Below are positions 1 through 64,000 of a stretch of 64,000 bases of DNA, piece after piece. Position 1 is the stretch's first letter, and every line of letters begins with the position of its first letter. A program made the position numbers and the translations under genes. Origin of the DNA: an uncultured Granulosicoccaceae bacterium (GTDB taxonomy: Bacteria; Pseudomonadota; Gammaproteobacteria; Granulosicoccales; Granulosicoccaceae); NCBI GenBank assembly GCA_937922015.1, contig CAKZVB010000034.1:7775-71774 (forward strand), given 5' to 3'. The notes below the pieces were generated by a model. That model was not told the DNA's origin. It searched no databases and worked only from the letters and a program-made list of their open reading frames with translations.

Positions 1-648
1 TTTGCCATAAGACCGGGTCCTATCATGGCAGCTGCAGACTTATTCAGCGTAGAGATTACCGGTCGCGGCGGTCACGCCGCTATGCCGCACACCGGTGCTG
101 ACCCCACCATCGCCGCCGCACAGATCACACTCGCACTACAATCAATTATTTCACGCAATGTAGACCCCATGGAATCCGCCGTAATCTCGGTAACCTCTTT
201 TCAAACTGACACTGACGCGTTTAATGTGATCCCTCAAACTGTCAATCTGAAAGGTACCGTGAGAACGCTATCACCTGACATAAGAGACTTACTCGAAAAA
301 CGCATGACGCAAGTCATCGAAAATACTGCAGCCGCCATGGGTACAACGGCAAAATTTAGCTATAACCGCAACTACCCGGTCACCATCAACGCACACGAAC
401 AAACCGAACTTGCAGTGAACGTCGCAAGCGGCGTTGCCGGGCGCTCAAAGGTCGACGCCAATACACCCGCGGTTATGGGCGCTGAGGATTTTTCATTTAT
501 GCTCAACGCAAGACCGGGCGCTTTTATTTTTATGGGTAACGGCGACACCGCAGCGTTGCATCATCCGGAATACGACTTCAACGATGATGCAATACCTTAC
601 GGTTGCTCCTATTGGGTGCAACTGGTCGAACAGGCAATGCCGGTGTAA
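1..648 (+). CDS. M20D-family amidohydrolase (hippurate hydrolase / N-acyl-amino acid amidohydrolase-like), 5'-truncated by the window edge
   Basis: The frame is open from nt 1 (FAIRPGPIMAAADLFSVEITGRGGHAAMPH...). It carries the dimerisation-domain and C-terminal motifs typical of M20D peptidases (GAEDFSFM, HHPEYDFND). Stop at 646-648. Confidence 0.8.
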   Translation, partial: FAIRPGPIMAAADLFSVEITGRGGHAAMPHTGADPTIAAAQITLALQSIISRNVDPMESAVISVTSFQTDTDAFNVIPQTVNLKGTVRTLSPDIRDLLEKRMTQVIENTAAAMGTTAKFSYNRNYPVTINAHEQTELAVNVASGVAGRSKVDANTPAVMGAEDFSFMLNARPGAFIFMGNGDTAALHHPEYDFNDDAIPYGCSYWVQLVEQAMPV

Positions 649-670
649 CAACCGCTGAAACACAGTTGCT

Positions 671-1204
671 TCAATCTTGCGGCGTATGCAGAGCTACCTG
701 TTTTTCCAACTCAAACACATGATCATCGTGTATATCGAATTCCCTGAGGGCATGCGCCAGCTTGTATAGATATTCCATGTTGCTGCCACTGGGGCCACTG
801 GCGGTTCGAATTTGTTCGGCAATCTGTTGTAGCTGCGAATCGCCTAAAAAAGCCTCATTCGATTCACCGGCAACATACACCAGACAATTTACCACTTCAC
901 CATTATCCAGCCGACAATCCAGCTGATGCCGTTCATAGCCATTCTTTTCACGATAGTCGAGCCTGTCGAGGATTTGATCGGCCGTATCGGCCGCCACCTC
1001 AAAAGCCAGTCCGCCACAAACCCCCTGCGCATCAGGCACCAGGGTGACCACTCTGCCCGGCGCTGCCGGCACGCCGCGATGATCGTGCGACCCCTGCCAG
1101 AATCGCCTGGACCAGCCGTTTATCGACCCGACACGGCGCTGCAGGAATTCAAAATCCGGGCGCCAAATCAGCGAGCCGTAACCGAACAACCAAATACTCG
1201 ACAT
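671..1204 (-). CDS. chaC: ChaC-family glutathione-specific gamma-glutamylcyclotransferase
   Basis: 177 aa. N-terminal WLFGYGSLIWRPDF motif and overall ChaC-like layout (GWSRRFWQGSHDHRG...PGRVVTL). Confidence 0.8.
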   Translation of the reverse strand: MSSIWLFGYGSLIWRPDFEFLQRRVGSINGWSRRFWQGSHDHRGVPAAPGRVVTLVPDAQGVCGGLAFEVAADTADQILDRLDYREKNGYERHQLDCRLDNGEVVNCLVYVAGESNEAFLGDSQLQQIAEQIRTASGPSGSNMEYLYKLAHALREFDIHDDHVFELEKQVALHTPQD

Positions 1205-1401
1205 AATATTCTGTCACTGTCTGTAAGCCGTGAATTTTACACGCAACGCTCATTAAGTGCCCATCCACAAACAAGTGATCCTCGCTACACCCCGGTTTCC
1301 CGATGAGCACTAATTGCCGGAACGTATCACGTAAGTATAAAATCAGTTAAACTGCGGGGCACAAGTAAACCCCTTTACACAACGAATCGAGGCTCGATCA
1401 A

Positions 1402-2010
1402 ATGGCTTTTGAACTACCAAACCTGCCCTACGCACACGACGCACTGGCCGATGGCGGAATGTCCAGGGAAACCCTTGAATTCCACCACGATCTGCACCAC
1501 AAGGCCTACGTTGATAACGGCAACAAACTTATTGCCGGTACCGAATGGGAAAGCAAATCCGTTGAAGACATCATCAAAGGCACCTACGCCAGCGGTGATG
1601 TAGCGCAAAACGGTATCTTCAACAACGCGTCACAGCACTGGAACCATACCCAGTTCTGGGAAATGATGGGCCCGAAGGGCAGCAAGATGCCATCGGAACT
1701 CGAAGCACGCCTGAAAGACGGTTTTGGCTCGGTTGACAAATTCAAAGAAGAATTCGCCGCAGCCGGTGCTGGTCAGTTCGGTTCAGGCTGGTGCTGGCTG
1801 GTGGTTGATACCGACGGCACGTTGAAAGTCACCAAAACTGAAAACGGTGTTAATCCTCTATGTTTCAACCAGACTGCTCTGCTCGGCTGCGATGTGTGGG
1901 AACACTCTTACTACATTGACTTTCGCAACAAGCGACCTGTCTATTTGACTAACTTTCTGGATAATCTGGTCAATTGGGAAAACGTTGCAAGCCGGCTTGC
2001 CTCTACCTAG
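1402..2010 (+). CDS. sodB: Fe/Mn-type superoxide dismutase (Fe-SOD-like)
   Basis: 202 aa. MAFELPNLPYAHDAL...FHHDLHHKAYV...DVWEHSYYIDFRNKRP are the classic Fe/Mn-SOD signatures. Confidence 0.93.
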   Translation: MAFELPNLPYAHDALADGGMSRETLEFHHDLHHKAYVDNGNKLIAGTEWESKSVEDIIKGTYASGDVAQNGIFNNASQHWNHTQFWEMMGPKGSKMPSELEARLKDGFGSVDKFKEEFAAAGAGQFGSGWCWLVVDTDGTLKVTKTENGVNPLCFNQTALLGCDVWEHSYYIDFRNKRPVYLTNFLDNLVNWENVASRLAST

Positions 2011-2042
2011 AGCTAGAGCTAGAGCTTTTTAGTTTGGTGATG

Positions 2043-2070
2043 AAAAAGCCCTGCATGTCAGGGCTTTTTT
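2043..2070. terminator. Bidirectional rho-independent terminator between convergent sodB and modC
   Basis: AAAAAGCCCTG-catgt-CAGGGCTTTTTT: a 7-bp GC-rich stem (2047-2053 / 2059-2065) flanked by an A-run and a T-run. Confidence 0.8.
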
Positions 2071-2088
2071 ATGGGCGCGTCTGCCTGG

Positions 2089-3225
2089 TCACCGTCTGCT
2101 ACGGCCAAGCCGGTCTGGCGGCATGATGTGAATACTGTCTGCCAACAACGAAAAACTCACACTGGCGCCTTCTGCCAGACTATTTCTATTAGCCGCATGA
2201 GACGGTACGGAAAAGTATACCGGTGGTCGGCCGCGCTTACCCAGTTGCGCGGCAACCAATGTGTTATCGCCCATCGGCAACAGCTCTGCGATTACAGCGT
2301 TCAGCGGATTCTCTCTGTCACCTCGAGAAGGCCTGTTGCGTCGGTGCATGACAATATGTGACTGCGGGATGCACCAGTGCACCGCCTGCCCGGCGTTAAA
2401 TCCGTTGAGTTGATCAACCTCAAGTTCATGACCACGCCACTCAATCACGCCTCCGCCGTGGCCGTTCTCCTGCGTTACCGTACCCCGAAAAATATTCTTG
2501 AACCCGACCAACCTGGCAACCAATACCGATACCGGCTTGCTGATCACACTCTGCACCGGGCCACTTTGAAGGGTAGTCCCCTGTGACAACATACAAAGAC
2601 TGTCGGCCAGCACAATTGCTTCGTCCAGGTCATGAGTCACTAATATTGTCGGTATGGAAAGCTCACGTCTCAGCATCGCCAGTTCACGATACAAACGCTC
2701 ACGGGTAGCGCGATCAACGGCGGAAAACGGTTCGTCCAGCAATAACACTTCAGGCTCGCGCGCTAGCGCCCGCGCGATACCGACCCGTTGTTGCTGACCG
2801 CCGGACAATTGATCGGGTTTACGATTTTCCAGCCCTTCAAGATTGACCTTTGCAAGCCACCGGGCCGCCTTATCAGCTCGTGATCCTGCCGACAAATGTC
2901 TACAGGACTGCTCAACATTCTGCAGTGCCGTCAGGTGCGGAAATAACGCGTATTGCTGAAAAACAAATCCCACCCGACGTCGCTGCGCACTGAGACAAAC
3001 ATTGGCGTTGGTATCGAGCCAGGTTTTACCCGCACAGCTGACCATCCCTGTATGTGGCTGCATCAATCCCGCGATTATTCTAAGCAGCGTTGATTTACCC
3101 GCACCGGAAGGGCCCACAAGTGCCAGCAACTCACCGGCACCGCATTGCAGTTGCGCGTCAAGTGGCATGGGCAGAGTCTGCTGTGCGACGACACTTAAAC
3201 CGGTACCTGTTGCATCGGTTGTCAC
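2089..3225 (-). CDS. modC: Molybdate ABC transporter ATP-binding protein with C-terminal TOBE/Mop-like domain
   Basis: 378 aa. Walker A GPSGAGKST, ABC signature LSGGQQQRVGIARAL, Walker B LLLDEPFSAVD, and a ~130-aa C-terminal extension as in ModC. modB and modA lie nearby. GTG start is uncertain. Confidence 0.8.
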   Translation of the reverse strand: MTTDATGTGLSVVAQQTLPMPLDAQLQCGAGELLALVGPSGAGKSTLLRIIAGLMQPHTGMVSCAGKTWLDTNANVCLSAQRRRVGFVFQQYALFPHLTALQNVEQSCRHLSAGSRADKAARWLAKVNLEGLENRKPDQLSGGQQQRVGIARALAREPEVLLLDEPFSAVDRATRERLYRELAMLRRELSIPTILVTHDLDEAIVLADSLCMLSQGTTLQSGPVQSVISKPVSVLVARLVGFKNIFRGTVTQENGHGGGVIEWRGHELEVDQLNGFNAGQAVHWCIPQSHIVMHRRNRPSRGDRENPLNAVIAELLPMGDNTLVAAQLGKRGRPPVYFSVPSHAANRNSLAEGASVSFSLLADSIHIMPPDRLGRSRR

Positions 3226-3345
3226 GTCGCTGCTACTACAAAACAGTGGTGCAACGCGAGCGAGGCGCAGAACGTTGTCGCTTTATCAATCGATCCTTTA
3301 TTCATTGTTGAACTAAAGGGAAAACGCCGCATTCGACCGGTAAAA

Positions 3346-4164
3346 CTACAGTATGTCTTTCACAGCACGACGGGCCATTACTGTCACCAGGTGCGCCCGG
3401 TATTGCGCACTGGCGTGTATATCGTCGTTAAAGTCTTCGTCATCAATTGCAATTTTTTCCAGGCAGGACGGCTTAAAGTCCTTCTCTAATGCCTGCTCCA
3501 TCTCTGACTGTCGGAATACACTGCCTGCCGCACCGGTAACGGCAACCCTTACTTTATCATTGCCGTTGCCTGCCACACCTTCATTAAACACCGCTAAAAA
3601 TACACCGACCACAGGATAACCCGAGGCAGGGTTCGGAAATTTTTGATAGCTGGCTTTACTGGCTACGGGGAAGGCGACACTGGTTATGATTTCATTTTCT
3701 TCAAGTGCTGTTTCAAACAAGTCTATGAAAAAGTCATCGGCTGTGATTGAGCGCTTATCAGTGTTAACCGTTGCAGCCAGTCCAACCAGAGCAGCCGGAT
3801 AATCAGCTGCCGGATCAGCATTGGCCACAGAGCCACCCAGAGTGCCCCGGTTACGAACCTGCGGATCACCGATCATGCCAGCCAGATCGGCTAGTGCCGG
3901 TATAAACTGGCGTACCAGCTCTGATCTGCTGACATCGGCGTGGTGGGTCATCGCTCCGATAACAATAGTGTCGCCGTGTTTCTCAATGCCGGACAGGCCC
4001 TGTACGCCAGCCAGATCGACCAGCGTATCGGGGGCGGCAAGCCGCTGTTTCATGGTCGGCAACAAGGTCATGCCGCCAGCCAGTAATTTGCCGTCTTCTG
4101 CCGCGTCAAGCGCGTTGATCGCGTCATCAACTGATGTCGCTTTATGATAGCTAAATTCATACAT
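3346..4164 (-). CDS. FAD-binding (medium) subunit of a xanthine dehydrogenase / CO dehydrogenase-family molybdoenzyme (CoxM/CutM-like)
   Basis: 272 aa. YHKATSVDDAINAL...LLAGGMTLLPTMKQR...RNRGTLGGSVANADPAADYP are typical of FAD_binding_5 / CO_deh_flav_C medium subunits. Confidence 0.8.
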   Translation of the reverse strand: MYEFSYHKATSVDDAINALDAAEDGKLLAGGMTLLPTMKQRLAAPDTLVDLAGVQGLSGIEKHGDTIVIGAMTHHADVSRSELVRQFIPALADLAGMIGDPQVRNRGTLGGSVANADPAADYPAALVGLAATVNTDKRSITADDFFIDLFETALEENEIITSVAFPVASKASYQKFPNPASGYPVVGVFLAVFNEGVAGNGNDKVRVAVTGAAGSVFRQSEMEQALEKDFKPSCLEKIAIDDEDFNDDIHASAQYRAHLVTVMARRAVKDIL

Positions 4165-4370
4165 TGACTTTCACCCGGTTAACAACGGTTGTTCCATCCA
4201 CTAGCGCAGTTCACTACCTGAGACACTATCGCAATCCTATAATAACCCAAATCACTGCCATCATATTATTGAAAAAAATCTCGGCAGCTGAAGCACAATT
4301 AACCTCAGTATGGTACAACACTGGAAACCGCAGCGGGCCGGCGCCAACACCTCAATGCAAAGAAAAAACT

Positions 4371-5534
4371 ATGTTCGACCTTGATGGAATCACTGTAGTC
4401 AGCCTTGAGCAAGCGGTTGCCGCACCATACGCCTCCGGCAGGCTTGCACAAGCAGGTGCCAGAGTAATCAAAGTCGAACGCCCTGAGGGCGACTTTGCCC
4501 GCAACTACGATTCACTGGTCAACGGTGACAGTGCCTATTTCGTTTGGCTGAATCACGGCAAGCAGTCAGTTTGCATGAATCTGAAAGACGATAGCGATAA
4601 AGATCTGCTGCACAACATACTGAAAAAAGCCGATGTCTTTATTCAAAATCTGGCACCTGGTGCAGCTGATCGTCTTGGCGTCGGACCGGCGCTATTGCAC
4701 AGGAAATATCCCTCTCTGATCATCTGTTCAATCTCCGGCTACGGCGAGAGCGGTCCGTATAAAAACCAGAAAGCATACGATCTGCTGGTACAGGCCGAGT
4801 CTGGTTTGTGCGCCATCAATGGAACCTCCGACGGACCCGCAAGAGTGGGGGTATCGGTTTGTGATATTGCAGCGGGCATGTCTGCCCATCAGGCTATTTT
4901 GCAGGCATTGTTTGCAAGGGAGCGCAACAACAATAAAAAACCTGCCAGCAGCAAGCAAAACGATGGCGGTCGCTTAATACAAGTGTCTATGTATCAGGCA
5001 ATGGCAGACTGGATGAACGTGCCCTACCTTCAATATAGATATGGCCGGAAAGATCCCGGCAGACACGGTCTTAAACACCCGACCATTGCCCCCTATGGGG
5101 CCTACCCCTGCAACGATGGAAAGTACATATTGATTTCCATACAAAATGAACGCGAATGGCAAAACCTGTGTAGTGGCGTTCTTATGCAGGACGACCTGCC
5201 GGCACAGACCGGCTTCCAGTCAAATAAAGCGCGTGTTGAAAATCGTGCTCAGGTCGATGCCACCGTTGCCGCTACGTTTTCACAGCATAGCCGTGAGGAA
5301 GCCATTGAACTACTGGAAAAAGCTAATATTGCCTACGGCAGACTTTCCGATCTTGACGATTTATTGTCCCATCCGCAAAACCGGTTTGTCACAGTCAGTG
5401 GTGAATCAGGTGATATTGAATTACTAGCGCCTTCAGCAACGTTTACCGGTCAACAAAACGCAGTCGGTAAAGTACCTGCAGTAGGTGAACATGATGATCT
5501 GATTCGTGCAGAGTTTTCAACAGGCGATAGCTGA
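4371..5534 (+). CDS. Family III (CaiB/BaiF) CoA-transferase
   Basis: MFDLDGITVVSLEQAVAAPYASGRLAQAGARVIKVERPEGDFARNY is the canonical family-III N-terminus. The ORF-track start at 4164 adds 69 non-homologous residues, so I prefer the ATG at 4371. Confidence 0.8.
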   Translation: MFDLDGITVVSLEQAVAAPYASGRLAQAGARVIKVERPEGDFARNYDSLVNGDSAYFVWLNHGKQSVCMNLKDDSDKDLLHNILKKADVFIQNLAPGAADRLGVGPALLHRKYPSLIICSISGYGESGPYKNQKAYDLLVQAESGLCAINGTSDGPARVGVSVCDIAAGMSAHQAILQALFARERNNNKKPASSKQNDGGRLIQVSMYQAMADWMNVPYLQYRYGRKDPGRHGLKHPTIAPYGAYPCNDGKYILISIQNEREWQNLCSGVLMQDDLPAQTGFQSNKARVENRAQVDATVAATFSQHSREEAIELLEKANIAYGRLSDLDDLLSHPQNRFVTVSGESGDIELLAPSATFTGQQNAVGKVPAVGEHDDLIRAEFSTGDS

Positions 5535-5617
5535 CTCGCCCGGCGCTTACAACAACAGCTGACAGCCCCACCCGTTATCGTTAGCTGTAGCGGACGATAA
5601 AACGTATACTCCTCGCT

Positions 5618-6289
5618 ATGGATTGGTCAGCACTACAATTATCGTTCAAACTGGCGTTGTGGACATTGGTACTGCTGTTACCACTTGGCCTGATTCTGGG
5701 CCGCTGGCTTGCCTGGAGCAATGTCAGAGGTCACGCCTTTATACAGGCGATACTGGCGCTGCCGTTGGTGCTACCGCCTACCGTATTAGGTTTCTATCTG
5801 CTATCCATGTTCTCAGCGCAATCTACTATCGGTGGTTATTACCAGCAACTGTTTGGAAAGTCGCTGGCGTTTAGTTTCGAGGGCTTGCTGATAGCCTCAG
5901 TGGTTTTTAATATTCCATTCGCGGTGCAACCGGTTCAACGTGCGTTTGAAACTATTAGTCGCGACATCAGAGACGCCGCCGCATGTTGCGGCCTGTCAAG
6001 ATGGCAGCAGTTCAAGACAATTGAATTTCCACTGGTCTGGCCCGGTATACTGGGTGCTGCAGTATTGGTTTTTGCACACACGCTGGGGGAGTTTGGCGTG
6101 GTATTAATGGTAGGCGGCAATATACCAGACGAAACCCGTACCATTGCAATTTCAATCTACGACAGCGTGCAATCATTTGACAACAACGCCGCCTCTATTA
6201 TGTCTGCGGTGTTATTACTTATTTCGGTATGTGCAATCGCTATGGTCTTCTATTTATCTGACAGCCCGCGACAGACAACGCACTACTGA
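5618..6289 (+). CDS. modB: Molybdate ABC transporter permease
   Basis: 223 aa and polytopic, with a BPD-transporter EAA-type loop (DAAACCGLSRWQQFKTIEFPLVWPGI). Size and sequence match ModB. Confidence 0.85.
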   Translation: MDWSALQLSFKLALWTLVLLLPLGLILGRWLAWSNVRGHAFIQAILALPLVLPPTVLGFYLLSMFSAQSTIGGYYQQLFGKSLAFSFEGLLIASVVFNIPFAVQPVQRAFETISRDIRDAAACCGLSRWQQFKTIEFPLVWPGILGAAVLVFAHTLGEFGVVLMVGGNIPDETRTIAISIYDSVQSFDNNAASIMSAVLLLISVCAIAMVFYLSDSPRQTTHY

Positions 6290-6309
6290 TTCACCTACAT
6301 CACCGCAAA

Positions 6310-7131
6310 CTAACGCATCCCGTATCGTCTTAAAATGTCATCAGCACGTTTTGCGTGCCGGATAAAATCGAACAGCGCATCGCCAGACTGGGTTTTTTTG
6401 ATTTGAATAATAGCCTGCGCTACCGGCTGGTGGTGCTCCCGGGCGATCAGTTCATAGTGACCTTTTTCCTGAAACACCGGCGACACAGCCAGCGACCTTG
6501 ATATCAAGGCAAGCTCCGTAGCGCCACTGGCCACATACTGCGCAGCCTGTGAAACCTTCTCGGCATACACAAGGTGCGGCATAGCGATATCCCACAGCCC
6601 CATTGATTGCAACACTTGCTGAGCGGCACGTCCATAGGGTGCGTGGCGGGGATTTGCGATTGCGAGCTTGAAGCCATTACTACTGCCAGCTATATTGCCG
6701 CGTTCAAGTGCGCTTTTAAATTCTTCCAGGCCGTTTTTTAAATTTAGTTTGCTGTTGGTGTTAACAAACAGCACCAGCCGACCTTCAGCAAATTTAACAC
6801 CTTCGCCATACGCTACGGTGGCATCCTCAAGTTTTTCAACCAACCGGTTGTCTGCAGAGAGAAACATATCATATGGCGCACCCTGCATAATCTGTCTAAA
6901 CAGATTTCCCGACGATCCATAAACCACCTGCGGTCCAGGCTGTCCCGTCTCTTCTACGAATGCTGTAAGGATGTCATTTAAAACAAACTGGAGCGATGAA
7001 GCCGCAGCAACTCTTATCGCGCGGTCGGCTTTTTTCTCACCGCTGTCCTGTGCAGAATCAGCTCCGTATAAAGCACAACTGCAGATAAGAAAAACCAACA
7101 CTGCGAACAATCTGCTCGAACCATTATTCAT
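6310..7131 (-). CDS. modA: Molybdate ABC transporter periplasmic substrate-binding protein
   Basis: A signal peptide follows the ATG at 7131 (MNNGSSRLFAVLVFLICSCALYG). The mature part is ModA-like (RVAAASSLQF...VVYGSSGNLFRQI...IANPRHAPYG). The start overlaps the upstream gene's stop by 8 nt. Confidence 0.8.
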   Translation of the reverse strand: MNNGSSRLFAVLVFLICSCALYGADSAQDSGEKKADRAIRVAAASSLQFVLNDILTAFVEETGQPGPQVVYGSSGNLFRQIMQGAPYDMFLSADNRLVEKLEDATVAYGEGVKFAEGRLVLFVNTNSKLNLKNGLEEFKSALERGNIAGSSNGFKLAIANPRHAPYGRAAQQVLQSMGLWDIAMPHLVYAEKVSQAAQYVASGATELALISRSLAVSPVFQEKGHYELIAREHHQPVAQAIIQIKKTQSGDALFDFIRHAKRADDILRRYGMR

Positions 7132-8764
7132 TCTCAAGGGAGTCGTCCGCCAGACTTTGCAGTGCTCCAGGAGTGTCATAATCCACTAGCACGGCTTTGT
7201 CCTGCACGTCAATTTCAAACACGCGGTCGGGGTATTGCCGCATTAAATATTTTGCACCACTGTCGCCGCTATGTTGCAGCAAAGTATCAAAGAAAGCGCT
7301 GCCGATCATCACCGGGTTTCCTTTTTTGCCATTTGCCACAGGCACCACAATCAAATCATTGATCAATTCACCAGCCGGGTTTTTAATTGCCCTGCTGATA
7401 ATTACATTGATGAGGTCTTTACCAATATGTGGCATGTCGCCCAGGCACACCACTACCGCATCTGCGTTGTCTAATCGCGATATTCCGTGAGACAAAGAAT
7501 GGGCCATGCCCATCGCGTGCGATGCACAGTAGTAACAACTGGCACCGGAGTCACCAAGCACGGATTCTATCGCGTCTTTTTCGTGTCCGGTGACTACAAC
7601 AATCTGCTCCAGCTTGCTGCTACATGCCGCATCGACAACGCTTCGCACCATCGGCACACCCTTATAAGGGACGAGCAGTTTATTTATCTCACCGGCTCGC
7701 CTTGACGAACCCGCCGCCAGCACCAGACCAGCCACCACCGGACCATGGACATTGCTAACCTCAGCAGCGCTGACACGGGGCTGAGGCCTGTCCAGCATTT
7801 CAGTCAACAGCCCGCCCACCGACAAACTGTTTAGCCAGTCCTGATCTATTTCCACCTTGCATGCCAGTCGATCAAGAAGCTGGTCCAGACCATTGTACTT
7901 GGGCGACCGGGCACAACCGGGCAAACCAATCACCACCGAACCATTCAGCTCACCCAGTAATAACAGATTACCGGGATCAACCGGCAGGCCGAAGCGAAGT
8001 ACTTTTCCACCAGCCGCATGAATTGCTGCCGGTATAACATCGCGGCGATCGCTTATAGCAGAAGCACCGGCGATAAGTATCCAGTCGGGTTGTTCTTCAA
8101 ACGGGGTCTTTAACACTCTGCACAGATCATCGACGGTATGATCACATCGCACTTCTTGCACAAGGCTGGCAGTGCGCGCGTTCAAACGTTGCTCAGTGAC
8201 AGAGCGGGTTTTATCCAGCACCGACACCTTTAATGAAGGCAGACAGGTTTGAATCAGAACCGCTCGCTGCGGCACTGGCGCCTGAACTGAAATTGGTCCG
8301 GCACCAGCTGCATCAACAGCAAGCTGAATGCTGTTTTTATCTACGCCATAGGTAATTATTTTACTGGTCGCGACCATGCGACCCGCCAGCACCCAGGTGT
8401 TAGCAGGCAGAGTAGACAGAGTGATTTCTTCCGCAATGCTGTTAGTAGCCAGTATGCTGGCAGCATTGAGACACAATAAGCCATCGTGTGCCGCAAATAG
8501 ATTGACCCGGCCGGTGTGCGGCGGATCTATGGATATTCCATCGCCGGCAATGGATTCTGCAAGCGTTGCGGCAGCCAGATCTTCATTGATATCGCCATCA
8601 TCAAGCCGTGCCACAGTGATGCGCTGGATATCGTTGTCCAGTAACAACTGGACTAGCTCGGCAGTCAATGAACTGCCTTTTTTAATGCGCCGCTTGCCTA
8701 CTCGCAGGCTATGAGCCAGCAGACAACCCGTGGCCTGCGTCGTTGCAATTTCACCAAACCACAT
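7124..8764 (-). CDS. Fusion protein: molybdopterin-binding (MoCF_biosynth/MoeA-like) domain plus MobA/MocA-like nucleotidyltransferase domain
   Basis: 546 aa. The central region (ILIAGASAISDRRDVIPAAI...GLPVDPGNLLLLGEL...VIGLPGCARSP) is a MoCF-binding fold. The C-terminal LVLAAGSSRRAG..NKLL...GDMPHI is the MobA/MocA NTP-transferase signature. Confidence 0.75.
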   Translation of the reverse strand: MWFGEIATTQATGCLLAHSLRVGKRRIKKGSSLTAELVQLLLDNDIQRITVARLDDGDINEDLAAATLAESIAGDGISIDPPHTGRVNLFAAHDGLLCLNAASILATNSIAEEITLSTLPANTWVLAGRMVATSKIITYGVDKNSIQLAVDAAGAGPISVQAPVPQRAVLIQTCLPSLKVSVLDKTRSVTEQRLNARTASLVQEVRCDHTVDDLCRVLKTPFEEQPDWILIAGASAISDRRDVIPAAIHAAGGKVLRFGLPVDPGNLLLLGELNGSVVIGLPGCARSPKYNGLDQLLDRLACKVEIDQDWLNSLSVGGLLTEMLDRPQPRVSAAEVSNVHGPVVAGLVLAAGSSRRAGEINKLLVPYKGVPMVRSVVDAACSSKLEQIVVVTGHEKDAIESVLGDSGASCYYCASHAMGMAHSLSHGISRLDNADAVVVCLGDMPHIGKDLINVIISRAIKNPAGELINDLIVVPVANGKKGNPVMIGSAFFDTLLQHSGDSGAKYLMRQYPDRVFEIDVQDKAVLVDYDTPGALQSLADDSLENE

Positions 8765-8883
8765 TGATTTTATCGTCAGCTGATTTCTGTCTCGATGATA
8801 CGCGATATCGTCATGATGCAGGGCGTGAAATATCTCTCTGGCTGACAGTCAGGCAAAGTGTATTTGCCTCGACAGCTACACCA

Positions 8884-10440
8884 CTACTTCCCCCTGGCTC
8901 TCTTGACTACCCAGCTCACTAACGGCAGAAATATCAGGATAATCGCTATCACAGTAATCGGCCCGGCAATAGGTCGATTAAAAAAGATGGAAAAGCTGCC
9001 ATCGGACAATAACAATGATTGCCGAAGCGTTGGTTCTGCTATCGGTCCTAACACAATTGCCAATACCGCCGGCGCAAGCGGGTAGTCAAGTATTCGCAGG
9101 AAATAGGCACCGATGCCGAAAAGCAACATCAGCCACACATCAAACATATTTTGATACGCGGCGTAGGTGCCGATCACGCTCAGTACAAAGATCATCGGGG
9201 CCAGAATCGTAAACGGCATACGCAACATCCACAGAAACACCGGTATAAACGCCAGGTTAACCAATACCGCCACCAGGTTTGACACATAAAAGCTGCCGAT
9301 CAGCGGCCATACAAAATCCGGCTGATCTGCAAACAACAACGGCCCCGGCTGCAGACCCCAGATAACCATACCTGCCAGCAGCACGGCTGTGGTTGGCGAA
9401 CCCGGGATACCCAGTGTCATCATTGGCAGCATCGCCCCTGTTGACGCAGAATTGTTTGCGGCCTCCGGTGCCGCAACACCATTTACATTTCCCTTTCCAA
9501 AGGAATCTTTGTCTTTAGACAACATTTTTGTCACACCGTAGGCCATCAACGAACCCGGTGTAGCACCTGCAGCCGGCAGAATCCCAACAAAGAATCCCAG
9601 AAACGAACCAACGGTAGTACCTTTCCACGCCTCGGGGAATTTTCGAATCGCAGCCATCACCGATTTGAAGTTCACGTTGGCCTCGGTCATGTGAACCTCG
9701 CCGCGGGTAGAGTTTATCGTCCAGATCATCTCGCCTATGCCATACACCCCGATGGCCAATACCAGAAAACGAATGCCGTGAGAAAAACCGGTGGTGTCGA
9801 TAAGGCCTGCAGTCGCGGGAAAGAGATCGAAGGGGTCGCCAAACTGTAAACGAGGCTCACCGGTGATAATGTCAAATCCCACCGTCGCCAGCACCAGGCC
9901 CAGCGCAATAGAAATAATAGTTTTTGGAATATCATCGCCACCCAGTCCAATGAAGGTGGAGAACGCCAGCAGCATTAGTGCAAAAATTTCAGGATTGCCA
10001 AACTTGAGCGCCACGGTTGCCAGAGGAGGTGCAAAGGCGGTGAAAAATACATTTGCTACAGTCGCACCGATAAATGATGCGATAGCGGCGGTGACCAATG
10101 CTCGCTCAGCGAATCCTTTCAGCGCCAGCGGCCGTCCGTCGAAGGTTGTCGCGACGGCTGTTGATGCACCCGGTATTCCAAGGGTAATAGACGATATGGC
10201 GCCCCCGTACATGGCACCGTAGTAGATTGCGGCCAGAAAGATCATCGGGGAAGTAGCACTGCCGGTCATATCCTGAATGACAAAAGTAAACGGCAACAGG
10301 ATTGCCACTCCGTTAACTGAACCCAGTCCAGGCATCGCACCGACGAACAAACCGACAACGACCCCGACAACACACAAGGCAAGATTGAGAGGCATTAACG
10401 CCTGATAGATACCATCGACCAGAGAAGGAAGAATTTCCAT
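8884..10440 (-). CDS. tctA: Tripartite tricarboxylate transporter large permease
   Basis: 518 aa and highly hydrophobic. TctA-like motifs (GAMPGLGSVNGVAILLP, GTLGIPGS) and adjacency to tctB and tctC. Confidence 0.88.
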   Translation of the reverse strand: MEILPSLVDGIYQALMPLNLALCVVGVVVGLFVGAMPGLGSVNGVAILLPFTFVIQDMTGSATSPMIFLAAIYYGAMYGGAISSITLGIPGASTAVATTFDGRPLALKGFAERALVTAAIASFIGATVANVFFTAFAPPLATVALKFGNPEIFALMLLAFSTFIGLGGDDIPKTIISIALGLVLATVGFDIITGEPRLQFGDPFDLFPATAGLIDTTGFSHGIRFLVLAIGVYGIGEMIWTINSTRGEVHMTEANVNFKSVMAAIRKFPEAWKGTTVGSFLGFFVGILPAAGATPGSLMAYGVTKMLSKDKDSFGKGNVNGVAAPEAANNSASTGAMLPMMTLGIPGSPTTAVLLAGMVIWGLQPGPLLFADQPDFVWPLIGSFYVSNLVAVLVNLAFIPVFLWMLRMPFTILAPMIFVLSVIGTYAAYQNMFDVWLMLLFGIGAYFLRILDYPLAPAVLAIVLGPIAEPTLRQSLLLSDGSFSIFFNRPIAGPITVIAIILIFLPLVSWVVKRARGK

Positions 10441-10451
10441 GCCAGCGCCCC

Positions 10452-10982
10452 CTAAAGAAATATTTCGTAGAGTGGAAGAAAAAGAGGCTCTGTGATGCCC
10501 TTCGGTAGCACTATGCGCATCGCCACATCAAAGAAAAAGAAACAGAAAACAGGCGTTAACACGGAGATCAACAACGTGCGTCGCCACGCGTGTTTACCCA
10601 GAAAACGCAAATAGTAAATCAGAAAGAAAAATATCGCGGCATAAAAACCCATCCACTCAATAAGACCCAGGAAAGCAAACAAGCCACCGCCAACATACAC
10701 CAGCCAGCGCTTTGAATAGCTATCCATGTAGGGTTCGGTGGATTGCGACGGTGGAGAGGTTCGTCGCCACCAGTTAACCATGATCCAGAAACATGACAAC
10801 AACATTGCAAGTGACAACCAGAACGGCCAGAAGCCCGAACCAGGTGTACCTGTTTCATCAAAACCAATATTATCGAATCGTGCGATATCAGGATCCCAGG
10901 AAGGACCTTCACCACTTTTCCACATCAGATACATAGAAAAAAATGCAAGTACTACAGCGGTGACGAGTTCGGCACGACGCAT
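10452..10982 (-). CDS. tctB: Tripartite tricarboxylate transporter small membrane protein
   Basis: 176 aa with 4 predicted TM segments. It sits between tctC and tctA in the canonical position. Confidence 0.75.
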   Translation of the reverse strand: MRRAELVTAVVLAFFSMYLMWKSGEGPSWDPDIARFDNIGFDETGTPGSGFWPFWLSLAMLLSCFWIMVNWWRRTSPPSQSTEPYMDSYSKRWLVYVGGGLFAFLGLIEWMGFYAAIFFFLIYYLRFLGKHAWRRTLLISVLTPVFCFFFFDVAMRIVLPKGITEPLFLPLYEIFL

Positions 10983-11116
10983 TTCTGTGGCCCTTCATGT
11001 AGAGAAGTCGCCTGCAATTGCAGCAGACGTTTACGCAATATTGTTATTTGTTCTTCGACCACGCCCGATCTGCGGGCGTGGCATGCTTACTTAGACTAAC
11101 TAACGTTTAATACTTA

Positions 11117-12091
11117 CTACTTGATAGCGCCTGAGGCCTTCAGGATGCTCTCGTGTCGAGTGCGCTGAACGTCCCAATAAGAGGCAAGCTCAGAACCTGC
11201 CATAAAGTCACCCATCAGTGATTTTGAAGATTTATAATTCTGCCAGTCTTCAGACTCATACACTTTGGTGAACAAGCCACTGAAATACTCCAATGCTTCG
11301 TCAGACATTCCCGGAGCACCGACTACCGATCGCTGCATGAAGTAAGAAAAATCTGAACCGGTTTCTTTCAAAGTGGGTACATCAGGAAACAGTGGAAGAC
11401 GCTCGTCTGTAAAAGCGACCAACGGTATTACATCGCCGCTTTCATAAAAACCCAGTGCTTCTGAAGGATTATTTACTGAGCTGTGAATTTGCTCACCAGC
11501 GAGATCTTTGGCAACTGCACCACCGCCCTTGTAGGGGATGTATTTAATAGACAAGCCGTAAGCAGTATTCAGGTGATCAGTAATGATGTTGTCTTCAGAG
11601 TTTTTGCCCGTGCCGCCCATTACCCAGCCAGACCCACGCTTCTTTGCTTCAGCGAGAAACTCATCAAAGCTGTTGATGCCTTCTTTTTTATTTACCCACA
11701 AAAGAAAAGTATCTTCTGCCATACGTCCTACCGGTGCAAACTTCATAATATCCACATCGAGACCGGGCTGACGCAACGGGGTAGTGAAGAATGAGTTGAG
11801 CGTTACCATGATGGTGTGATCAGGGTCTGTCACCCCTTTCATATGGACCAGCGCTTCAGCGCCTGAACCACCGGACTTGTTCGTAGGGACCAATGGCCGG
11901 GATGAAAGATCTTCCTTTTCCACAATAGCCTGCATGAGCCTGGCCATTTTATCCGCACCGCCACCTTTGCCGGCCATAATAACGAAATCAACAGGCTTGG
12001 TTGGCTCCCACGCCTTTGCGGCACTGGAAACACCGAGTGCAACCAGGGTCATGATACCGGCGGTTGCCAGTTTTTTGAGTGATATCGACAT
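11117..12091 (-). CDS. tctC: Tripartite tricarboxylate transporter substrate-binding protein (Bug/TctC family)
   Basis: The ATG at 12091 is preceded by GGAGGA and followed by a signal peptide (MSISLKKLATAGIMTLVALGVSSAAKA). The body is Bug-family-like (GGGADKMARL, IPYKGGGAVAKDL). Confidence 0.82.
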   Translation of the reverse strand: MSISLKKLATAGIMTLVALGVSSAAKAWEPTKPVDFVIMAGKGGGADKMARLMQAIVEKEDLSSRPLVPTNKSGGSGAEALVHMKGVTDPDHTIMVTLNSFFTTPLRQPGLDVDIMKFAPVGRMAEDTFLLWVNKKEGINSFDEFLAEAKKRGSGWVMGGTGKNSEDNIITDHLNTAYGLSIKYIPYKGGGAVAKDLAGEQIHSSVNNPSEALGFYESGDVIPLVAFTDERLPLFPDVPTLKETGSDFSYFMQRSVVGAPGMSDEALEYFSGLFTKVYESEDWQNYKSSKSLMGDFMAGSELASYWDVQRTRHESILKASGAIK

Positions 12092-12566
12092 AACTTTCCT
12101 CCAACGGAAGTGAAAAAATCGAGCTTCTGGTATATTGTATACCATGATATTTAGTGTGATCGCAACGTAACTAATTCCAATTACCGGCCGATTATAGGAA
12201 AATAGAACTGATTTGCGTAGATCAGCATCGGCCTAAAATCCATGTTAACCAACTATAATCATAAATGATAATTATAAATCTCTGCCTAATCATCATTTTC
12301 GCTATTCTAACGCACCAAATTTGACGCAAACCTGACGGCTAACTGACCAACTTGTGTAACGCGAAGAGTAACTTCACAACCACATTAATAAAGCATCCTT
12401 TTTTATACCGGGCATCGTCCTCGACTTTCATCGTCAAGGACATCCAAGCCGCCCCGATCAACGAACGGCGGAAATTGCAAAACCACCACTTACTAAGGTG
12501 TAAACGCTATCTCCGGGTCAACAATATCTAAAAGCCTATCTAAATTTTACGGGAGCATTATCCGAA

Positions 12567-13760
12567 ATGAACATACATGAATATCAGGCTAAGAAGCTGC
12601 TCGCCAGCTTTAACGTCCCGGTCTCTGCGGGCGAGCCGGTGTTATCACTGGCAGACATTGACAAGGCGATTGCCGCCCTGCCCGGCCCGGTATATGTGGT
12701 CAAGAGCCAGATTCACGCAGGTGGTCGAGGCAAGGGCAAGTTTAAAGAGCTAGCAGCAGATGCCAAAGGAGGTGTCAGAGTCAGCTTCTCTGCTGAAGAA
12801 GCCAAGGCCAATGCCGAGGAAATGTTCGGCAAGACTCTGGTGACGAAACAGACTGGCACCGAAGGCAAACAGGTCAACAGACTGTATATCGAAGATGGAG
12901 CTGAAATTGACCGTGAATTATATCTGTCGATCCTTGTCGATCGCGAAACCAGCCTGTTTTCTTTTGTTGCCTCTACAGAGGGTGGCATGGACATCGAGGC
13001 AGTAGCGCACGACACTCCGGAGAAAATTCACACGATTGGAATCGATCCTCTAAAGGGGATAACCGACGAAGACGTGGCAAAGCTCAACGCCGCCTACGAA
13101 CTTAGCGGTCAGGCAGCAGAAGACGGCAAAACACTTTTCCCGATTTTGTACAAGGCGTTTGTTGAAAGTGATATGAGCCTGCTGGAAGTAAACCCTCTCT
13201 GCGTCCTTAAAGACGGCACCCTGCGGGTACTTGATGCAAAAGTTTCTTTTGACGGCAATGCCATGTTCCGTCATCCGGATATCGCCGAGCTTCGCGATGA
13301 AACAGAAGAAGATGCAAAGGAAATCGAAGCCTCCAAACACGATCTTGCCTACATTGCACTTGATGGCGACATTGGCTGCATGGTTAACGGCGCAGGCCTG
13401 GCCATGGCGACGATGGACATCATCAAGCTCTACGGTGCAGAGCCGGCGAACTTTCTCGATGTAGGTGGCGGCGCCACTGCTGAAAAAGTAACCGCAGCTT
13501 TCAAAATTATTACCTCCGATCCAAACGTTAAAGGAATTCTGGTTAATATATTCGGGGGCATTATGCGTTGCGATGTTATTGCAGAAGGTGTGGTAACCGC
13601 AGTGAAAGAGGTTGGTCTTGATGTACCACTGGTGGTCAGACTTGAGGGCACCAAGGTAGCTGAAGGTAAGGACATCATCAACAACAGTGGGCTGAACGTG
13701 ATTGCCGCTAACGATCTGGATGATGCGGCACAAAAAATTGTTAAAGCGGTCAAGGGGTAA
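12567..13760 (+). CDS. sucC: Succinate--CoA ligase (ADP-forming) beta subunit
   Basis: 397 aa. [12 protein letters not shown]..., ATP-grasp motifs, and the C-terminal ligase-CoA domain ([25 protein letters not shown]). Confidence 0.92.
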
Positions 13761-13765
13761 GTCAC

Positions 13766-14677
13766 ATGTCAATAATGATCAACAAAGACACTAAAATTCT
13801 GGTGCAGGGCTTAACCGGCAGAACGGGGACGTTCCATACTGAACAGGCACTGGCCTATCACGGTACGCAGATGATCGGTGGTATCCACCCTAAAAAAGGC
13901 GGCTCTACCTGGACGTGCGAAAACGGCGATGCTAAAGGTACCGAATTACCTGTATTCGCAACCGTAAAAGAAGGCCGCGCCGAAACCGGGGCTGATGCAT
14001 CAGTTGTCTATGTACCACCAGCGGGTGCTGCCGCCGCCATCATTGAAGCCATTGATGCCGAAGTGCCATTAATAATATGCATCACTGAAGGCGTACCCGT
14101 GCGCGACATGGTAAACGTCAAGGCGCGCCTGAATGATTCCAACAGCAGATTAGTGGGCCCTAACTGCCCGGGTATCCTGACACCAAACGAATGTAAAATT
14201 GGCATCATGCCTGGCACTATCTTTAAGCAGGGTTCTGTCGGTGTGGTGTCACGCTCGGGCACGCTGACTTATGAAGCGGTATTCCAAACCACCGAAGCCG
14301 GCCTTGGTCAGACCACAGCTGTCGGTATTGGCGGCGACCCTGTCAAGGGCACGGAGTTTATCGACGTGCTCGATATGTTTCTCGATGACGATGAAACAAA
14401 ATCTATCATCATGATCGGTGAGATCGGCGGCTCTGCAGAAGAAGAAGCTGCAGAGTGGATTACCGAGCAGGCAGCCAACGGACGCAGCAAACCGATGGCG
14501 GGCTTTATCGCCGGTCGCACAGCCCCTCCAGGCAGAACCATGGGTCATGCAGGCGCTGTGATTTCCGGTGGTAAAGGTGGCGCGGATGATAAAACTGCTG
14601 CGATGGAGAAAGCCGGCATTGTAGTTTCGCCATCACCGGCGAAGTTAGGGGAGACCTTACTGAAGGCTATCGGCTAA
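13766..14677 (+). CDS. sucD: Succinate--CoA ligase alpha subunit
   Basis: 303 aa. [28 protein letters not shown], and the phosphohistidine loop [13 protein letters not shown]. Confidence 0.92.
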
Positions 14678-14700
14678 CTCTTAAAACCCGTTTCATTCGT

Positions 14701-14740
14701 AAAAAACTGGCGCGAACAGCAAGTGTTCGCGCCAATTTCT
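14701..14740. terminator. Bidirectional terminator between convergent sucD and the GMC oxidoreductase gene
   Basis: GGCGCGAACA-gcaag-TGTTCGCGCC: a 10-bp stem at 14709-14733. An AAAAAA run precedes it (a T-run on the minus strand) and a T-rich tail follows. Confidence 0.8.
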
Positions 14741-14787
14741 TCCTCCTCCCCGGTCCTTATATAACTAGTTTTCATACACCTTCTTAA

Positions 14788-16356
14788 TTAAATAGCTTTA
14801 GATGTCATTTGCTCTGCAATATAGTCCGCCTGACGTATCGCGAGTGTCACGATTGTCAGCGTCGGGTTCTCTGCTGCGCCCGTGGTGAACTGACTGCCAT
14901 CAGAAACAAACAGGTTGGCAATATCATGGCTCTGGCCAAACTTGTTCACTACACCATCTGATGCTTTTGCGCTCATTCTGTTCGTGCCCAGATTGTGCGT
15001 CGACGGATACGGCGGGGTTGGATGCGTTTGCGTGGCACCCACTGCATCGTATACCGCCATGCCCTGTTTATAAGCATGGTTACGCATCGCAATGTCGTTG
15101 GGATGATCGTCAAAATGAACATTGGCCGCTGCAAGTCCAAATTGATCCTTCTCATCAGAAAGTGTTATAGCGTTGCTTTCCTGTGGCATATCTTCACCCA
15201 CCAGCCACATGCCGGCCAGATTTTCATAGCTATCCATTGTGGCGCTGAATTCCCTGCCCCAGCCACCCGGGTTTAGAAACGCCGCCATAAACGGGATGCC
15301 TATCGACAGTGTTTCCATTTCATATCCCCCTACGAAACCACGTGAAGGATCATGCTTGCTTTCATCGGTGATGATGCCAGCCATGGTGGTGCCACGATAC
15401 ATATGAACTGGTTTTTCAAACGAAGCATAAACCGACCCCGTCATATGACGCATGTAATTCTTACCCACCTGCCCTGAGGAATTGCCCAGACCATCAGGGA
15501 ACATAGAGCTTGCCGAATTCAGCAATAGTCTGGGACTTTCTATTGAGTTACCGGCAACGCACACGGCACGGGCTTTTTGCACATGTTGATTGCCGTCTTT
15601 ATCCTGATACAAAACCCCGGACACTTTACCTGCTGCATCGTGTTCGATAGTCAGTACATGGGCATGTTCACGGACTTCCAGATGACCAGTCGCCTCACCC
15701 ATCGGAATTTCAGTGTAGGCAGTTGACCATTTTGCCCCCATTTTACAACCTTGAAAACAAAAACCCAGCTGTCTGCAGGATGCCCGATCGTGGCGCGGCT
15801 GCGAGTTAATTGCCATTCGTCCGGTATGACAATTTTTATAGCCAAGTTTATCTGCACCGGCCTTCATCACTTTAAAGTTGTTGTTACCAGGCAAACCCGG
15901 AATGCCATTGGTGCGCGTCACACCCATTTTGTCTTCTGCTTTATCGTAGTAGGGCTCAAGATCTTTCAACGTCAGCGGCCAGTCCTGCAGTGAGGCACCA
16001 GCAACTTCGCCGTAGTGAGTCTTAGCTCTGAATTCATGATCTTGTATACGCAGTGATGCGCCGGCCCAGTGCACCGTCGATCCACCTACGGCCTTTACAA
16101 TCCACGCCGGCAGATTGGCAAAGTCTTTTGCCACACGCCAACTGCCAGAAGTAGTGCGCATGTCTGTCCAGGCCAGCTGGCTAAAGCTTGGCCATTCATC
16201 ATTGATGTAATCCTGCGGCAGGTGCCGTCCTCCGGCTTCCAGCGCTACTACATCAATGCCTTTTTGCGCCAGCTCATTTGCGAGTGTTCCACCACCTGCA
16301 CCGGTACCAATAATTACTACTACTGAGTTATCGTCTAAATCGTATGGGGCTGTCAT
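14788..16356 (-). CDS. GMC-family FAD-dependent oxidoreductase (large flavoprotein subunit, gluconate 2-dehydrogenase-alpha-like)
   Basis: 522 aa. N-terminal VVIIGTGAGGGTLANELA dinucleotide fold and C-terminal GMC_oxred_C-like NLFVSDGSQFTTGAAENPTLTIVTLA. A GGAG SD precedes the ATG. Confidence 0.85.
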   Translation of the reverse strand: MTAPYDLDDNSVVVIIGTGAGGGTLANELAQKGIDVVALEAGGRHLPQDYINDEWPSFSQLAWTDMRTTSGSWRVAKDFANLPAWIVKAVGGSTVHWAGASLRIQDHEFRAKTHYGEVAGASLQDWPLTLKDLEPYYDKAEDKMGVTRTNGIPGLPGNNNFKVMKAGADKLGYKNCHTGRMAINSQPRHDRASCRQLGFCFQGCKMGAKWSTAYTEIPMGEATGHLEVREHAHVLTIEHDAAGKVSGVLYQDKDGNQHVQKARAVCVAGNSIESPRLLLNSASSMFPDGLGNSSGQVGKNYMRHMTGSVYASFEKPVHMYRGTTMAGIITDESKHDPSRGFVGGYEMETLSIGIPFMAAFLNPGGWGREFSATMDSYENLAGMWLVGEDMPQESNAITLSDEKDQFGLAAANVHFDDHPNDIAMRNHAYKQGMAVYDAVGATQTHPTPPYPSTHNLGTNRMSAKASDGVVNKFGQSHDIANLFVSDGSQFTTGAAENPTLTIVTLAIRQADYIAEQMTSKAI

Positions 16357-16400
16357 TTTGAGTCTCCGAAATTTTGTGAACGTTTGATTACATCCGGCTG

Positions 16401-16982
16401 TTATAGCCAGTCAATATCATCAAAACCGCGCTCAAGATAACCACCCTTTTCAAAGGATGCGCCCTCATAACCAAGTTTGTCCCACACCGCTGGCTGGTTA
16501 TACAGCCCGACAACCAAACCACCTCTGATGGTTTGAAAGAAAGGCTCAGATTCAATAGATTTCAAAATATTAGTGCGATCAATTTCCCAGCCGGTCGACA
16601 CATAATCAACGTGACCCTCAGCCTTAGCCAGGCTGTTTAGCTGCGCCACACCGTTTTCTATCATGGTTTTAAATTCAGCGTCAGAGGCGGCAGTATCGTC
16701 ATGACTTTTTACCGCAGCCGCGTAGAGGTCGTCACCGAAGCTGTCATGGGGATAAATATCTCTGGCCATCTGCACAAGCGTTGCCATTGTCTGTGGCGTT
16801 AACGATTTTACTTCCAGCGCCCAGGCCGCATTGCTACCGGCAATGAAGCCTGACCCCAAAACTAACCCGCTACCGACAACCAGTCCGCGCTGCAGCAGCT
16901 GTCTTCGGGTTAACTTTACTAACTCGTTTCCGGATTGGGTTTTTACAAAGTTGAGTGTGTACTCACCTGCGTTAACCGTCAT
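16401..16982 (-). CDS. Tat-signal small subunit (gluconate 2-dehydrogenase subunit 3 family)
   Basis: 193 aa. Twin-arginine leader TRRQLLQRGLVVGSGLVLG, located immediately upstream of the GMC flavoprotein as in membrane-associated sugar/polyol dehydrogenases. Confidence 0.72.
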   Translation of the reverse strand: MTVNAGEYTLNFVKTQSGNELVKLTRRQLLQRGLVVGSGLVLGSGFIAGSNAAWALEVKSLTPQTMATLVQMARDIYPHDSFGDDLYAAAVKSHDDTAASDAEFKTMIENGVAQLNSLAKAEGHVDYVSTGWEIDRTNILKSIESEPFFQTIRGGLVVGLYNQPAVWDKLGYEGASFEKGGYLERGFDDIDWL

Positions 16983-17018
16983 TGATTTTTCCTCTCATGG
17001 TTGGTACAGATTTATACT

Positions 17019-17414
17019 TTATTTAAAGCGCCCGTGGCGTTGGAGCACTTCGATCTCGTAGCCGTCAGGATCCTCGATAAAGAAAAACTTTGCTAACAGC
17101 GAACCTTCATGATTAAACTCCACCAGTTTTCGTGGCTCATACCCCAGATCAATCATCCTTTGCCGCTCAGATTCAATATCCTCAACACATACAGCAAAGT
17201 GACCATAGCCATTGCCTAGGTCATAGGGTTCGGTTTGGTCTTTGTTGATCGTGAGCTCAAGCTCAAAATTACTTTTTGCGTTACTGAGATAGACTAAAGT
17301 GAAAGTTTCAAAATCGAGTCTGTCTGCAACCGTCAGCTGAAAAGCATTTTGATAAAACTCAACTGAACGCTGCTCGTTGAGCACTCTGATCATGGAATGA
17401 ATAGCTTTTGCCAC
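17019..17414 (-). CDS. gloA: VOC-family lactoylglutathione lyase (glyoxalase I)
   Basis: 131 aa. HSMIRV.N...S..FY...F, GNGYGHFAV and FIEDPDGYEIEV are typical Ni-type GloA features. Confidence 0.8.
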   Translation of the reverse strand: MAKAIHSMIRVLNEQRSVEFYQNAFQLTVADRLDFETFTLVYLSNAKSNFELELTINKDQTEPYDLGNGYGHFAVCVEDIESERQRMIDLGYEPRKLVEFNHEGSLLAKFFFIEDPDGYEIEVLQRHGRFK

Positions 17415-17535
17415 TGTAGGGCTCCGACAATTTCTTACCTACAGAGTCTATGCGAACCTAAATTGCTTAGGTGTTATGCTAATAACACATTCCGTGATCG
17501 CCGGATTGTAAATGTACTAAAACTTGACCTGTCAA

Positions 17536-17805
17536 TCAGACAGTCAGTTGTTTCTCTTTATAAACAAGGCAAGTGCAACGCAGCAGTGACGCGAAGTTTT
17601 TCGCCTCGCCGTGCAGGCTGACGACTTCAGAATGCAGCGTTGATATAAAAAGCGGGGTGGAGGTGTCTTCACCCGTGGCTATCTCGTCGAGAATATCCCA
17701 AAATTTTTTTTCCAGTCTGACACTGGTGCATTGCCCGTTTAATCGCAGAGAGCGTGTCTGGAATTCATAGTTTGACTGGGCTTGCCCCGCAAACATCTGG
17801 CACAT
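17536..17805 (-). CDS. Small ribbon-helix-helix (RHH_4-like) protein
   Basis: 89 aa. RSLRLNGQCTSVRLEKKFWDILDEIA...NFASLLRCTCLVY matches the pattern of the predicted-DNA-binding RHH_4 family. Confidence 0.6.
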   Translation of the reverse strand: MCQMFAGQAQSNYEFQTRSLRLNGQCTSVRLEKKFWDILDEIATGEDTSTPLFISTLHSEVVSLHGEAKNFASLLRCTCLVYKEKQLTV

Positions 17806-17984
17806 GATTATCTCCTCTCTTGTTTACACCGCATGTAACAAACCTGAAACATATAAATGCATTAAGCAGATACGTGTCATCAAGTATGCCTACGTTTTCG
17901 GGCAGCGCCACACCGGACTGCCCAACCATAGCAAACCAAATTATCAAAAATCACCGCCGGGGCGGCAATCGCAATCAAGCAAAT

Positions 17985-20759
17985 TTATCCCGCCCTCTCC
18001 ATCGCCCCGGACTTTATGGCCCGACATGCCGAAAATTTAAATTCCGGTATCTTACCGTAGGGATCAAGTGCCGGATTGGTCAGCGTGTTGGCAGCAGCCT
18101 CAACATAGGCAAAAGGCACAAAGATCATGTCTTCAGCCACTGCCCTGTCAGCTCTGGCCATAATATTTATCGCGCCACGCCGTGTTTCTATGGTGATCAT
18201 CTCACCGGGCTTGACGCCCATACGCCGCAATGTTTTCGGGTGCAATGACGCATTGGCTTCCGGCTCAGCCCAATCAAGCACTGCTGCCCGCCTGGTCATA
18301 GAACCTGTGTGCCAGTGCTCCAGTTGACGACCGGTGGTCAGGATCATCGGGTATTCATCATCCGGCACTTCTGCAGGGGCCGTGACCGACGCAGGCGTGA
18401 ATCGAGCGCGGCCTTCCGGGCGAGGAAATCCATCACCAAATACAATCGGCTGACCGGGATCCTCTGCTGATAATGAAGGATAAGTCACAGCGGTTTTTTC
18501 AAGGCGTTCCCAGGTGATGTTGTCAAACGAGTTCATCGTCATTTTCATTTCTGCAAACACTTCTTTGGGGTGCGTATAAGTCCAGTCAAGACCGATTCGC
18601 CTGGCGAGTTCTACTGTGATCCACCAGTCTTCTTTTGCCTCACCCGGTGGTGAAAGAGCAGGTCTGCCCATTTGAACTTGTCTATTGGTGTTAGTGACAG
18701 TACCGGTTTTTTCAGGCCATGCGGATGAAGGCAGAATAACATCAGCATAGTTGGCGGTTTCCGTTAAGAAGATGTCCTGCACTACCAGATGATCAAGCTT
18801 TGCCAGCGCATCACGTGCGTGTTCTACGTCAGGATCTGACATCGCAGGGTTTTCTCCCAGCACATACATACCGCGAATATCGCCATCGTGCACGGCATCC
18901 ATAATTTCAACAACAGTTAAACCCTTTTCACTGGCGATATCCTCTGAACCCCAGACTTCGTTAAACGCGCTTCGAACACCTTCGTCAGTCACCGACTGGT
19001 AGTCCGGTAAAAACATCGGGATCAAACCCGCATCTGAAGCGCCCTGTACATTGTTCTGGCCGCGTAACGGGTGCAGCCCTGAACCGGGTCTTCCCACCTG
19101 TCCGCACATCAGTGCCAGAGAGATCAGGCAACGGGAATTGTCGGTACCATGAATATGCTGTGAGATGCCCATACCCCAGAAGATCATTGCCGCTTGTGCA
19201 CCCGCAAACGTACGTGCAACCTCGCGCAGCGTGTCGGCATCTATACCACACAGATCGGCCATCTTCTCTGGTGGAAAACCAGCAAGGTGTTCTTTCATCG
19301 CAGGCCAGTTTTCAGTAAAGCCCTCAATGTATTGTTCGTCGTAGAGACCTTCTTCGACAATCACATGCATGATCGCATTAAGCATGGCGACATCGGTACC
19401 GGGACGGAACTGCAGCATGTGATCAGCGTGTCGCTTTAAGCCCTGACCGCGCGGGTCCATGACAATGAGTTTGCCACCACGTTTTGAAAATTGCTTAAAG
19501 TAAGTTGCTGCCACCGGATGGTTTTCAGTCGGATTGGCACCGATGACAATCGCCACATCTGCATTTTCGATTTCATTAAACGTTGCGGTGACCGCACCCG
19601 AGCCGACATTTTCAAGCAACGCCGCTACGGACGATGCATGACACAAACGCGTACAGTGATCGACGTTATTGTGCTGAAAACCCTGCCGGATAAATTTCTG
19701 GAACAGATAAGCTTCCTCGTTGGAGCACTTGGCAGAACCAAACCCAGCTACCCGCTTTCCGGTATCGCTGCGAAGTGTGGTCAATCCGTTTGCCGCCGCA
19801 TCAAGTGCTTCATCCCACGTGGCTTCACGAAAGTGCGTCAGCACATTGGATGGATCAACATTCAGTCCCTTGGCGGGTGCGTCATCACGTCTAATCAGTG
19901 GCTTGGTGAGTCGGTGTGGATGGGCTATGTAGTCAAAACCAAAACGACCTTTCACACACAGCCGGTTTTCATTCGACGGTCCATCAATGCCATCAACCCA
20001 GGCTATTTTTTCATCTTTAATTTTAAACGAAAGCTGACAGCCCACACCACAATACGGGCAGACACTTTTAACTTCACGATCAAACGACTGACTGTCGCCC
20101 ACGCCTTTGTCGTCAAGGACCGTTGCAGGCATTAGTGCACCGGTAGGACAAGCCTGCACACATTCACCACAAGCCACACAGGTAGAGGCCCCCATTGGAT
20201 CATCAAAGTCAAAGGTGATCTTCGCATCATGACCACGGCCTGACATACCGATAACATCATTGACCTGTACTTCACGGCAGGCTCGCACACACAAGTTGCA
20301 GTGTATACAGGCATCAAGGTTGACACTCATCGCCAGATGCGACGCATCAAGCAATGGTACACGCTCTATTTCAATAGCCGGGAAACGACTTTCAGAGACA
20401 TTCTGCAGCTTCGCCATATTCCAGAAATGCGATGATTTATCATGGGCAGAATCAGCATCCGGCTGATCAGCTACCAGCATTTCGATAACTACCTTGCGTG
20501 CTGTCACAGAGCGTTCGTTTTGCGAATTAACCACCATGCCTTCAGTTGGTGTGCGTATACACGATGCCGCAAGCACACGCTCACCTTCGATCTCCACCAT
20601 GCAGGCGCGGCAGTTGCCATCCGATCGATAACCGTGTGAATCTTTGTGGCACAAGTGAGGACTAAGAGTGCCCTGACGTTTAGCGACTTCCCAGATGGAC
20701 TCACCGTTCTGTGCTGTTACTGTTTCGCCGTCCAGAGTAAATTTTATTGAGTCTGTCAT
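17985..20759 (-). CDS. fdsA: NAD-dependent formate dehydrogenase alpha (catalytic, molybdopterin) subunit, Cys-type
   Basis: N-terminal 2Fe-2S (CHKDSHGYRSDGNCRAC), two 4Fe-4S ferredoxin motifs, the CPYCGVGC MopB cluster, and catalytic VDHCTRLCHASS with a TGT codon at 19641-19643. I prefer the ATG at 20759 (GAGG SD, 4 nt after the fdsGB stop) over the ORF-track start at 20780. Confidence 0.92.
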   Translation of the reverse strand: MTDSIKFTLDGETVTAQNGESIWEVAKRQGTLSPHLCHKDSHGYRSDGNCRACMVEIEGERVLAASCIRTPTEGMVVNSQNERSVTARKVVIEMLVADQPDADSAHDKSSHFWNMAKLQNVSESRFPAIEIERVPLLDASHLAMSVNLDACIHCNLCVRACREVQVNDVIGMSGRGHDAKITFDFDDPMGASTCVACGECVQACPTGALMPATVLDDKGVGDSQSFDREVKSVCPYCGVGCQLSFKIKDEKIAWVDGIDGPSNENRLCVKGRFGFDYIAHPHRLTKPLIRRDDAPAKGLNVDPSNVLTHFREATWDEALDAAANGLTTLRSDTGKRVAGFGSAKCSNEEAYLFQKFIRQGFQHNNVDHCTRLCHASSVAALLENVGSGAVTATFNEIENADVAIVIGANPTENHPVAATYFKQFSKRGGKLIVMDPRGQGLKRHADHMLQFRPGTDVAMLNAIMHVIVEEGLYDEQYIEGFTENWPAMKEHLAGFPPEKMADLCGIDADTLREVARTFAGAQAAMIFWGMGISQHIHGTDNSRCLISLALMCGQVGRPGSGLHPLRGQNNVQGASDAGLIPMFLPDYQSVTDEGVRSAFNEVWGSEDIASEKGLTVVEIMDAVHDGDIRGMYVLGENPAMSDPDVEHARDALAKLDHLVVQDIFLTETANYADVILPSSAWPEKTGTVTNTNRQVQMGRPALSPPGEAKEDWWITVELARRIGLDWTYTHPKEVFAEMKMTMNSFDNITWERLEKTAVTYPSLSAEDPGQPIVFGDGFPRPEGRARFTPASVTAPAEVPDDEYPMILTTGRQLEHWHTGSMTRRAAVLDWAEPEANASLHPKTLRRMGVKPGEMITIETRRGAINIMARADRAVAEDMIFVPFAYVEAAANTLTNPALDPYGKIPEFKFSACRAIKSGAMERAG

Positions 20760-20763
20760 TGAG

Positions 20764-22467
20764 CTATACCTCGTCCGCAAAGTGTTTCATGGTCAGCAAG
20801 ATAGGATTGGGAGCAGCCTGACCTAAGCCACAAATAGAGGCATCCACCATGACCTGACAAAGTTCTTCGAGCAGAGGCTTGTCCCACGACTCTTTTTCCA
20901 TCAGCTTAACGGCCTTTTCACAACCTACACGGCAGGGTGTGCACTGCCCGCAACTTTCATCTTCAAAAAATCGCAGCATGTTTAATGCGGCGTCTTTGAC
21001 ACTGTCTATATCCGACAGAACCACAATTGCCGCTGAACCGATAAAAGATCCATGCGGTTGCAGCGAGTCAAAATCCATCGGAATATCGTTCATTGATGCC
21101 GGCAACAAACCAGCCGATGGACCGCCCGGCTGATACGCCTTAAAGGTTTGCCCGTCAGGCATACCGCCACAGGCTTCTATCAGATCAGTGATCGTTGAGC
21201 CAGCCGGCAGTAAATACACACCGGGGTTTTTAACCCGCCCGGAAATCGAATAACTGCGCAAACCGGTACGACCGTTTTTCTCGGTACTGTTGAGAATTTC
21301 AGGTCCCTCGCGACAAACTCTGGCAACCCAATGCAGTGTTTCAACGTTGTGAACCAGTGTCGGCCGCCCGAAGATACCAACCTGTGCTACGTAAGGTGGA
21401 CGATGACGTGGTAGCCCACGCTTACCTTCGATTGATTCGATCATGGCGCTTTCTTCACCACAGATATAAGCGCCGGCACCACGACGAAGCTCTATGTAGC
21501 CTTCTTCAACTATACCGGCGGATTCAAGTGCGGCAATTTCTGTGTGAAGAATATGCAGGACTGCCGGATATTCATCGCGCATGTAGATGTAACACCGACT
21601 GGCATCAACCGCCCAGGCGGCAATCAGCATACCCTCTAAAAACAAATGCGGTGTGCGCTCCAGATAGTATCGGTCTTTAAACGTTCCGGGCTCGCCTTCA
21701 TCGCCATTGACCGCCAGATAACGCGGACCGGGTTCTGCACGAACGAAGGACCATTTTTTACCTGACGGAAAGCCTGCGCCACCGAGGCCACGAAGACCGG
21801 ATGAGTTGACCAGATCCTGAACCTCGTCTGCGGTTAGTTTTCCGCCGCGCAATGCGTCGAGCTCTGTATAGCCACCTGCACTTTTGTACGACTCATAATT
21901 CTCATAGTCGGGAATATGTGCGTGAGTGTCGTCTGCCTGCAGCGCTTTATCGACAAGTTCGACAGTTGCGTTATCGATATGCTTGTGACCGATCTCCAGC
22001 ACCGGCGCGGTATCGCAGCGTCCCATGCACGGCGCACGCAACACACGTACCTGCGAGGGATCAGTGCCTTCTTTTAGCTTGCTCAGTAACTGCTGCGCGC
22101 CGGCCAGCTCACACGCCAGAGAATCACAAACTCTGATAGTTGTGGCAACAGGTGGCGCGTCACCTTCCGGAACGACATCAAAGTGGGCGTAGAAAGTAGC
22201 CACTTCATGTACTTCGGCCTGCGACAGGCGCATTTCTTCAGCCAGAGCATAAAGATGATCTGCTGAAAGGTGACCGTATTTATCTTGTATAAGGTGCAGA
22301 TGTTCGATCAACAAATCAGCACTTCTGGGACGATCACCCAGCAATACCCGAACCTCGGCCTGGGCCGTCTCGTTCAGTTGGCGGCCCTTGGGAGTCGAAC
22401 GCCCTTTTCCGCGTCCGGATTTCCAAATGCCCGGTTTTAATTCTGCCACTACCATTCGCTGCTCCAA
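20764..22467 (-). CDS. fdsB: Formate dehydrogenase diaphorase subunit: fused NuoE-like (FdsG) and NuoF-like (FdsB) domains
   Basis: 567 aa. The N-terminal ~170 aa are NuoE/thioredoxin-like 2Fe-2S (CDSLAC...CMGRCDTAP). The rest is NuoF-like (GLRGLGGAGFPSGKKW, ESCGQCTPCR). Confidence 0.88.
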   Translation of the reverse strand: MEQRMVVAELKPGIWKSGRGKGRSTPKGRQLNETAQAEVRVLLGDRPRSADLLIEHLHLIQDKYGHLSADHLYALAEEMRLSQAEVHEVATFYAHFDVVPEGDAPPVATTIRVCDSLACELAGAQQLLSKLKEGTDPSQVRVLRAPCMGRCDTAPVLEIGHKHIDNATVELVDKALQADDTHAHIPDYENYESYKSAGGYTELDALRGGKLTADEVQDLVNSSGLRGLGGAGFPSGKKWSFVRAEPGPRYLAVNGDEGEPGTFKDRYYLERTPHLFLEGMLIAAWAVDASRCYIYMRDEYPAVLHILHTEIAALESAGIVEEGYIELRRGAGAYICGEESAMIESIEGKRGLPRHRPPYVAQVGIFGRPTLVHNVETLHWVARVCREGPEILNSTEKNGRTGLRSYSISGRVKNPGVYLLPAGSTITDLIEACGGMPDGQTFKAYQPGGPSAGLLPASMNDIPMDFDSLQPHGSFIGSAAIVVLSDIDSVKDAALNMLRFFEDESCGQCTPCRVGCEKAVKLMEKESWDKPLLEELCQVMVDASICGLGQAAPNPILLTMKHFADEV

Positions 22468-22607
22468 CGCGCCCTTAAAACTAGGTTGACTAATCTCGTG
22501 AACCCGCTATCACACCTTAGTCTGATGGCAAACTCAAGTCACTTTATTGGATTGAGCGATTTGATTTCCTTATGACGTGGATCCCGCGCAATACGCCTTC
22601 ACTTGCA

Positions 22608-23498
22608 TCACACCAGCCCCAGAGCGCCACGCAACGCAGCTATGGCAGGCAGACTTGTTTCCTGATCCGGTGTTGCCAGCCCGATGGTGTTCTGAATGAC
22701 AGGATCGATCAGACTCAGGCTGATAGAATTTTCATCGAGAAAAAGACTATCGCCAAGCTCCTGCGGCGCAATGGTGGCCGCTGAACCGTTGTTCACCTGC
22801 GCCAGTGCGGCGGTAAACGCATTGGTTTCCATCACTGGCTCCGGGGTCACACCAACACGCTGAAAGACATCGTCTACAATACGCCTGAAACGCATGTCCC
22901 GGCTCAATAGACACAGTGGTAGCGCTGCCGCCTCGGTCCATGTCGCCGCGCCTTCATTTCTGGGTGCCAGACGCGTCGGGGACAACAGCACATAGTGCTC
23001 GTCGTAAATGGGTTCGAATCGGAGCAGACCCAATTCGTTTTCGTCTTTATAGGTGATACCGGCATTTAGTGAGAAGTCACTGATACCTCGCACTATCTGC
23101 GAAGACGTCAATGCCTGAATCTGAATCATGAGTTGTCCGTAGCTCAACCTCAACCGGGCCGCTATCGACGCTGCGTAGGGCAACGCGGTGGGCACTACGC
23201 CGAGCGCCAGCACTCCGCTAAGTGTGCCCTTGGATACTTCGATATCCTGACGCAAACCTTCTGCACTTACCAACATTTCACGAGCCCATTTAAGCACCAG
23301 CTCGCCATCTTTGGTAAAACCCAGAAACTTGTTACCCCGACTGACTATCGGTACCCCCAGTTCTTTTTCCAGCGCCCTTATGCGCGCAGAAAAAGCAGGC
23401 TGTGAAATGCCGCAGTCTGAAGCCGCCTGCGTGAAGTGCTTGTGGTGAGCCAGCGCCAGCAGCAGCTGTAAATCCCGTATATCCGGATATCGATCCAT
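22608..23498 (-). CDS. LysR-family transcriptional regulator
   Basis: 296 aa. N-terminal wHTH (LQLLLALAHHKHFTQAASDCGISQPAFSARIRALEKELG) plus a LysR substrate-binding domain, directly upstream of the fds genes. Confidence 0.88.
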   Translation of the reverse strand: MDRYPDIRDLQLLLALAHHKHFTQAASDCGISQPAFSARIRALEKELGVPIVSRGNKFLGFTKDGELVLKWAREMLVSAEGLRQDIEVSKGTLSGVLALGVVPTALPYAASIAARLRLSYGQLMIQIQALTSSQIVRGISDFSLNAGITYKDENELGLLRFEPIYDEHYVLLSPTRLAPRNEGAATWTEAAALPLCLLSRDMRFRRIVDDVFQRVGVTPEPVMETNAFTAALAQVNNGSAATIAPQELGDSLFLDENSISLSLIDPVIQNTIGLATPDQETSLPAIAALRGALGLV

Positions 23499-23515
23499 TT
23501 CACTGAGACACCTGA

Positions 23516-24496
23516 TTACACATCCAAAACAATTTTCCCGAAGTGACTACCCTGCTCCATTGCACGGTGCGCAGCTGCCGCCTGTGCCAGCGGGAAAACA
23601 TCAGAAATTAACGGCGTTATCTTGCCGGAGGCAAATAATGGCATCACGGTTTTATTAAAATCGGCAATGATTTCTGCCTTTTCTGTGACAGGTCTTGAGC
23701 GCAATACAGAGCCGATAATTTTTTGCCGCTTCACCATCATTAACGCAATGTTGAGCTCAGACTTTATTCCACCCATTATCCCGATCACCACCAGCCGGCC
23801 GCTCAACGCCAGACTTTTCATGTTATCTGCAAGGTACGCAGCACCTATATGATCGAGTATGACGTTAACACCCTTGCCTTTGGTGATCGTTTTTATTTCG
23901 TCAGCAAACGACTGCGTTTTATAATCGATAACATGGTGAGCCCCCAGTTTTCGCACACGATCAACCTTGCCGGTTGATGCGGTGACGACAATAGTAGCTT
24001 GCGGCAACAGTGTCTGGACCAGCTGTATTGCAGCAGTATTCACACCGCCACCGCCACCATGTAAAAGGATTACATCTGCAGGGCCGGGCTCACCCAACAC
24101 AAAGGTATTGAGATACGCCGTTATATAAGTTTCACAAATACAGGCGGCTTGTTGAAAGGAAAGGTTATCGGGTATTTTCATTACATGCCCGGCGTAGGCC
24201 ACGGCATACTCTGCGTAACCACCGCCGCCTACCAGCGCAAACACCCGTTCACCAGCGACCAGGCTGTCAACCCCGTCGCCGACCGATTCGACGATACCGG
24301 CGACTTCGAGTCCTAATATTTCCGAGTCTCCTTTTGGCGGAGGGTAGTTACCCTGTCGCTGGATAATGTCGGGGCGATTAACTGAAGTCGCCGCCACTTT
24401 AATCAGCACCTGGCCGGGGCCGGCGACTGGCGTTTCAGTTTCACCCAATGCCAGATTCTCAGCACCGCCAAATTCGCTCAGCAAAATAGCCTTCAT
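23516..24496 (-). CDS. NAD(P)H:quinone oxidoreductase (zeta-crystallin/PIG3-type medium-chain dehydrogenase)
   Basis: MKAILLSEFGGAENLALGETETPVAGPGQVLIKVAATSVNRPD... and LLHGGGGGVNTAAIQL. The ORF-track start at 24658 adds 54 non-homologous residues, so I prefer the ATG at 24496. Confidence 0.82.
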   Translation of the reverse strand: MKAILLSEFGGAENLALGETETPVAGPGQVLIKVAATSVNRPDIIQRQGNYPPPKGDSEILGLEVAGIVESVGDGVDSLVAGERVFALVGGGGYAEYAVAYAGHVMKIPDNLSFQQAACICETYITAYLNTFVLGEPGPADVILLHGGGGGVNTAAIQLVQTLLPQATIVVTASTGKVDRVRKLGAHHVIDYKTQSFADEIKTITKGKGVNVILDHIGAAYLADNMKSLALSGRLVVIGIMGGIKSELNIALMMVKRQKIIGSVLRSRPVTEKAEIIADFNKTVMPLFASGKITPLISDVFPLAQAAAAHRAMEQGSHFGKIVLDV

Positions 24497-25071
24497 CACG
24501 ATAAAGCCCGCCAATGAGTTTCGATAAGCCGGGTTTCTACCGCCAGTGGTCTGTTGACTAAAAGAGGTGGTCTGATTTTCATAGTTGGTCCTGATCAAAC
24601 ATACAGATTCGGTACCTGAAATTCTCAGGCCCGATACATGACCAATTTTGACAGACACTGCTGTTTCAATCGGACAATCTGCGGAGTTATAAGTTAACTT
24701 GCACTATACAAGCACCACACTAGTGTACTGCAACGTGCAAAAGTTATGAAAGAGAGTTTGTCATTTGGTTTGCAGCAGGACGAAGCTCGCAGGCAATGCC
24801 CCCCTTTCAAGAGCTTCAACGCTTCTGCAGGCCAAATACCGGGCGTCCGAAGCGGCATACAATCAAAAAAATAAGATAAACCGCCCGATATTTACGGTGT
24901 TCGGCATCTTAAACCTATATTCCAGGCGCAGTTTGATTGTTCGACTCATTTATGAGTTTTGTACGCTGCGGTACACTGGCAACCGCCATGTGCCTCCTAA
25001 TCCAACCGGACACCATTCAGACAACACGATTTACCTGATATGCTGGACGCCATATCGCCACCGGAGCTTAA

Positions 25072-26328
25072 ATGACACACGAACTACTACTGGGATGCAT
25101 CGCAGACGATTTCACTGGGGCCAGTGACCTTGCCAATACGCTGGCTGGTGAAGGCATGTGCACCACTCAATACATCGATATCCCGCAGGACGACCAGCCA
25201 TGCGATTGTGAAGCGGCTGTGATCGCGCTAAAAAGTCGCTCTATTGACGCCACCGAGGCTGTCGAACAGTCTTTACAGGCACTACGATGGCTGCGGGCCC
25301 GGGGCGCCAGTCAATTTCTGTTTAAATACTGCTCGACTTTTGATTCCACCCCGGCCGGCAATATCGGCCCTGTCGCAGAGGCACTGGCCAAAGAACTTAA
25401 CACCAGTGCCGTGGTTGTCTGCCCGGCATTTCCAACCACCGGTCGCACTGTCTACCAGGGTCATTTGTTTGTTTTCGATAAGCTGCTCAATGAGTCAGGC
25501 CTGGAAAATCACCCGCTAAATCCGATGACTGACGCTGATCTGCGGCGCTGGCTATCACCGCAGACTACACAACCGATCGGTCATATAGCTCAGGCAGTTG
25601 TCAATGAAGGGGCCGCCGCCATCAAACGCGCACTCGCACAGGCTGCCGACCGCGGCGAAACTCTGGTAGTAGTTGATGCAACAGACGATCAGGATCTGCG
25701 CAGCATTGGCAAGGCCTGTATCAATGCAAAGCTACTGACCGGCGGCTCAGGCATTGCACTGGGACTTCCGGACAACTTTAAGCAACAGGGAAAACTGGGT
25801 AACGGCAGCAGCGGCTTTGAACCACAAAATGGAAACGCCGTCATACTGTGTGGCAGTTGCTCAGAAACTACACGTGCGCAAATTAAAGCCTACACACAAG
25901 GGCCGCAAATTGAACTTGATGTAGAAGCTCTGTTGAAAGGCGAAGATTGCGTTACAGATGTGATGGGTAAGTTAGCCGGTGATAAAACAGCTCTGATTTT
26001 CTCTTCAGCGGATCCTGCAACAGTTAAACAACTGCAGGCTTCACACGGTGCCGATGTGGTAGCTCACGCCGTCGAGGGTTTCTTTGCAAGGCTTGCAGCG
26101 ACACTTGTTGATCATGGAACCAACAGATTGGTGGTGGCTGGTGGTGAGACCTCCGGTGCTGTAATCAGCGCGTTAAAACTCAACGCTTTTAATATCGGAC
26201 CGGAAATTGACCCTGGAGTACCAGCGCTGAGCACAATCGGTAAACCATCACTGGCGGTGGCACTAAAGTCCGGAAACTTTGGCAGCCTTGATTTTTTTAA
26301 TAAAGCACTGCAAGCACTGTCCATTTAA
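25072..26328 (+). CDS. otnK: Four-carbon acid-sugar kinase (3-oxo-tetronate kinase, DUF1537 family)
   Basis: 418 aa. The N-terminal LGCIADDFTGASDLANTL signature of the DUF1537 kinase family, with a GGAG SD upstream. Confidence 0.82.
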   Translation: MTHELLLGCIADDFTGASDLANTLAGEGMCTTQYIDIPQDDQPCDCEAAVIALKSRSIDATEAVEQSLQALRWLRARGASQFLFKYCSTFDSTPAGNIGPVAEALAKELNTSAVVVCPAFPTTGRTVYQGHLFVFDKLLNESGLENHPLNPMTDADLRRWLSPQTTQPIGHIAQAVVNEGAAAIKRALAQAADRGETLVVVDATDDQDLRSIGKACINAKLLTGGSGIALGLPDNFKQQGKLGNGSSGFEPQNGNAVILCGSCSETTRAQIKAYTQGPQIELDVEALLKGEDCVTDVMGKLAGDKTALIFSSADPATVKQLQASHGADVVAHAVEGFFARLAATLVDHGTNRLVVAGGETSGAVISALKLNAFNIGPEIDPGVPALSTIGKPSLAVALKSGNFGSLDFFNKALQALSI

Positions 26329-26374
26329 ATTCAATTGAAAACGTACAACGAGAAATCAGGCGACTTCACACAGT

Positions 26375-26998
26375 ATGGACGAAACTAAACTACGGGACGA
26401 CATATGTCGTTTCGGCAAATCCATGTTCGACCGTGGTCTGACCATGGGCAGTACTGGTAATATCAGCGTCAGACTTGACGACGGCTGGCTGGTCACCCCG
26501 ACCAATGCCTCGCTGGGGAACCTCGAACCAGACCGCCTGAGCAAACTTGATATCAATGGTCAGCTGGTGTCCGGTGACAAGCCCACAAAAGAAGTCCCCC
26601 TGCACACCGCCATGTACGATACGGTAAAAAACAGCGGTGCTGTAGTACATCTTCACTCAACCCATTCTGTGGCGATCTCCATGTTGCCCGGCACTAACCC
26701 GCAAGACGCACTGCCACCATTAACCGCCTACTATGTTATGCGTGTAGGGCGTACCGCACTAATTCCCTACCATAGACCCGGCGATCCCGTAATAGGAGAC
26801 GCGATCAGAGGCCTGGCTGGCAAATACACCTCCGTTCTGCTGGCTAATCACGGGCCGGTTATGGCTGGCAAGTCATTGGAGGCTGCGGTATACGCCACAG
26901 AAGAACTGGAAGAAACTTCCAAGCTACATTTGTTAACACTTGGCCTGAACCCGCGAGTGCTAACCGATGATCAAATATCAGCATTGACTAAAATCTAA
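26375..26998 (+). CDS. otnC: Class II aldolase/adducin-family protein (3-oxo-tetronate 4-phosphate decarboxylase-like)
   Basis: 207 aa. GSTGNISVRL, HLHSTHSVA and ANHGPVMAGKSLEAA are class II aldolase motifs. The position after otnK matches the published otn operons. Confidence 0.8.
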   Translation: MDETKLRDDICRFGKSMFDRGLTMGSTGNISVRLDDGWLVTPTNASLGNLEPDRLSKLDINGQLVSGDKPTKEVPLHTAMYDTVKNSGAVVHLHSTHSVAISMLPGTNPQDALPPLTAYYVMRVGRTALIPYHRPGDPVIGDAIRGLAGKYTSVLLANHGPVMAGKSLEAAVYATEELEETSKLHLLTLGLNPRVLTDDQISALTKI

Positions 26999-27022
26999 AT
27001 GCACCGAACTTCCGGAAAACAG

Positions 27023-27805
27023 ATGACCCTATTCGCCGCCAATTTATCGATGATGTTCACTGAACACGATTTCCTCAATCGCTTTGAAGCCGCAGCAAAG
27101 GCAGGCTTTAGCGCTGTCGAATATCTTTTCCCCTACGACTATCCCGCCGCGGAGCTGGCAGACTTATTAAAAAAACATAATCTGCAGCAAGTGCTGTTCA
27201 ACACACCGCCCGGCGACTGGGAATCCGGCGAACGCGGACTGGCAAGTCTGCCCGGCCGCGAACAGGAATTTAGAGACGGCGTGGCCAAAGCGATAGAATA
27301 CGCAAAAACTCTCAGTTGCCCCAGAATTCACGCCATGTCGGGCTTGCTTGCTGACCAGAATGACAAACAACAGCACACTGAGGTCTATCTTGAAAATCTA
27401 CAACATGCATACGCACTTTGCAGTGCCGATAAGATTGACCTGCTAATTGAACCGATAAATCCAATTAATATGCCCGGGTACTTTCTTAACGACTTTCAAC
27501 AGGCCTGCAACATTCTGGACACGCTACACGCGATGGACGTAAAGGCAGGGTTGCAATTTGATATTTTTCACTGTCAACGAATTCACGGTGAAGTGCCAGC
27601 ATGGATTGAAACCTGCAAGCCCTACATCAAACACTTTCAAATCGCCGGTGTTCCGGAAAGGCACGAACCAGATGTGGGCGACCTTCCATACCGAGAAATA
27701 TTAGCAACTGCAGCACAACATGGTTTTGCCGAACTGGCGGTCGGTTGCGAATATATTCCCGCAGCACGCACCGAAGATGGACTGGGCTGGTTGAAGGATG
27801 TTTAG
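27023..27805 (+). CDS. otnI: Hydroxypyruvate isomerase-family TIM-barrel (2-oxo-tetronate isomerase-like)
   Basis: MTLFAANLSMMFTEHDFLNRFEAAAKAGFSAVEYLFPY matches the Hyi/OtnI N-terminus. An alternative ATG at 26999 abuts the otnC stop. Confidence 0.8.
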   Translation: MTLFAANLSMMFTEHDFLNRFEAAAKAGFSAVEYLFPYDYPAAELADLLKKHNLQQVLFNTPPGDWESGERGLASLPGREQEFRDGVAKAIEYAKTLSCPRIHAMSGLLADQNDKQQHTEVYLENLQHAYALCSADKIDLLIEPINPINMPGYFLNDFQQACNILDTLHAMDVKAGLQFDIFHCQRIHGEVPAWIETCKPYIKHFQIAGVPERHEPDVGDLPYREILATAAQHGFAELAVGCEYIPAARTEDGLGWLKDV

Positions 27806-27987
27806 CAGTTTGCGTCGGTAGAAATCAGCGTGGCGGGACGTTTTACGATCAATTATTAAGTCCGAACGTCGTTATTCCTGAAGTTGAATTTTTATAACAG
27901 ATGCAGGTTGGTCAAGAACTCTATACAGGTAGTCTGTATTCTAATTTTTGCGACCTCTGCGCAACAAGCCGTGTAATTGAGTTACCC

Positions 27988-28476
27988 ATGCAAGCCAGAC
28001 CATCTTTACTTTTTATCTATCGAAATTTACCAAAATCGATACAAAACGCCATCGTGCGCACACTTTTTCCAACCTACATCGTCGCCGCAAAAGTATACGT
28101 GACCAATGACGAGGGGAAATTTCTGGCGGTGAAAACCACCTACCACCCGAGATGGGACATCCCAAGCGGACACTGCGATCGCGCCGAAAGCCCGGACAAC
28201 GCCGCCATAAGAGAACTTTTTGAAGAAACCGGATTGCGATTATCTGAACTGGAACAAAAAGCCGTTGTGTTTGCACCACTGGATGCTACGGTACAAGTAC
28301 TGTTTCAGGGAAAAGTGACGGGCACACCGACGCTGCAGGCAGACAACGTCGAAATATCTGAGGTGCGCTGGGTAAACCGGGACGAAGTGGACTTAAACCC
28401 CTACGCGCGGGAAGCGCTTGATGTGATTCTTGATCACAAAACCACGTACTGGGTATCTAACATCAAAAGGCCATAA
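27988..28476 (+). CDS. NUDIX hydrolase
   Basis: NUDIX box GHCDRAESPDNAAIRELFEETGL. I prefer the ATG at 27988; the ORF-track start is 27901. Confidence 0.75.
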   Translation: MQARPSLLFIYRNLPKSIQNAIVRTLFPTYIVAAKVYVTNDEGKFLAVKTTYHPRWDIPSGHCDRAESPDNAAIRELFEETGLRLSELEQKAVVFAPLDATVQVLFQGKVTGTPTLQADNVEISEVRWVNRDEVDLNPYAREALDVILDHKTTYWVSNIKRP

Positions 28477-28504
28477 TCTTAGCCGCAATGCCGGGCATTC
28501 CTTA

Positions 28505-31500
28505 TTACTTACCATGAGCCAATTTAGCTAGCATCGACTCGATTCGCTGCACAGAGACCTTATCAGCGGTTCCAAGCTCCTGAGCAAATACCGATACACG
28601 CAACTCTTCAAACAACCACCGCACGGCAATTATTTTTTCATGGGTTTCGGTTGGTGTTTTATCACACGCCAGTTTCACTTGCTCCCAAACCGGTAATAAC
28701 TCAGCGCGCCGACGACGATCCCGATCGGGTTCACGGTCAAGACCATCAAGCCGTTTATTTATCGCTTTAAAATAGACGGGTAATCTGGGCAGGCGATTCG
28801 CCGGCGTAGCGGTGACAAATCCCGGATATATCAGATTTGCTATTTGATCTTTTATGTCAACCATTGGCTCAACCCAGCTCAGGGAAATTGATCCACTCAG
28901 GCGCTTTGCTACTTCGCGATGAGCCTCCATCGTTTTTTCTAAGACCGCGCAGATGGTATTAGCGTTATTGACAAGCCCGGCTTGATTACGCTCGATAATC
29001 TCAAGAAACTGCTCACGAGTCCGTGGCTGTTTTTCATCATTGATAAACGTGCTGTCGATTGCAGCGCCCACGATGTCCTGCTTCAGTACTTCGCTTTTAC
29101 CAAAGACTGCAAATCGCAAACACATCACATCAATACCAGGCAGGTTGCGCAGCAGGTACTTAATCTCTCGCTGCATACACTTTCGGTATAACGCGCGAAG
29201 CCCTGCTTTCATTTCACTGGCGGCAGCAATTTCGGTGGCAAACAACCGCAAAGCGACCAGTCCTTTTTCATCGACCAGGGCCGGATAGCCCTTCATTTTA
29301 ACGCCCTGTGTCTCAACCTCGACAGACTCAGGCAAATCACCAAAATTCCAGTCCTGAAGATCACTTCGCTCAAACGTATTGTCAGATGTAGACGCCAGAC
29401 TTTCTTCAATTTTGTCGATGTACTTTTTTTGCAGCAGCTGTAAATCGCGACCTTCATCGATGCTGTTGCCTTTCTCGTCCAGCACTTCAAATCGCATACG
29501 CAGATAATTTGACAGGTTGTCATCCTGAAAATCGAGCGCCGACAATTCAATCATGTTCAATTGTTTTAGACCATTGGCCAACGCTTCTTTAAGCGACAAA
29601 TGCCGGTGCTTATCGAGCAACGGCGACACACGCCCGGCATAATCCGGTGCAGGCACATAATTACGGCGCTGCTGTTTGGGCAGAGACTTTATAAGCGAGA
29701 CCAGTTTTTCCCGCAGCATGCCGGGCACCAGCCACTCACACTGAGCACTGTTGATTCTATTTAACAAGCTCACTGGCACCGCGAGTGTAACCCCGTCAGT
29801 CTCTGTCCCCGGCTTGAAGTTGTATTTCAAAGGCAACACGACACCTGAAAACTCTATCTGATCGGGAAAGTCAGTGTTTTTGATATCCGGCTCATCATCC
29901 TGAAGCAGATAATCGCGGCTTAGATATAAGCCGCGCGGGTTTTCCTTTTCATACTCTGCCCGCCACTTTTCAAACAACGGTCCTGAATATATACCCTCGG
30001 GAATTATCCTTTCATAAAAACGATACAGCTCTTCCGGATCAACCAGTATATCTCTGCGACGGCTTTTTTCTTCGAGAGTCACCACCTCATCAATTAGCTT
30101 TAAATTGTGATGATAAAACTCCGACTGTGTGTTGTAGTGTCCTTCGACCAGGCCGTCGCGAATAAATATCTCTCTGGATTCAGACGGGTTTATCGGTCCA
30201 TAGTTAACGCGCTTTTTTTCTATGACAACCAAACCGTACAGAGTAGACTTGCGGTTAGCACCTACCTGCGCACGTTTACGATGCCATGAAGCACCCGAGT
30301 AGCTATGCTTTAATAACAGCCCTCCTGTCTTTTCAATCCACTCGGGCTCGATACTGGCAACAGTGCGGGCATAGAGTCGGGTGGTCTCGCTAACCTCGGC
30401 AGCCATAATCCATTTTGACCCTTTACCGAAAACACCGGAACCGGGAAACAACATCAACTTGCGGTTACGAGTACCCAGGTAGTTGTTGCGGTCATCCTTA
30501 ATAGCAACATTACCAAGCAAACCTGCAAGTAACGCCCGATGTATTGCGTCGTACTTTGCCTCGGTAGTGTTTTCTACTATTTTCATTTCCCGCAACACCT
30601 GCTGCAGCTGTTTTCTGATATCGCGCCATTCACGCACACGCATATAAGCCAGAAAACGCTGCCCACACATTTTGCGAAACTGATTTCCGGAAAGGCGCTC
30701 ATTTTGAACCCGACAAAACTCCCACATATTCAGTATCGCCATAAAGTCTGATCTGGCGTCATTGAACTCAGCGTGTAATTCATCCGCTGCCTGCTGTTTT
30801 GCCATGGGTCTTTCACGCGGATCCTGCACAGATAACATACTGACTATGGTCAGGACCTGCGCGACACTTCCTTCGCTTTGTGCCTCCAACAACATACGGG
30901 CGAGCCGCGGATCAATAGGCAGCCTCGCCAACTTGCGACCGAGATCCGTTAACTTGCGGTTATTACCTACCGCGCCTAGCTCAAGCAGTAATTGGTAGCC
31001 ATCATTAATCTGCCGTCCATCAGGGGCCTGCACAAACGGGAAATCTTCCATCTGTCCCAGTCTGGACACTTCCATTTGCAAAATAACAGACGCAAGGTTG
31101 GTCCTGAGTATTTCAGGCTCGGTAAATTCATCGCGCTGATCAAAGTCATCTTCGCTATAAAGCCTGATACACACACCAGGCGCTTCGCGTCCACAACGAC
31201 CTTTGCGTTGATTAGCTGACGCTTGCGAGACTCTTTCAATTGGCAGCCGCTGGACTTTGCTGCGCACGCTATAACGAGACATACGAGCAAGTCCGGCATC
31301 CACTACATAGCGAATCCCCGGCACAGTCAGAGAGGTTTCCGCCACATTGGTCGCCAGCACAATGCGTCGACCACTATGCCTTGCAAATATCTTTGCCTGT
31401 TCTGAAGCGGACAAACGCGCCAGCATTGGCAGAACTTCAACCCCCCTCAACAATCGACTCGACGCCGACGCCTTGCTGATCACATCGGCCGTTTCACGAA

Positions 31501-32452
31501 TATCGCGCTCACCCGGCAGAAAAACAAGTATGTCGCCACCGCCAAGACTGGCAAGCTCATCGCAGGCATCAAAGATCGCCTGTGGCTGATCACGATCATC
31601 GTTTTCATCCTCCTGCCATGGTCGATAACGCACCTCAACCGGATAACTGCGCCCCTCCGCCAGCACGATAGGAGCATCATTAAAATGTCTGGAGAAGGTA
31701 TCCGGATCAATAGTTGCCGAGGTAATAATTACCTTCAGATCACGGCGTTTCACCAGCAGGCTTTTTAAATAGCCAAGTATGAAGTCGATATTAAGAGAGC
31801 GCTCATGTGCTTCATCAACAATGATAGTGTCATACTGATTCAGCCAAGGATCTGATTGAATCTCAGCAAGTAATATCCCATCGGTCATCAGCTTGATGTA
31901 AGAATCGTTTGATAACTTGTCACTAAACCGGACCTTATACCCCACAGCCCCACCCAGCTCGGTTTTCAGTTCCGATGCAATTCGATCAGAAACACTGCGT
32001 GCTGCGATGCGACGTGGTTGCGTGTGACCAATAAAGCCGTCACGTCCCAACCCGGCATCCAGACACATTTTGGGTATCTGGGTGGTTTTACCGGACCCCG
32101 TTTCACCGCAAATTATGGTAACCGGATTGTTTTTAATCGTTTCAATGATCTTGTCGCGATGCGCAACAATTGGAAGGTCTTCAGGGTAGTTTGTCTCAGG
32201 TATGCGACTAACACGTGTGTTGCGACGTGCCTTTGCAAGTGCTACTTTTTGTTTGAGCTGCTCGAGCTTCTGCGCATCAATTTCGACAGGCGTTGTGCTG
32301 TTGTCTCCGGGTGTATTTCCGGAAGTGCCTTTCTTTTTTCTGCCGCGCGGCCCGGTGCCGGAGAGATTTCGTAACTGCCGCCGTAAACCATGCTGCTCGG
32401 CACGCATACACTTATCGATATCCCGGTGAATTGAATTAAGGTCTATCGACAC
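28505..32452 (-). CDS. hrpA: ATP-dependent RNA helicase HrpA (DEAH-box)
   Basis: 1315 aa. GETGSGKTTQIPK, DEAHERS, SATID, the HA2/OB domains, and the long C-terminal HrpA-specific region. Confidence 0.93.
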   Translation of the reverse strand: MSIDLNSIHRDIDKCMRAEQHGLRRQLRNLSGTGPRGRKKKGTSGNTPGDNSTTPVEIDAQKLEQLKQKVALAKARRNTRVSRIPETNYPEDLPIVAHRDKIIETIKNNPVTIICGETGSGKTTQIPKMCLDAGLGRDGFIGHTQPRRIAARSVSDRIASELKTELGGAVGYKVRFSDKLSNDSYIKLMTDGILLAEIQSDPWLNQYDTIIVDEAHERSLNIDFILGYLKSLLVKRRDLKVIITSATIDPDTFSRHFNDAPIVLAEGRSYPVEVRYRPWQEDENDDRDQPQAIFDACDELASLGGGDILVFLPGERDIRETADVISKASASSRLLRGVEVLPMLARLSASEQAKIFARHSGRRIVLATNVAETSLTVPGIRYVVDAGLARMSRYSVRSKVQRLPIERVSQASANQRKGRCGREAPGVCIRLYSEDDFDQRDEFTEPEILRTNLASVILQMEVSRLGQMEDFPFVQAPDGRQINDGYQLLLELGAVGNNRKLTDLGRKLARLPIDPRLARMLLEAQSEGSVAQVLTIVSMLSVQDPRERPMAKQQAADELHAEFNDARSDFMAILNMWEFCRVQNERLSGNQFRKMCGQRFLAYMRVREWRDIRKQLQQVLREMKIVENTTEAKYDAIHRALLAGLLGNVAIKDDRNNYLGTRNRKLMLFPGSGVFGKGSKWIMAAEVSETTRLYARTVASIEPEWIEKTGGLLLKHSYSGASWHRKRAQVGANRKSTLYGLVVIEKKRVNYGPINPSESREIFIRDGLVEGHYNTQSEFYHHNLKLIDEVVTLEEKSRRRDILVDPEELYRFYERIIPEGIYSGPLFEKWRAEYEKENPRGLYLSRDYLLQDDEPDIKNTDFPDQIEFSGVVLPLKYNFKPGTETDGVTLAVPVSLLNRINSAQCEWLVPGMLREKLVSLIKSLPKQQRRNYVPAPDYAGRVSPLLDKHRHLSLKEALANGLKQLNMIELSALDFQDDNLSNYLRMRFEVLDEKGNSIDEGRDLQLLQKKYIDKIEESLASTSDNTFERSDLQDWNFGDLPESVEVETQGVKMKGYPALVDEKGLVALRLFATEIAAASEMKAGLRALYRKCMQREIKYLLRNLPGIDVMCLRFAVFGKSEVLKQDIVGAAIDSTFINDEKQPRTREQFLEIIERNQAGLVNNANTICAVLEKTMEAHREVAKRLSGSISLSWVEPMVDIKDQIANLIYPGFVTATPANRLPRLPVYFKAINKRLDGLDREPDRDRRRRAELLPVWEQVKLACDKTPTETHEKIIAVRWLFEELRVSVFAQELGTADKVSVQRIESMLAKLAHGK

Positions 32453-32605
32453 GATAAGAACACTATTTTATAGTCAGGCCACCTAGTGTAACAGGCTACC
32501 AGGTCAGTCCGCTGCGATGATTCTTTGATCCTGAAATAAAGCAACGCCACCGGCGGGAAAGCCCGGGGCAGTTAATTCAATTAATATAATCTAATTAAAA
32601 GAGAG

Positions 32606-33445
32606 CTAACTCTGCACTTTAATTACAAGGTAACCCATGCCACTTTGCGCTAGCCTGCTCTGCGCGTCACGCAAACTTTTGGCATCATAAAAAGGGCCGA
32701 TTCTAACTCGGTGCAACTGTTTGCCATCTTTAGGAATTGTGCGAATAAACGCATCCATTCCCGATTGAACCAGTTTGTTTTTCATACGGTTTGCATCACC
32801 GTTATTGATAAAAGCTCCGGCCTGCAGGTAGTAGAAGGTGGTTGGGGTATTGGGGATTTTTTTAACTATCGATGACTGCTGAATAGTGCGCATCTGATCA
32901 CTTTGCTGTCTGGCTAGTGCGTTAGTAACGACCGGGCTTAGTGTTGAGGTACCGACAGCGGCTACTTCAAGAGGCTGCACTCCTCCGGTGGAATTGAGTT
33001 CTTCGGCCACCTGAACTGCTGACGGACGTTGATCCGCGGCAGCGCCATAACGACCGGTGCGCTCACTTCTGCTAAAGGCCGGCATTTGATCTGCAGCAAC
33101 ATTAGGCACCGCGTCGCGTACCCCTGGAAGATTGTCATAAAACCCAAACTGTGATGGATCGGCCGTTTCATAACTTTCGACAGTACGTTCTGTTTCGACC
33201 AGTGTGTATTGCTCTTCCGGCAGTCGCGATAAGAACAGCACAAAGCCCAGAACAAATCCGACCATAATTCCGATAGTCAACAGCATCCAGCCGTGGCTCG
33301 CACCCGTCTGGCGACCCCATTTTATTTTGCTTTGCATATCAAGCAGCACACCCGGATACGAGCGACAGTCACTTAAATTTATTTTTGGTCTGCCGGAACT
33401 ATCCATTACCTTCTTCAAATGATCGCTAGTGTTAATCATCGCCAT
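32606..33445 (-). CDS. SPOR-domain bitopic membrane protein (FtsN/DedD-like cell-division protein)
   Basis: 279 aa. One TM segment (WMLLTIGIMVGFVLGFVLFL), a low-complexity linker, and a C-terminal SPOR domain (YYLQAGAFINNGDANRMKNKL...HRVRIGPFYDAKSLRDAQSRL). It lies downstream of priA. Confidence 0.75.
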   Translation of the reverse strand: MAMINTSDHLKKVMDSSGRPKINLSDCRSYPGVLLDMQSKIKWGRQTGASHGWMLLTIGIMVGFVLGFVLFLSRLPEEQYTLVETERTVESYETADPSQFGFYDNLPGVRDAVPNVAADQMPAFSRSERTGRYGAAADQRPSAVQVAEELNSTGGVQPLEVAAVGTSTLSPVVTNALARQQSDQMRTIQQSSIVKKIPNTPTTFYYLQAGAFINNGDANRMKNKLVQSGMDAFIRTIPKDGKQLHRVRIGPFYDAKSLRDAQSRLAQSGMGYLVIKVQS

Positions 33446-33767
33446 GTTTCAAATCTGCCGTACCGCCAGTGAGTCGTATTCAGTTCTGCCGCAGCAATTG
33501 TACCGTTTATGTTACACATGTCTAAATTCTGTACAAGGTTTACAACATCTGCGTCCCAACGACCTGTTGACCGTGCTTCTTGCTGAGCTTAGCCGCTCCG
33601 AAACAATAATTTATTTTATTATAGGTCAAACATTTACGGGCGTTTCTTATTCTAACGCCTGAGGTTTGGCAACGGAAGGGCTGGCGGAATTAAATTCAAT
33701 TATATCTTCGAACTCAATCGTTAACTGCATCTCATAACCACCATATATGGTGTTTGCTTTAGCAAAG

Positions 33768-35987
33768 CTACAACATATCGTGTGGATCAACGTCAAGAGA
33801 CCAACGCACCTTTCGAGAAGACGGCAATTGCTCTAAAGCGACTCTTAACCAGGAAAGTAGCTGATGCAGGGGCTTTCTCTGTGAACAAACAAAAAGCAAT
33901 TGCGCCCTGTAACGCCCCGCCAGTCGCTCCATCGGAGCATGCGCCGGCCCCAGAACCATCACCGCTGACTGAGGATTGATATCTTCTGACCCGGCCATGC
34001 GACGCACTTCATCCAGATAATTGCGCGCCACACCCGGTGGCTCTGCCTCCGCGCGAAGCAGCGCTATATGCACAAAGGGTGGCCACGCGGTTTGCCGCCT
34101 CTCTTCCAAAAGATATTTTGCAAAGGACCCATAGCCCTCTGCCAGTAGCTTATCCAGCAACGGGTGCTCGGGGTTGCGGCTTTGCACCATAACTGCGCCA
34201 CGTTTTTCGGCACGCCCCGCGCGGCCTGCCACCTGCACGATAAGTTGTCCCATTTGCTCAACTGATCGAAAATCCGCACCAAACAAACCACGATCTGCGT
34301 CAACAATGCCGACTAACGTTACGTTTGGAAAATCATGTCCCTTGGCAAGCATTTGAGTACCCACCAGAATTTGCGCCTCGCCACTTGCAGCCATCATTAA
34401 GTGTCTTTGCAATTCACCTTTGCGACTGGTGCTGTCACGGTCAATGCGCAACACTTTATAGTCCGGGAATTTTTCCGATAGAAACTCATCGATACGCTCA
34501 GTGCCGGAGCCTACTCGAATTAATTTATCAGCCTGCGCCTCACATGCACTACACGTCGAGGGAATTCTGTTTTCAGCACCGCAATGGTGACACCTCAAAC
34601 GACCTGAGCGCACATGCACTGTCATATGCGCATCACAGTTATTACAGTCGGCCATAGTGCCGCACTCTTCACACATCAACACCGGTGCATACCCGCGTCG
34701 ATTGATAAACACAATGACTTGCTCACCGCGCGCCAGTACCTCTTCCATTCCTGCCAACAGCCTTCGCGACAATCCATTTTCAATTTCACCACCGCGACTG
34801 TCCACCAGAGTCATGACCGGATCAATCGCAACGCCCGCGCGGTTTTCTATTTTGTGAAGCTCCAGCAAACCGCGATCGGTGTTATGCAGTGTTTCAAGGG
34901 CTGGTGTCGCTGAGCCTAGAACAATAGGGATTTGAGCCTTACGCGCACGCACCATGGCAAGATCTCTGGCGTGGTATCGAAAACCATCCTGCTGTTTTAG
35001 AGAACCGTCGTGTTCTTCATCAACGACAATAAAGCCTAACTTCGGCATGGGTGTAAACACAGCAGAGCGAGTACCGATAACCACACTCGCCTCCCCGGAC
35101 ACCGCCGCCTGCCAGGCAAGCAGTCTTTCTGTATCATTAAGACCGGAATGCAGCACCTCTACCCGGCAGGCCAGCGCTGACCTGACGCGCGACAGTAACT
35201 GTGGTGTCAGACCAATCTCCGGCAACAGCACCAATACCTGCTTACCACTTGCGATAACGCGGCGTGCTACATCTATATAGACTTCGGTTTTGCCACTGCC
35301 AGTCACGCCATATAAGAGACTGGGATAAAACACATTAAGCTTGTTATTTATGGCGGTGGCAGCCGCTTGCTGTTCATCGTTTAAGGCAAACACGGGCCGG
35401 GGTTTTTCCAGCGGATATGCCTGTGCGGTTGTCTCGACAAGACCCTTGGCAATAAGCTGCTTCATCGGTGCCGACCAGCGTGCATCAAACAGTCGACACT
35501 CGCCACCGGTAACTGATGATTTGCTGTCTCTTATAAACTGCAGCAGTTGCGACTGCACCGGTGCTCGAGCTAACGAGTCAATATCAAGATTAATACCCGC
35601 CTGAGTAATCTTATAACTCAGAGGTGGCTTTGGTTGAGAGACACCCGGCTTGCGCAGCAATACCGGAAGCGCTGCAGAAAATGCCTCGCCTATCGGACAA
35701 TGGTAATAGCGGCTGGCCCATTCAACCAGTGATACGATGTCCGGCGACAGCAAGGGCTCGACATCCAACAGTGCCTTGACAGGCTTTAGCCTGGAAATAT
35801 CAACGCTCGGCTCACCTGACCCGAGTACAATACCTACCTTACTGCCGCGCCCGAACGGCACAAGCACCCTCGAGCCGGGCCGATAGCAATCAGGATCTTC
35901 GCCAGGCAAATAGTCAAAAACCCGAGACAGAGGCACCGCAATTGCCACTTTTATGGCGATGGTGTTGTTTTTTTCTGCTGCAATCAC
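33768..35987 (-). CDS. priA: Primosomal replication-restart helicase PriA
   Basis: 739 aa. GVTGSGKTEVY, DEEHD, the Cys-rich zinc-binding insert (CEECG...CNNCDAHMTVH...LRCHHCG...CSAC), and the C-terminal domain. GTG start. Confidence 0.93.
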   Translation of the reverse strand: MIAAEKNNTIAIKVAIAVPLSRVFDYLPGEDPDCYRPGSRVLVPFGRGSKVGIVLGSGEPSVDISRLKPVKALLDVEPLLSPDIVSLVEWASRYYHCPIGEAFSAALPVLLRKPGVSQPKPPLSYKITQAGINLDIDSLARAPVQSQLLQFIRDSKSSVTGGECRLFDARWSAPMKQLIAKGLVETTAQAYPLEKPRPVFALNDEQQAAATAINNKLNVFYPSLLYGVTGSGKTEVYIDVARRVIASGKQVLVLLPEIGLTPQLLSRVRSALACRVEVLHSGLNDTERLLAWQAAVSGEASVVIGTRSAVFTPMPKLGFIVVDEEHDGSLKQQDGFRYHARDLAMVRARKAQIPIVLGSATPALETLHNTDRGLLELHKIENRAGVAIDPVMTLVDSRGGEIENGLSRRLLAGMEEVLARGEQVIVFINRRGYAPVLMCEECGTMADCNNCDAHMTVHVRSGRLRCHHCGAENRIPSTCSACEAQADKLIRVGSGTERIDEFLSEKFPDYKVLRIDRDSTSRKGELQRHLMMAASGEAQILVGTQMLAKGHDFPNVTLVGIVDADRGLFGADFRSVEQMGQLIVQVAGRAGRAEKRGAVMVQSRNPEHPLLDKLLAEGYGSFAKYLLEERRQTAWPPFVHIALLRAEAEPPGVARNYLDEVRRMAGSEDINPQSAVMVLGPAHAPMERLAGRYRAQLLFVCSQRKPLHQLLSWLRVALEQLPSSRKVRWSLDVDPHDML

Positions 35988-36027
35988 AGAAATCGAGCCG
36001 GCTCTATCAGCACAATCGGACTATACC

Positions 36028-36048
36028 TGTGGATAACTCTGTGGAAAA
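36028..36048 (-). promoter_or_regulatory. Two direct DnaA-box matches (TTATCCACA and TTTTCCACA on the minus strand)
   Basis: Plus strand TGTGGATAA at 36028-36036 (perfect consensus) and TGTGGAAAA at 36040-36048 (fits TTWTNCACA), 41-61 nt upstream of the priA GTG. A third box, TGTGTATAA, is at 36220-36228. Confidence 0.5.
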
Positions 36049-36487
36049 GTGCCTTGGGAATATCTGACCGCAACGACCAGCGACAACCTTGCTCTATCAA
36101 GCAGCAAAACCCTGCACAGAAAATATATTTATTCAATTCAGTAACTTAAGTATTTTTTTCGTTTAGGTGTTGATTTTCGTTTCAACATCAGATAAACAAT
36201 AAAGCGCTCGAATCGGGAATGTGTATAAGTAGCCACGCGCTTAACAACTGATTTATTTCTGATACACCATTATTCCTATGTTCGATTCAAAATAGCATTG
36301 GAATAACCTAGCTTTTCCTTGCAGATTAGCCGCAAAATCAATTGTCAGCGGCAAAGTAATTGTACAATTCACCACAGTGTGACTTTTGAGGCGTCAATAA
36401 ACCGACCTCTTGAATACTGTCGTCAGTCACTATCGCACGAGACAGTCTTCAGCTCCCGAATAACAATTTTAAGCTTACGGACCCCCC

Positions 36488-37627
36488 ATGAAATATATTG
36501 GCGAACCGGATTATCAACACGGTTCAGATTCGACACTGGGCATTCTGCTGGTTAACTTAGGAACCCCCGACGACACCAGTGTGCCGTCAGTGAGACGCTA
36601 TCTTAAACAATTTTTAAGTGACCCGAGAGTGGTTGAGGTTGCCAGACCATTATGGTGGTTAATTCTTAACGGAGTCATTTTAAGAATCAGACCTTCCCGC
36701 ACTGCAGAGGCCTATAAAACGGTCTGGGATGAGCAAACGGGCTCACCTCTACTGAGTATCGGAAAAAAACAGGCACACGCCATTCAGCAGATCGCCCCCG
36801 AATACTTCAAAGGCAAGCCGCACGTGGCACTTGCCATGCGTTATGGAAATCCTTCGATAGAATCCGCCTTAACACAGATGCGTGAGGCCAGGGTAAGAAG
36901 ACTGGTGGTACTGCCTCTATACCCTCAGTACTCCGGCTCAACCGTCGCTTCTGTGTTCGATGAGGTAACGAACCAGCTTAAGAAATTCCGCTGGATCCCC
37001 GAGATTCGTTTTATCAATCAATATTTCGATGACCCGAGCTATATTGACGCACTGGCAGATTCTGTTAGAGAAAGCTGGCAGGCAAACGGTCAGGCGCAGC
37101 AACTGGTGATGTCTTTTCATGGAATTCCACAGCGCTACCGCAGCGCCGGCGACCCCTACTTTTGCCAATGTCAGGCAACTGCCAGATTGCTGGCTGAAAA
37201 GCTGTCCCTGAGCGCCGATCAGTATCAGGTGGTATTCCAGTCGCGCTTTGGCAGAGAGCCCTGGTTACAGCCATATTGCGATAAGACACTGGAGACTCTG
37301 CCATCCAAAGGGATCAAAAGTATTGACTTGATTTGCCCGGGCTTTTCCGCCGATTGTCTGGAAACGATAGAAGAGATAAACGTGGAGAACCGCGAAATTT
37401 TTATGCACGCCGGTGGTGAGCAATTCCATTACATCGAAGCACTGAATAACCGTGACACGCATATACAAGGCATATGCAAGCTTCTTCAACGCCACACAGC
37501 CGGCTGGCCGGAAAGCATTGCGGATTACAAAGATCTGCAGGCGGCAGAACAAACCTCACCGATAAACGACCCGGCCAGTCTGGCCGGTTCTCGTGAACGT
37601 GCACTTGCATTGGGTGCGCCGGCTTAA
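36488..37627 (+). CDS. hemH: Ferrochelatase
   Basis: 379 aa. LLVNLGTPD, YLKQFLSDPRVV, LPLYPQYSGSTV and SFHGIP are the canonical HemH motifs. There is a ~40-aa C-terminal extension. Confidence 0.92.
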   Translation: MKYIGEPDYQHGSDSTLGILLVNLGTPDDTSVPSVRRYLKQFLSDPRVVEVARPLWWLILNGVILRIRPSRTAEAYKTVWDEQTGSPLLSIGKKQAHAIQQIAPEYFKGKPHVALAMRYGNPSIESALTQMREARVRRLVVLPLYPQYSGSTVASVFDEVTNQLKKFRWIPEIRFINQYFDDPSYIDALADSVRESWQANGQAQQLVMSFHGIPQRYRSAGDPYFCQCQATARLLAEKLSLSADQYQVVFQSRFGREPWLQPYCDKTLETLPSKGIKSIDLICPGFSADCLETIEEINVENREIFMHAGGEQFHYIEALNNRDTHIQGICKLLQRHTAGWPESIADYKDLQAAEQTSPINDPASLAGSRERALALGAPA

Positions 37628-37820
37628 AACCTGAAATTAAATCCCTCCCGCAAGTAAGAGTTTTACCGGGCATTGCGGCAATAAGCCGCAGGCCCGGGCG
37701 CCGCCCATTTAAACCAGATTCAGAGAGAACAGTTGGCAATCGGCGTTGAAAAAATCGGGGGGTGACTACATCAAACTATGAAGAACGGCGTTAATCCGAA
37801 CCGTTAACCGGCCAGCGGCG

Positions 37821-38597
37821 CTAGGCCTGGCTCTGTTTTTTCTTCCACTTCAAAATCCGGTACACAAATAAAGGATTACCAATTATATAGCGACGCCACA
37901 ATCGGCCAGGCTCAAGATACAGCCGATACAACCACTCTATACCGCCATTGCGCATCCACATCGGGGCGCGTTTCTTATCCCCTGAATAAAAATCAAACAA
38001 CCCGCCCACCCCGATCAACAAGTTGCTGTCGATTTCATGCTGGTGACGATGAATCCATTTTTCCTGACGCGGGGCACCGAAAGCCACCAACAAAATATTC
38101 GGCTTTACTGAATTTATCTTCGCGATAACATCAGCACTTTCGCTGTCGTGATCAAAGTATCCATGCTGCTCGCCAACTACATTCAACCCGGGATAGCTGG
38201 CCTCGAGATTTTTCTTCATGCGGCCTGCAACACCGGGCGCAGCCCCAAGCAAAAAAAGCGTGAAATCATTCTTTTTAGATATTTCGCAAAGCTCTGGCAG
38301 TAAATCGGTGCCATTGAGGTTTGCTTTAAGACGTTTGCCAATCATACGACAGGCTATATTCATCCCCGCACCATCTGGCAGCACAATGCGTTGGGAATTC
38401 AGTATTGAGCGATACTCGTGATCGCCAGAGCTAATGTTCAGACAATCTGCATTGATGAACGATACACACTCTTTGCCGTCCGCCTTGACGACACCGGACA
38501 CCAGACTCAGGGCATCATCCATAGAGATGCTCAAAAAGCCAACATCCAGCACGTTGAGTTGATTACTCTGGTCCATTAGAACCATAGTCCGGGTCAC
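37821..38597 (-). CDS. WecB/TagA/CpsF-family glycosyltransferase
   Basis: 258 aa. NADCLNI...VLPDGAGM...FLLGAAPGVA...LLVAFGAPRQEKWI...GVGGLFDFYSG...RAP.WMR..G.EWLYRL is the GT26 signature. Confidence 0.85.
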   Translation of the reverse strand: MTRTMVLMDQSNQLNVLDVGFLSISMDDALSLVSGVVKADGKECVSFINADCLNISSGDHEYRSILNSQRIVLPDGAGMNIACRMIGKRLKANLNGTDLLPELCEISKKNDFTLFLLGAAPGVAGRMKKNLEASYPGLNVVGEQHGYFDHDSESADVIAKINSVKPNILLVAFGAPRQEKWIHRHQHEIDSNLLIGVGGLFDFYSGDKKRAPMWMRNGGIEWLYRLYLEPGRLWRRYIIGNPLFVYRILKWKKKQSQA

Positions 38598-39210
38598 TTA
38601 TACCTATGATGTGGCTGTTGATAATGTATAACCGCGTACGGCCCCCCCGAAAGCAATTATTGCAACGCAGCATCCACCGGCCGGCACAATTGCTAACGGG
38701 TCCCGTTACTGCGGGACGCTGTATTTTTAAACCCTGCATCAATCAGTTAACTCTGCCAACCTTGTCATCCAGAGCATAAAAGACAGAGCCATTGTATCGA
38801 TTTTCTTTAACACGATAGAAATCCCCGACTTCGGTCGTTGCGGTGAGCCAATGGATAGCCGGACCGCTGACTCACCAGTGTAGCCGGTTTACTATTTTGT
38901 AAAATACCTACCCAGCGCACGAGACAGTGAAACATTATTAACTCTAAGCTTGTTTAGTGTTGATGCGAATAGCACAGTGCAGTTAAATTATCCTGCACCG
39001 GACCGACTAGCACATTGATTTCAAACGGTTAGTTTAACTATACCGGGACGCAAAACTGCTCTCTTTACACCCGTTTGTTCAAGATTATCCTATATTTTCG
39101 CCGCACTCCATTGCATTGAGGACAACCCTACTCAAAATAGCCGTGCGGAAGCCATTTTAACAATACACTCCTCACGCTACACTAGAACAAACTCAACGAG
39201 CATAAGCGTC

Positions 39211-40284
39211 ATGAAATATTCAGCGGATAGCCTGGAGACTGTAGCAAGATCCATTCTTGGCGGATTCGGCTGCGATGATAACGAATCATCTATAGTCGCA
39301 GACCACCTGATCAGAGCAAATCTGACTGGCCATGACTCTCACGGCATCGGCATGTTACCGATGTATGGTCAGCAGGTCGAGGATGGCAACCTGATCCCCA
39401 ATCAGACCCCGGAGTTTCTGCCCGCGGCCGGCGCCATTCGAATTGTCGATGCCAAACGCGGTTTCGGACACCGCATGGCGTTGCTTGCACTCGACCATGC
39501 GATGGAAGCTATCGGCGAACACAACGTCGCCGTACTGGGGTTGCGCAACTCCGGTCATGTCTCACGGGTTGGCAACTACTCCGAATACTGTGCACAGAAA
39601 GGCTTTATGTCGATTCATTTTGTCAACGTCTGGGGACACGCGCCGGTAGTGGCACCTTATGGCAGCAGGGATCCGGGTTTTTCAACCAACCCGATTAGCA
39701 TTGGTATCCCGGTAGGCGGAAAAGCCACACCTTTGCTCGACATGGCCACCAGTACAGTCGCTCTGGGCAAAGTGAGAGTGGCGCACAACAAAGGCGAAAA
39801 AGTTCCACACGGCTGGGTACTGGACGTCGACGGTAACAGCACTGATGACCCCACTCCGATATGGTCCCTTCGAGAAGGAGCATTAACCGCTTTTGGCGCT
39901 CACAAAGGCTCAGGACTTGGCATTTTTGTCGAACTATTAGCAGGTGCGCTGGCGGGTAACGAAACGGTTGCTACCGGTAATCATATTCCGCGGGGGGTGT
40001 TTAACAATATGTTCTCGATTATTGTCAACCCGCAAGGTTTCGATCAACAACAGGAGATAGAGGCGAGAGTCATGGAGTACTATAGTTCTATTAAAAAGGG
40101 TCGACCTGCCAATAATCAGGATGAAGTACTAATGCCCGGTGAACCGGAATTGAGAAACACCGCAGACAGAAAAACAAACGGTATTGATATTGATGATGAA
40201 ACGATTAGTCAGTTAATAAACACCGCAGATACCTTTAAAGTTGACGGCGGCACCATAAAAGCGACATTACAGACCCTCAACTGA
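39211..40284 (+). CDS. Ldh_2-family (malate/L-lactate/ureidoglycolate/sulfolactate dehydrogenase type 2) oxidoreductase
   Basis: 357 aa. LTGHDSHGIGMLPMY, NSGHVSRVGNY, DMATSTVALGKV and AFGAHKGSGLG are typical Ldh_2 family blocks. Confidence 0.8.
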   Translation: MKYSADSLETVARSILGGFGCDDNESSIVADHLIRANLTGHDSHGIGMLPMYGQQVEDGNLIPNQTPEFLPAAGAIRIVDAKRGFGHRMALLALDHAMEAIGEHNVAVLGLRNSGHVSRVGNYSEYCAQKGFMSIHFVNVWGHAPVVAPYGSRDPGFSTNPISIGIPVGGKATPLLDMATSTVALGKVRVAHNKGEKVPHGWVLDVDGNSTDDPTPIWSLREGALTAFGAHKGSGLGIFVELLAGALAGNETVATGNHIPRGVFNNMFSIIVNPQGFDQQQEIEARVMEYYSSIKKGRPANNQDEVLMPGEPELRNTADRKTNGIDIDDETISQLINTADTFKVDGGTIKATLQTLN

Positions 40285-40652
40285 AACACCAAAAAACACA
40301 GCGACGGGAATTTATCCCTGTAATTCACTAGCTTACAGTCTTTATCACTCACTTTCGCACCACAGCTAATTTCAGCACGGAAAGCATGTATGTCCAGCAG
40401 CACTTTTTGTAGGATAATACGATTTGGCGCGAAGTTGGCTCACAATATTATTAGCTAAGCGCATAAAACAGTCGGCGGATTTATCAGTTGGCAGACAACA
40501 CAAGATGATTCTTGAAGTTGCGCACGGATGATTCACATAAATAAACGCACGCACCAGAGTAAACACGCTTGAATTTTCACCCTTGCAACAACACCCTCCG
40601 TCCTGATCGCTAGCGCCAACTTTATGCCAACGCTCCAGACCGGATCAAACTC

Positions 40653-41594
40653 ATGACGACTATGCTAATAGCGTCAAGCGGTGGACACTTCACTCAGCTT
40701 GCTGAACTGTGGCCGCGCATTCAGGGCGTGAACCCGGAATGCGTCTGGGTGACCTTTGACTCTCCGCAAACTCGTTCAATGCTGCAGGGCCAACGTGTTG
40801 AATACGTGCCCTATATAAAACCCCGAGGCCTGGTTTCAGTTCTGAGAAATGTACCGCAGGCATTTAAACTGATCAGAAAATATAATGTCGACACAGTCAT
40901 AAGCACAGGCTCGGCGATTGCGCTGGCCTATCTGCCATACAGCGCAGTCAGAGGAATACCCACCCACTACATAGAATCGGCTACACGTGTTGAAGGCCCC
41001 TCTGTGACCGGCAAAGCACTAAGTCGCATGCCAGGAATCAAATTCTATAACCAACACGAGGTATGGGCAGACGAGCAATGGTCTTATCTCGGCTCGGTGT
41101 TCGATGGTTTCGAAACGGTAAAACTGGACAATCCGCCAAAAAAAATCCGCCGTGCAGTTGTGTCAGTCGGCACCATGGAAGACTATAGCTTCCGGGAATT
41201 CTTTGTGCGTCTGGCTACTTATCTCAAAGACGCTGATTCGGTGTTATGGCAAACAGGATCGACTGATGTCAGTGACCTGAATATAGACGGCAAAGAGGTT
41301 GTACCTGCCCACGAGCTTGAGCAGGCAATGCGAGAAGCCGATGTCGTTATTGCCCACGCCGGAACCGGCACGGCACTGACATCGCTCAGAATGGGTAAAA
41401 AACCCATTCTGGTGCCACGAGACAGTTCACACGGTCAGCATATAGACAACCACCAGTTCCAAACGGCAGCGCTACTGGACAAAATGGGCCTGGCACTCAG
41501 TCGCAAAGTAGAAAACCTCAACGAACAAAATCTCTACGAGGCCGCCTCGTACAAGATAGTGCGCAGTGACAAACCCCGACTATTGCACCTGTAG
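40653..41594 (+). CDS. Fused Alg14-like / Alg13-like (Glyco_tran_28_C) glycosyltransferase
   Basis: 313 aa. The N-terminal half has SSGGHFTQL (Alg14/PssD-like membrane-anchor module). The C-terminal half has VSVGT...HAGTGTALTSLRMGKKPILVPR...HQFQTA (Alg13/PssE-like catalytic module). Confidence 0.7.
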   Translation: MTTMLIASSGGHFTQLAELWPRIQGVNPECVWVTFDSPQTRSMLQGQRVEYVPYIKPRGLVSVLRNVPQAFKLIRKYNVDTVISTGSAIALAYLPYSAVRGIPTHYIESATRVEGPSVTGKALSRMPGIKFYNQHEVWADEQWSYLGSVFDGFETVKLDNPPKKIRRAVVSVGTMEDYSFREFFVRLATYLKDADSVLWQTGSTDVSDLNIDGKEVVPAHELEQAMREADVVIAHAGTGTALTSLRMGKKPILVPRDSSHGQHIDNHQFQTAALLDKMGLALSRKVENLNEQNLYEAASYKIVRSDKPRLLHL

Positions 41595-41693
41595 CTGCTT
41601 AAACCGCATTTCCAGTCACCAGTGAGTGATTGTGACCAGAGCCTGCCCGGGCTTGCCCGACCGTGACATCGGCAAGCCTATTGCACCGATCAC

Positions 41694-43082
41694 ATGTTAA
41701 AACTATCGGTAACATTGATGGCAAATCTGCCAGGTCTACTCACTACTATCTGCATCGGACTGACGTTGTCCGGTTCAGCTTATAGCGCCACAGAAGTTTC
41801 ACCCGAAGCAGAATTTAAACGTGCCCTGTCTATCATCGAGAAAACCCAGCTCGATATTTTCAGCGACATAACACCTGAAAATAAAACCGAAGTTATTCTT
41901 AGATTCAACACGCTAAGTGAGGCGGCGGCTGCAGAGCTTGAACCCTCAACGTCTGATTCAGGCGTCAGAATAGCCGAAAAACGCATCGAGTTAATGCGTT
42001 CCCTGATCTCTGAAACCATTGACACATACAACGATCAATACGCAAACTATATTTCGCCCGACGCACTAAGAAAATACAGCGAGCGCCGATCCGGCAGCTA
42101 CGAGGGCATTGGCCTTAAATTTCGAACCGTCACAGATAACTACCCGCTAGTGATCGGCCCTCTTGTCAACGGGCCACTGGAAAGTAGTGATTTACTACCC
42201 GGTGATAAACTCATTGAAGCCAATGGCCGGGACCTCAAAGGACTCAACAACCGCAACATCATTGAAATACTAAAAGGACCAGCTGACACTATAGTCCGGC
42301 TGAAAGTACAACGTGACAATGCAACCCATAGCGTTGTCGCTACACGCTCAGCGGTGGATTTACATTACGCCAGATCTGAAGTTATTGAAAATGATATCGG
42401 CTATATACAAATCAGTCGGTTTGGCGGCAAGACACATAAACGCGTTCTGGCCCTGCTAAACGAATTATTGAAAAAGAACGTAACCGGACTGATTCTGGAT
42501 TTGCGCAACAATCCCGGTGGCTCAACCCGTGCAGCGCGGGCTGTCGTTTCCATGTTCAGCAATGAGAAATACATCTATTGTGAAAGGAATAAAGCCGGGA
42601 CGATAAAACAGCTGCCAAGACACGGCGAGCACATCACCGATCTGCCACTTGCAGTATTGGTCAATGGCGACAGCATGTCTTCCTCGGAGATAGTTGCCGG
42701 CGCTCTGCAAGCCTACGAGCGCGGCATCATCATTGGCAGCCCCACCTTCGGTAAAGGGCTGGTACAAAGAGTGTTCAATCTAAAAGAACCATTAGGCGGT
42801 GCTATACGTACGACCATCGCGGTTTTTGGCACACCGGACCACCGGATTATACATAGTGCCGGTATTGTTCCGGATATTTACGTTGAAACAGCCGCAGATT
42901 TCATGTTCAAACGCACCGGCTCTTTAAACATCAAACAAAATGCCCGCAATTTTCAGCGCACGCTGCTTGAGGAAGGTGTTCGTAAAAAACATCCACACAA
43001 GGCAAAGGCTCTGATTGAGGCCCCTGACAGGCAGCTGCAAACTGCTATCGCAGAAATCAACAAGCTGAAGCGCAATCGATAG
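41694..43082 (+). CDS. S41-family C-terminal processing peptidase with PDZ domain
   Basis: 462 aa. Signal peptide, PDZ (GDKLIEANGRDLKGL), catalytic LDLRNNPGGS, and SSSEIVAGALQ...GSPTFGKG. Confidence 0.85.
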   Translation: MLKLSVTLMANLPGLLTTICIGLTLSGSAYSATEVSPEAEFKRALSIIEKTQLDIFSDITPENKTEVILRFNTLSEAAAAELEPSTSDSGVRIAEKRIELMRSLISETIDTYNDQYANYISPDALRKYSERRSGSYEGIGLKFRTVTDNYPLVIGPLVNGPLESSDLLPGDKLIEANGRDLKGLNNRNIIEILKGPADTIVRLKVQRDNATHSVVATRSAVDLHYARSEVIENDIGYIQISRFGGKTHKRVLALLNELLKKNVTGLILDLRNNPGGSTRAARAVVSMFSNEKYIYCERNKAGTIKQLPRHGEHITDLPLAVLVNGDSMSSSEIVAGALQAYERGIIIGSPTFGKGLVQRVFNLKEPLGGAIRTTIAVFGTPDHRIIHSAGIVPDIYVETAADFMFKRTGSLNIKQNARNFQRTLLEEGVRKKHPHKAKALIEAPDRQLQTAIAEINKLKRNR

Positions 43083-43248
43083 GCGTACACAAGTTCGCGA
43101 CAACACACTGTCAGTATGAGCACACCCCGGCAACACCAGACACCTCGAGTAGCCGATTCGCTGGAAATAAGAACGAGCATCCAGTAATCGAAATTTACCC
43201 CGACCACAAATTGCGATAGTCTTTTAAAAAATCGAGCGACAAACAAAA

Positions 43249-43581
43249 TTGAATCAGAAAAAAGACAATCCAGCACCTGAAGAACTGATAGTCAAACTCA
43301 ACAATGAGACAGCACCCATTGAGTGGAGCGAATTGACAAAACACTTCGCACGCGGTGTACTGATACACGTCGACACCGGTATGGACCTGGTTGGTGTCGC
43401 ACATACGATGGCTACCGATAACAAAGAACAAATCGAATCATGGCTGAAAGAGGGAACCATCAGGCGCGCCAGTGATGACGACGCACGGGACTGGACAAAA
43501 CGCGAACCGCTCTTTTGGTGCGTCGTTGCCGCACCCTGGATTTTAGTGCAGGAAAAACAAGACCCGGCCAGCCTCCACTGA
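43249..43581 (+). CDS. DUF2288-family small protein
   Basis: 110 aa. The W.EL...FARG.L..V...DLV.VA......D....W........R........W......F...VV.PWILVQE pattern is recalled from DUF2288. Confidence 0.6.
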   Translation: MNQKKDNPAPEELIVKLNNETAPIEWSELTKHFARGVLIHVDTGMDLVGVAHTMATDNKEQIESWLKEGTIRRASDDDARDWTKREPLFWCVVAAPWILVQEKQDPASLH

Positions 43582-43633
43582 GCAATAGAATCAATACGCC
43601 GACAGGCTGTCCACAGTAATCAGAGGAAATGTC

Positions 43634-44356
43634 GTGACTCAGGAAATACTTATAGGTCTGATCGGTGATCAACAAGCAGATGTCACGGCACATCGCGCAA
43701 TTCCTATCGCACTGCAAATCGCAGCACAAGCACTACAGCTTAACGTCGGTCACCAATGGCTTGAGACAACCGAAGTACAGGACAGACTCAGTGCCCCGGA
43801 TGCACCGGTATACAACGGGCTTTGGTGCGTACCCGCAAGCCCCTACCTTGACACGGGCGGCGCGTTATTCGCAATCAACAAGGGCCGCACACAAGGCATT
43901 CCGTTTTTAGGCACCTGCGGTGGCTATCAACACATGGTGTTAGAATTTGCACACAATGTACTCGGATTAACCCGGGCCGCCAACGCCGAAATCACACCAG
44001 ATGCAGAAATGCCCTTAATAGCACCGCTATCGTGCTCCATGGTAGAGGTGACAGATCAAATAGATTTTGAGCCGGCTTCATTGATTGCGCGCCACTATAA
44101 GGCCCGGTCAACAAACGAAAAATACCACTGCAACTTTGGTCTGAACAAGGATTTTGAAAATATCTTTGCCAACACCGATCTGCACATAAGCGGCGCAGAT
44201 AAGAATCAACAGCCCAGAGCCATAGAGCTCAAAGACCACCCGTTTTACATTGGCGTGGCCTTTCAGCCCGAACGCACAGCATTGGAAAATCTTCCACATC
44301 CTTTGATCAGCGCATTTTTACAGGCAGCTGCATCTCATCAACAACCTGACATTTGA
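43634..44356 (+). CDS. Stand-alone class-I glutamine amidotransferase resembling the C-terminal domain of CTP synthase
   Basis: 240 aa. Nucleophile elbow GTCGGYQHMVLEFAHNVLGL (TGC at 43916-43918) and C-terminal HPFYIGVAFQPE with the catalytic His/Glu context. GTG start. Confidence 0.75.
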   Translation: MTQEILIGLIGDQQADVTAHRAIPIALQIAAQALQLNVGHQWLETTEVQDRLSAPDAPVYNGLWCVPASPYLDTGGALFAINKGRTQGIPFLGTCGGYQHMVLEFAHNVLGLTRAANAEITPDAEMPLIAPLSCSMVEVTDQIDFEPASLIARHYKARSTNEKYHCNFGLNKDFENIFANTDLHISGADKNQQPRAIELKDHPFYIGVAFQPERTALENLPHPLISAFLQAAASHQQPDI

Positions 44357-44359
44357 CCC

Positions 44360-44941
44360 ATGGCCGAAAAAAAATTGAAACGCTGCAGCTGGTGCGAGAG
44401 CAGCGATATCGATATGCATTATCACGACACAGAGTGGGGTGTGCCGGTCTATGATGACCGTCTGTTGTTTGAGATGCTGATCCTTGAAGGGGCACAAGCT
44501 GGCGTTAGCTGGCATGTTGTTCTGCAAAAGAGAGCACACTATAAAAAGCTGTTTGCCAACTTTGACGCTAAAAAGTTATCGAAATTCAGCGATGCCAAAC
44601 TGGAAAAGGCCTTGCTGGATCCGGGTATTATCCGCAATCGGCTAAAAGTGTTTTCTGTCAGAACAAACGCGATAGCATTTTTAAAGGTACAAAAAGAATT
44701 TGGCAGCTTTTCCGATTACATCTGGCAATTTGTAGACGGCAAGCCAAGGGTAAATCGCAGACGCAGCATGAAAGAGGTACCCTCACAAACACCGGAAAGC
44801 GTTGCAATGAGCAAGGATTTAAAAAAACGCGGGTTTAAATTTATCGGCAGCACAATTTGCTACGCGTACATGCAGGGTATCGGCATGGTTAACGACCATC
44901 AGACAAGTTGCTTTCGATATAAAGAAACCATAGTCGATTAA
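44360..44941 (+). CDS. tag: DNA-3-methyladenine glycosylase I
   Basis: 193 aa. RCSWC...YHDTEWGVPVYDD..LFE.L.LEGAQAGLSW and the C-terminal CYAYMQGIGMVNDH... zinc-snap motifs. Confidence 0.92.
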   Translation: MAEKKLKRCSWCESSDIDMHYHDTEWGVPVYDDRLLFEMLILEGAQAGVSWHVVLQKRAHYKKLFANFDAKKLSKFSDAKLEKALLDPGIIRNRLKVFSVRTNAIAFLKVQKEFGSFSDYIWQFVDGKPRVNRRRSMKEVPSQTPESVAMSKDLKKRGFKFIGSTICYAYMQGIGMVNDHQTSCFRYKETIVD

Positions 44942-45029
44942 TTCACTACCGGAGTTAACAAGTAACTGCTAATAACTGCTGTAGCGACGGCGCTACCTGA
45001 AAAATCCTGACCCTGGGAGTGTCTCGACA

Positions 45030-45120
45030 GAACCTCTGCTACTGCGAACGCGCACTGACGGTGCGCCCAGGCCGGTGGTAATCATCGATCATTTTCGGGA
45101 CAATTGAATAACTATGCGCC
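45030..45120 (-). repeat. Intergenic hairpin-containing repeat, copy 1 (homologous to 52530..52602)
   Basis: A 37-nt core at 45030-45066 is 29/37 identical to 52530-52566, with the hairpin GCGCAC-tgacg-GTGCGC. It is followed by shared GATCATT and CTATGCGCC blocks. It lies ~70 nt 3' of a minus-strand stop codon. Confidence 0.55.
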
Positions 45121-45190
45121 TCAAATGATCGTAAAAGCGACCCGCCATGGCACGTTCTCGCTACGCAGACACTGCCTTTATCAAAGAAGA

Positions 45191-45604
45191 TCACTTCACC
45201 GGCGTTCGACAGTCTTTAAAGCTAATCTTGTTCTGTCGGACAGAGCCACCACTTAAAGCCAGCTTTTTGGCCTCATCCAGAAAAATCGCCGGATTAGCAT
45301 CGAGAGTATCAAAGAGAACCACTCCGATTGACAAGCTACTTTGGTTACGAGGACTCAGTGATTGCTGAAACGCAGAGCGCATTAGTCTGGCAATCTTCAT
45401 CGCCTCACGCTCAATAGTCGACGTCAACTGGATAAGGTAATGATCGTCCCCCAGATCCTTAAGTACATCCGGAGTTGAAAGTTCATTGGCAAGAGCAGAA
45501 ACCCAGTTTTCAGTTCTGACCCCGAAACGAAATTCATCCGCTATCACATTGTCGACAACCGCGTACAGCATTGCAGAATATTCTGTGGGGTAACTCTGGG
45601 TCAA
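45191..45604 (-). CDS. Small stand-alone degenerate GGDEF-like domain protein (hypothetical)
   Basis: 137 aa. The layout parallels a GGDEF domain: LGDDHYLIQL in place of RxGGDEFxxxL, then SLSIGVVLFD and FLDEAKKLALSGGSVRQNKISF in place of ADxALYxAKxxGRNxxxF. It lacks the GG(D/E)EF catalytic residues. Confidence 0.5.
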   Translation of the reverse strand: MTQSYPTEYSAMLYAVVDNVIADEFRFGVRTENWVSALANELSTPDVLKDLGDDHYLIQLTSTIEREAMKIARLMRSAFQQSLSPRNQSSLSIGVVLFDTLDANPAIFLDEAKKLALSGGSVRQNKISFKDCRTPVK

Positions 45605-45757
45605 GAAACTGCCTGCTTTTAACGATCGGCCATGCTACCGCTTCCCTACAGATTCTAATATCCGCCTGAATACTTATGTGCTCCACCTATTACCCATGAG
45701 ACGGCGACATGAGACGGCGACACGAGCCCCCTCAGCAAACGCCCACTTAAGATGGGG

Positions 45758-46393
45758 CTATTCAGTACCGTCGGCCTCGACCCCGACCTCTTTCGCCAGT
45801 GCTCGCAACTCAGACACGGATTTAGTTTTTGTTTTTTCAAGCATTCGGGATCGATGATGCTCAACTGTCCGATGACTGATTCCAAGCGTACGTGCCATCT
45901 CTTTACTTGAAGGAATTTCCCGGCCTGCGACCAACAAACGAAAGACATCGCGCTCACGCTCGGTCAGTCGTGCAAATCGGCTGCGAATTTTATCCTGCTG
46001 CAAACTGTGTGTACGAACCTTCAGATCCTGAGTAATTGCCTCGTCGATACGTTGCAATAGAACTTCGGGTAAAAATGGTTTTTCCAGAAAATCAATAGCC
46101 CCCGCCCTCAGCGCTTGTACTGACTCAGAAACGCCACCGTGACCGGTTATAAAAATAATGGGTATTTCTATCTCCAGCCTGATGAGTTCCCGCTGAAGCT
46201 CCAGCCCGGTCATGTCCGGCATGCTTAAATCAAGGATCAGGCAACCCGGCTCCTTGTCGTAGACCTCCAGAAACTCTCTTGCCGATTCAAAGGCCTGCAC
46301 ATCCAGACCATGTCGCTTAAGTGCCCGCGGCAGGGCTTTAAGGATCGCAGGATCATCATCAACGAGAAACACGACAGGCTTGTGCGTTAGCAT
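45758..46393 (-). CDS. FixJ/NarL(LuxR)-type two-component response regulator
   Basis: 211 aa. Receiver domain (VFLVDDDPAILK...ILDLSMPDMTG...K) plus a C-terminal LuxR HTH (LTERERDVFRLLVAGREIPSSKEMARTLGISHRTVEHHRSRMLEK). Confidence 0.9.
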   Translation of the reverse strand: MLTHKPVVFLVDDDPAILKALPRALKRHGLDVQAFESAREFLEVYDKEPGCLILDLSMPDMTGLELQRELIRLEIEIPIIFITGHGGVSESVQALRAGAIDFLEKPFLPEVLLQRIDEAITQDLKVRTHSLQQDKIRSRFARLTERERDVFRLLVAGREIPSSKEMARTLGISHRTVEHHRSRMLEKTKTKSVSELRALAKEVGVEADGTE

Positions 46394-46930
46394 CTTCTTA
46401 TTCCGCTGGCAAGTACACTGTTTACAACCATCTCATCGGCGCAAGGCATTAAATCTGGACAAACTAAATCTGCAATCACAGCACCTCCGGGTAGTTTATT
46501 AGATAAGTACTTCTGTACTGGAAAACCGCCTGACGCGATTAGCTAGAGTGCTTAACTACAACTACATATTCACTAACAACAAAAACAACTCTCACCTGCA
46601 GGCCATAGGGGTGAATCCAGTCCATGCGGAAATAAATATTCCAACACGACCTTACCCCATGCGCCTCGATTATGTCACAACTGAAATATAAGCCTACATC
46701 ACATACCGTCTGATTTGATGTCTCAAAGGCTTAAAACGTCTTTAAACAGGGGAGTCGAATCAAGCTGGCCGTCACCTGAGCTATTTATACTCAGTCTACT
46801 TCTACATTTTTTTATTCTGATAGCTCGGGCCGTAAGGCATAAAATTTGTCAAAACCAACGCATGATCCAACCATACCAATTTACTCCTCCAAGTGCACGT
46901 TGGTTTTTCGGGCAAGCGCCTGACCTTGTA

Positions 46931-48676
46931 TCAACCACAGTCTGCTACTGCATTTGTGGCCACCGGTAACGTTAATTGCATTCTACAACCAGAAGAAATG
47001 TTGTTGTCCAGCCATAGTCGCCCTTGATGTGACTCAATGATGGAACGGCTTATCGAAAGCCCTATACCCAAACCGTTATCTTTACTGGTTTCGAACGCCT
47101 TGAACGGCTCAATACCTGATTTAAAGCCCGGTCCGGTATCAGTAACGGTCACTAATATGACTCCTGCTACCATACTGGTTTCTATCGTTACCGAATTGGA
47201 TTGTTCCTTATTGTCTACCTGCATACTTGATATTGCATCTACACTGTTGCGCAATAGGTTAACCAGCACCTGGGCAATCTGCACACGATCAGCAAATGCG
47301 TTTGAGATATCACCCCTGACCAATCGAAGATCAATATTGTGTATGCGGGCGTCGCTTTCTATCAGGCGTGCAGTTTGCTCTACCAGATTATTTATATTCA
47401 CAGCACACCGGTTTGAAACATCCCGGCTAATGAATTGTCGAAGCGCCCGTATAATTTCACCCGCGCGCTGTGTTTCTGTTTGAATGTCCCGAAGGCATTC
47501 AATCAGTTCCGGATCACTATTGGTGCTTTCCATCGCAACCAGTAAGGCAGTATCTGCACTTTGAGATACCGCGAGCAATGGTTGATTTAACTCGTGCGCC
47601 AAACCGGTGGCCATCTCCCCCATAGTTGATAAGCGTCCTATATGCACCAACTCGTCCTGAAGCTTTAAGGATTGCAATTCACTTTTTTTTCTCTGCTGAA
47701 TTTCTTTCTTCAACGCTTTGTTCGACTCTGCCAGCTTACGTCCAACCTCATCGTGAAGGCTAAGCGACTTTTGCAAAACCTCATTGCCATGCTCCAGGGC
47801 CAATTGTGCATCAATCCTTCTTGTCACATCGTCCTGGAACCCGATATAGTGTGTTGGACTTCCAGCGCTGCCTACCACCGGGGTCAGTGTCAATTCGTTC
47901 CAGAACTCTGAACCATCCTTACGGTAGTTTTTCAAAACCGTGCTGAAAGCCTCTCCCTCATCAAGCGCTTTCCTTATAGCCTGCAGTGTGTTTTTATCGG
48001 TGCCCTGCCCTTGCAGAAATCTGCAATTTTTCCCCTTTATTTCACTTAAACTATAGCCTGTCATTCTTTCAAACCCGACGTTACAAAAAGTAATCGGGTT
48101 AGCCGGATCTGCGGCATCCGTAATTAACACACCATTTGGCAAATTTTCCTCGATTGCGCGTCCGATAACTACTGTTGGTGAATTAATTTTCTCCTCGAAA
48201 AGTGCCATCACCAGGTTAGCCAGATGCGACAGTGTTTCACGCTGTGAGGATGTTAGTGATTTTGGCCGACTATCGATTACACAGAGAGTACCGAGTGCAA
48301 ATCCGTCTGAGGTACACAAGGGCTGGCCCGCATAAAACCTGATGTTCGGATCACCCACAACCAACGGGTTGTCTTTGAAGCGCTCGTCCTCACGCGCATC
48401 GCGAACCTCCGTCAATCGATCGGGATCCTTTATCGCATGGGTACAGAAAGCCAGATCTCGCGGCGTCTCCGACACCTCAAGGCCTACGCGTGACTTGAAC
48501 CATTGACGATCCGGATCCACCAGACTGATCAATGCTATAGGTGTTTGGCAAATGGACGAAGCGGCCGCGGTAATGGAATCGAATACGGCTTCTGTTGCGC
48601 TATCTAGAATTCCATAGCGATACAGCGCTGCGATGCGAGCTTTTTCATCATTATCTGTAGAGGATGCACCAGTCAC
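46931..48676 (-). CDS. GAF-LOV(PAS)-HisKA-HATPase sensor histidine kinase (putative blue-light photoreceptor kinase)
   Basis: 581 aa. GAF domain at aa ~15-160. LOV core at aa ~178-285 with GKNCRFLQGQGTD (Cys218, TGC at 48023-48025) and NYRKDGSEFWNEL. H-box LAHELNQPL. N/G boxes LRNSVDA and DTGPGF...GLGIGL. GTG start. Confidence 0.88.
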   Translation of the reverse strand: MTGASSTDNDEKARIAALYRYGILDSATEAVFDSITAAASSICQTPIALISLVDPDRQWFKSRVGLEVSETPRDLAFCTHAIKDPDRLTEVRDAREDERFKDNPLVVGDPNIRFYAGQPLCTSDGFALGTLCVIDSRPKSLTSSQRETLSHLANLVMALFEEKINSPTVVIGRAIEENLPNGVLITDAADPANPITFCNVGFERMTGYSLSEIKGKNCRFLQGQGTDKNTLQAIRKALDEGEAFSTVLKNYRKDGSEFWNELTLTPVVGSAGSPTHYIGFQDDVTRRIDAQLALEHGNEVLQKSLSLHDEVGRKLAESNKALKKEIQQRKKSELQSLKLQDELVHIGRLSTMGEMATGLAHELNQPLLAVSQSADTALLVAMESTNSDPELIECLRDIQTETQRAGEIIRALRQFISRDVSNRCAVNINNLVEQTARLIESDARIHNIDLRLVRGDISNAFADRVQIAQVLVNLLRNSVDAISSMQVDNKEQSNSVTIETSMVAGVILVTVTDTGPGFKSGIEPFKAFETSKDNGLGIGLSISRSIIESHQGRLWLDNNISSGCRMQLTLPVATNAVADCG

Positions 48677-48880
48677 TTTCTTTACACTGCAGCTTGGTAT
48701 AGCGAGATGTTAAAACAACTCTTGCGCAAGAGCTGATGTCTTGCGGCACTTTACATCCAATTTCCGCGCTATGCCATCTCAACCTGACACCGACCGGCAT
48801 AGGTAGACCACCTAGGTAGCCACCGCAAGGAGTGTTGCGGATTTACGTATCCCCTAACGTGCTGTTTAATTCCGCTCATA

Positions 48881-49339
48881 ATGATTATTCGCAAAAAACA
48901 TTGCATTCCTGGCCAAAAACTTGGGGTAACAGCAGTGTTGGCAGCTATCCTGTTTACTGTCGTTACCCACAATAGTGGTGTTTCTTTTGCCCACACAAGC
49001 AGTAACGTCGAGAGCTCAATTTGTATTGACGGTGACGAAGCACCAGCACACATTCAATTCAAAAAGGGGCAGGTTGATTATCTGGCGGCAGAAACAGGCA
49101 GCGCTTCCGGCAACCCCGGCTCTGCGCTTGCTGACCCCGACTACCCAATTGCCGCCGGAGATATGATCTATACAGGCACTGATGGCTTTGTCAGTATCAT
49201 TCTCGCAAACGGCAGCTACAGAAATATTCAACCCGACAGCCTGGTGACCGTACGCACTTCATCACCCTGTCAGGGTGAAATCACACCAGAGCGCATTTCA
49301 ATTGATATCCCCTACCTAAATGCCGCAATTCGCGGTTGA
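48881..49339 (+). CDS. Small secreted hypothetical protein (possible FecR-like beta-sandwich)
   Basis: 152 aa. Signal-anchor sequence LGVTAVLAAILFTVV, and AGDMIYTGTDGFVSIILANGSYRNIQPDSLVTV, which resembles a FecR-domain strand pattern. Confidence 0.5.
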   Translation: MIIRKKHCIPGQKLGVTAVLAAILFTVVTHNSGVSFAHTSSNVESSICIDGDEAPAHIQFKKGQVDYLAAETGSASGNPGSALADPDYPIAAGDMIYTGTDGFVSIILANGSYRNIQPDSLVTVRTSSPCQGEITPERISIDIPYLNAAIRG

Positions 49340-49379
49340 GCTAATCAGTTCATCTCCCGATTGATTTCATACAGCCAGG

Positions 49380-50582
49380 CTATTTATTATGATTGGCCAG
49401 GTAACTCGAAGCCGCCTCTAGTGCGCCGCTGCCATGAGAAATATCAAGCGCCTTCAAGGCGGCATCAATGCTGCCCAGCACACCCATAATCATCTGGCTG
49501 TTGATGTGTCCCATGTGACCAATACGAAAAAAACCATGCCACTCAGGATCATCGGGCTGCGCCATACCAAGACCGATACCCAGTGACACACCCGCATGTT
49601 CAAACACCCAGTCCCTGACGCCAGTACCGTGGGGCGCACCCGCACGCACTGATGTGACAGCGTGACTTCGACACTCTTTATCATCGATATTCAATTCGAC
49701 AGGGCCATCGTTTGCCCAGCATTCGACTGCTGTATAAATAGTATTGGCGAGTATTTCGTGACGCTTCCAGACCGACTCTACACCTTCAGCAAGAATTATA
49801 TCCAGCGCCGCCCGCAAACCGTATAAGTGATGTGTTGGCGGCGTACCACCAAAGTACTGATAGAACTCCTCAGGTTCAGCACGCTTTCTCCAATCCCAAT
49901 AGCCGCTTACTACCTTTTTTTGATCACGATACCCGGCTGCTTTTTGATTAAAAAAAACAAACGCCATACCCGGCGGTGTCATCAGACCTTTTTGACAGCC
50001 TGCGACTACGACATCAACCCCCCATAAATCCATTTCAAATTTATCGCACCCTAATGATGCAATACAGTCGATCATCAGCAGAGCGGGATGTCCGACTGCA
50101 TCAATAGTGTCCCGAAGCGCTTTTGTGTCATTGCGAACTGAAGTCGCGGTATCAACATGAACTGCCATCACGGCCCGATATCGATGTTGCTTATCAGCTG
50201 CCAGCGCTTGCTGTACGCGCTCCTGATCAATAGTTGATCTTAAACCGAAGTCTATTATTTCGGTTTCAACCCCCATCGCGTTTGCCATCGACGCCCATCC
50301 GTGCGCAAAGCGTCCCGTAGCAAGCACCAATACCCGATCACCCTCTGCCAGTACATTTGCCACCGCCGCTTCCCACGCTCCATGGCCATTGGCTATATAC
50401 ATCGCCGCGTGGTGCGAGGTTCGCACCACTTTTTTCAAGTCAGCTTGTACACCCGCCATCAACACACCCTGCTCAGGCGCGTAAATATTCGGGCCGGGGC
50501 GATGCATAGCCCGCAACACCTGATCCGGAAATACCGACGGCCCCGGTATAGCAACGTAGTGACGGCCATTTGACAGTGACAT
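49380..50582 (-). CDS. Class V PLP-dependent aminotransferase (serine/alanine--glyoxylate or serine--pyruvate aminotransferase family)
   Basis: MSLSNGRHYVAIPGPSVFPDQVLRAM... and the PLP-lysine context AGCQKGLMTPPGMAF. I prefer the ATG at 50582; the ORF-track start is 50651. Confidence 0.82.
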   Translation of the reverse strand: MSLSNGRHYVAIPGPSVFPDQVLRAMHRPGPNIYAPEQGVLMAGVQADLKKVVRTSHHAAMYIANGHGAWEAAVANVLAEGDRVLVLATGRFAHGWASMANAMGVETEIIDFGLRSTIDQERVQQALAADKQHRYRAVMAVHVDTATSVRNDTKALRDTIDAVGHPALLMIDCIASLGCDKFEMDLWGVDVVVAGCQKGLMTPPGMAFVFFNQKAAGYRDQKKVVSGYWDWRKRAEPEEFYQYFGGTPPTHHLYGLRAALDIILAEGVESVWKRHEILANTIYTAVECWANDGPVELNIDDKECRSHAVTSVRAGAPHGTGVRDWVFEHAGVSLGIGLGMAQPDDPEWHGFFRIGHMGHINSQMIMGVLGSIDAALKALDISHGSGALEAASSYLANHNK

Positions 50583-50880
50583 GGAATAAACCCGGCTGGA
50601 TGTGTTAAGAATATTTCTGGGGTCGAGTGTACAACCGCACTCCGCCTGCAACCATCACTAATTTTGATGGCACGCGATCACGGGAATCTTTTGCCGGGGC
50701 GTGGCAGCCCACGCTTCTCTGGGGTTAGCGCGACCCGGTAGCGCTGTTGACTCCGGTCGCCGGATCCTCATGAATAATGCACAGGCTGGCGCTCGACGAT
50801 TAGTGGGCCAGTTGGCCAATGGGTTCGGGTTCCGACGGCTCACCAATCAGAGCCGCCCTCGAATGTCAGGTCTAATCAGC

Positions 50881-52269
50881 TCAACCAGTGCCGGCAACAC
50901 GCCCGATCGCACCATCAATAGCATCAACAATTTCATCAAGCTCTTTTTCAGTACAAATAAGCGCCGGACTCAAACACAATGTATTGTTATGTTTTTCAAA
51001 ACTACGATTAGTGCGCCCGATTATGACGCCCTGCTGCATGCAATCAGCGGCAATTTTTGCCGGTATTGATTCATCAACAGGCTCTTTGCTGGATCGGTCT
51101 GTCACCAGCTCCACACCAACAAACAACCCCTTGCCACGAACGTCACCGATGATCTGATGCTTCTGCTGAAGTGAACGCAGTCGCTCCATTAAATACTCAC
51201 CCATCACTGCTGCATTTTCGACCAGGTTTTCTTCTTCAATCATTTTCATGTTTTCAAGTGCCGCGGCCGGACCCGAAGCACAGCCACCAAAAGTACTGAT
51301 GTCGCGAAAGTAACTCATCGGGTCATCGGCATTTGCTTTAAACCGGTCAAACACGGCTTCAGTGCTTACCGTACAGGCGATGGCAGCGTAACCACTGGCA
51401 ACCCCTTTAGCCATTGTCACAAAATCAGGTTTTATACCGTAGTGTTGATAGCCGAACCACTTACCGGTTCTGCCTACCCCACAAACGACTTCATCTATGT
51501 GTAAAAGTACATTGTACTTTTTGCAGATTTCCTGAATCGTCTCCCAGTAGCCTTCTGGCGGAGTTATGACACCGCCACCGGCAGTCACAGGCTCAAGCAC
51601 AACCGCACCTACGGTGTCTGCTCCTTCTGCAAGAATAATGGTTTCCAGCTCACGCGCTGCAAGTTCACCGTAATTATCGACCTCACCGTACTGGCTCCGG
51701 TATTCAAGGCAATGCGGCATTTCGATAAAACCCGGTGCAAAGGGACCATACTGATCTTTGCGCTGAGACTGTCCGCAAGAACTTAGCGCACCGATAGTTG
51801 TACCGTGGTAATCGCGATCACGATAAATGATCTTATGCTTCTTGCCATTATTTTCGATAGCCGCCAGCTGACGCACCATTTTGTACACTTTCTCATTGGC
51901 TTCAGAGCCAGAGTTCGAATAGTAAACCCGGCTCATCCCGGGCATTTTTTCGATGAGCTTTTTGGCAAACAGTGCGCCTGGAATGTTACCGGCAGAGTTT
52001 GCGAAGTAGCACATCTCAACCAGCTGATCGCGGACTGCATTAGCAATGCGCTCTACCCCATAGCCAACATTAACTGTCCATACGCCACCGGACACCGCAT
52101 CAAGGTATTCTTTACCATTGGCATCGGTGATACGCATACCCTTACCGCTCACCATCACTGGCGGTTTGGTGTCTTCAAAGCCTTTGTGCTGAGTTAGATG
52201 GTGCCAGACGTGGGCCTGGTCACTGTCGATCACGTCGTTGATATCAACTGAATTGTCGTCGAGACTCAT
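50881..52269 (-). CDS. Class III PLP-dependent (omega-) aminotransferase
   Basis: 462 aa. SGSEANE, DEVVCGVGRTGKWFG and TMAKGVASGY (PLP Lys) are typical of the beta-alanine/taurine/putrescine--pyruvate aminotransferase group. Confidence 0.85.
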   Translation of the reverse strand: MSLDDNSVDINDVIDSDQAHVWHHLTQHKGFEDTKPPVMVSGKGMRITDANGKEYLDAVSGGVWTVNVGYGVERIANAVRDQLVEMCYFANSAGNIPGALFAKKLIEKMPGMSRVYYSNSGSEANEKVYKMVRQLAAIENNGKKHKIIYRDRDYHGTTIGALSSCGQSQRKDQYGPFAPGFIEMPHCLEYRSQYGEVDNYGELAARELETIILAEGADTVGAVVLEPVTAGGGVITPPEGYWETIQEICKKYNVLLHIDEVVCGVGRTGKWFGYQHYGIKPDFVTMAKGVASGYAAIACTVSTEAVFDRFKANADDPMSYFRDISTFGGCASGPAAALENMKMIEEENLVENAAVMGEYLMERLRSLQQKHQIIGDVRGKGLFVGVELVTDRSSKEPVDESIPAKIAADCMQQGVIIGRTNRSFEKHNNTLCLSPALICTEKELDEIVDAIDGAIGRVAGTG

Positions 52270-52529
52270 GTTTGACCTCCATGCATTTGGTTCGCAATTT
52301 TAGCGACATTGCCTACATTTCTGAGTACGTGTAAGCGACAGGCGCGTCCCGTTAATAGGTCCAGATAACTAAATTGGTATTCCTGCGCCATCAGCCCTTT
52401 GTTACCGATCAAACGTCAATCAGGGCTTTGAGATACGGTTCACAGATGCAATATGGCTCGATCGACGGCAGCAAACGGATTGACCGGCCTGAAATAGCGT
52501 CGTCACAAAGTCCGCGAGCCGGCGTGGCA

Positions 52530-52602
52530 GAAGCTCAGCTCGTGCGAACGCGCCCTGACGGCGGGTTTCCATTGATCATTATCGTAACACCAGTCTATGC
52601 GC
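52530..52602 (-). repeat. Intergenic hairpin-containing repeat, copy 2 (homologous to 45030..45120)
   Basis: See copy 1. The hairpin here is ACGCGCC-ctgac-GGCGGGT. It lies 20 nt 3' of the minus-strand GlcD-like stop codon. Confidence 0.55.
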
Positions 52603-52621
52603 CGGACTCCCGGCCCCGGGG

Positions 52622-54019
52622 CTAGAATATTTTCCCGGGATTCATGATGTTGTCAGGATCGAGGGCGTTTTTTATCATCATCATAAAATCGACAGAGTCA
52701 CCTAGCTCATCTCGCAAATAGGCTTTCTTGCCCTGGCCGATACCGTGTTCACCGGTACACGTGCCCCCCATTGCAATTGCCCTGTCACTCAAGCGCCCGG
52801 CAAAAGCTTTCGCCTGTGCCAACTCGGTTTCATTTTCAAGATCCACCAATACCAGTGTATGGAAATTACCATCCCCGACATGGCCGACAATCGGGGCAAT
52901 TAACCGGCTTTGTTCTATATCTGCACAAGTTTCTTCCACACACTGTGCCAGACGCGATATCGGCACACAGGCGTCAGTCACCACCGCATCCGCAGACGGA
53001 CGCAATCCCCGCGCCGCCCAGTAGGAGTCATGACGTGCCTGCCATAATTTATTTCGCTCTGCTTCATCTGCTGTCCATTGAAAATCAGAGCCACCACAGT
53101 CATTGACGATTTCACCAAACTGAACCGACTGCTCCTGTGTCGATGATTCTGTGCCGTGAAACTCTATAAACATGGTGGGTTTCTCGGCAAGATCTAATTT
53201 TGAATAAGCGTTGCAGGCGCGGATCTGCACTGCGTCGAGCAATTCGATACGGGCAATAGGAATGCCGTATTGGATCGTCTGAATTGCCGCATCACAGGCC
53301 GCCGCAATCGATGGAAAATGGCATATGCCCCCTACAATAGATTCAGGGACACCATGCAGTTTTAACGTCAACTCGGTGATCACTCCGAGAGTGCCCTCAG
53401 AACCGACCAAAAGGCGCGTCAGATCGTAGCCAGCCGAAGTCTTTTTGGCGCGACTGGCAGTGTTTATTTCCCGACCATCTGCCATCACCGCTCGCAGGCC
53501 AAGCACGTTGTCTTTCATTGTTCCGTAGCGAACCGCATTGGTGCCGGAGGCCCGTGTTGATGCCATGCCTCCCAGACTCGCGTCAGCTCCGGGGTCAATC
53601 GGAAAAAAAAGCCCGGTATCCCTTAGATATACATTCAATGCCTTACGCGTAATACCCGGCTGAACCGTCACAGTGAGATCTTCCGGATGCACTTCTATCA
53701 CCTGATTCATCTGCGACACATCAATCGATACTCCTCCCAGAGGAGCATTAAGTTGCCCTTCCAGTGATGAGCCCGCACCAAACGGAATGACCGGACATGA
53801 ATGCTCAGCACAGACCTGAACGATCAGCGCAATGTCGTCTGCAGAGTGCGCAAACACCACAGCGTCGGGTGGTTGACCAGCCAGATACGTCAATGTATGT
53901 GCGTGCTGCTCACGGATTGAAGCCCCGGTTTGAAACCGTTCACCAAACCGCTGCCTGAGAATTTCACCGGCAAGGGAGATGTTTCTTTCTTTAGCCATCT
54001 TTGCTGACATGTGTATCAC
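52622..54019 (-). CDS. FAD-linked oxidase (D-lactate dehydrogenase (cytochrome) / glycolate oxidase GlcD-like)
   Basis: 465 aa. FAD_binding_4 (PFGAGSSLEG) and a C-terminal FAD-oxidase_C domain (GTCTGEHGIGQGKKAYL, DPDNIMNPGKIF). Confidence 0.85.
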   Translation of the reverse strand: MIHMSAKMAKERNISLAGEILRQRFGERFQTGASIREQHAHTLTYLAGQPPDAVVFAHSADDIALIVQVCAEHSCPVIPFGAGSSLEGQLNAPLGGVSIDVSQMNQVIEVHPEDLTVTVQPGITRKALNVYLRDTGLFFPIDPGADASLGGMASTRASGTNAVRYGTMKDNVLGLRAVMADGREINTASRAKKTSAGYDLTRLLVGSEGTLGVITELTLKLHGVPESIVGGICHFPSIAAACDAAIQTIQYGIPIARIELLDAVQIRACNAYSKLDLAEKPTMFIEFHGTESSTQEQSVQFGEIVNDCGGSDFQWTADEAERNKLWQARHDSYWAARGLRPSADAVVTDACVPISRLAQCVEETCADIEQSRLIAPIVGHVGDGNFHTLVLVDLENETELAQAKAFAGRLSDRAIAMGGTCTGEHGIGQGKKAYLRDELGDSVDFMMMIKNALDPDNIMNPGKIF

Positions 54020-54158
54020 GTTAATTTGACGTCCGGCCTGAGCATGACGCTATTAGAAAAATCTTTCAATAACGAATAACAACCCCTGATTACCGGCTCA
54101 GGTTTTTATTGTTCACGCCGCCCCCTTAAGAGGTATCCGAAAAAAGCTGCCCTGCGCC

Positions 54159-55532
54159 ATGAAAAATATCATCTTTGCCTTGTTCACCGCTGTCGGCATT
54201 AACTCCTCGCTGATGGCTGACACCCTGGAATACCAGGCGACCACTGACTTTTCAAACATCAATGATGGCGAAGTACCCTACTATAGACACAATGGCATTT
54301 CCGCCCTGGCAATTAACGCCGGCAACGCCGCCTACCGCAACAAGTTTGCGCGCGCAACAACCGACTTTGACGGCACCGCCGGCGTCTATGATGTCACCAT
54401 CTCGGCACTGGGTGAACTGGACGGTGAATGTGAATACCGTTTTCTGGTGAATGGCATCGTCGCAGGCACAGCAACCAACAACCGCGTCGATGTAGACTAT
54501 GAGGTACAGCACCATACGTTCAAAAATATCAGCATTCCGGCCAATGCAGAAATTTCTGTCGAATCAAACGCGGTTTCTAACGGCCTGGTCCCGGAACACG
54601 ATATTTTTGCGTTTGCGCGAGGGCGATGGATAACCCTCACGCTGCAGTCTGATGACACAGCCACCACGCCTGTAGACCTGGAGATTTCCGCCAGTACAAC
54701 TACCTACAGCCCGAACGTCGGCGATACCATCACCATCGATATAGATATCTACAACAGTAACTCGACCCACACCGCTACCAACCCGGTAATCAACTTGACC
54801 GTTCCGTCACTGCTGGCTATTGAAGCGCCATCACAATGCACTGTAGACGGGGAAAACCTTAGCTGTGCCGTGGCTGAAATCAATCCGAAATTCACCGACA
54901 CATTTTCACTGACCGCTGTTGCTGTAGCAGGCGGCACGGCAGACCTCCCGGTATCAATAACGGCCGACCAGATCGACAATCAACTATCGAACAACAACAC
55001 AACACTTACAATTACCAGCACCGATCAGACCGTCACTGCAGCACCTGTCGTTGATCTGGCAGTATCCATTGACAGTGACGTGACCAGCGCTGTGGTTGGA
55101 GACGAAATTAACTACACAATGACCGTAGTAAATCAACACGCAAGCAACGTGGCTACATCACCTGTCGCGGGCGTCTTGCTACCGGACAGTCTCAGCTTTA
55201 GCTCAAGCGCCGGTTGCAGCGCCATCAACAACGCAGTCACTTGCTCACTGGCAGAGCTTGCCGGCGGAGAAACAGCAATTGTTGAATTCAGCGCTACCGT
55301 AAACGCCGCAGGCGACGCCCCGGTGGTTGCATCGGCCAGTGCTGCAGAGTCAGAAGTTGTCGCATCTGATAACGAAGTAATCTACTCAATCACAGCGATT
55401 GAAAGTGACCGTGCGTCAACCGGAAATCAAGTCCCGAACAGCACACAAGCCGGCACCGGTGGTGGCTATACCAGTCCGTTAAACCTCATTGGTTTATATC
55501 TGGTTGCGCTGTTTGCCCGACGACGCAAATAA
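54159..55532 (+). CDS. Secreted DUF11-repeat surface protein with GlyGly-CTERM-type sorting tail
   Basis: 457 aa. Signal peptide, an N-terminal ~160-aa globular module, three DUF11-like repeats (D..I...V.N........V..L.P), and the C-terminus GTGGGYTSPLNLIGLYLVALFARRRK (55452-55529). Confidence 0.75.
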   Translation: MKNIIFALFTAVGINSSLMADTLEYQATTDFSNINDGEVPYYRHNGISALAINAGNAAYRNKFARATTDFDGTAGVYDVTISALGELDGECEYRFLVNGIVAGTATNNRVDVDYEVQHHTFKNISIPANAEISVESNAVSNGLVPEHDIFAFARGRWITLTLQSDDTATTPVDLEISASTTTYSPNVGDTITIDIDIYNSNSTHTATNPVINLTVPSLLAIEAPSQCTVDGENLSCAVAEINPKFTDTFSLTAVAVAGGTADLPVSITADQIDNQLSNNNTTLTITSTDQTVTAAPVVDLAVSIDSDVTSAVVGDEINYTMTVVNQHASNVATSPVAGVLLPDSLSFSSSAGCSAINNAVTCSLAELAGGETAIVEFSATVNAAGDAPVVASASAAESEVVASDNEVIYSITAIESDRASTGNQVPNSTQAGTGGGYTSPLNLIGLYLVALFARRRK

Positions 55533-55607
55533 CGATGCTGGCGGGCAAGTCATTGTTGCCCCACCGGGTATCTATACAAATGATCTGTTGCTAATCGAAC
55601 CAGTCTT

Positions 55608-57056
55608 TCAGCTCAGACTGGTCAGCAATATTGACATGAGCACAGCACTGCCTGTACCAGCAATTGCTATCGGCAAAACCCGCCGCAGCAAATCTGCCTC
55701 CGCTCCCGGATAGCCCGCAATACTGGCAGCGAAAACAACTCTGCCCGGCGACGCCAGCGTTGTATTACTGCCAGCGGCGTTTTGCACCGCCGCGGCAATA
55801 TCTACCGGCATTCCCACCTGCGTGGCGGCACTGACCTGAAACCCCATAAACAATGCGTTTGAAGACGTATTACTCGCTGTTAGAAATCCACCAAGGCCAC
55901 CCAGCAACGGCACCACAGCAGCGTAGTAACTACCGACTGCACCAGCCAGTGATTGCGCCATCACAGCTGTCATTCCCGATTCCATCATCAATTGTCCAAA
56001 CAATAAAAATCCACCCACCGCGATAGTCGCGACCAGCCACTGCTGACAGGCCGCCTGTGTCAGTAAACGAAGTTGCTGCCTCGCACCCGGCAGTACACAC
56101 ACACCGGCTAGTGCGGCAACAGTCAGCCAGAAACCCACGTGATAAAAGGGTGCAAACGCATACTGGCCGATACCAAGTATCTTTGACTGAAGATAATCCC
56201 GAAGCGGTGCATGCAGCCGGGTCAACAATAGCGATACCATCAGAACCACAAATGGCAATACCGCACGGTTAAAACCACTGATGACCACATTGCTGTCGCG
56301 GGATCGGTTAACCATGGCAGCAACGCCAACCATCACAATGCCAGCCAGACAACCGGCAAGCTCAACACTGAGAAAGACCGACAGAATCCACAGTGAAAAA
56401 CACAGCACCACAGAATACACAACCAGCCAGCCTAGCTGCCGGATGCCCAGAGGCTGCCCGCCAACAACCAATGCAGCACCACCGCAAATCATAACAAACG
56501 GAAAGTTAATAACCGCCGCGAGTTCAGCCAGCCGAACCATTGAAACTCCGGACAACTCCGATCCAATAATAGTCCCGATCGCCAGTGCACCCCATGGCAC
56601 CGCACACTGACCCAACAGAGCAATTACCGCCGCCTGCACCGGCTTGTAGCCAAGCGCAATAAACAGCGGAGCTGCCACCAGAATTCCGACCCCGAAACCA
56701 GTGGCGGATTCAAAAAATACCGATACACCAAAGACAATAGACAGCAAACGGTGAATCTCATCAGGTATGGCTTTGACAACCGCTTTGGCGATGACTTCAA
56801 GCGCACCGCCTGCATCCAGCACACGGTAGAAAAACACTCCCCCTAAAAGCACGTAGGACACATTGATCGTGTTGTGCAGGCCGGCTCCCACAGCACTGAA
56901 GACTCCGGATAACGGCAGTTGAAATTCAGCCCGGATTAAAACTATCAGCGTGGTCATTGCCAGACCCGCAAGCCCTGCTCTCAGGGCCGATTGCCGCCAC
57001 AACAGAATTAACAGGCTGGAAAAAACTATTGGCGCTGTCGCCAGTAAAAGTGACAT
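55608..57056 (-). CDS. lctP: L-lactate permease (LctP) family transporter
   Basis: ~482 aa from the ATG at 57056, polytopic, with LctP-like blocks. The ORF-track start at 57203 adds 49 non-membrane residues. Confidence 0.72.
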   Translation of the reverse strand: MSLLLATAPIVFSSLLILLWRQSALRAGLAGLAMTTLIVLIRAEFQLPLSGVFSAVGAGLHNTINVSYVLLGGVFFYRVLDAGGALEVIAKAVVKAIPDEIHRLLSIVFGVSVFFESATGFGVGILVAAPLFIALGYKPVQAAVIALLGQCAVPWGALAIGTIIGSELSGVSMVRLAELAAVINFPFVMICGGAALVVGGQPLGIRQLGWLVVYSVVLCFSLWILSVFLSVELAGCLAGIVMVGVAAMVNRSRDSNVVISGFNRAVLPFVVLMVSLLLTRLHAPLRDYLQSKILGIGQYAFAPFYHVGFWLTVAALAGVCVLPGARQQLRLLTQAACQQWLVATIAVGGFLLFGQLMMESGMTAVMAQSLAGAVGSYYAAVVPLLGGLGGFLTASNTSSNALFMGFQVSAATQVGMPVDIAAAVQNAAGSNTTLASPGRVVFAASIAGYPGAEADLLRRVLPIAIAGTGSAVLMSILLTSLS

Positions 57057-57302
57057 CAATCTAGCTTCCCGTCTCTGTACTGACACATTGGTGCCGACCC
57101 CTTGGTACCGCAGACAGACTGTGCCTGAGTTTGTAAATACGATTTCGTGAAACCACGCTCGCAAGCCTGAAAAGTCTGAAAAAACACGGGTGTCACCCGC
57201 CACTCAACGAGCCACAAGTCGGGTGGTGTCAAATATTCAACAATCAAAAATCAATTCAACAGTGATTCTACCGTTACAAGTAAAAACCTGCTGATTTTAC
57301 TT

Positions 57303-58859
57303 ATGCCACTGACCGAACCACTAAGTCGTTATTATCGAAGTAGAATATTTTCGATCGCACTACTGACCCCGCTAGTACTGGGACTGCTCGCCTGCACCAC
57401 AACGCCTGCACCACGGGTTTCGTCGTCAAACAGCGCCCAGGCTGGTATCACACAGCCAGGAAATCTGCAGGCAGACAGCCTGTACACCACGGAAATAGCA
57501 GCCAGCGCTTCGCAAGCCCCGCGTGGCGCCTACGCACCTGCTGATGATAGTAAGCTGCAGGCACTACAGAGCTGGTTTATTGAAGCCCGTGATCTGGTGA
57601 GTAATGATCTGAAGATTGATCTGTCTTTCGTAAACGCATCAGTGGTTGGCACAAGCTCCATTCGCAGGCAGGCGCGTCAAAGCCTGCTGGGGGCACTCAG
57701 TCACGACATTCAAAACAATGATTTCGCAGAATCGCTGGTAGACAATATGCTGTCAGCGCAAACGGCAAGCGTGCTGGCAATTTACTCACCGCAGGATAAA
57801 GCCATTCTGCTGCATCGCGACAACCTTGATCACTATCTGCAGTCGCAGGAATCACAGTCATCGCTGAAAGCTTCTATGCAGGCACTGTTAATTCACGAGC
57901 TAATCCATGCCGCCGATGATGTACGCTTCGAAGCCTTCGATCGTTTTGGTGTTTCGTATCAGGAGGTTTTCGCAAAATCAACCATTGTCGAGGGTCATGC
58001 ACAGTGGCACACACGTCGTCTGTGCCAGATAGCCGGCTGCAGTGCCGCGTTTGCATCATTAAACGAATATATGTTCGACGTTGACACTTCCGACGATCCT
58101 GCACTGCAATACATACAGAACAGAAACTTTAAAAATCTTGAGTTCGTGTACCGCGAAGGTGAGAGATTTATTGATCAGCTGATGCAACGGCCGAACGGCC
58201 AGCAACTGGTTACCCTGGCTTTTGAACAACCACCGCGTGACTCTATTCAAATAATAGATCCCGACTCCTTCCCTAATCGCGATCGCGAAATCCGTAACCT
58301 GGCACTATCCACAGCGATTAAGCAGTCCGCAAAACCCTGGGCAGACAATCAGAAAGGGCTCTTGAGGAGAAATGTTCTGGCCGCTGCGGCATTTAGCGTT
58401 AACCCTGAGGCACGTGAACCGATTGTCGATTTTTACACATCAAAAATCCTTGCAGCAGCCAAACACGAATACTATGACCGCACCAGTGAAGTGCCGATAC
58501 CGATATCTGTCATTGCGCTGCAAACCAGTGATGTTGAAACTGCGCAAAAAACCGCAGCGCTGATTTTCGACTCTACGACGAAAACCTACAGTGGACTCAA
58601 TGGAGAGTACGTCAGCCTGAACAACTGGGCAACGGCAAATCACACAGCTACGATTAACAGCGGCTCAACTAAATCGACGTCTATGGATTTGTTCACCGCC
58701 AGCGGCGACATGATCAATGACATGGTAAGTTCCAGCTATCCCGTTGAAGTAGTAACCGCCACCTCTGGCAATTTTGTGGTGCATATTGACGGACGGTATA
58801 AGGGTAGTGAAGAGCTAATGCAGTTAGCTGGTCGACTACTGATAAACCTGCAACGCTAG
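57303..58859 (+). CDS. Hypothetical lipoprotein with HExxH zinc-metalloprotease motif
   Basis: 518 aa. Lipobox LGLLAC (Cys31) and HELIH at 57894-57908 (LLIHELIHAADD). I did not recognise a family. Confidence 0.6.
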   Translation: MPLTEPLSRYYRSRIFSIALLTPLVLGLLACTTTPAPRVSSSNSAQAGITQPGNLQADSLYTTEIAASASQAPRGAYAPADDSKLQALQSWFIEARDLVSNDLKIDLSFVNASVVGTSSIRRQARQSLLGALSHDIQNNDFAESLVDNMLSAQTASVLAIYSPQDKAILLHRDNLDHYLQSQESQSSLKASMQALLIHELIHAADDVRFEAFDRFGVSYQEVFAKSTIVEGHAQWHTRRLCQIAGCSAAFASLNEYMFDVDTSDDPALQYIQNRNFKNLEFVYREGERFIDQLMQRPNGQQLVTLAFEQPPRDSIQIIDPDSFPNRDREIRNLALSTAIKQSAKPWADNQKGLLRRNVLAAAAFSVNPEAREPIVDFYTSKILAAAKHEYYDRTSEVPIPISVIALQTSDVETAQKTAALIFDSTTKTYSGLNGEYVSLNNWATANHTATINSGSTKSTSMDLFTASGDMINDMVSSSYPVEVVTATSGNFVVHIDGRYKGSEELMQLAGRLLINLQR

Positions 58860-58958
58860 CTGGTCTATCCGTAAAGTGAAAGGGTACGTGCCCACCTTAA
58901 ACACGCGGTTACGGGTAAACCCCACAACCGGCATTTCTCCATTCCTGTGCAATAGGCT

Positions 58959-60959
58959 CTATTCAATATCAAACGAAGATGACTGCATGACAATTCGTTT
59001 CTGACCTATTCGCCGCGTAAAACGGCTGCGGTCAAAAAACTCAAGCAGCTCTATCACCAGGTTACGACCAATGCCGGACACGTCCCGAAAAGCACTAACG
59101 GTAAAGTTATCCGCTTTCGCCAGTTGCTCACCTGCCCGCGCCAGTTGGTGCAATACTTCTGGTGTGTAGTATCGATTTGCGCTGACCCGATAAAGCCTGC
59201 CATGCGCAACAAAGGTATTGAGCAGTTGCAAAACCTCCTCATTAGTTTTACCGAGCACCTCTGATATCTGATTGACTCTTGGTGCTATGTTTCCAGCCGG
59301 TTCAAAAAGCTTTTGCAGCTCAAGCCAAATCGATTCATGGTCGTCATCCAGCCGCGACTCGCGCAAGGGATGTTTATACACTGCACCTTTCCTGAGCAAC
59401 AACTTGTGTTCAACCAACTCTTCCAGCGCCTGCAAAAATACCGTTTGCGTACAATTTTCAGGCAGTGCTTTTCTCAGTTGCTCTGCATTCGCCCCCAGAA
59501 CATTTGGATGTGCGGTATGCCAGTTGTCCAGTGTCACAAGCAGCTGCGTTTTCAGACTATCCCAGTGTGCGGGTTTTATACCCCATCGTCTCGCACCATA
59601 CTGGCATACGACAACATCAAACTGTGTGCAATACTCTGAAATTTCACGATCACGGACATTATATTGCACAGCAAATAATTGAAGGTCTACGCCATTTTTG
59701 CACAAGCTCAACAGTGCTGCCAATGCTTGCCCGGTACTGTCAGCATTTACCTGTTCATTATCAATAACAACTATCGCGTCTGTATTTTCAGGTGTTGTTG
59801 CAGTATTCATGGCATGCAACACTTGCAGACGTTGAGGACGGCTGCGACCCCGCTTAGGGGGTAGCGGATCGATCACAACACCGCCCGCAATCGTATGACG
59901 TGCAGACTGATCACGCAATACGAACCGATCACCATTTACTGCAGGCAGTGGTTGCTCGCAAATCAACCTGGCCAGCCCGTATTCACCGACTTTTAGAGAT
60001 TGATTTTCAAGCAGCGCAATACGGCAGGTCACACTGGCTGTCGCCAAGTGTAAATGCGCTGCGGTCCAGTGCTTTAAGTCATTGTTAAAATACTGTGCAT
60101 CCCCGGAATCGAATACGGGAGCCGGTGTGATACTGACATCCAACGTTCGCACCGTTTGCAATTGATCATTTGAGGTTAGCCAACCACCCCTTTTCAGTGA
60201 GATGTTCTTTATATCACTACCACTCACATTTAACGCACACCTCTGCCCGGCCTTCGCGACATCAACACTTTGGTTTTGCGCGTGGATCCCTCTTACCCGC
60301 AAGTGCGCCCGTTGTGACACTGCAAAAATTGAATCTTCAAGTCTGACAGCGCCAGACAGCACGGTGCCCGTCACCACCGTACCTGCACCTGTCACCGAAA
60401 AACTGCGATCAATGGCAAGTCTAAAATGCCCCTGGCAATACACTTTGCTATGTACTTTGGCAAAATCAATCAAGCGTCGCCGCAACTGTTCAATGGCATC
60501 GACGTCGCCAGCACTGACGGCGACAATTTCCGAAGCAGGGAATGCCGATGCGTCAATCAGCGCCTGCAGTTTGGCAATTGTCGCCGCTTGAGTGGCGGAA
60601 TCGACCAGATCTGACTTGGTCATTACAACAATAACTGCCCGGACACCGAGCAATTGAAGGATCGCCAGATGCTCACGAGTTTGCGGCATTGGCCCATCAT
60701 CAGCGGCAACAACAAGCAGGGCCAGGTCAATCGAGCCGACACCGGCGATCATATTGCGTACAAATTTTTCATGCCCCGGCACGTCAATAAAGCCAATCGA
60801 CTCTGCGGCGGCGCCGTCCGTGCCCATAAAAGCAAAACCCAGATCTATTGAGAGACCACGCTTTTTCTCTTCCGGCAGACGGTCAGTATCTACGCCCGTC
60901 AATGCTTTTATCAACGTCGTTTTGCCATGATCAACATGGCCTGCAGTTGCGACAATCAT
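58959..60959 (-). CDS. selB: Selenocysteine-specific translation elongation factor SelB
   Basis: MIVATAGHVDHGKTTLIKALTGVDTDRLPEEKKRGLSIDLGFAF is the SelB G-domain. A long C-terminal winged-helix region follows (SECIS-binding part). An alternative upstream ATG at 61001 would add 14 aa. Confidence 0.9.
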   Translation of the reverse strand: MIVATAGHVDHGKTTLIKALTGVDTDRLPEEKKRGLSIDLGFAFMGTDGAAAESIGFIDVPGHEKFVRNMIAGVGSIDLALLVVAADDGPMPQTREHLAILQLLGVRAVIVVMTKSDLVDSATQAATIAKLQALIDASAFPASEIVAVSAGDVDAIEQLRRRLIDFAKVHSKVYCQGHFRLAIDRSFSVTGAGTVVTGTVLSGAVRLEDSIFAVSQRAHLRVRGIHAQNQSVDVAKAGQRCALNVSGSDIKNISLKRGGWLTSNDQLQTVRTLDVSITPAPVFDSGDAQYFNNDLKHWTAAHLHLATASVTCRIALLENQSLKVGEYGLARLICEQPLPAVNGDRFVLRDQSARHTIAGGVVIDPLPPKRGRSRPQRLQVLHAMNTATTPENTDAIVVIDNEQVNADSTGQALAALLSLCKNGVDLQLFAVQYNVRDREISEYCTQFDVVVCQYGARRWGIKPAHWDSLKTQLLVTLDNWHTAHPNVLGANAEQLRKALPENCTQTVFLQALEELVEHKLLLRKGAVYKHPLRESRLDDDHESIWLELQKLFEPAGNIAPRVNQISEVLGKTNEEVLQLLNTFVAHGRLYRVSANRYYTPEVLHQLARAGEQLAKADNFTVSAFRDVSGIGRNLVIELLEFFDRSRFTRRIGQKRIVMQSSSFDIE

Positions 60960-61330
60960 CGTCTGGTATGCTGGTGGCGACCCTGCAACGATTTGTGGCA
61001 TGGAAATAGGACTATCATAAAGGGTACCTGGCCTTAAACCGCTATTTTCGAAAAAAACAGTAACAAAACTGTATTTTTCATTCTATCAAAATATGAACAA
61101 TGAACCTGACATCCCGGAAGATGTTGCCCGAATTTGAGCATGAATCATTGCGGCGTCAGCGCAAACGCCGGCCCGGAGTGAATCTCAGGCCAAAAATACA
61201 GGCTCACGCTTAACCATCTGCAAAAAGTAGCGTTGCCGATAGCACTGGTATCGGTCGGGCACTATCAATGCAGTTAAACTTACAGATATATCCGGCTTGC
61301 TGTCAGCAGGTCGCAACAGGTGGAAACCTT

Positions 61331-62497
61331 ATGCCAAAACTATCTGACGTTGTAGCGTCCCAACGCGAACACCTGGAAGCACTGGAGTGCCCCGTTTTCG
61401 AGCACACCGCTTTGGTACCACCACGACCGCTCAATGAGTGCAAAGTGGCGTTGATCTCCAGCGCAGGTTTGATGAGTCGCCACGATGACAACGTGCCGGG
61501 CAATAGCGCTGACTATCGCAGCTTTGCCAACGCCAGCACCGACCGCGACTTACTAGTCAATCATGTCTCTGTTAACTTCGACCGCACCGGTTTTGCGGAA
61601 GACGCGAACACCTTATTTCCACGTGAGCGATTGCGGCAATTGTCAGATGACGATGTCATCAGCGCAGCGGCGACTGAGCACTATTCTTTCATGGGTGCTA
61701 CCAACCCGGACAACATGAGGGACGCCGTTACCAGGCTGGTTGCCCAGCTTAAAGAAAATAGAGTCAATACCGTCTGCCTGTTACCTGCCTGACCAAACTG
61801 TACTCGCGCCGTGAGCGTGATTGCACACTGGATTGAACAACAAGGTATCAGCACCGTGGTCATAGGACTCGTCAAATTGCATCTCGAAAAAATTCAGCCA
61901 CCGCGCGCGCTATTTGTGCCGTTTGAATTTGGCAGACCCGTCGGTGCACCGGACGATAGCGACTTACAACTGGAAGTGCTTACGCAGGCACTGAATCTGA
62001 TAGAAACACAAACTGAAGCCGGCACTATTGTCGAATTCGACAAGGAAGATCCAAGAGCAACACCGGACCCTGAGTGGATTCCTCCCGCTATTGAAGCGGC
62101 TGACAACATCGCCGCAGAAGTGCTTGCATTAAAGCCGAATTATCAACGCCAGTGTGTAGATAAGAGCCGGACTGCTGTGGGAGTGTCAAAACTGAAAATT
62201 GCAGATGCTGCCGACCTCTTTGACACAATTGCGGCCGGTGAGGCACCATCGATCACTCGCGAAGGTATCTCAGCCAATGTCATGATGCGTCTGGCGATGG
62301 ACGATTTAAAAGCTTATTATATTGAAGCCGCACTGGCTGACGGCACTCCCTCAAGCAGGCAGATTTATGACTGGCTATGGGATGATACTCTGCTCGGTCG
62401 CCAGATAAAAGAACTGCGAGTGCGTTTTATGGAATCTAATGACAACAAGCTGGAAAAAATTGGCACCTCTTACTGTGTACCCCATCGCTGGCGATAA
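61331..62497 (+). CDS. GrdB/PrdB-family selenoprotein with in-frame UGA (Sec154) at 61790..61792, plus a ~150-aa C-terminal extension
   Basis: ORF-track pieces 61268..61792 and 61811..62497 are in the same frame and separated only by a TGA. Read-through gives ...NRVNTVCLLPA-U-PNCTRAVSVIAHWIEQQGISTVVIG...VPFEFGRPVGAP. The ATG at 61331 is preceded by AGGTGGA. The downstream piece has no ATG or SD of its own. The gene is flanked by selB and selA. Confidence 0.8.
61809..61831 (+). promoter_or_regulatory. Candidate bacterial SECIS hairpin
   Basis: CCGTG-a-GC-[GTGATT]-GC-a-CAC-t-GG begins 16 nt after the UGA. It has an interrupted stem with an A.A mismatch and a bulged U, and a GU-containing apical loop, loosely similar to E. 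coli fdhF-type SECIS architecture. Confidence 0.45.
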
Positions 62498-62512
62498 ACG
62501 GCTGCAACAACA

Positions 62513-63943
62513 TTGTCACTAGACGATTGCCCATCACAACTACGCTTACTGCCCTCTATCGATTTTGTATTGAGGGACAGTGACTGCCAGGCACTGGCAG
62601 ATCAATTCGGTAAAAGCTTCCTGCTCGAGGAACTGAAGTTACAATTAACCTCACTGCGCCGGGAGATTCAAACAGGCACTGGCGCAGGCAACACAACAAC
62701 CCGAACAAGAGCAACGCTCACCAGCCTCCTGATTGCCAGAAGTAATGCTGCACTCAATGAATTGTTCGCCCCTTCACTGCGCGCCGTCACCAATCTCAGC
62801 GGCGTTATTTTACACACCAACCTTGGCAGAGCGCCGTACCCTGAAGCCGCCATCAATGCCATGGTCAGTGTCAGCAGGGGCGCATGTAACCTTGAATATA
62901 ACCTGCACAACGGTAAGCGCGGACGCCGTGATGATCACGTGGAAAAATGGATTTGTAAACTGACAGGGGCGGAAGCCGCCACAACAGTCAATAACAACGC
63001 TGCAGCCGTCCTGCTGGTTTTAAATACCCTTGCAGCAAAAAAGGAAGTCATTGTCTCGCGCGGAGAACTGATTGAAATTGGCGGATCATTCAGGATGCCG
63101 TCCATCATGAAAAAAGCCAGCTGCAAATTGCGTGAAGTTGGCACCACGAATCGCACTCACCTGAAGGATTATCAGCAAGCCATCGGTAAAAAGACCGCAG
63201 CGCTCATGAAGGTACACACCAGTAATTATGAAATAAGCGGCTTCAGTCAAAGCATCAAGGCGGCAGAGCTTGCCGGCCTTGCCGCGACATCACAGGTCCC
63301 GTTGATCGATGACCTTGGCAGCGGCAGCCTGACTGATCTATCACCTTTCGGACTGCCGGCCGAACGCACAGCTTCACAGGCGATAGCTGAAGGCGTAGAC
63401 ATCATTACCTTCAGCGGCGATAAACTACTGGGCGGTCCACAGTGCGGAATTATTGCCGGCCGCCGTGAATTGATACAACTCATTGACAAAAACCCCATGA
63501 AACGGGCAATGAGACTGGATAAAATCACCCTCGCCGCATTAGAAGCCATTTTAAAACTCTATGCGAAACCTGAAGAACTTACCCAACACCTACCCGCCCT
63601 GCGTCTGCTTTCAAGACCGGCCGGACAAATACAAAAATCGGCGGAAATACTTCAGCAACTATTAGCGGCCGTATTGCCAGCATCGGTCACCACCGCAATA
63701 GAGCCCTGCCAGAGCCAGATAGGAAGTGGCGCTCTGCCAACCAAAACTCTGGACAGCTTCGCCGTGGTATTAAGAACCAATCAAACGCTTGCTGTGGAAC
63801 ATCTGGCAAACACTCTAAGGCGGACCCCGCAAGCTATTATCGGCAGAATCAAAAACGACGCACTCTACCTTGATTGCAGAGCGCTGGAAAACCCGGACGA
63901 ACTATCAGCATCAATAAGCCAGCTTCCAGAGTTGCTGTCATAA
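62513..63943 (+). CDS. selA: L-seryl-tRNA(Sec) selenium transferase
   Basis: 476 aa. The N-terminus SQLRLLPSIDFVLRD parallels E. coli SelA SLYSQLPAIDRLLRD. PLP-lysine context FSGDKLLGGPQCG. The only available start is TTG at 62513, 15 nt after the selenoprotein stop. Confidence 0.9.
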   Translation: MSLDDCPSQLRLLPSIDFVLRDSDCQALADQFGKSFLLEELKLQLTSLRREIQTGTGAGNTTTRTRATLTSLLIARSNAALNELFAPSLRAVTNLSGVILHTNLGRAPYPEAAINAMVSVSRGACNLEYNLHNGKRGRRDDHVEKWICKLTGAEAATTVNNNAAAVLLVLNTLAAKKEVIVSRGELIEIGGSFRMPSIMKKASCKLREVGTTNRTHLKDYQQAIGKKTAALMKVHTSNYEISGFSQSIKAAELAGLAATSQVPLIDDLGSGSLTDLSPFGLPAERTASQAIAEGVDIITFSGDKLLGGPQCGIIAGRRELIQLIDKNPMKRAMRLDKITLAALEAILKLYAKPEELTQHLPALRLLSRPAGQIQKSAEILQQLLAAVLPASVTTAIEPCQSQIGSGALPTKTLDSFAVVLRTNQTLAVEHLANTLRRTPQAIIGRIKNDALYLDCRALENPDELSASISQLPELLS

Positions 63944-64000
63944 ATTCAGCCTGCGTTACTTTTTGGCGGGTGACATGGCAAGGTACATACCGGGTATGAT

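Follow-up and report, generated by a model that had tools for sequence, protein, structure and literature searches.

In a stretch of 64,000 nucleotides from an uncultured Granulosicoccaceae bacterium (the window), two open reading frames, 61268..61792 and 61811..62497, share one common frame on the + strand, and the locus raises the question of whether the TGA between them ends a gene or encodes selenocysteine (Sec) inside a longer one. An earlier note, made from the letters of the sequence, had argued for a single selenoprotein gene of the GrdB/PrdB family. Our analysis makes it very likely that 61331..62497 is one selenoprotein gene of the GRDB superfamily, in which UGA is read as Sec154 and a PrdB-like domain is joined to a helical domain, the product probably being a stand-alone reductase.

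The reading frame across the UGA codon

The sole break between the two ORFs is the TGA at 61790-61792; six sense codons follow (CCA AAC TGT ACT CGC GCC) and then GTG 61811, the internal codon at which the second piece begins. No purine-rich Shine-Dalgarno sequence was seen ahead of this GTG when the sequence was read directly, and direct reading and translation agreed with the earlier note both on this point and on the common frame. Translated through the TGA from ATG 61331, the frame comprises 388 sense codons and reads ...VCLLPA*PNCTRAVSVIAHW... at the junction. Judged from the sequence, ATG 61331 is the real start, and not the ATG 61268 of the ORF lister, because a Shine-Dalgarno-like element lies upstream of it (Table 1) and because in ~70 of 73 homologues of the N-half the length is exactly 153 aa. 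In public gene calls, members of the family appear as two pieces, of 153 aa and ~228 aa, just as the earlier note had expected of automatic annotation; one such pair is formed by the hypothetical proteins AB833_31860 and AB833_31865. The split into two "hypothetical proteins" recurs in essentially every public record, in at least 415 species genomes.

Table 1. Coordinates in the window of the putative selenoprotein gene, its elements and its neighbours
Feature	Position	Strand	Description
Shine-Dalgarno-like AGGTGGA	61318..61324	+	6 nt ahead of start codon ATG 61331
Putative single selenoprotein CDS, 388 residues	61331..62497	+	153 codons, UGA = Sec154, 234 codons, TAA 62495-62497
PrdB/GrdB-homologous alpha/beta domain, residues 31-236	61421..62038	+	TIGR04483 profile positions 24-230 of 238; Pfam GRDB
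Predicted Sec154 codon, UGA	61790..61792	+	TGA in 80/80 species loci; Cys here in full-length homologues
Cys157 codon, U-x-x-C partner of Sec154	61799..61801	+	Cys in 80/80 aligned sequences
Candidate SECIS upper stem-loop	61804..61820	+	6-bp stem 61804-61809/61815-61820, loop CGUGA 61810-61814; begins 11 nt after UGA
C-terminal all-alpha domain, six helices, residues ~237-388	62039..62494	+	AlphaFold model of the window's C-half, pLDDT 95.2
selA, L-seryl-tRNA(Sec) selenium transferase	62513..63943	+	TIGR00474, 565 bits vs cutoff 268; 15 nt downstream
selB, Sec-specific elongation factor, divergent from the selenoprotein gene	58959..61001	-	TIGR00475, 406 bits vs cutoff 242
Neighbour "X", lipoprotein-like, HELIH motif, convergent with selB	57303..58859	+	Weak NF038145 match

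Conserved codons were counted over 80 related loci from Gamma-, Alpha- and Betaproteobacteria, each taken from the genome of a different GTDB species. The in-frame TGA is present in all 80 between kept flanks (P-V/A-U-P-x-C-T/S-R-A), and TAA or TAG never occurs in its place, whereas these 80 genes end in a mixture of stops (TGA in 35, TAG in 25 and TAA in 20), a pattern well beyond what chance would give. The related loci L001, L005, L006 and L008 likewise have an in-frame TGA between conserved flanks. Both halves of the gene are conserved, with 40-54% mean identity across the 80 loci. In an exhaustive homologue search nearly all matches were halves ending at the UGA; five were full-length forms (P0079, P0103, P0169, P0173 and P0201), which are rarer than the Sec forms, and each of these has Cys opposite position 154. 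Furthermore, the PrdB profile TIGR04483 aligns unbroken across the UGA. The findings that the earlier note had named as fatal to its claim were thus not obtained: the halves fall into a single family and not into unrelated ones, homologues do not truly end at the junction, and Cys or Sec occupies the aligned site.

A candidate SECIS hairpin after the UGA

A stem-loop lies in the coding sequence shortly after the UGA (Table 1), and below it positions 61799-61802 can pair with 61822-61825 in a weaker lower helix. The hairpin folds with -14.2 kcal/mol (z of -2.1); a search with Rfam at the gathering threshold gave no match anywhere in the window. The codons that make up the hairpin are the least variable of the gene: R159 is CGC in 77 of 80 sequences, A160 is GCC in 80 of 80 and V161 is GTG in 80 of 80, and the zero-entropy columns of the gene occur only among them. 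Within Granulosicoccaceae, at ~50% GC, constraint on the synonymous sites of these codons was significant (Mann-Whitney p = 1.4e-4). The C-G-U-G of the apical loop is invariant, G22 and U23 included. Hairpin pair 15-31 varies in a compensatory manner, G-C in 49 sequences and U-A in 14, and is the only pair to do so in a set that is not phylogenetically independent, the other stem pairs being invariant or changed on one side. Similarly, 85% of cells are paired at the hairpin versus 15-66% in slid controls, the sequences being phylogenetically related. A Cys form served as a control: there the same peptide is coded GCG GTC, the codons are relaxed and the hairpin is absent. The earlier note had pointed to the stretch after the UGA as the place for a SECIS-type element, and the hairpin found there is under RNA-level constraint. 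Together with the TGA in 80 of 80 loci, the mixed terminal stops and the Cys homologues, this constraint bears out the proposal that UGA 61790-61792 is a true Sec codon, and we infer that Sec is actually inserted there.

The opposing view, that the TGA is a real stop separating a 153-aa N-piece from a ~226-aa C-piece started at GTG, or that the locus is a decaying pseudogene, has in its favour that gene callers everywhere annotate the locus in this way and that a GTG is available six codons past the TGA. We consider it extremely improbable. A stop would not be expected to be TGA at the junction in 80 of 80 species when these genes otherwise end in a mixture of stops, both halves retain 40-54% mean identity, a single PrdB profile crosses the junction, and full-length Cys forms exist. 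The GTG, besides lacking a Shine-Dalgarno sequence, is the Val161 codon inside the conserved hairpin loop. The constraint on the SECIS and the adjacency of selA, selB and selC argue in the same direction. As readings of TGA 61790-61792, an alternative genetic code, a pseudogene and a two-gene split were all rejected. For a single selenoprotein gene, the SECIS and the motif defined here would permit automatic repair of the split annotations.

Genomic setting among the Sec-decoding genes

selB and selA are the immediate neighbours of the PrdB-like gene (Table 1), a setting that the earlier note missed. The TIGR00475 match to selB starts at residue 15, the SelB beta-barrel and winged-helix Pfam domains are present, and the real start is probably Met15, at 60959. 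The position of selB is the same in 20 of 20 close Granulosicoccaceae loci, and selA follows the PrdB-like gene in Granulosicoccaceae loci wherever the contig reaches far enough. The gene and selA are probably co-transcribed as an operon; they lie 0-15 nt apart in the window and at L005, and ~115-195 nt apart in other relatives. A scan for promoters and terminators gave background levels, with no promoter-like site above background upstream of the PrdB-like gene. Because it lies between selB and selA, in a probable operon with the latter, the gene appears to move with the Sec-decoding machinery in Granulosicoccaceae. No selD was seen in a check of the genes at 41.7-64 kb. A scan with ARAGORN, which covered the 64-kb window and main-type Granulosicoccaceae loci, detected no tRNA-Sec.

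Beyond selB, the lipoprotein-like neighbour "X" recurs: 17 of 20 Granulosicoccaceae loci have it upstream of selB, as do L001, L005 and L008. It is context only, with no functional link to the PrdB-like gene shown. Neighbour clustering over the 80 loci revealed no universal partner and no conserved neighbour related to a substrate. The largest cluster from that analysis was discarded as an antisense-ORF artefact in high-GC genomes.

Across lineages the linkage to Sec machinery takes three arrangements, including selB(-)/gene(+)-selA(+) in Granulosicoccaceae; at L062 the PrdB-like gene lies between tRNA-Sec and selA, and at four alphaproteobacterial loci it lies beside selA-selB-tRNA-Sec. A role in the trafficking of selenium or sulfur, in which the protein might, for example, carry or reduce perselenide/persulfide or selenide and so feed SelD/SelA, would explain such a place inside a Sec-machinery cluster, and it would also fit the ~nine alphaproteobacterial loci at which the gene comes directly after sufC-sufD-sufS and a SUF-associated gene. 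Nevertheless, we regard this role as improbable. Linkage of the main selenoprotein gene to selABC is known for fdhA, where it reflects co-inheritance and not shared function (PMC1794560). Moreover, of the 59 more distant loci outside Granulosicoccaceae, the majority lack any Sec or Suf gene within 6 kb, the surroundings of one Cys form are an unrelated sulfatase/FAD/TPP-enzyme cluster, and the scheme would be circular if a Sec-dependent protein were needed for making Sec.

The gene order also admits an addition that is compatible with a stand-alone reductase, although we hold it to be doubtful: expression of selA may be tied to UGA decoding by polarity or translational coupling, and hence to selenium supply. 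The two genes lie on the same strand, almost abut in the window and in L005, and keep their order in every Granulosicoccaceae locus extending far enough; in E. coli, a SECIS-like element governs translation of selAB. Against this, the wider gap in other relatives means that tight coupling is not conserved, and the promoter and terminator scan points neither way.

Domain architecture, proposed function and known systems

The N-terminal part of the reductase that we favour is a PrdB/GrdB-homologous domain (Table 1). NCBIfam PrdB, TIGR04483, is the best family match (E 4.8e-28) and gives a single alignment over residues 31-236, across the UGA; the GrdB/GrdF/GrdH models likewise align across it. 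Pfam GRDB (PF07355) matches at 27.1 bits versus a gathering cutoff of 22, which places the protein in the superfamily, and the N-halves of homologues carry precomputed PF07355 matches. The scores lie below the narrower cutoffs, at 98.2 bits versus 300 for the PrdB equivalog TIGR04483 and 42 bits versus 65.45 for the subfamily TIGR01918. The protein is also not a PrdB-domain-only protein of ~240 aa, since its 388 residues include a conserved extra helical domain at 237-388.

This C-terminal domain is absent from clostridial PrdB and GrdB. Structure models were made from the exact C-half and from a Cys homologue. The AlphaFold model of the Cys homologue (pLDDT 89) has a strand at 147-151, Cys154 and a helix at 155-170, in keeping with the earlier note, which had placed the U-x-x-C pair at a strand-loop-helix junction; its C-terminal domain is all-helical. 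Conserved residues in this domain are W249, E263, R280, G284, D324, D325, E332, W348, W350 and R363. A Pfam scan of 130 family members gave no match on the domain, sequence searches of the PDB with a single sequence and with a family profile found no relatives, and Foldseek against the PDB returned nothing significant (best E 1.6 for the C-half and 0.016 for the full-length model, TM ~0.2). The ~150-aa region that the earlier note could not assign to a family is thus likewise without a Pfam or PDB match here.

With clostridial PrdB (Clostridium sticklandii and Clostridioides difficile, TIGR04483) the protein shares an alpha/beta domain, homologous along almost all of PrdB, and Sec at the equivalent position within a U-x-x-C motif. 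On this basis, and because TIGR04483 is the best match over nearly its whole profile and the literature files the subfamily under PrdB (PMC1088965, PMC2398784), it might be a true D-proline reductase PrdB subunit, or a GrdB-type protein B, with its PrdA or GrdE pyruvoyl subunit encoded elsewhere. We judge this very unlikely. In the window and in the 80 related loci, none of the prd operon partners PrdA, PrdC, PrdD and PrdE was found within ~6-10 kb, and no GrdA, GrdC or GrdE nearby, in line with the earlier note, which had seen no GrdA/GrdC/GrdE or PrdA partner. Unlike the clostridial proteins, members of this family occur in hosts (Granulosicoccaceae, Stellaceae, Rhodospirillales and Acetobacteraceae) that we take to be mostly aerobic Proteobacteria and not Stickland fermenters. 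Because the score is far below the PrdB cutoff, no PrdA, GrdA or GrdE lies nearby in the 80 loci, and ~150 C-terminal helical residues are added, the Granulosicoccaceae protein is probably not a true proline reductase and its substrate is probably not D-proline.

For a stand-alone selenoprotein reductase we propose the following model. Translation would begin at ATG 61331 and run on to TAA 62495-62497, with SelB and Sec-tRNA(Sec) recruited to UGA 61790 by the GC-rich 6-bp C-G-U-G-N hairpin, so that Sec would be inserted. Sec154 is predicted to occupy a loop that leads from a beta-strand into the N-terminus of a helix, and Cys157 would follow one turn later (U-P-N-C). By analogy with PrdB/GrdB and further proteins of the UxxC type, Sec154 may act as the nucleophile or redox centre of a stand-alone selenol/thiol reductase, and a Sec154-Cys157 selenenylsulfide may form and be re-reduced by a cellular dithiol. 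The helical C-terminal domain, in place of a pyruvoyl subunit like PrdA or GrdE, may help to build the substrate site. Stand-alone action is most likely, based on the absence of partner genes within ~6-10 kb. More tentatively, we speculate that the "marine PrdB" family is a self-contained, obligately Sec-dependent reductase in which the six-helix domain stands in for the pyruvoyl partner; in Granulosicoccaceae it could be the anchor client of the Sec trait in place of FdhA/SelD, moving as a selB-gene-selA module, and UGA decoding might gate selA. Our literature searches yielded no work on the function of PrdB-like proteins from aerobic Proteobacteria and none on selenocysteine in Granulosicoccus. 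Cultured members of Granulosicoccus exist, and the function of the family could therefore be tested there.

The hairpin can be compared with the SECIS of E. coli fdhF, a coding-sequence hairpin whose SelB-binding upper stem-loop lies 11 nt past the UGA, with an apical G and U. The present hairpin shares the location within the coding sequence, the spacing and the exposed loop G and U; in contrast, its stem is CGCGC/GCGYG, with no bulged U evident, and we regard it as a candidate SelB site. As for GrdB/GrdF/GrdH (PF07355, TIGR01917/01918), residues 18-235 of the present protein, with the Sec site among them, match the C-terminal half of GrdB (profile positions ~205-431). However, it has a C-terminal extension instead of the ~200-aa N-terminal extension of GrdB, its loci have no GrdA, GrdC or GrdE nearby, and its motif is U-x-x-C-T-R, whereas that of GrdB is described as UxxCxxC (PMC13188914).

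The setting of the gene resembles the linkage of fdhA to selA-selB-selC in Proteobacteria, in which a selenoprotein gene likewise lies beside or within the Sec-decoding set, in keeping with inheritance or transfer of the trait together with its client; here, the client is a PrdB-like protein and the layout is selB(-)/gene(+)-selA(+). Zhang et al. 2006 (PMC1794560) explained the fdhA-selABC linkage by co-inheritance and proposed that FdhA and SelD maintain the Sec trait. Linkage of the PrdB-like gene to selB, selA and selC in several lineages offers a counter-example to anchoring of the trait by FdhA or SelD.

As a selenoprotein, the PrdB-like protein of Granulosicoccaceae is not new, the family having been catalogued already. 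A UxxC "Proline reductase PrdB" was reported from the Sargasso Sea by Zhang, Fomenko & Gladyshev 2005 (PMC1088965), with Sec and Cys forms at 42 to 1, and from the GOS data by Zhang & Gladyshev 2008 (PMC2398784), at 235 to 110. The earlier note overlooked that selenoprotein catalogues have included the subfamily since 2005. We compared motif-bearing sequences in the supplements of these catalogues with the window translation and the conserved columns. The supplements carry ...VPV-U-PFCTRAVSVLAHFFE...PPRALW... and a C-terminal ...EDLxAxYTE...WFW..., and the window protein belongs to the same subfamily, sharing the motifs V/I-P-V/I-U-P-x-C-T-R-A-V, PPRxLW, acidic-DL-x-A-x-Y and W-x-W. This marine "PrdB" family is among the most abundant selenoproteins of ocean metagenomes, and its borrowed proline reductase name is unsupported by the profile scores, gene neighbourhood and protein length seen here. 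The embedding in a Sec-machinery cluster, in three arrangements, and the C-terminal domain without a Pfam or PDB match are modestly new. Whereas the sequences in the marine catalogues are short anonymous reads without genomic context, the present gene is complete, assigned to Granulosicoccaceae and flanked by selB and selA, with its extra domain and SECIS characterised.

Reading frame across codon 154

The earlier note described two same-frame ORFs, and in the window sequence just the TGA (61790-61792) and six sense codons indeed lie between them; single-frame translation of 61331..62497 gives 388 sense codons (...NTVCLLPA*PNCTRAVSVIAHW...). As the note also stated, the GTG of the second ORF lacks a Shine-Dalgarno sequence: direct reading revealed no purine-rich ribosome-binding site upstream of 61811. 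By comparison, AGGTGGA and a 6-nt spacer precede ATG 61331, and because the N-terminal piece is exactly 153 aa long in about 70 of 73 database homologues, we take this ATG rather than ATG 61268 as the true start. In a profile search of the full translation, the NCBIfam PrdB model (TIGR04483) aligned in one unbroken stretch over residues 31-236 (E 4.8e-28) and therefore crosses the UGA at codon 154; the GrdF, GrdB and GrdH models likewise align across it, and the read-through protein reached the gathering score of Pfam GRDB.

Metagenome relatives from a first search (37-61% protein identity to the window) have the same in-frame TGA with its flanks preserved. When one genome was scanned for each GTDB species, at least 415 genomes proved to encode relatives. 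The closest come from Granulosicoccaceae (Gammaproteobacteria, Chromatiales), evidently the family to which the window belongs. Among 80 retained loci from Gamma-, Alpha- and Betaproteobacteria, the codon aligned to Sec154 is TGA in every one, in the context P-V/A-U-P-x-C-T/S-R-A, and Cys157 is invariant. An internal control speaks against an ordinary stop, which would not be expected to be TGA every time: the terminal stops of the same 80 genes are mixed (TGA 35, TAG 25, TAA 20). The naive probability of 80/80 TGA, 2e-29, is too extreme because the sequences are related, but its direction is unambiguous.

With the exact sequence encoded after the UGA as query, an exhaustive HMMER search returned 1009 cluster representatives. 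Nearly all of the best 150 are 230-250 aa and start a few residues past the UGA, and are therefore annotation truncations; five are full-length homologues (324-415 aa) with Cys aligned at position 154, for example Cognatishimia WP_353536255.1 (...FVPT-C-PHCTRAVS...). Together, the profiles spanning the UGA, its conservation in all 80 loci and the Cys homologues bear out the note's reading of one selenoprotein rather than two genes. The finding is real, and we regard the gene as almost certainly encoding a genuine selenoprotein.

Several variants were seen beside these forms. In two homologues, P0054 (locus L010, 702-1562) and P0136, a deletion of about 35 residues has taken out the Sec loop, with junctions …SFMG|CTRAV… and …FMGATP|CALAHY…; these may be decaying copies, or derivatives that do without Sec. 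A Comamonadaceae MAG (L006 = L086, CANJPU010000027.1) carries a 241-bp direct repeat, 99.6% identical (5937-6177 and 8821-9061), that begins 11 nt before the UGA and spans the SECIS; the second copy of this gene segment lies 2.9 kb downstream, beyond an AbiEi/AbiEii toxin-antitoxin pair. The insertion looks like an integrated element that targets the selenoprotein gene and brings a replacement 3′ end.

A constrained hairpin 3′ of the UGA

The RNA 3′ of the UGA folds into a hairpin (-14.2 kcal/mol, z = -2.1) at the 11-nt spacing of the SelB-binding stem-loop of E. coli fdhF. In an alignment of 71 distinct sequences, stem pairs 19-27 and 20-26 never vary, nor do loop residues C21, G22, U23 and G24, and 85% of cells pair overall versus 15-66% with a slid partner. 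A compensatory change is seen at pair 15-31, with G-C in 49 sequences and U-A in 14, although covariation is limited to this one pair and the sequences are not independent.

At the codon level, A160 (GCC 80/80) and V161 (GTG 80/80) are the only zero-entropy codons among 74 amino-acid-conserved columns in the 80 genes, and R159 is CGC in 77/80. Within Granulosicoccaceae alone, mean entropy is 0.45 for SECIS codons versus 1.44 elsewhere (p = 1.4e-4); this is not high-GC codon bias, because these genomes are about 50% GC. As a control, a Cys-form gene with the identical peptide CTRAVS has GCG and GTC at the A and V codons and no hairpin. These data show that the hairpin codons are under RNA-level constraint, and SelB would insert Sec at codon 154.

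Genomic context

Features of the window and of suf-linked loci
Feature	Coordinates	Strand	Remarks
ORF pair	61268..61792 and 61811..62497		same frame; ORF listing
SECIS core	61804-61809 with 61815-61820	+	6-bp stem, loop CGUGA; 11-nt spacer after UGA
selA	62513..63943	+	TIGR00474, 565 bits; 15 nt downstream of gene
selB	58959..61001	-	TIGR00475, 406 bits; flanks gene upstream
Lipoprotein-like protein, 518 aa	57303-58859	+	signal …LLAC; HELIH metallopeptidase-like motif; weak Hvo_1808-family match
L-lactate-permease-family transporter	55608-57203	-	upstream neighbour, not Sec-related
DUF11-repeat protein	54159-55532	+	upstream neighbour, not Sec-related
FAD-linked oxidase	52622-54019	-	upstream neighbour, not Sec-related
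Class-III aminotransferase	50881-52269	-	upstream neighbour, not Sec-related
BhcA-like class-V aminotransferase	49380-50651	-	upstream neighbour, not Sec-related
suf-linked loci, examples	L048 1469-4059; L058 5165-5557; L059 1250-2077		about six similar

The gene is embedded in a Sec-machinery cluster, and the order selB(-)/gene/selA is common to all 20 close Granulosicoccaceae loci as far as contigs reach; gene and selA are probably co-transcribed. Past selB there is usually a lipoprotein-like HExxH gene, the 518-aa HELIH gene being convergent to selB in 17/20. The listed selB ORF begins 14 codons upstream of the SelB-profile and homologue start (MIVATAGHVDHGKT); the actual start is probably 60959, which leaves a divergent intergenic region of ~370 bp ahead of the selenoprotein gene. 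No further Sec-related genes were found at 41.7-64 kb of the window, nor any tRNA gene in its 64 kb.

A second, divergent Granulosicoccaceae type (L062, 5769-8658) has tRNA-Sec(-)/gene/selA, and four alphaproteobacterial loci (L040, L068, L073 and L085, about 2250-5710) have selA-selB-tRNA-Sec divergently upstream of the gene. In most alphaproteobacterial loci, no Sec genes occur within 6 kb; in about nine, sufC-sufD-sufS and a SUF-associated (DUF59-type) gene immediately precede the selenoprotein gene. Neighbour clustering of the 80 loci yielded no recurring PrdA-, PrdC-, GrdA-, GrdC- or GrdE-like gene, in agreement with the note's remark that no such partner is nearby. At the locus of the Cys-form paralogue P0079 (L091 1-10876, Cognatishimia sp. 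WU-CL00825, BAABWX010000010.1), the same-strand order is sulfatase, EamA transporter, sulfatase, 789-aa FAD oxidoreductase, Cys-form gene, TPP enzyme, 3-hydroxyacyl-CoA dehydrogenase and 2-dehydro-3-deoxygalactonokinase, a possible functional clue to sulfated-compound catabolism for this paralogue.

Domain layout and relation to known families

Confident AlphaFold models (pLDDT 95.2 for residues 155-388 of the window's own protein; 89.4 for the full-length Cys homologue P0079) show an alpha/beta domain over the N-terminal two-thirds. Strand 147-151 comes before position 154, helix 155-170 follows it, and Cys157 falls in the first turn of that helix, so the predicted strand-loop-helix placement is borne out; as modelled, the layout is the one classically seen in redox-active UxxC/CxxC pairs. 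Residues ~237 to 388 form six helices without counterpart in PrdB (about 240 aa) or GrdB, whose profiles stop at residue 235-236. The note could not assign this region, and we likewise found no Pfam match in 130 family members, no PDB relative by sequence/profile search and no Foldseek match. Conserved here in at least 95% of the 80 sequences are W249, E263, R280, G284, D324, D325, E332, W348, W350 and R363; Cys20 (76/80) and the loop H78-x-S-x-N-F-D-R85 are near-invariant elsewhere. We propose that the Sec154 selenolate would be the catalyst and that Cys157 would resolve it to a selenenylsulfide, then re-reduced by a cellular dithiol, with the helical domain supplying the substrate site instead of a pyruvoyl subunit.

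Membership in true PrdB is unsupported: the TIGR04483 score is 98 bits against a 300-bit cutoff, the TIGR01918 subfamily cutoff is also not reached, and the family differs from true PrdB in having no prd operon, an extra domain, and hosts that we take to be mostly aerobic Proteobacteria. The proline reductase label is probably wrong; a stand-alone UxxC reductase is the reading we moderately favor, and any specific substrate would be a far less confident assignment.

That the family contains selenoproteins was already known, as the Sargasso Sea (2005, PMC1088965) and GOS (2008, PMC2398784) supplements catalogue sequences of the same subfamily, with a UxxC motif, as "Proline reductase PrdB"; these have in common with the window the C-terminal extension and the motifs U-P-x-C-T-R-A-V and PPRALW. 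By abundance the family ranked third among Sargasso Sea selenoproteins, with 42 Sec to 1 Cys (PMC1088965), and the GOS figures were 235 Sec and 110 Cys (PMC2398784); later reviews still file it under D-proline reductase. The window gene is a further member of this family, which is systematically mis-annotated over hundreds of genomes. Linkage of fdhA to selABC has been described and taken to mean that the trait is inherited or transferred together with its client (PMC1794560), and the window's arrangement follows the same idea with another client.
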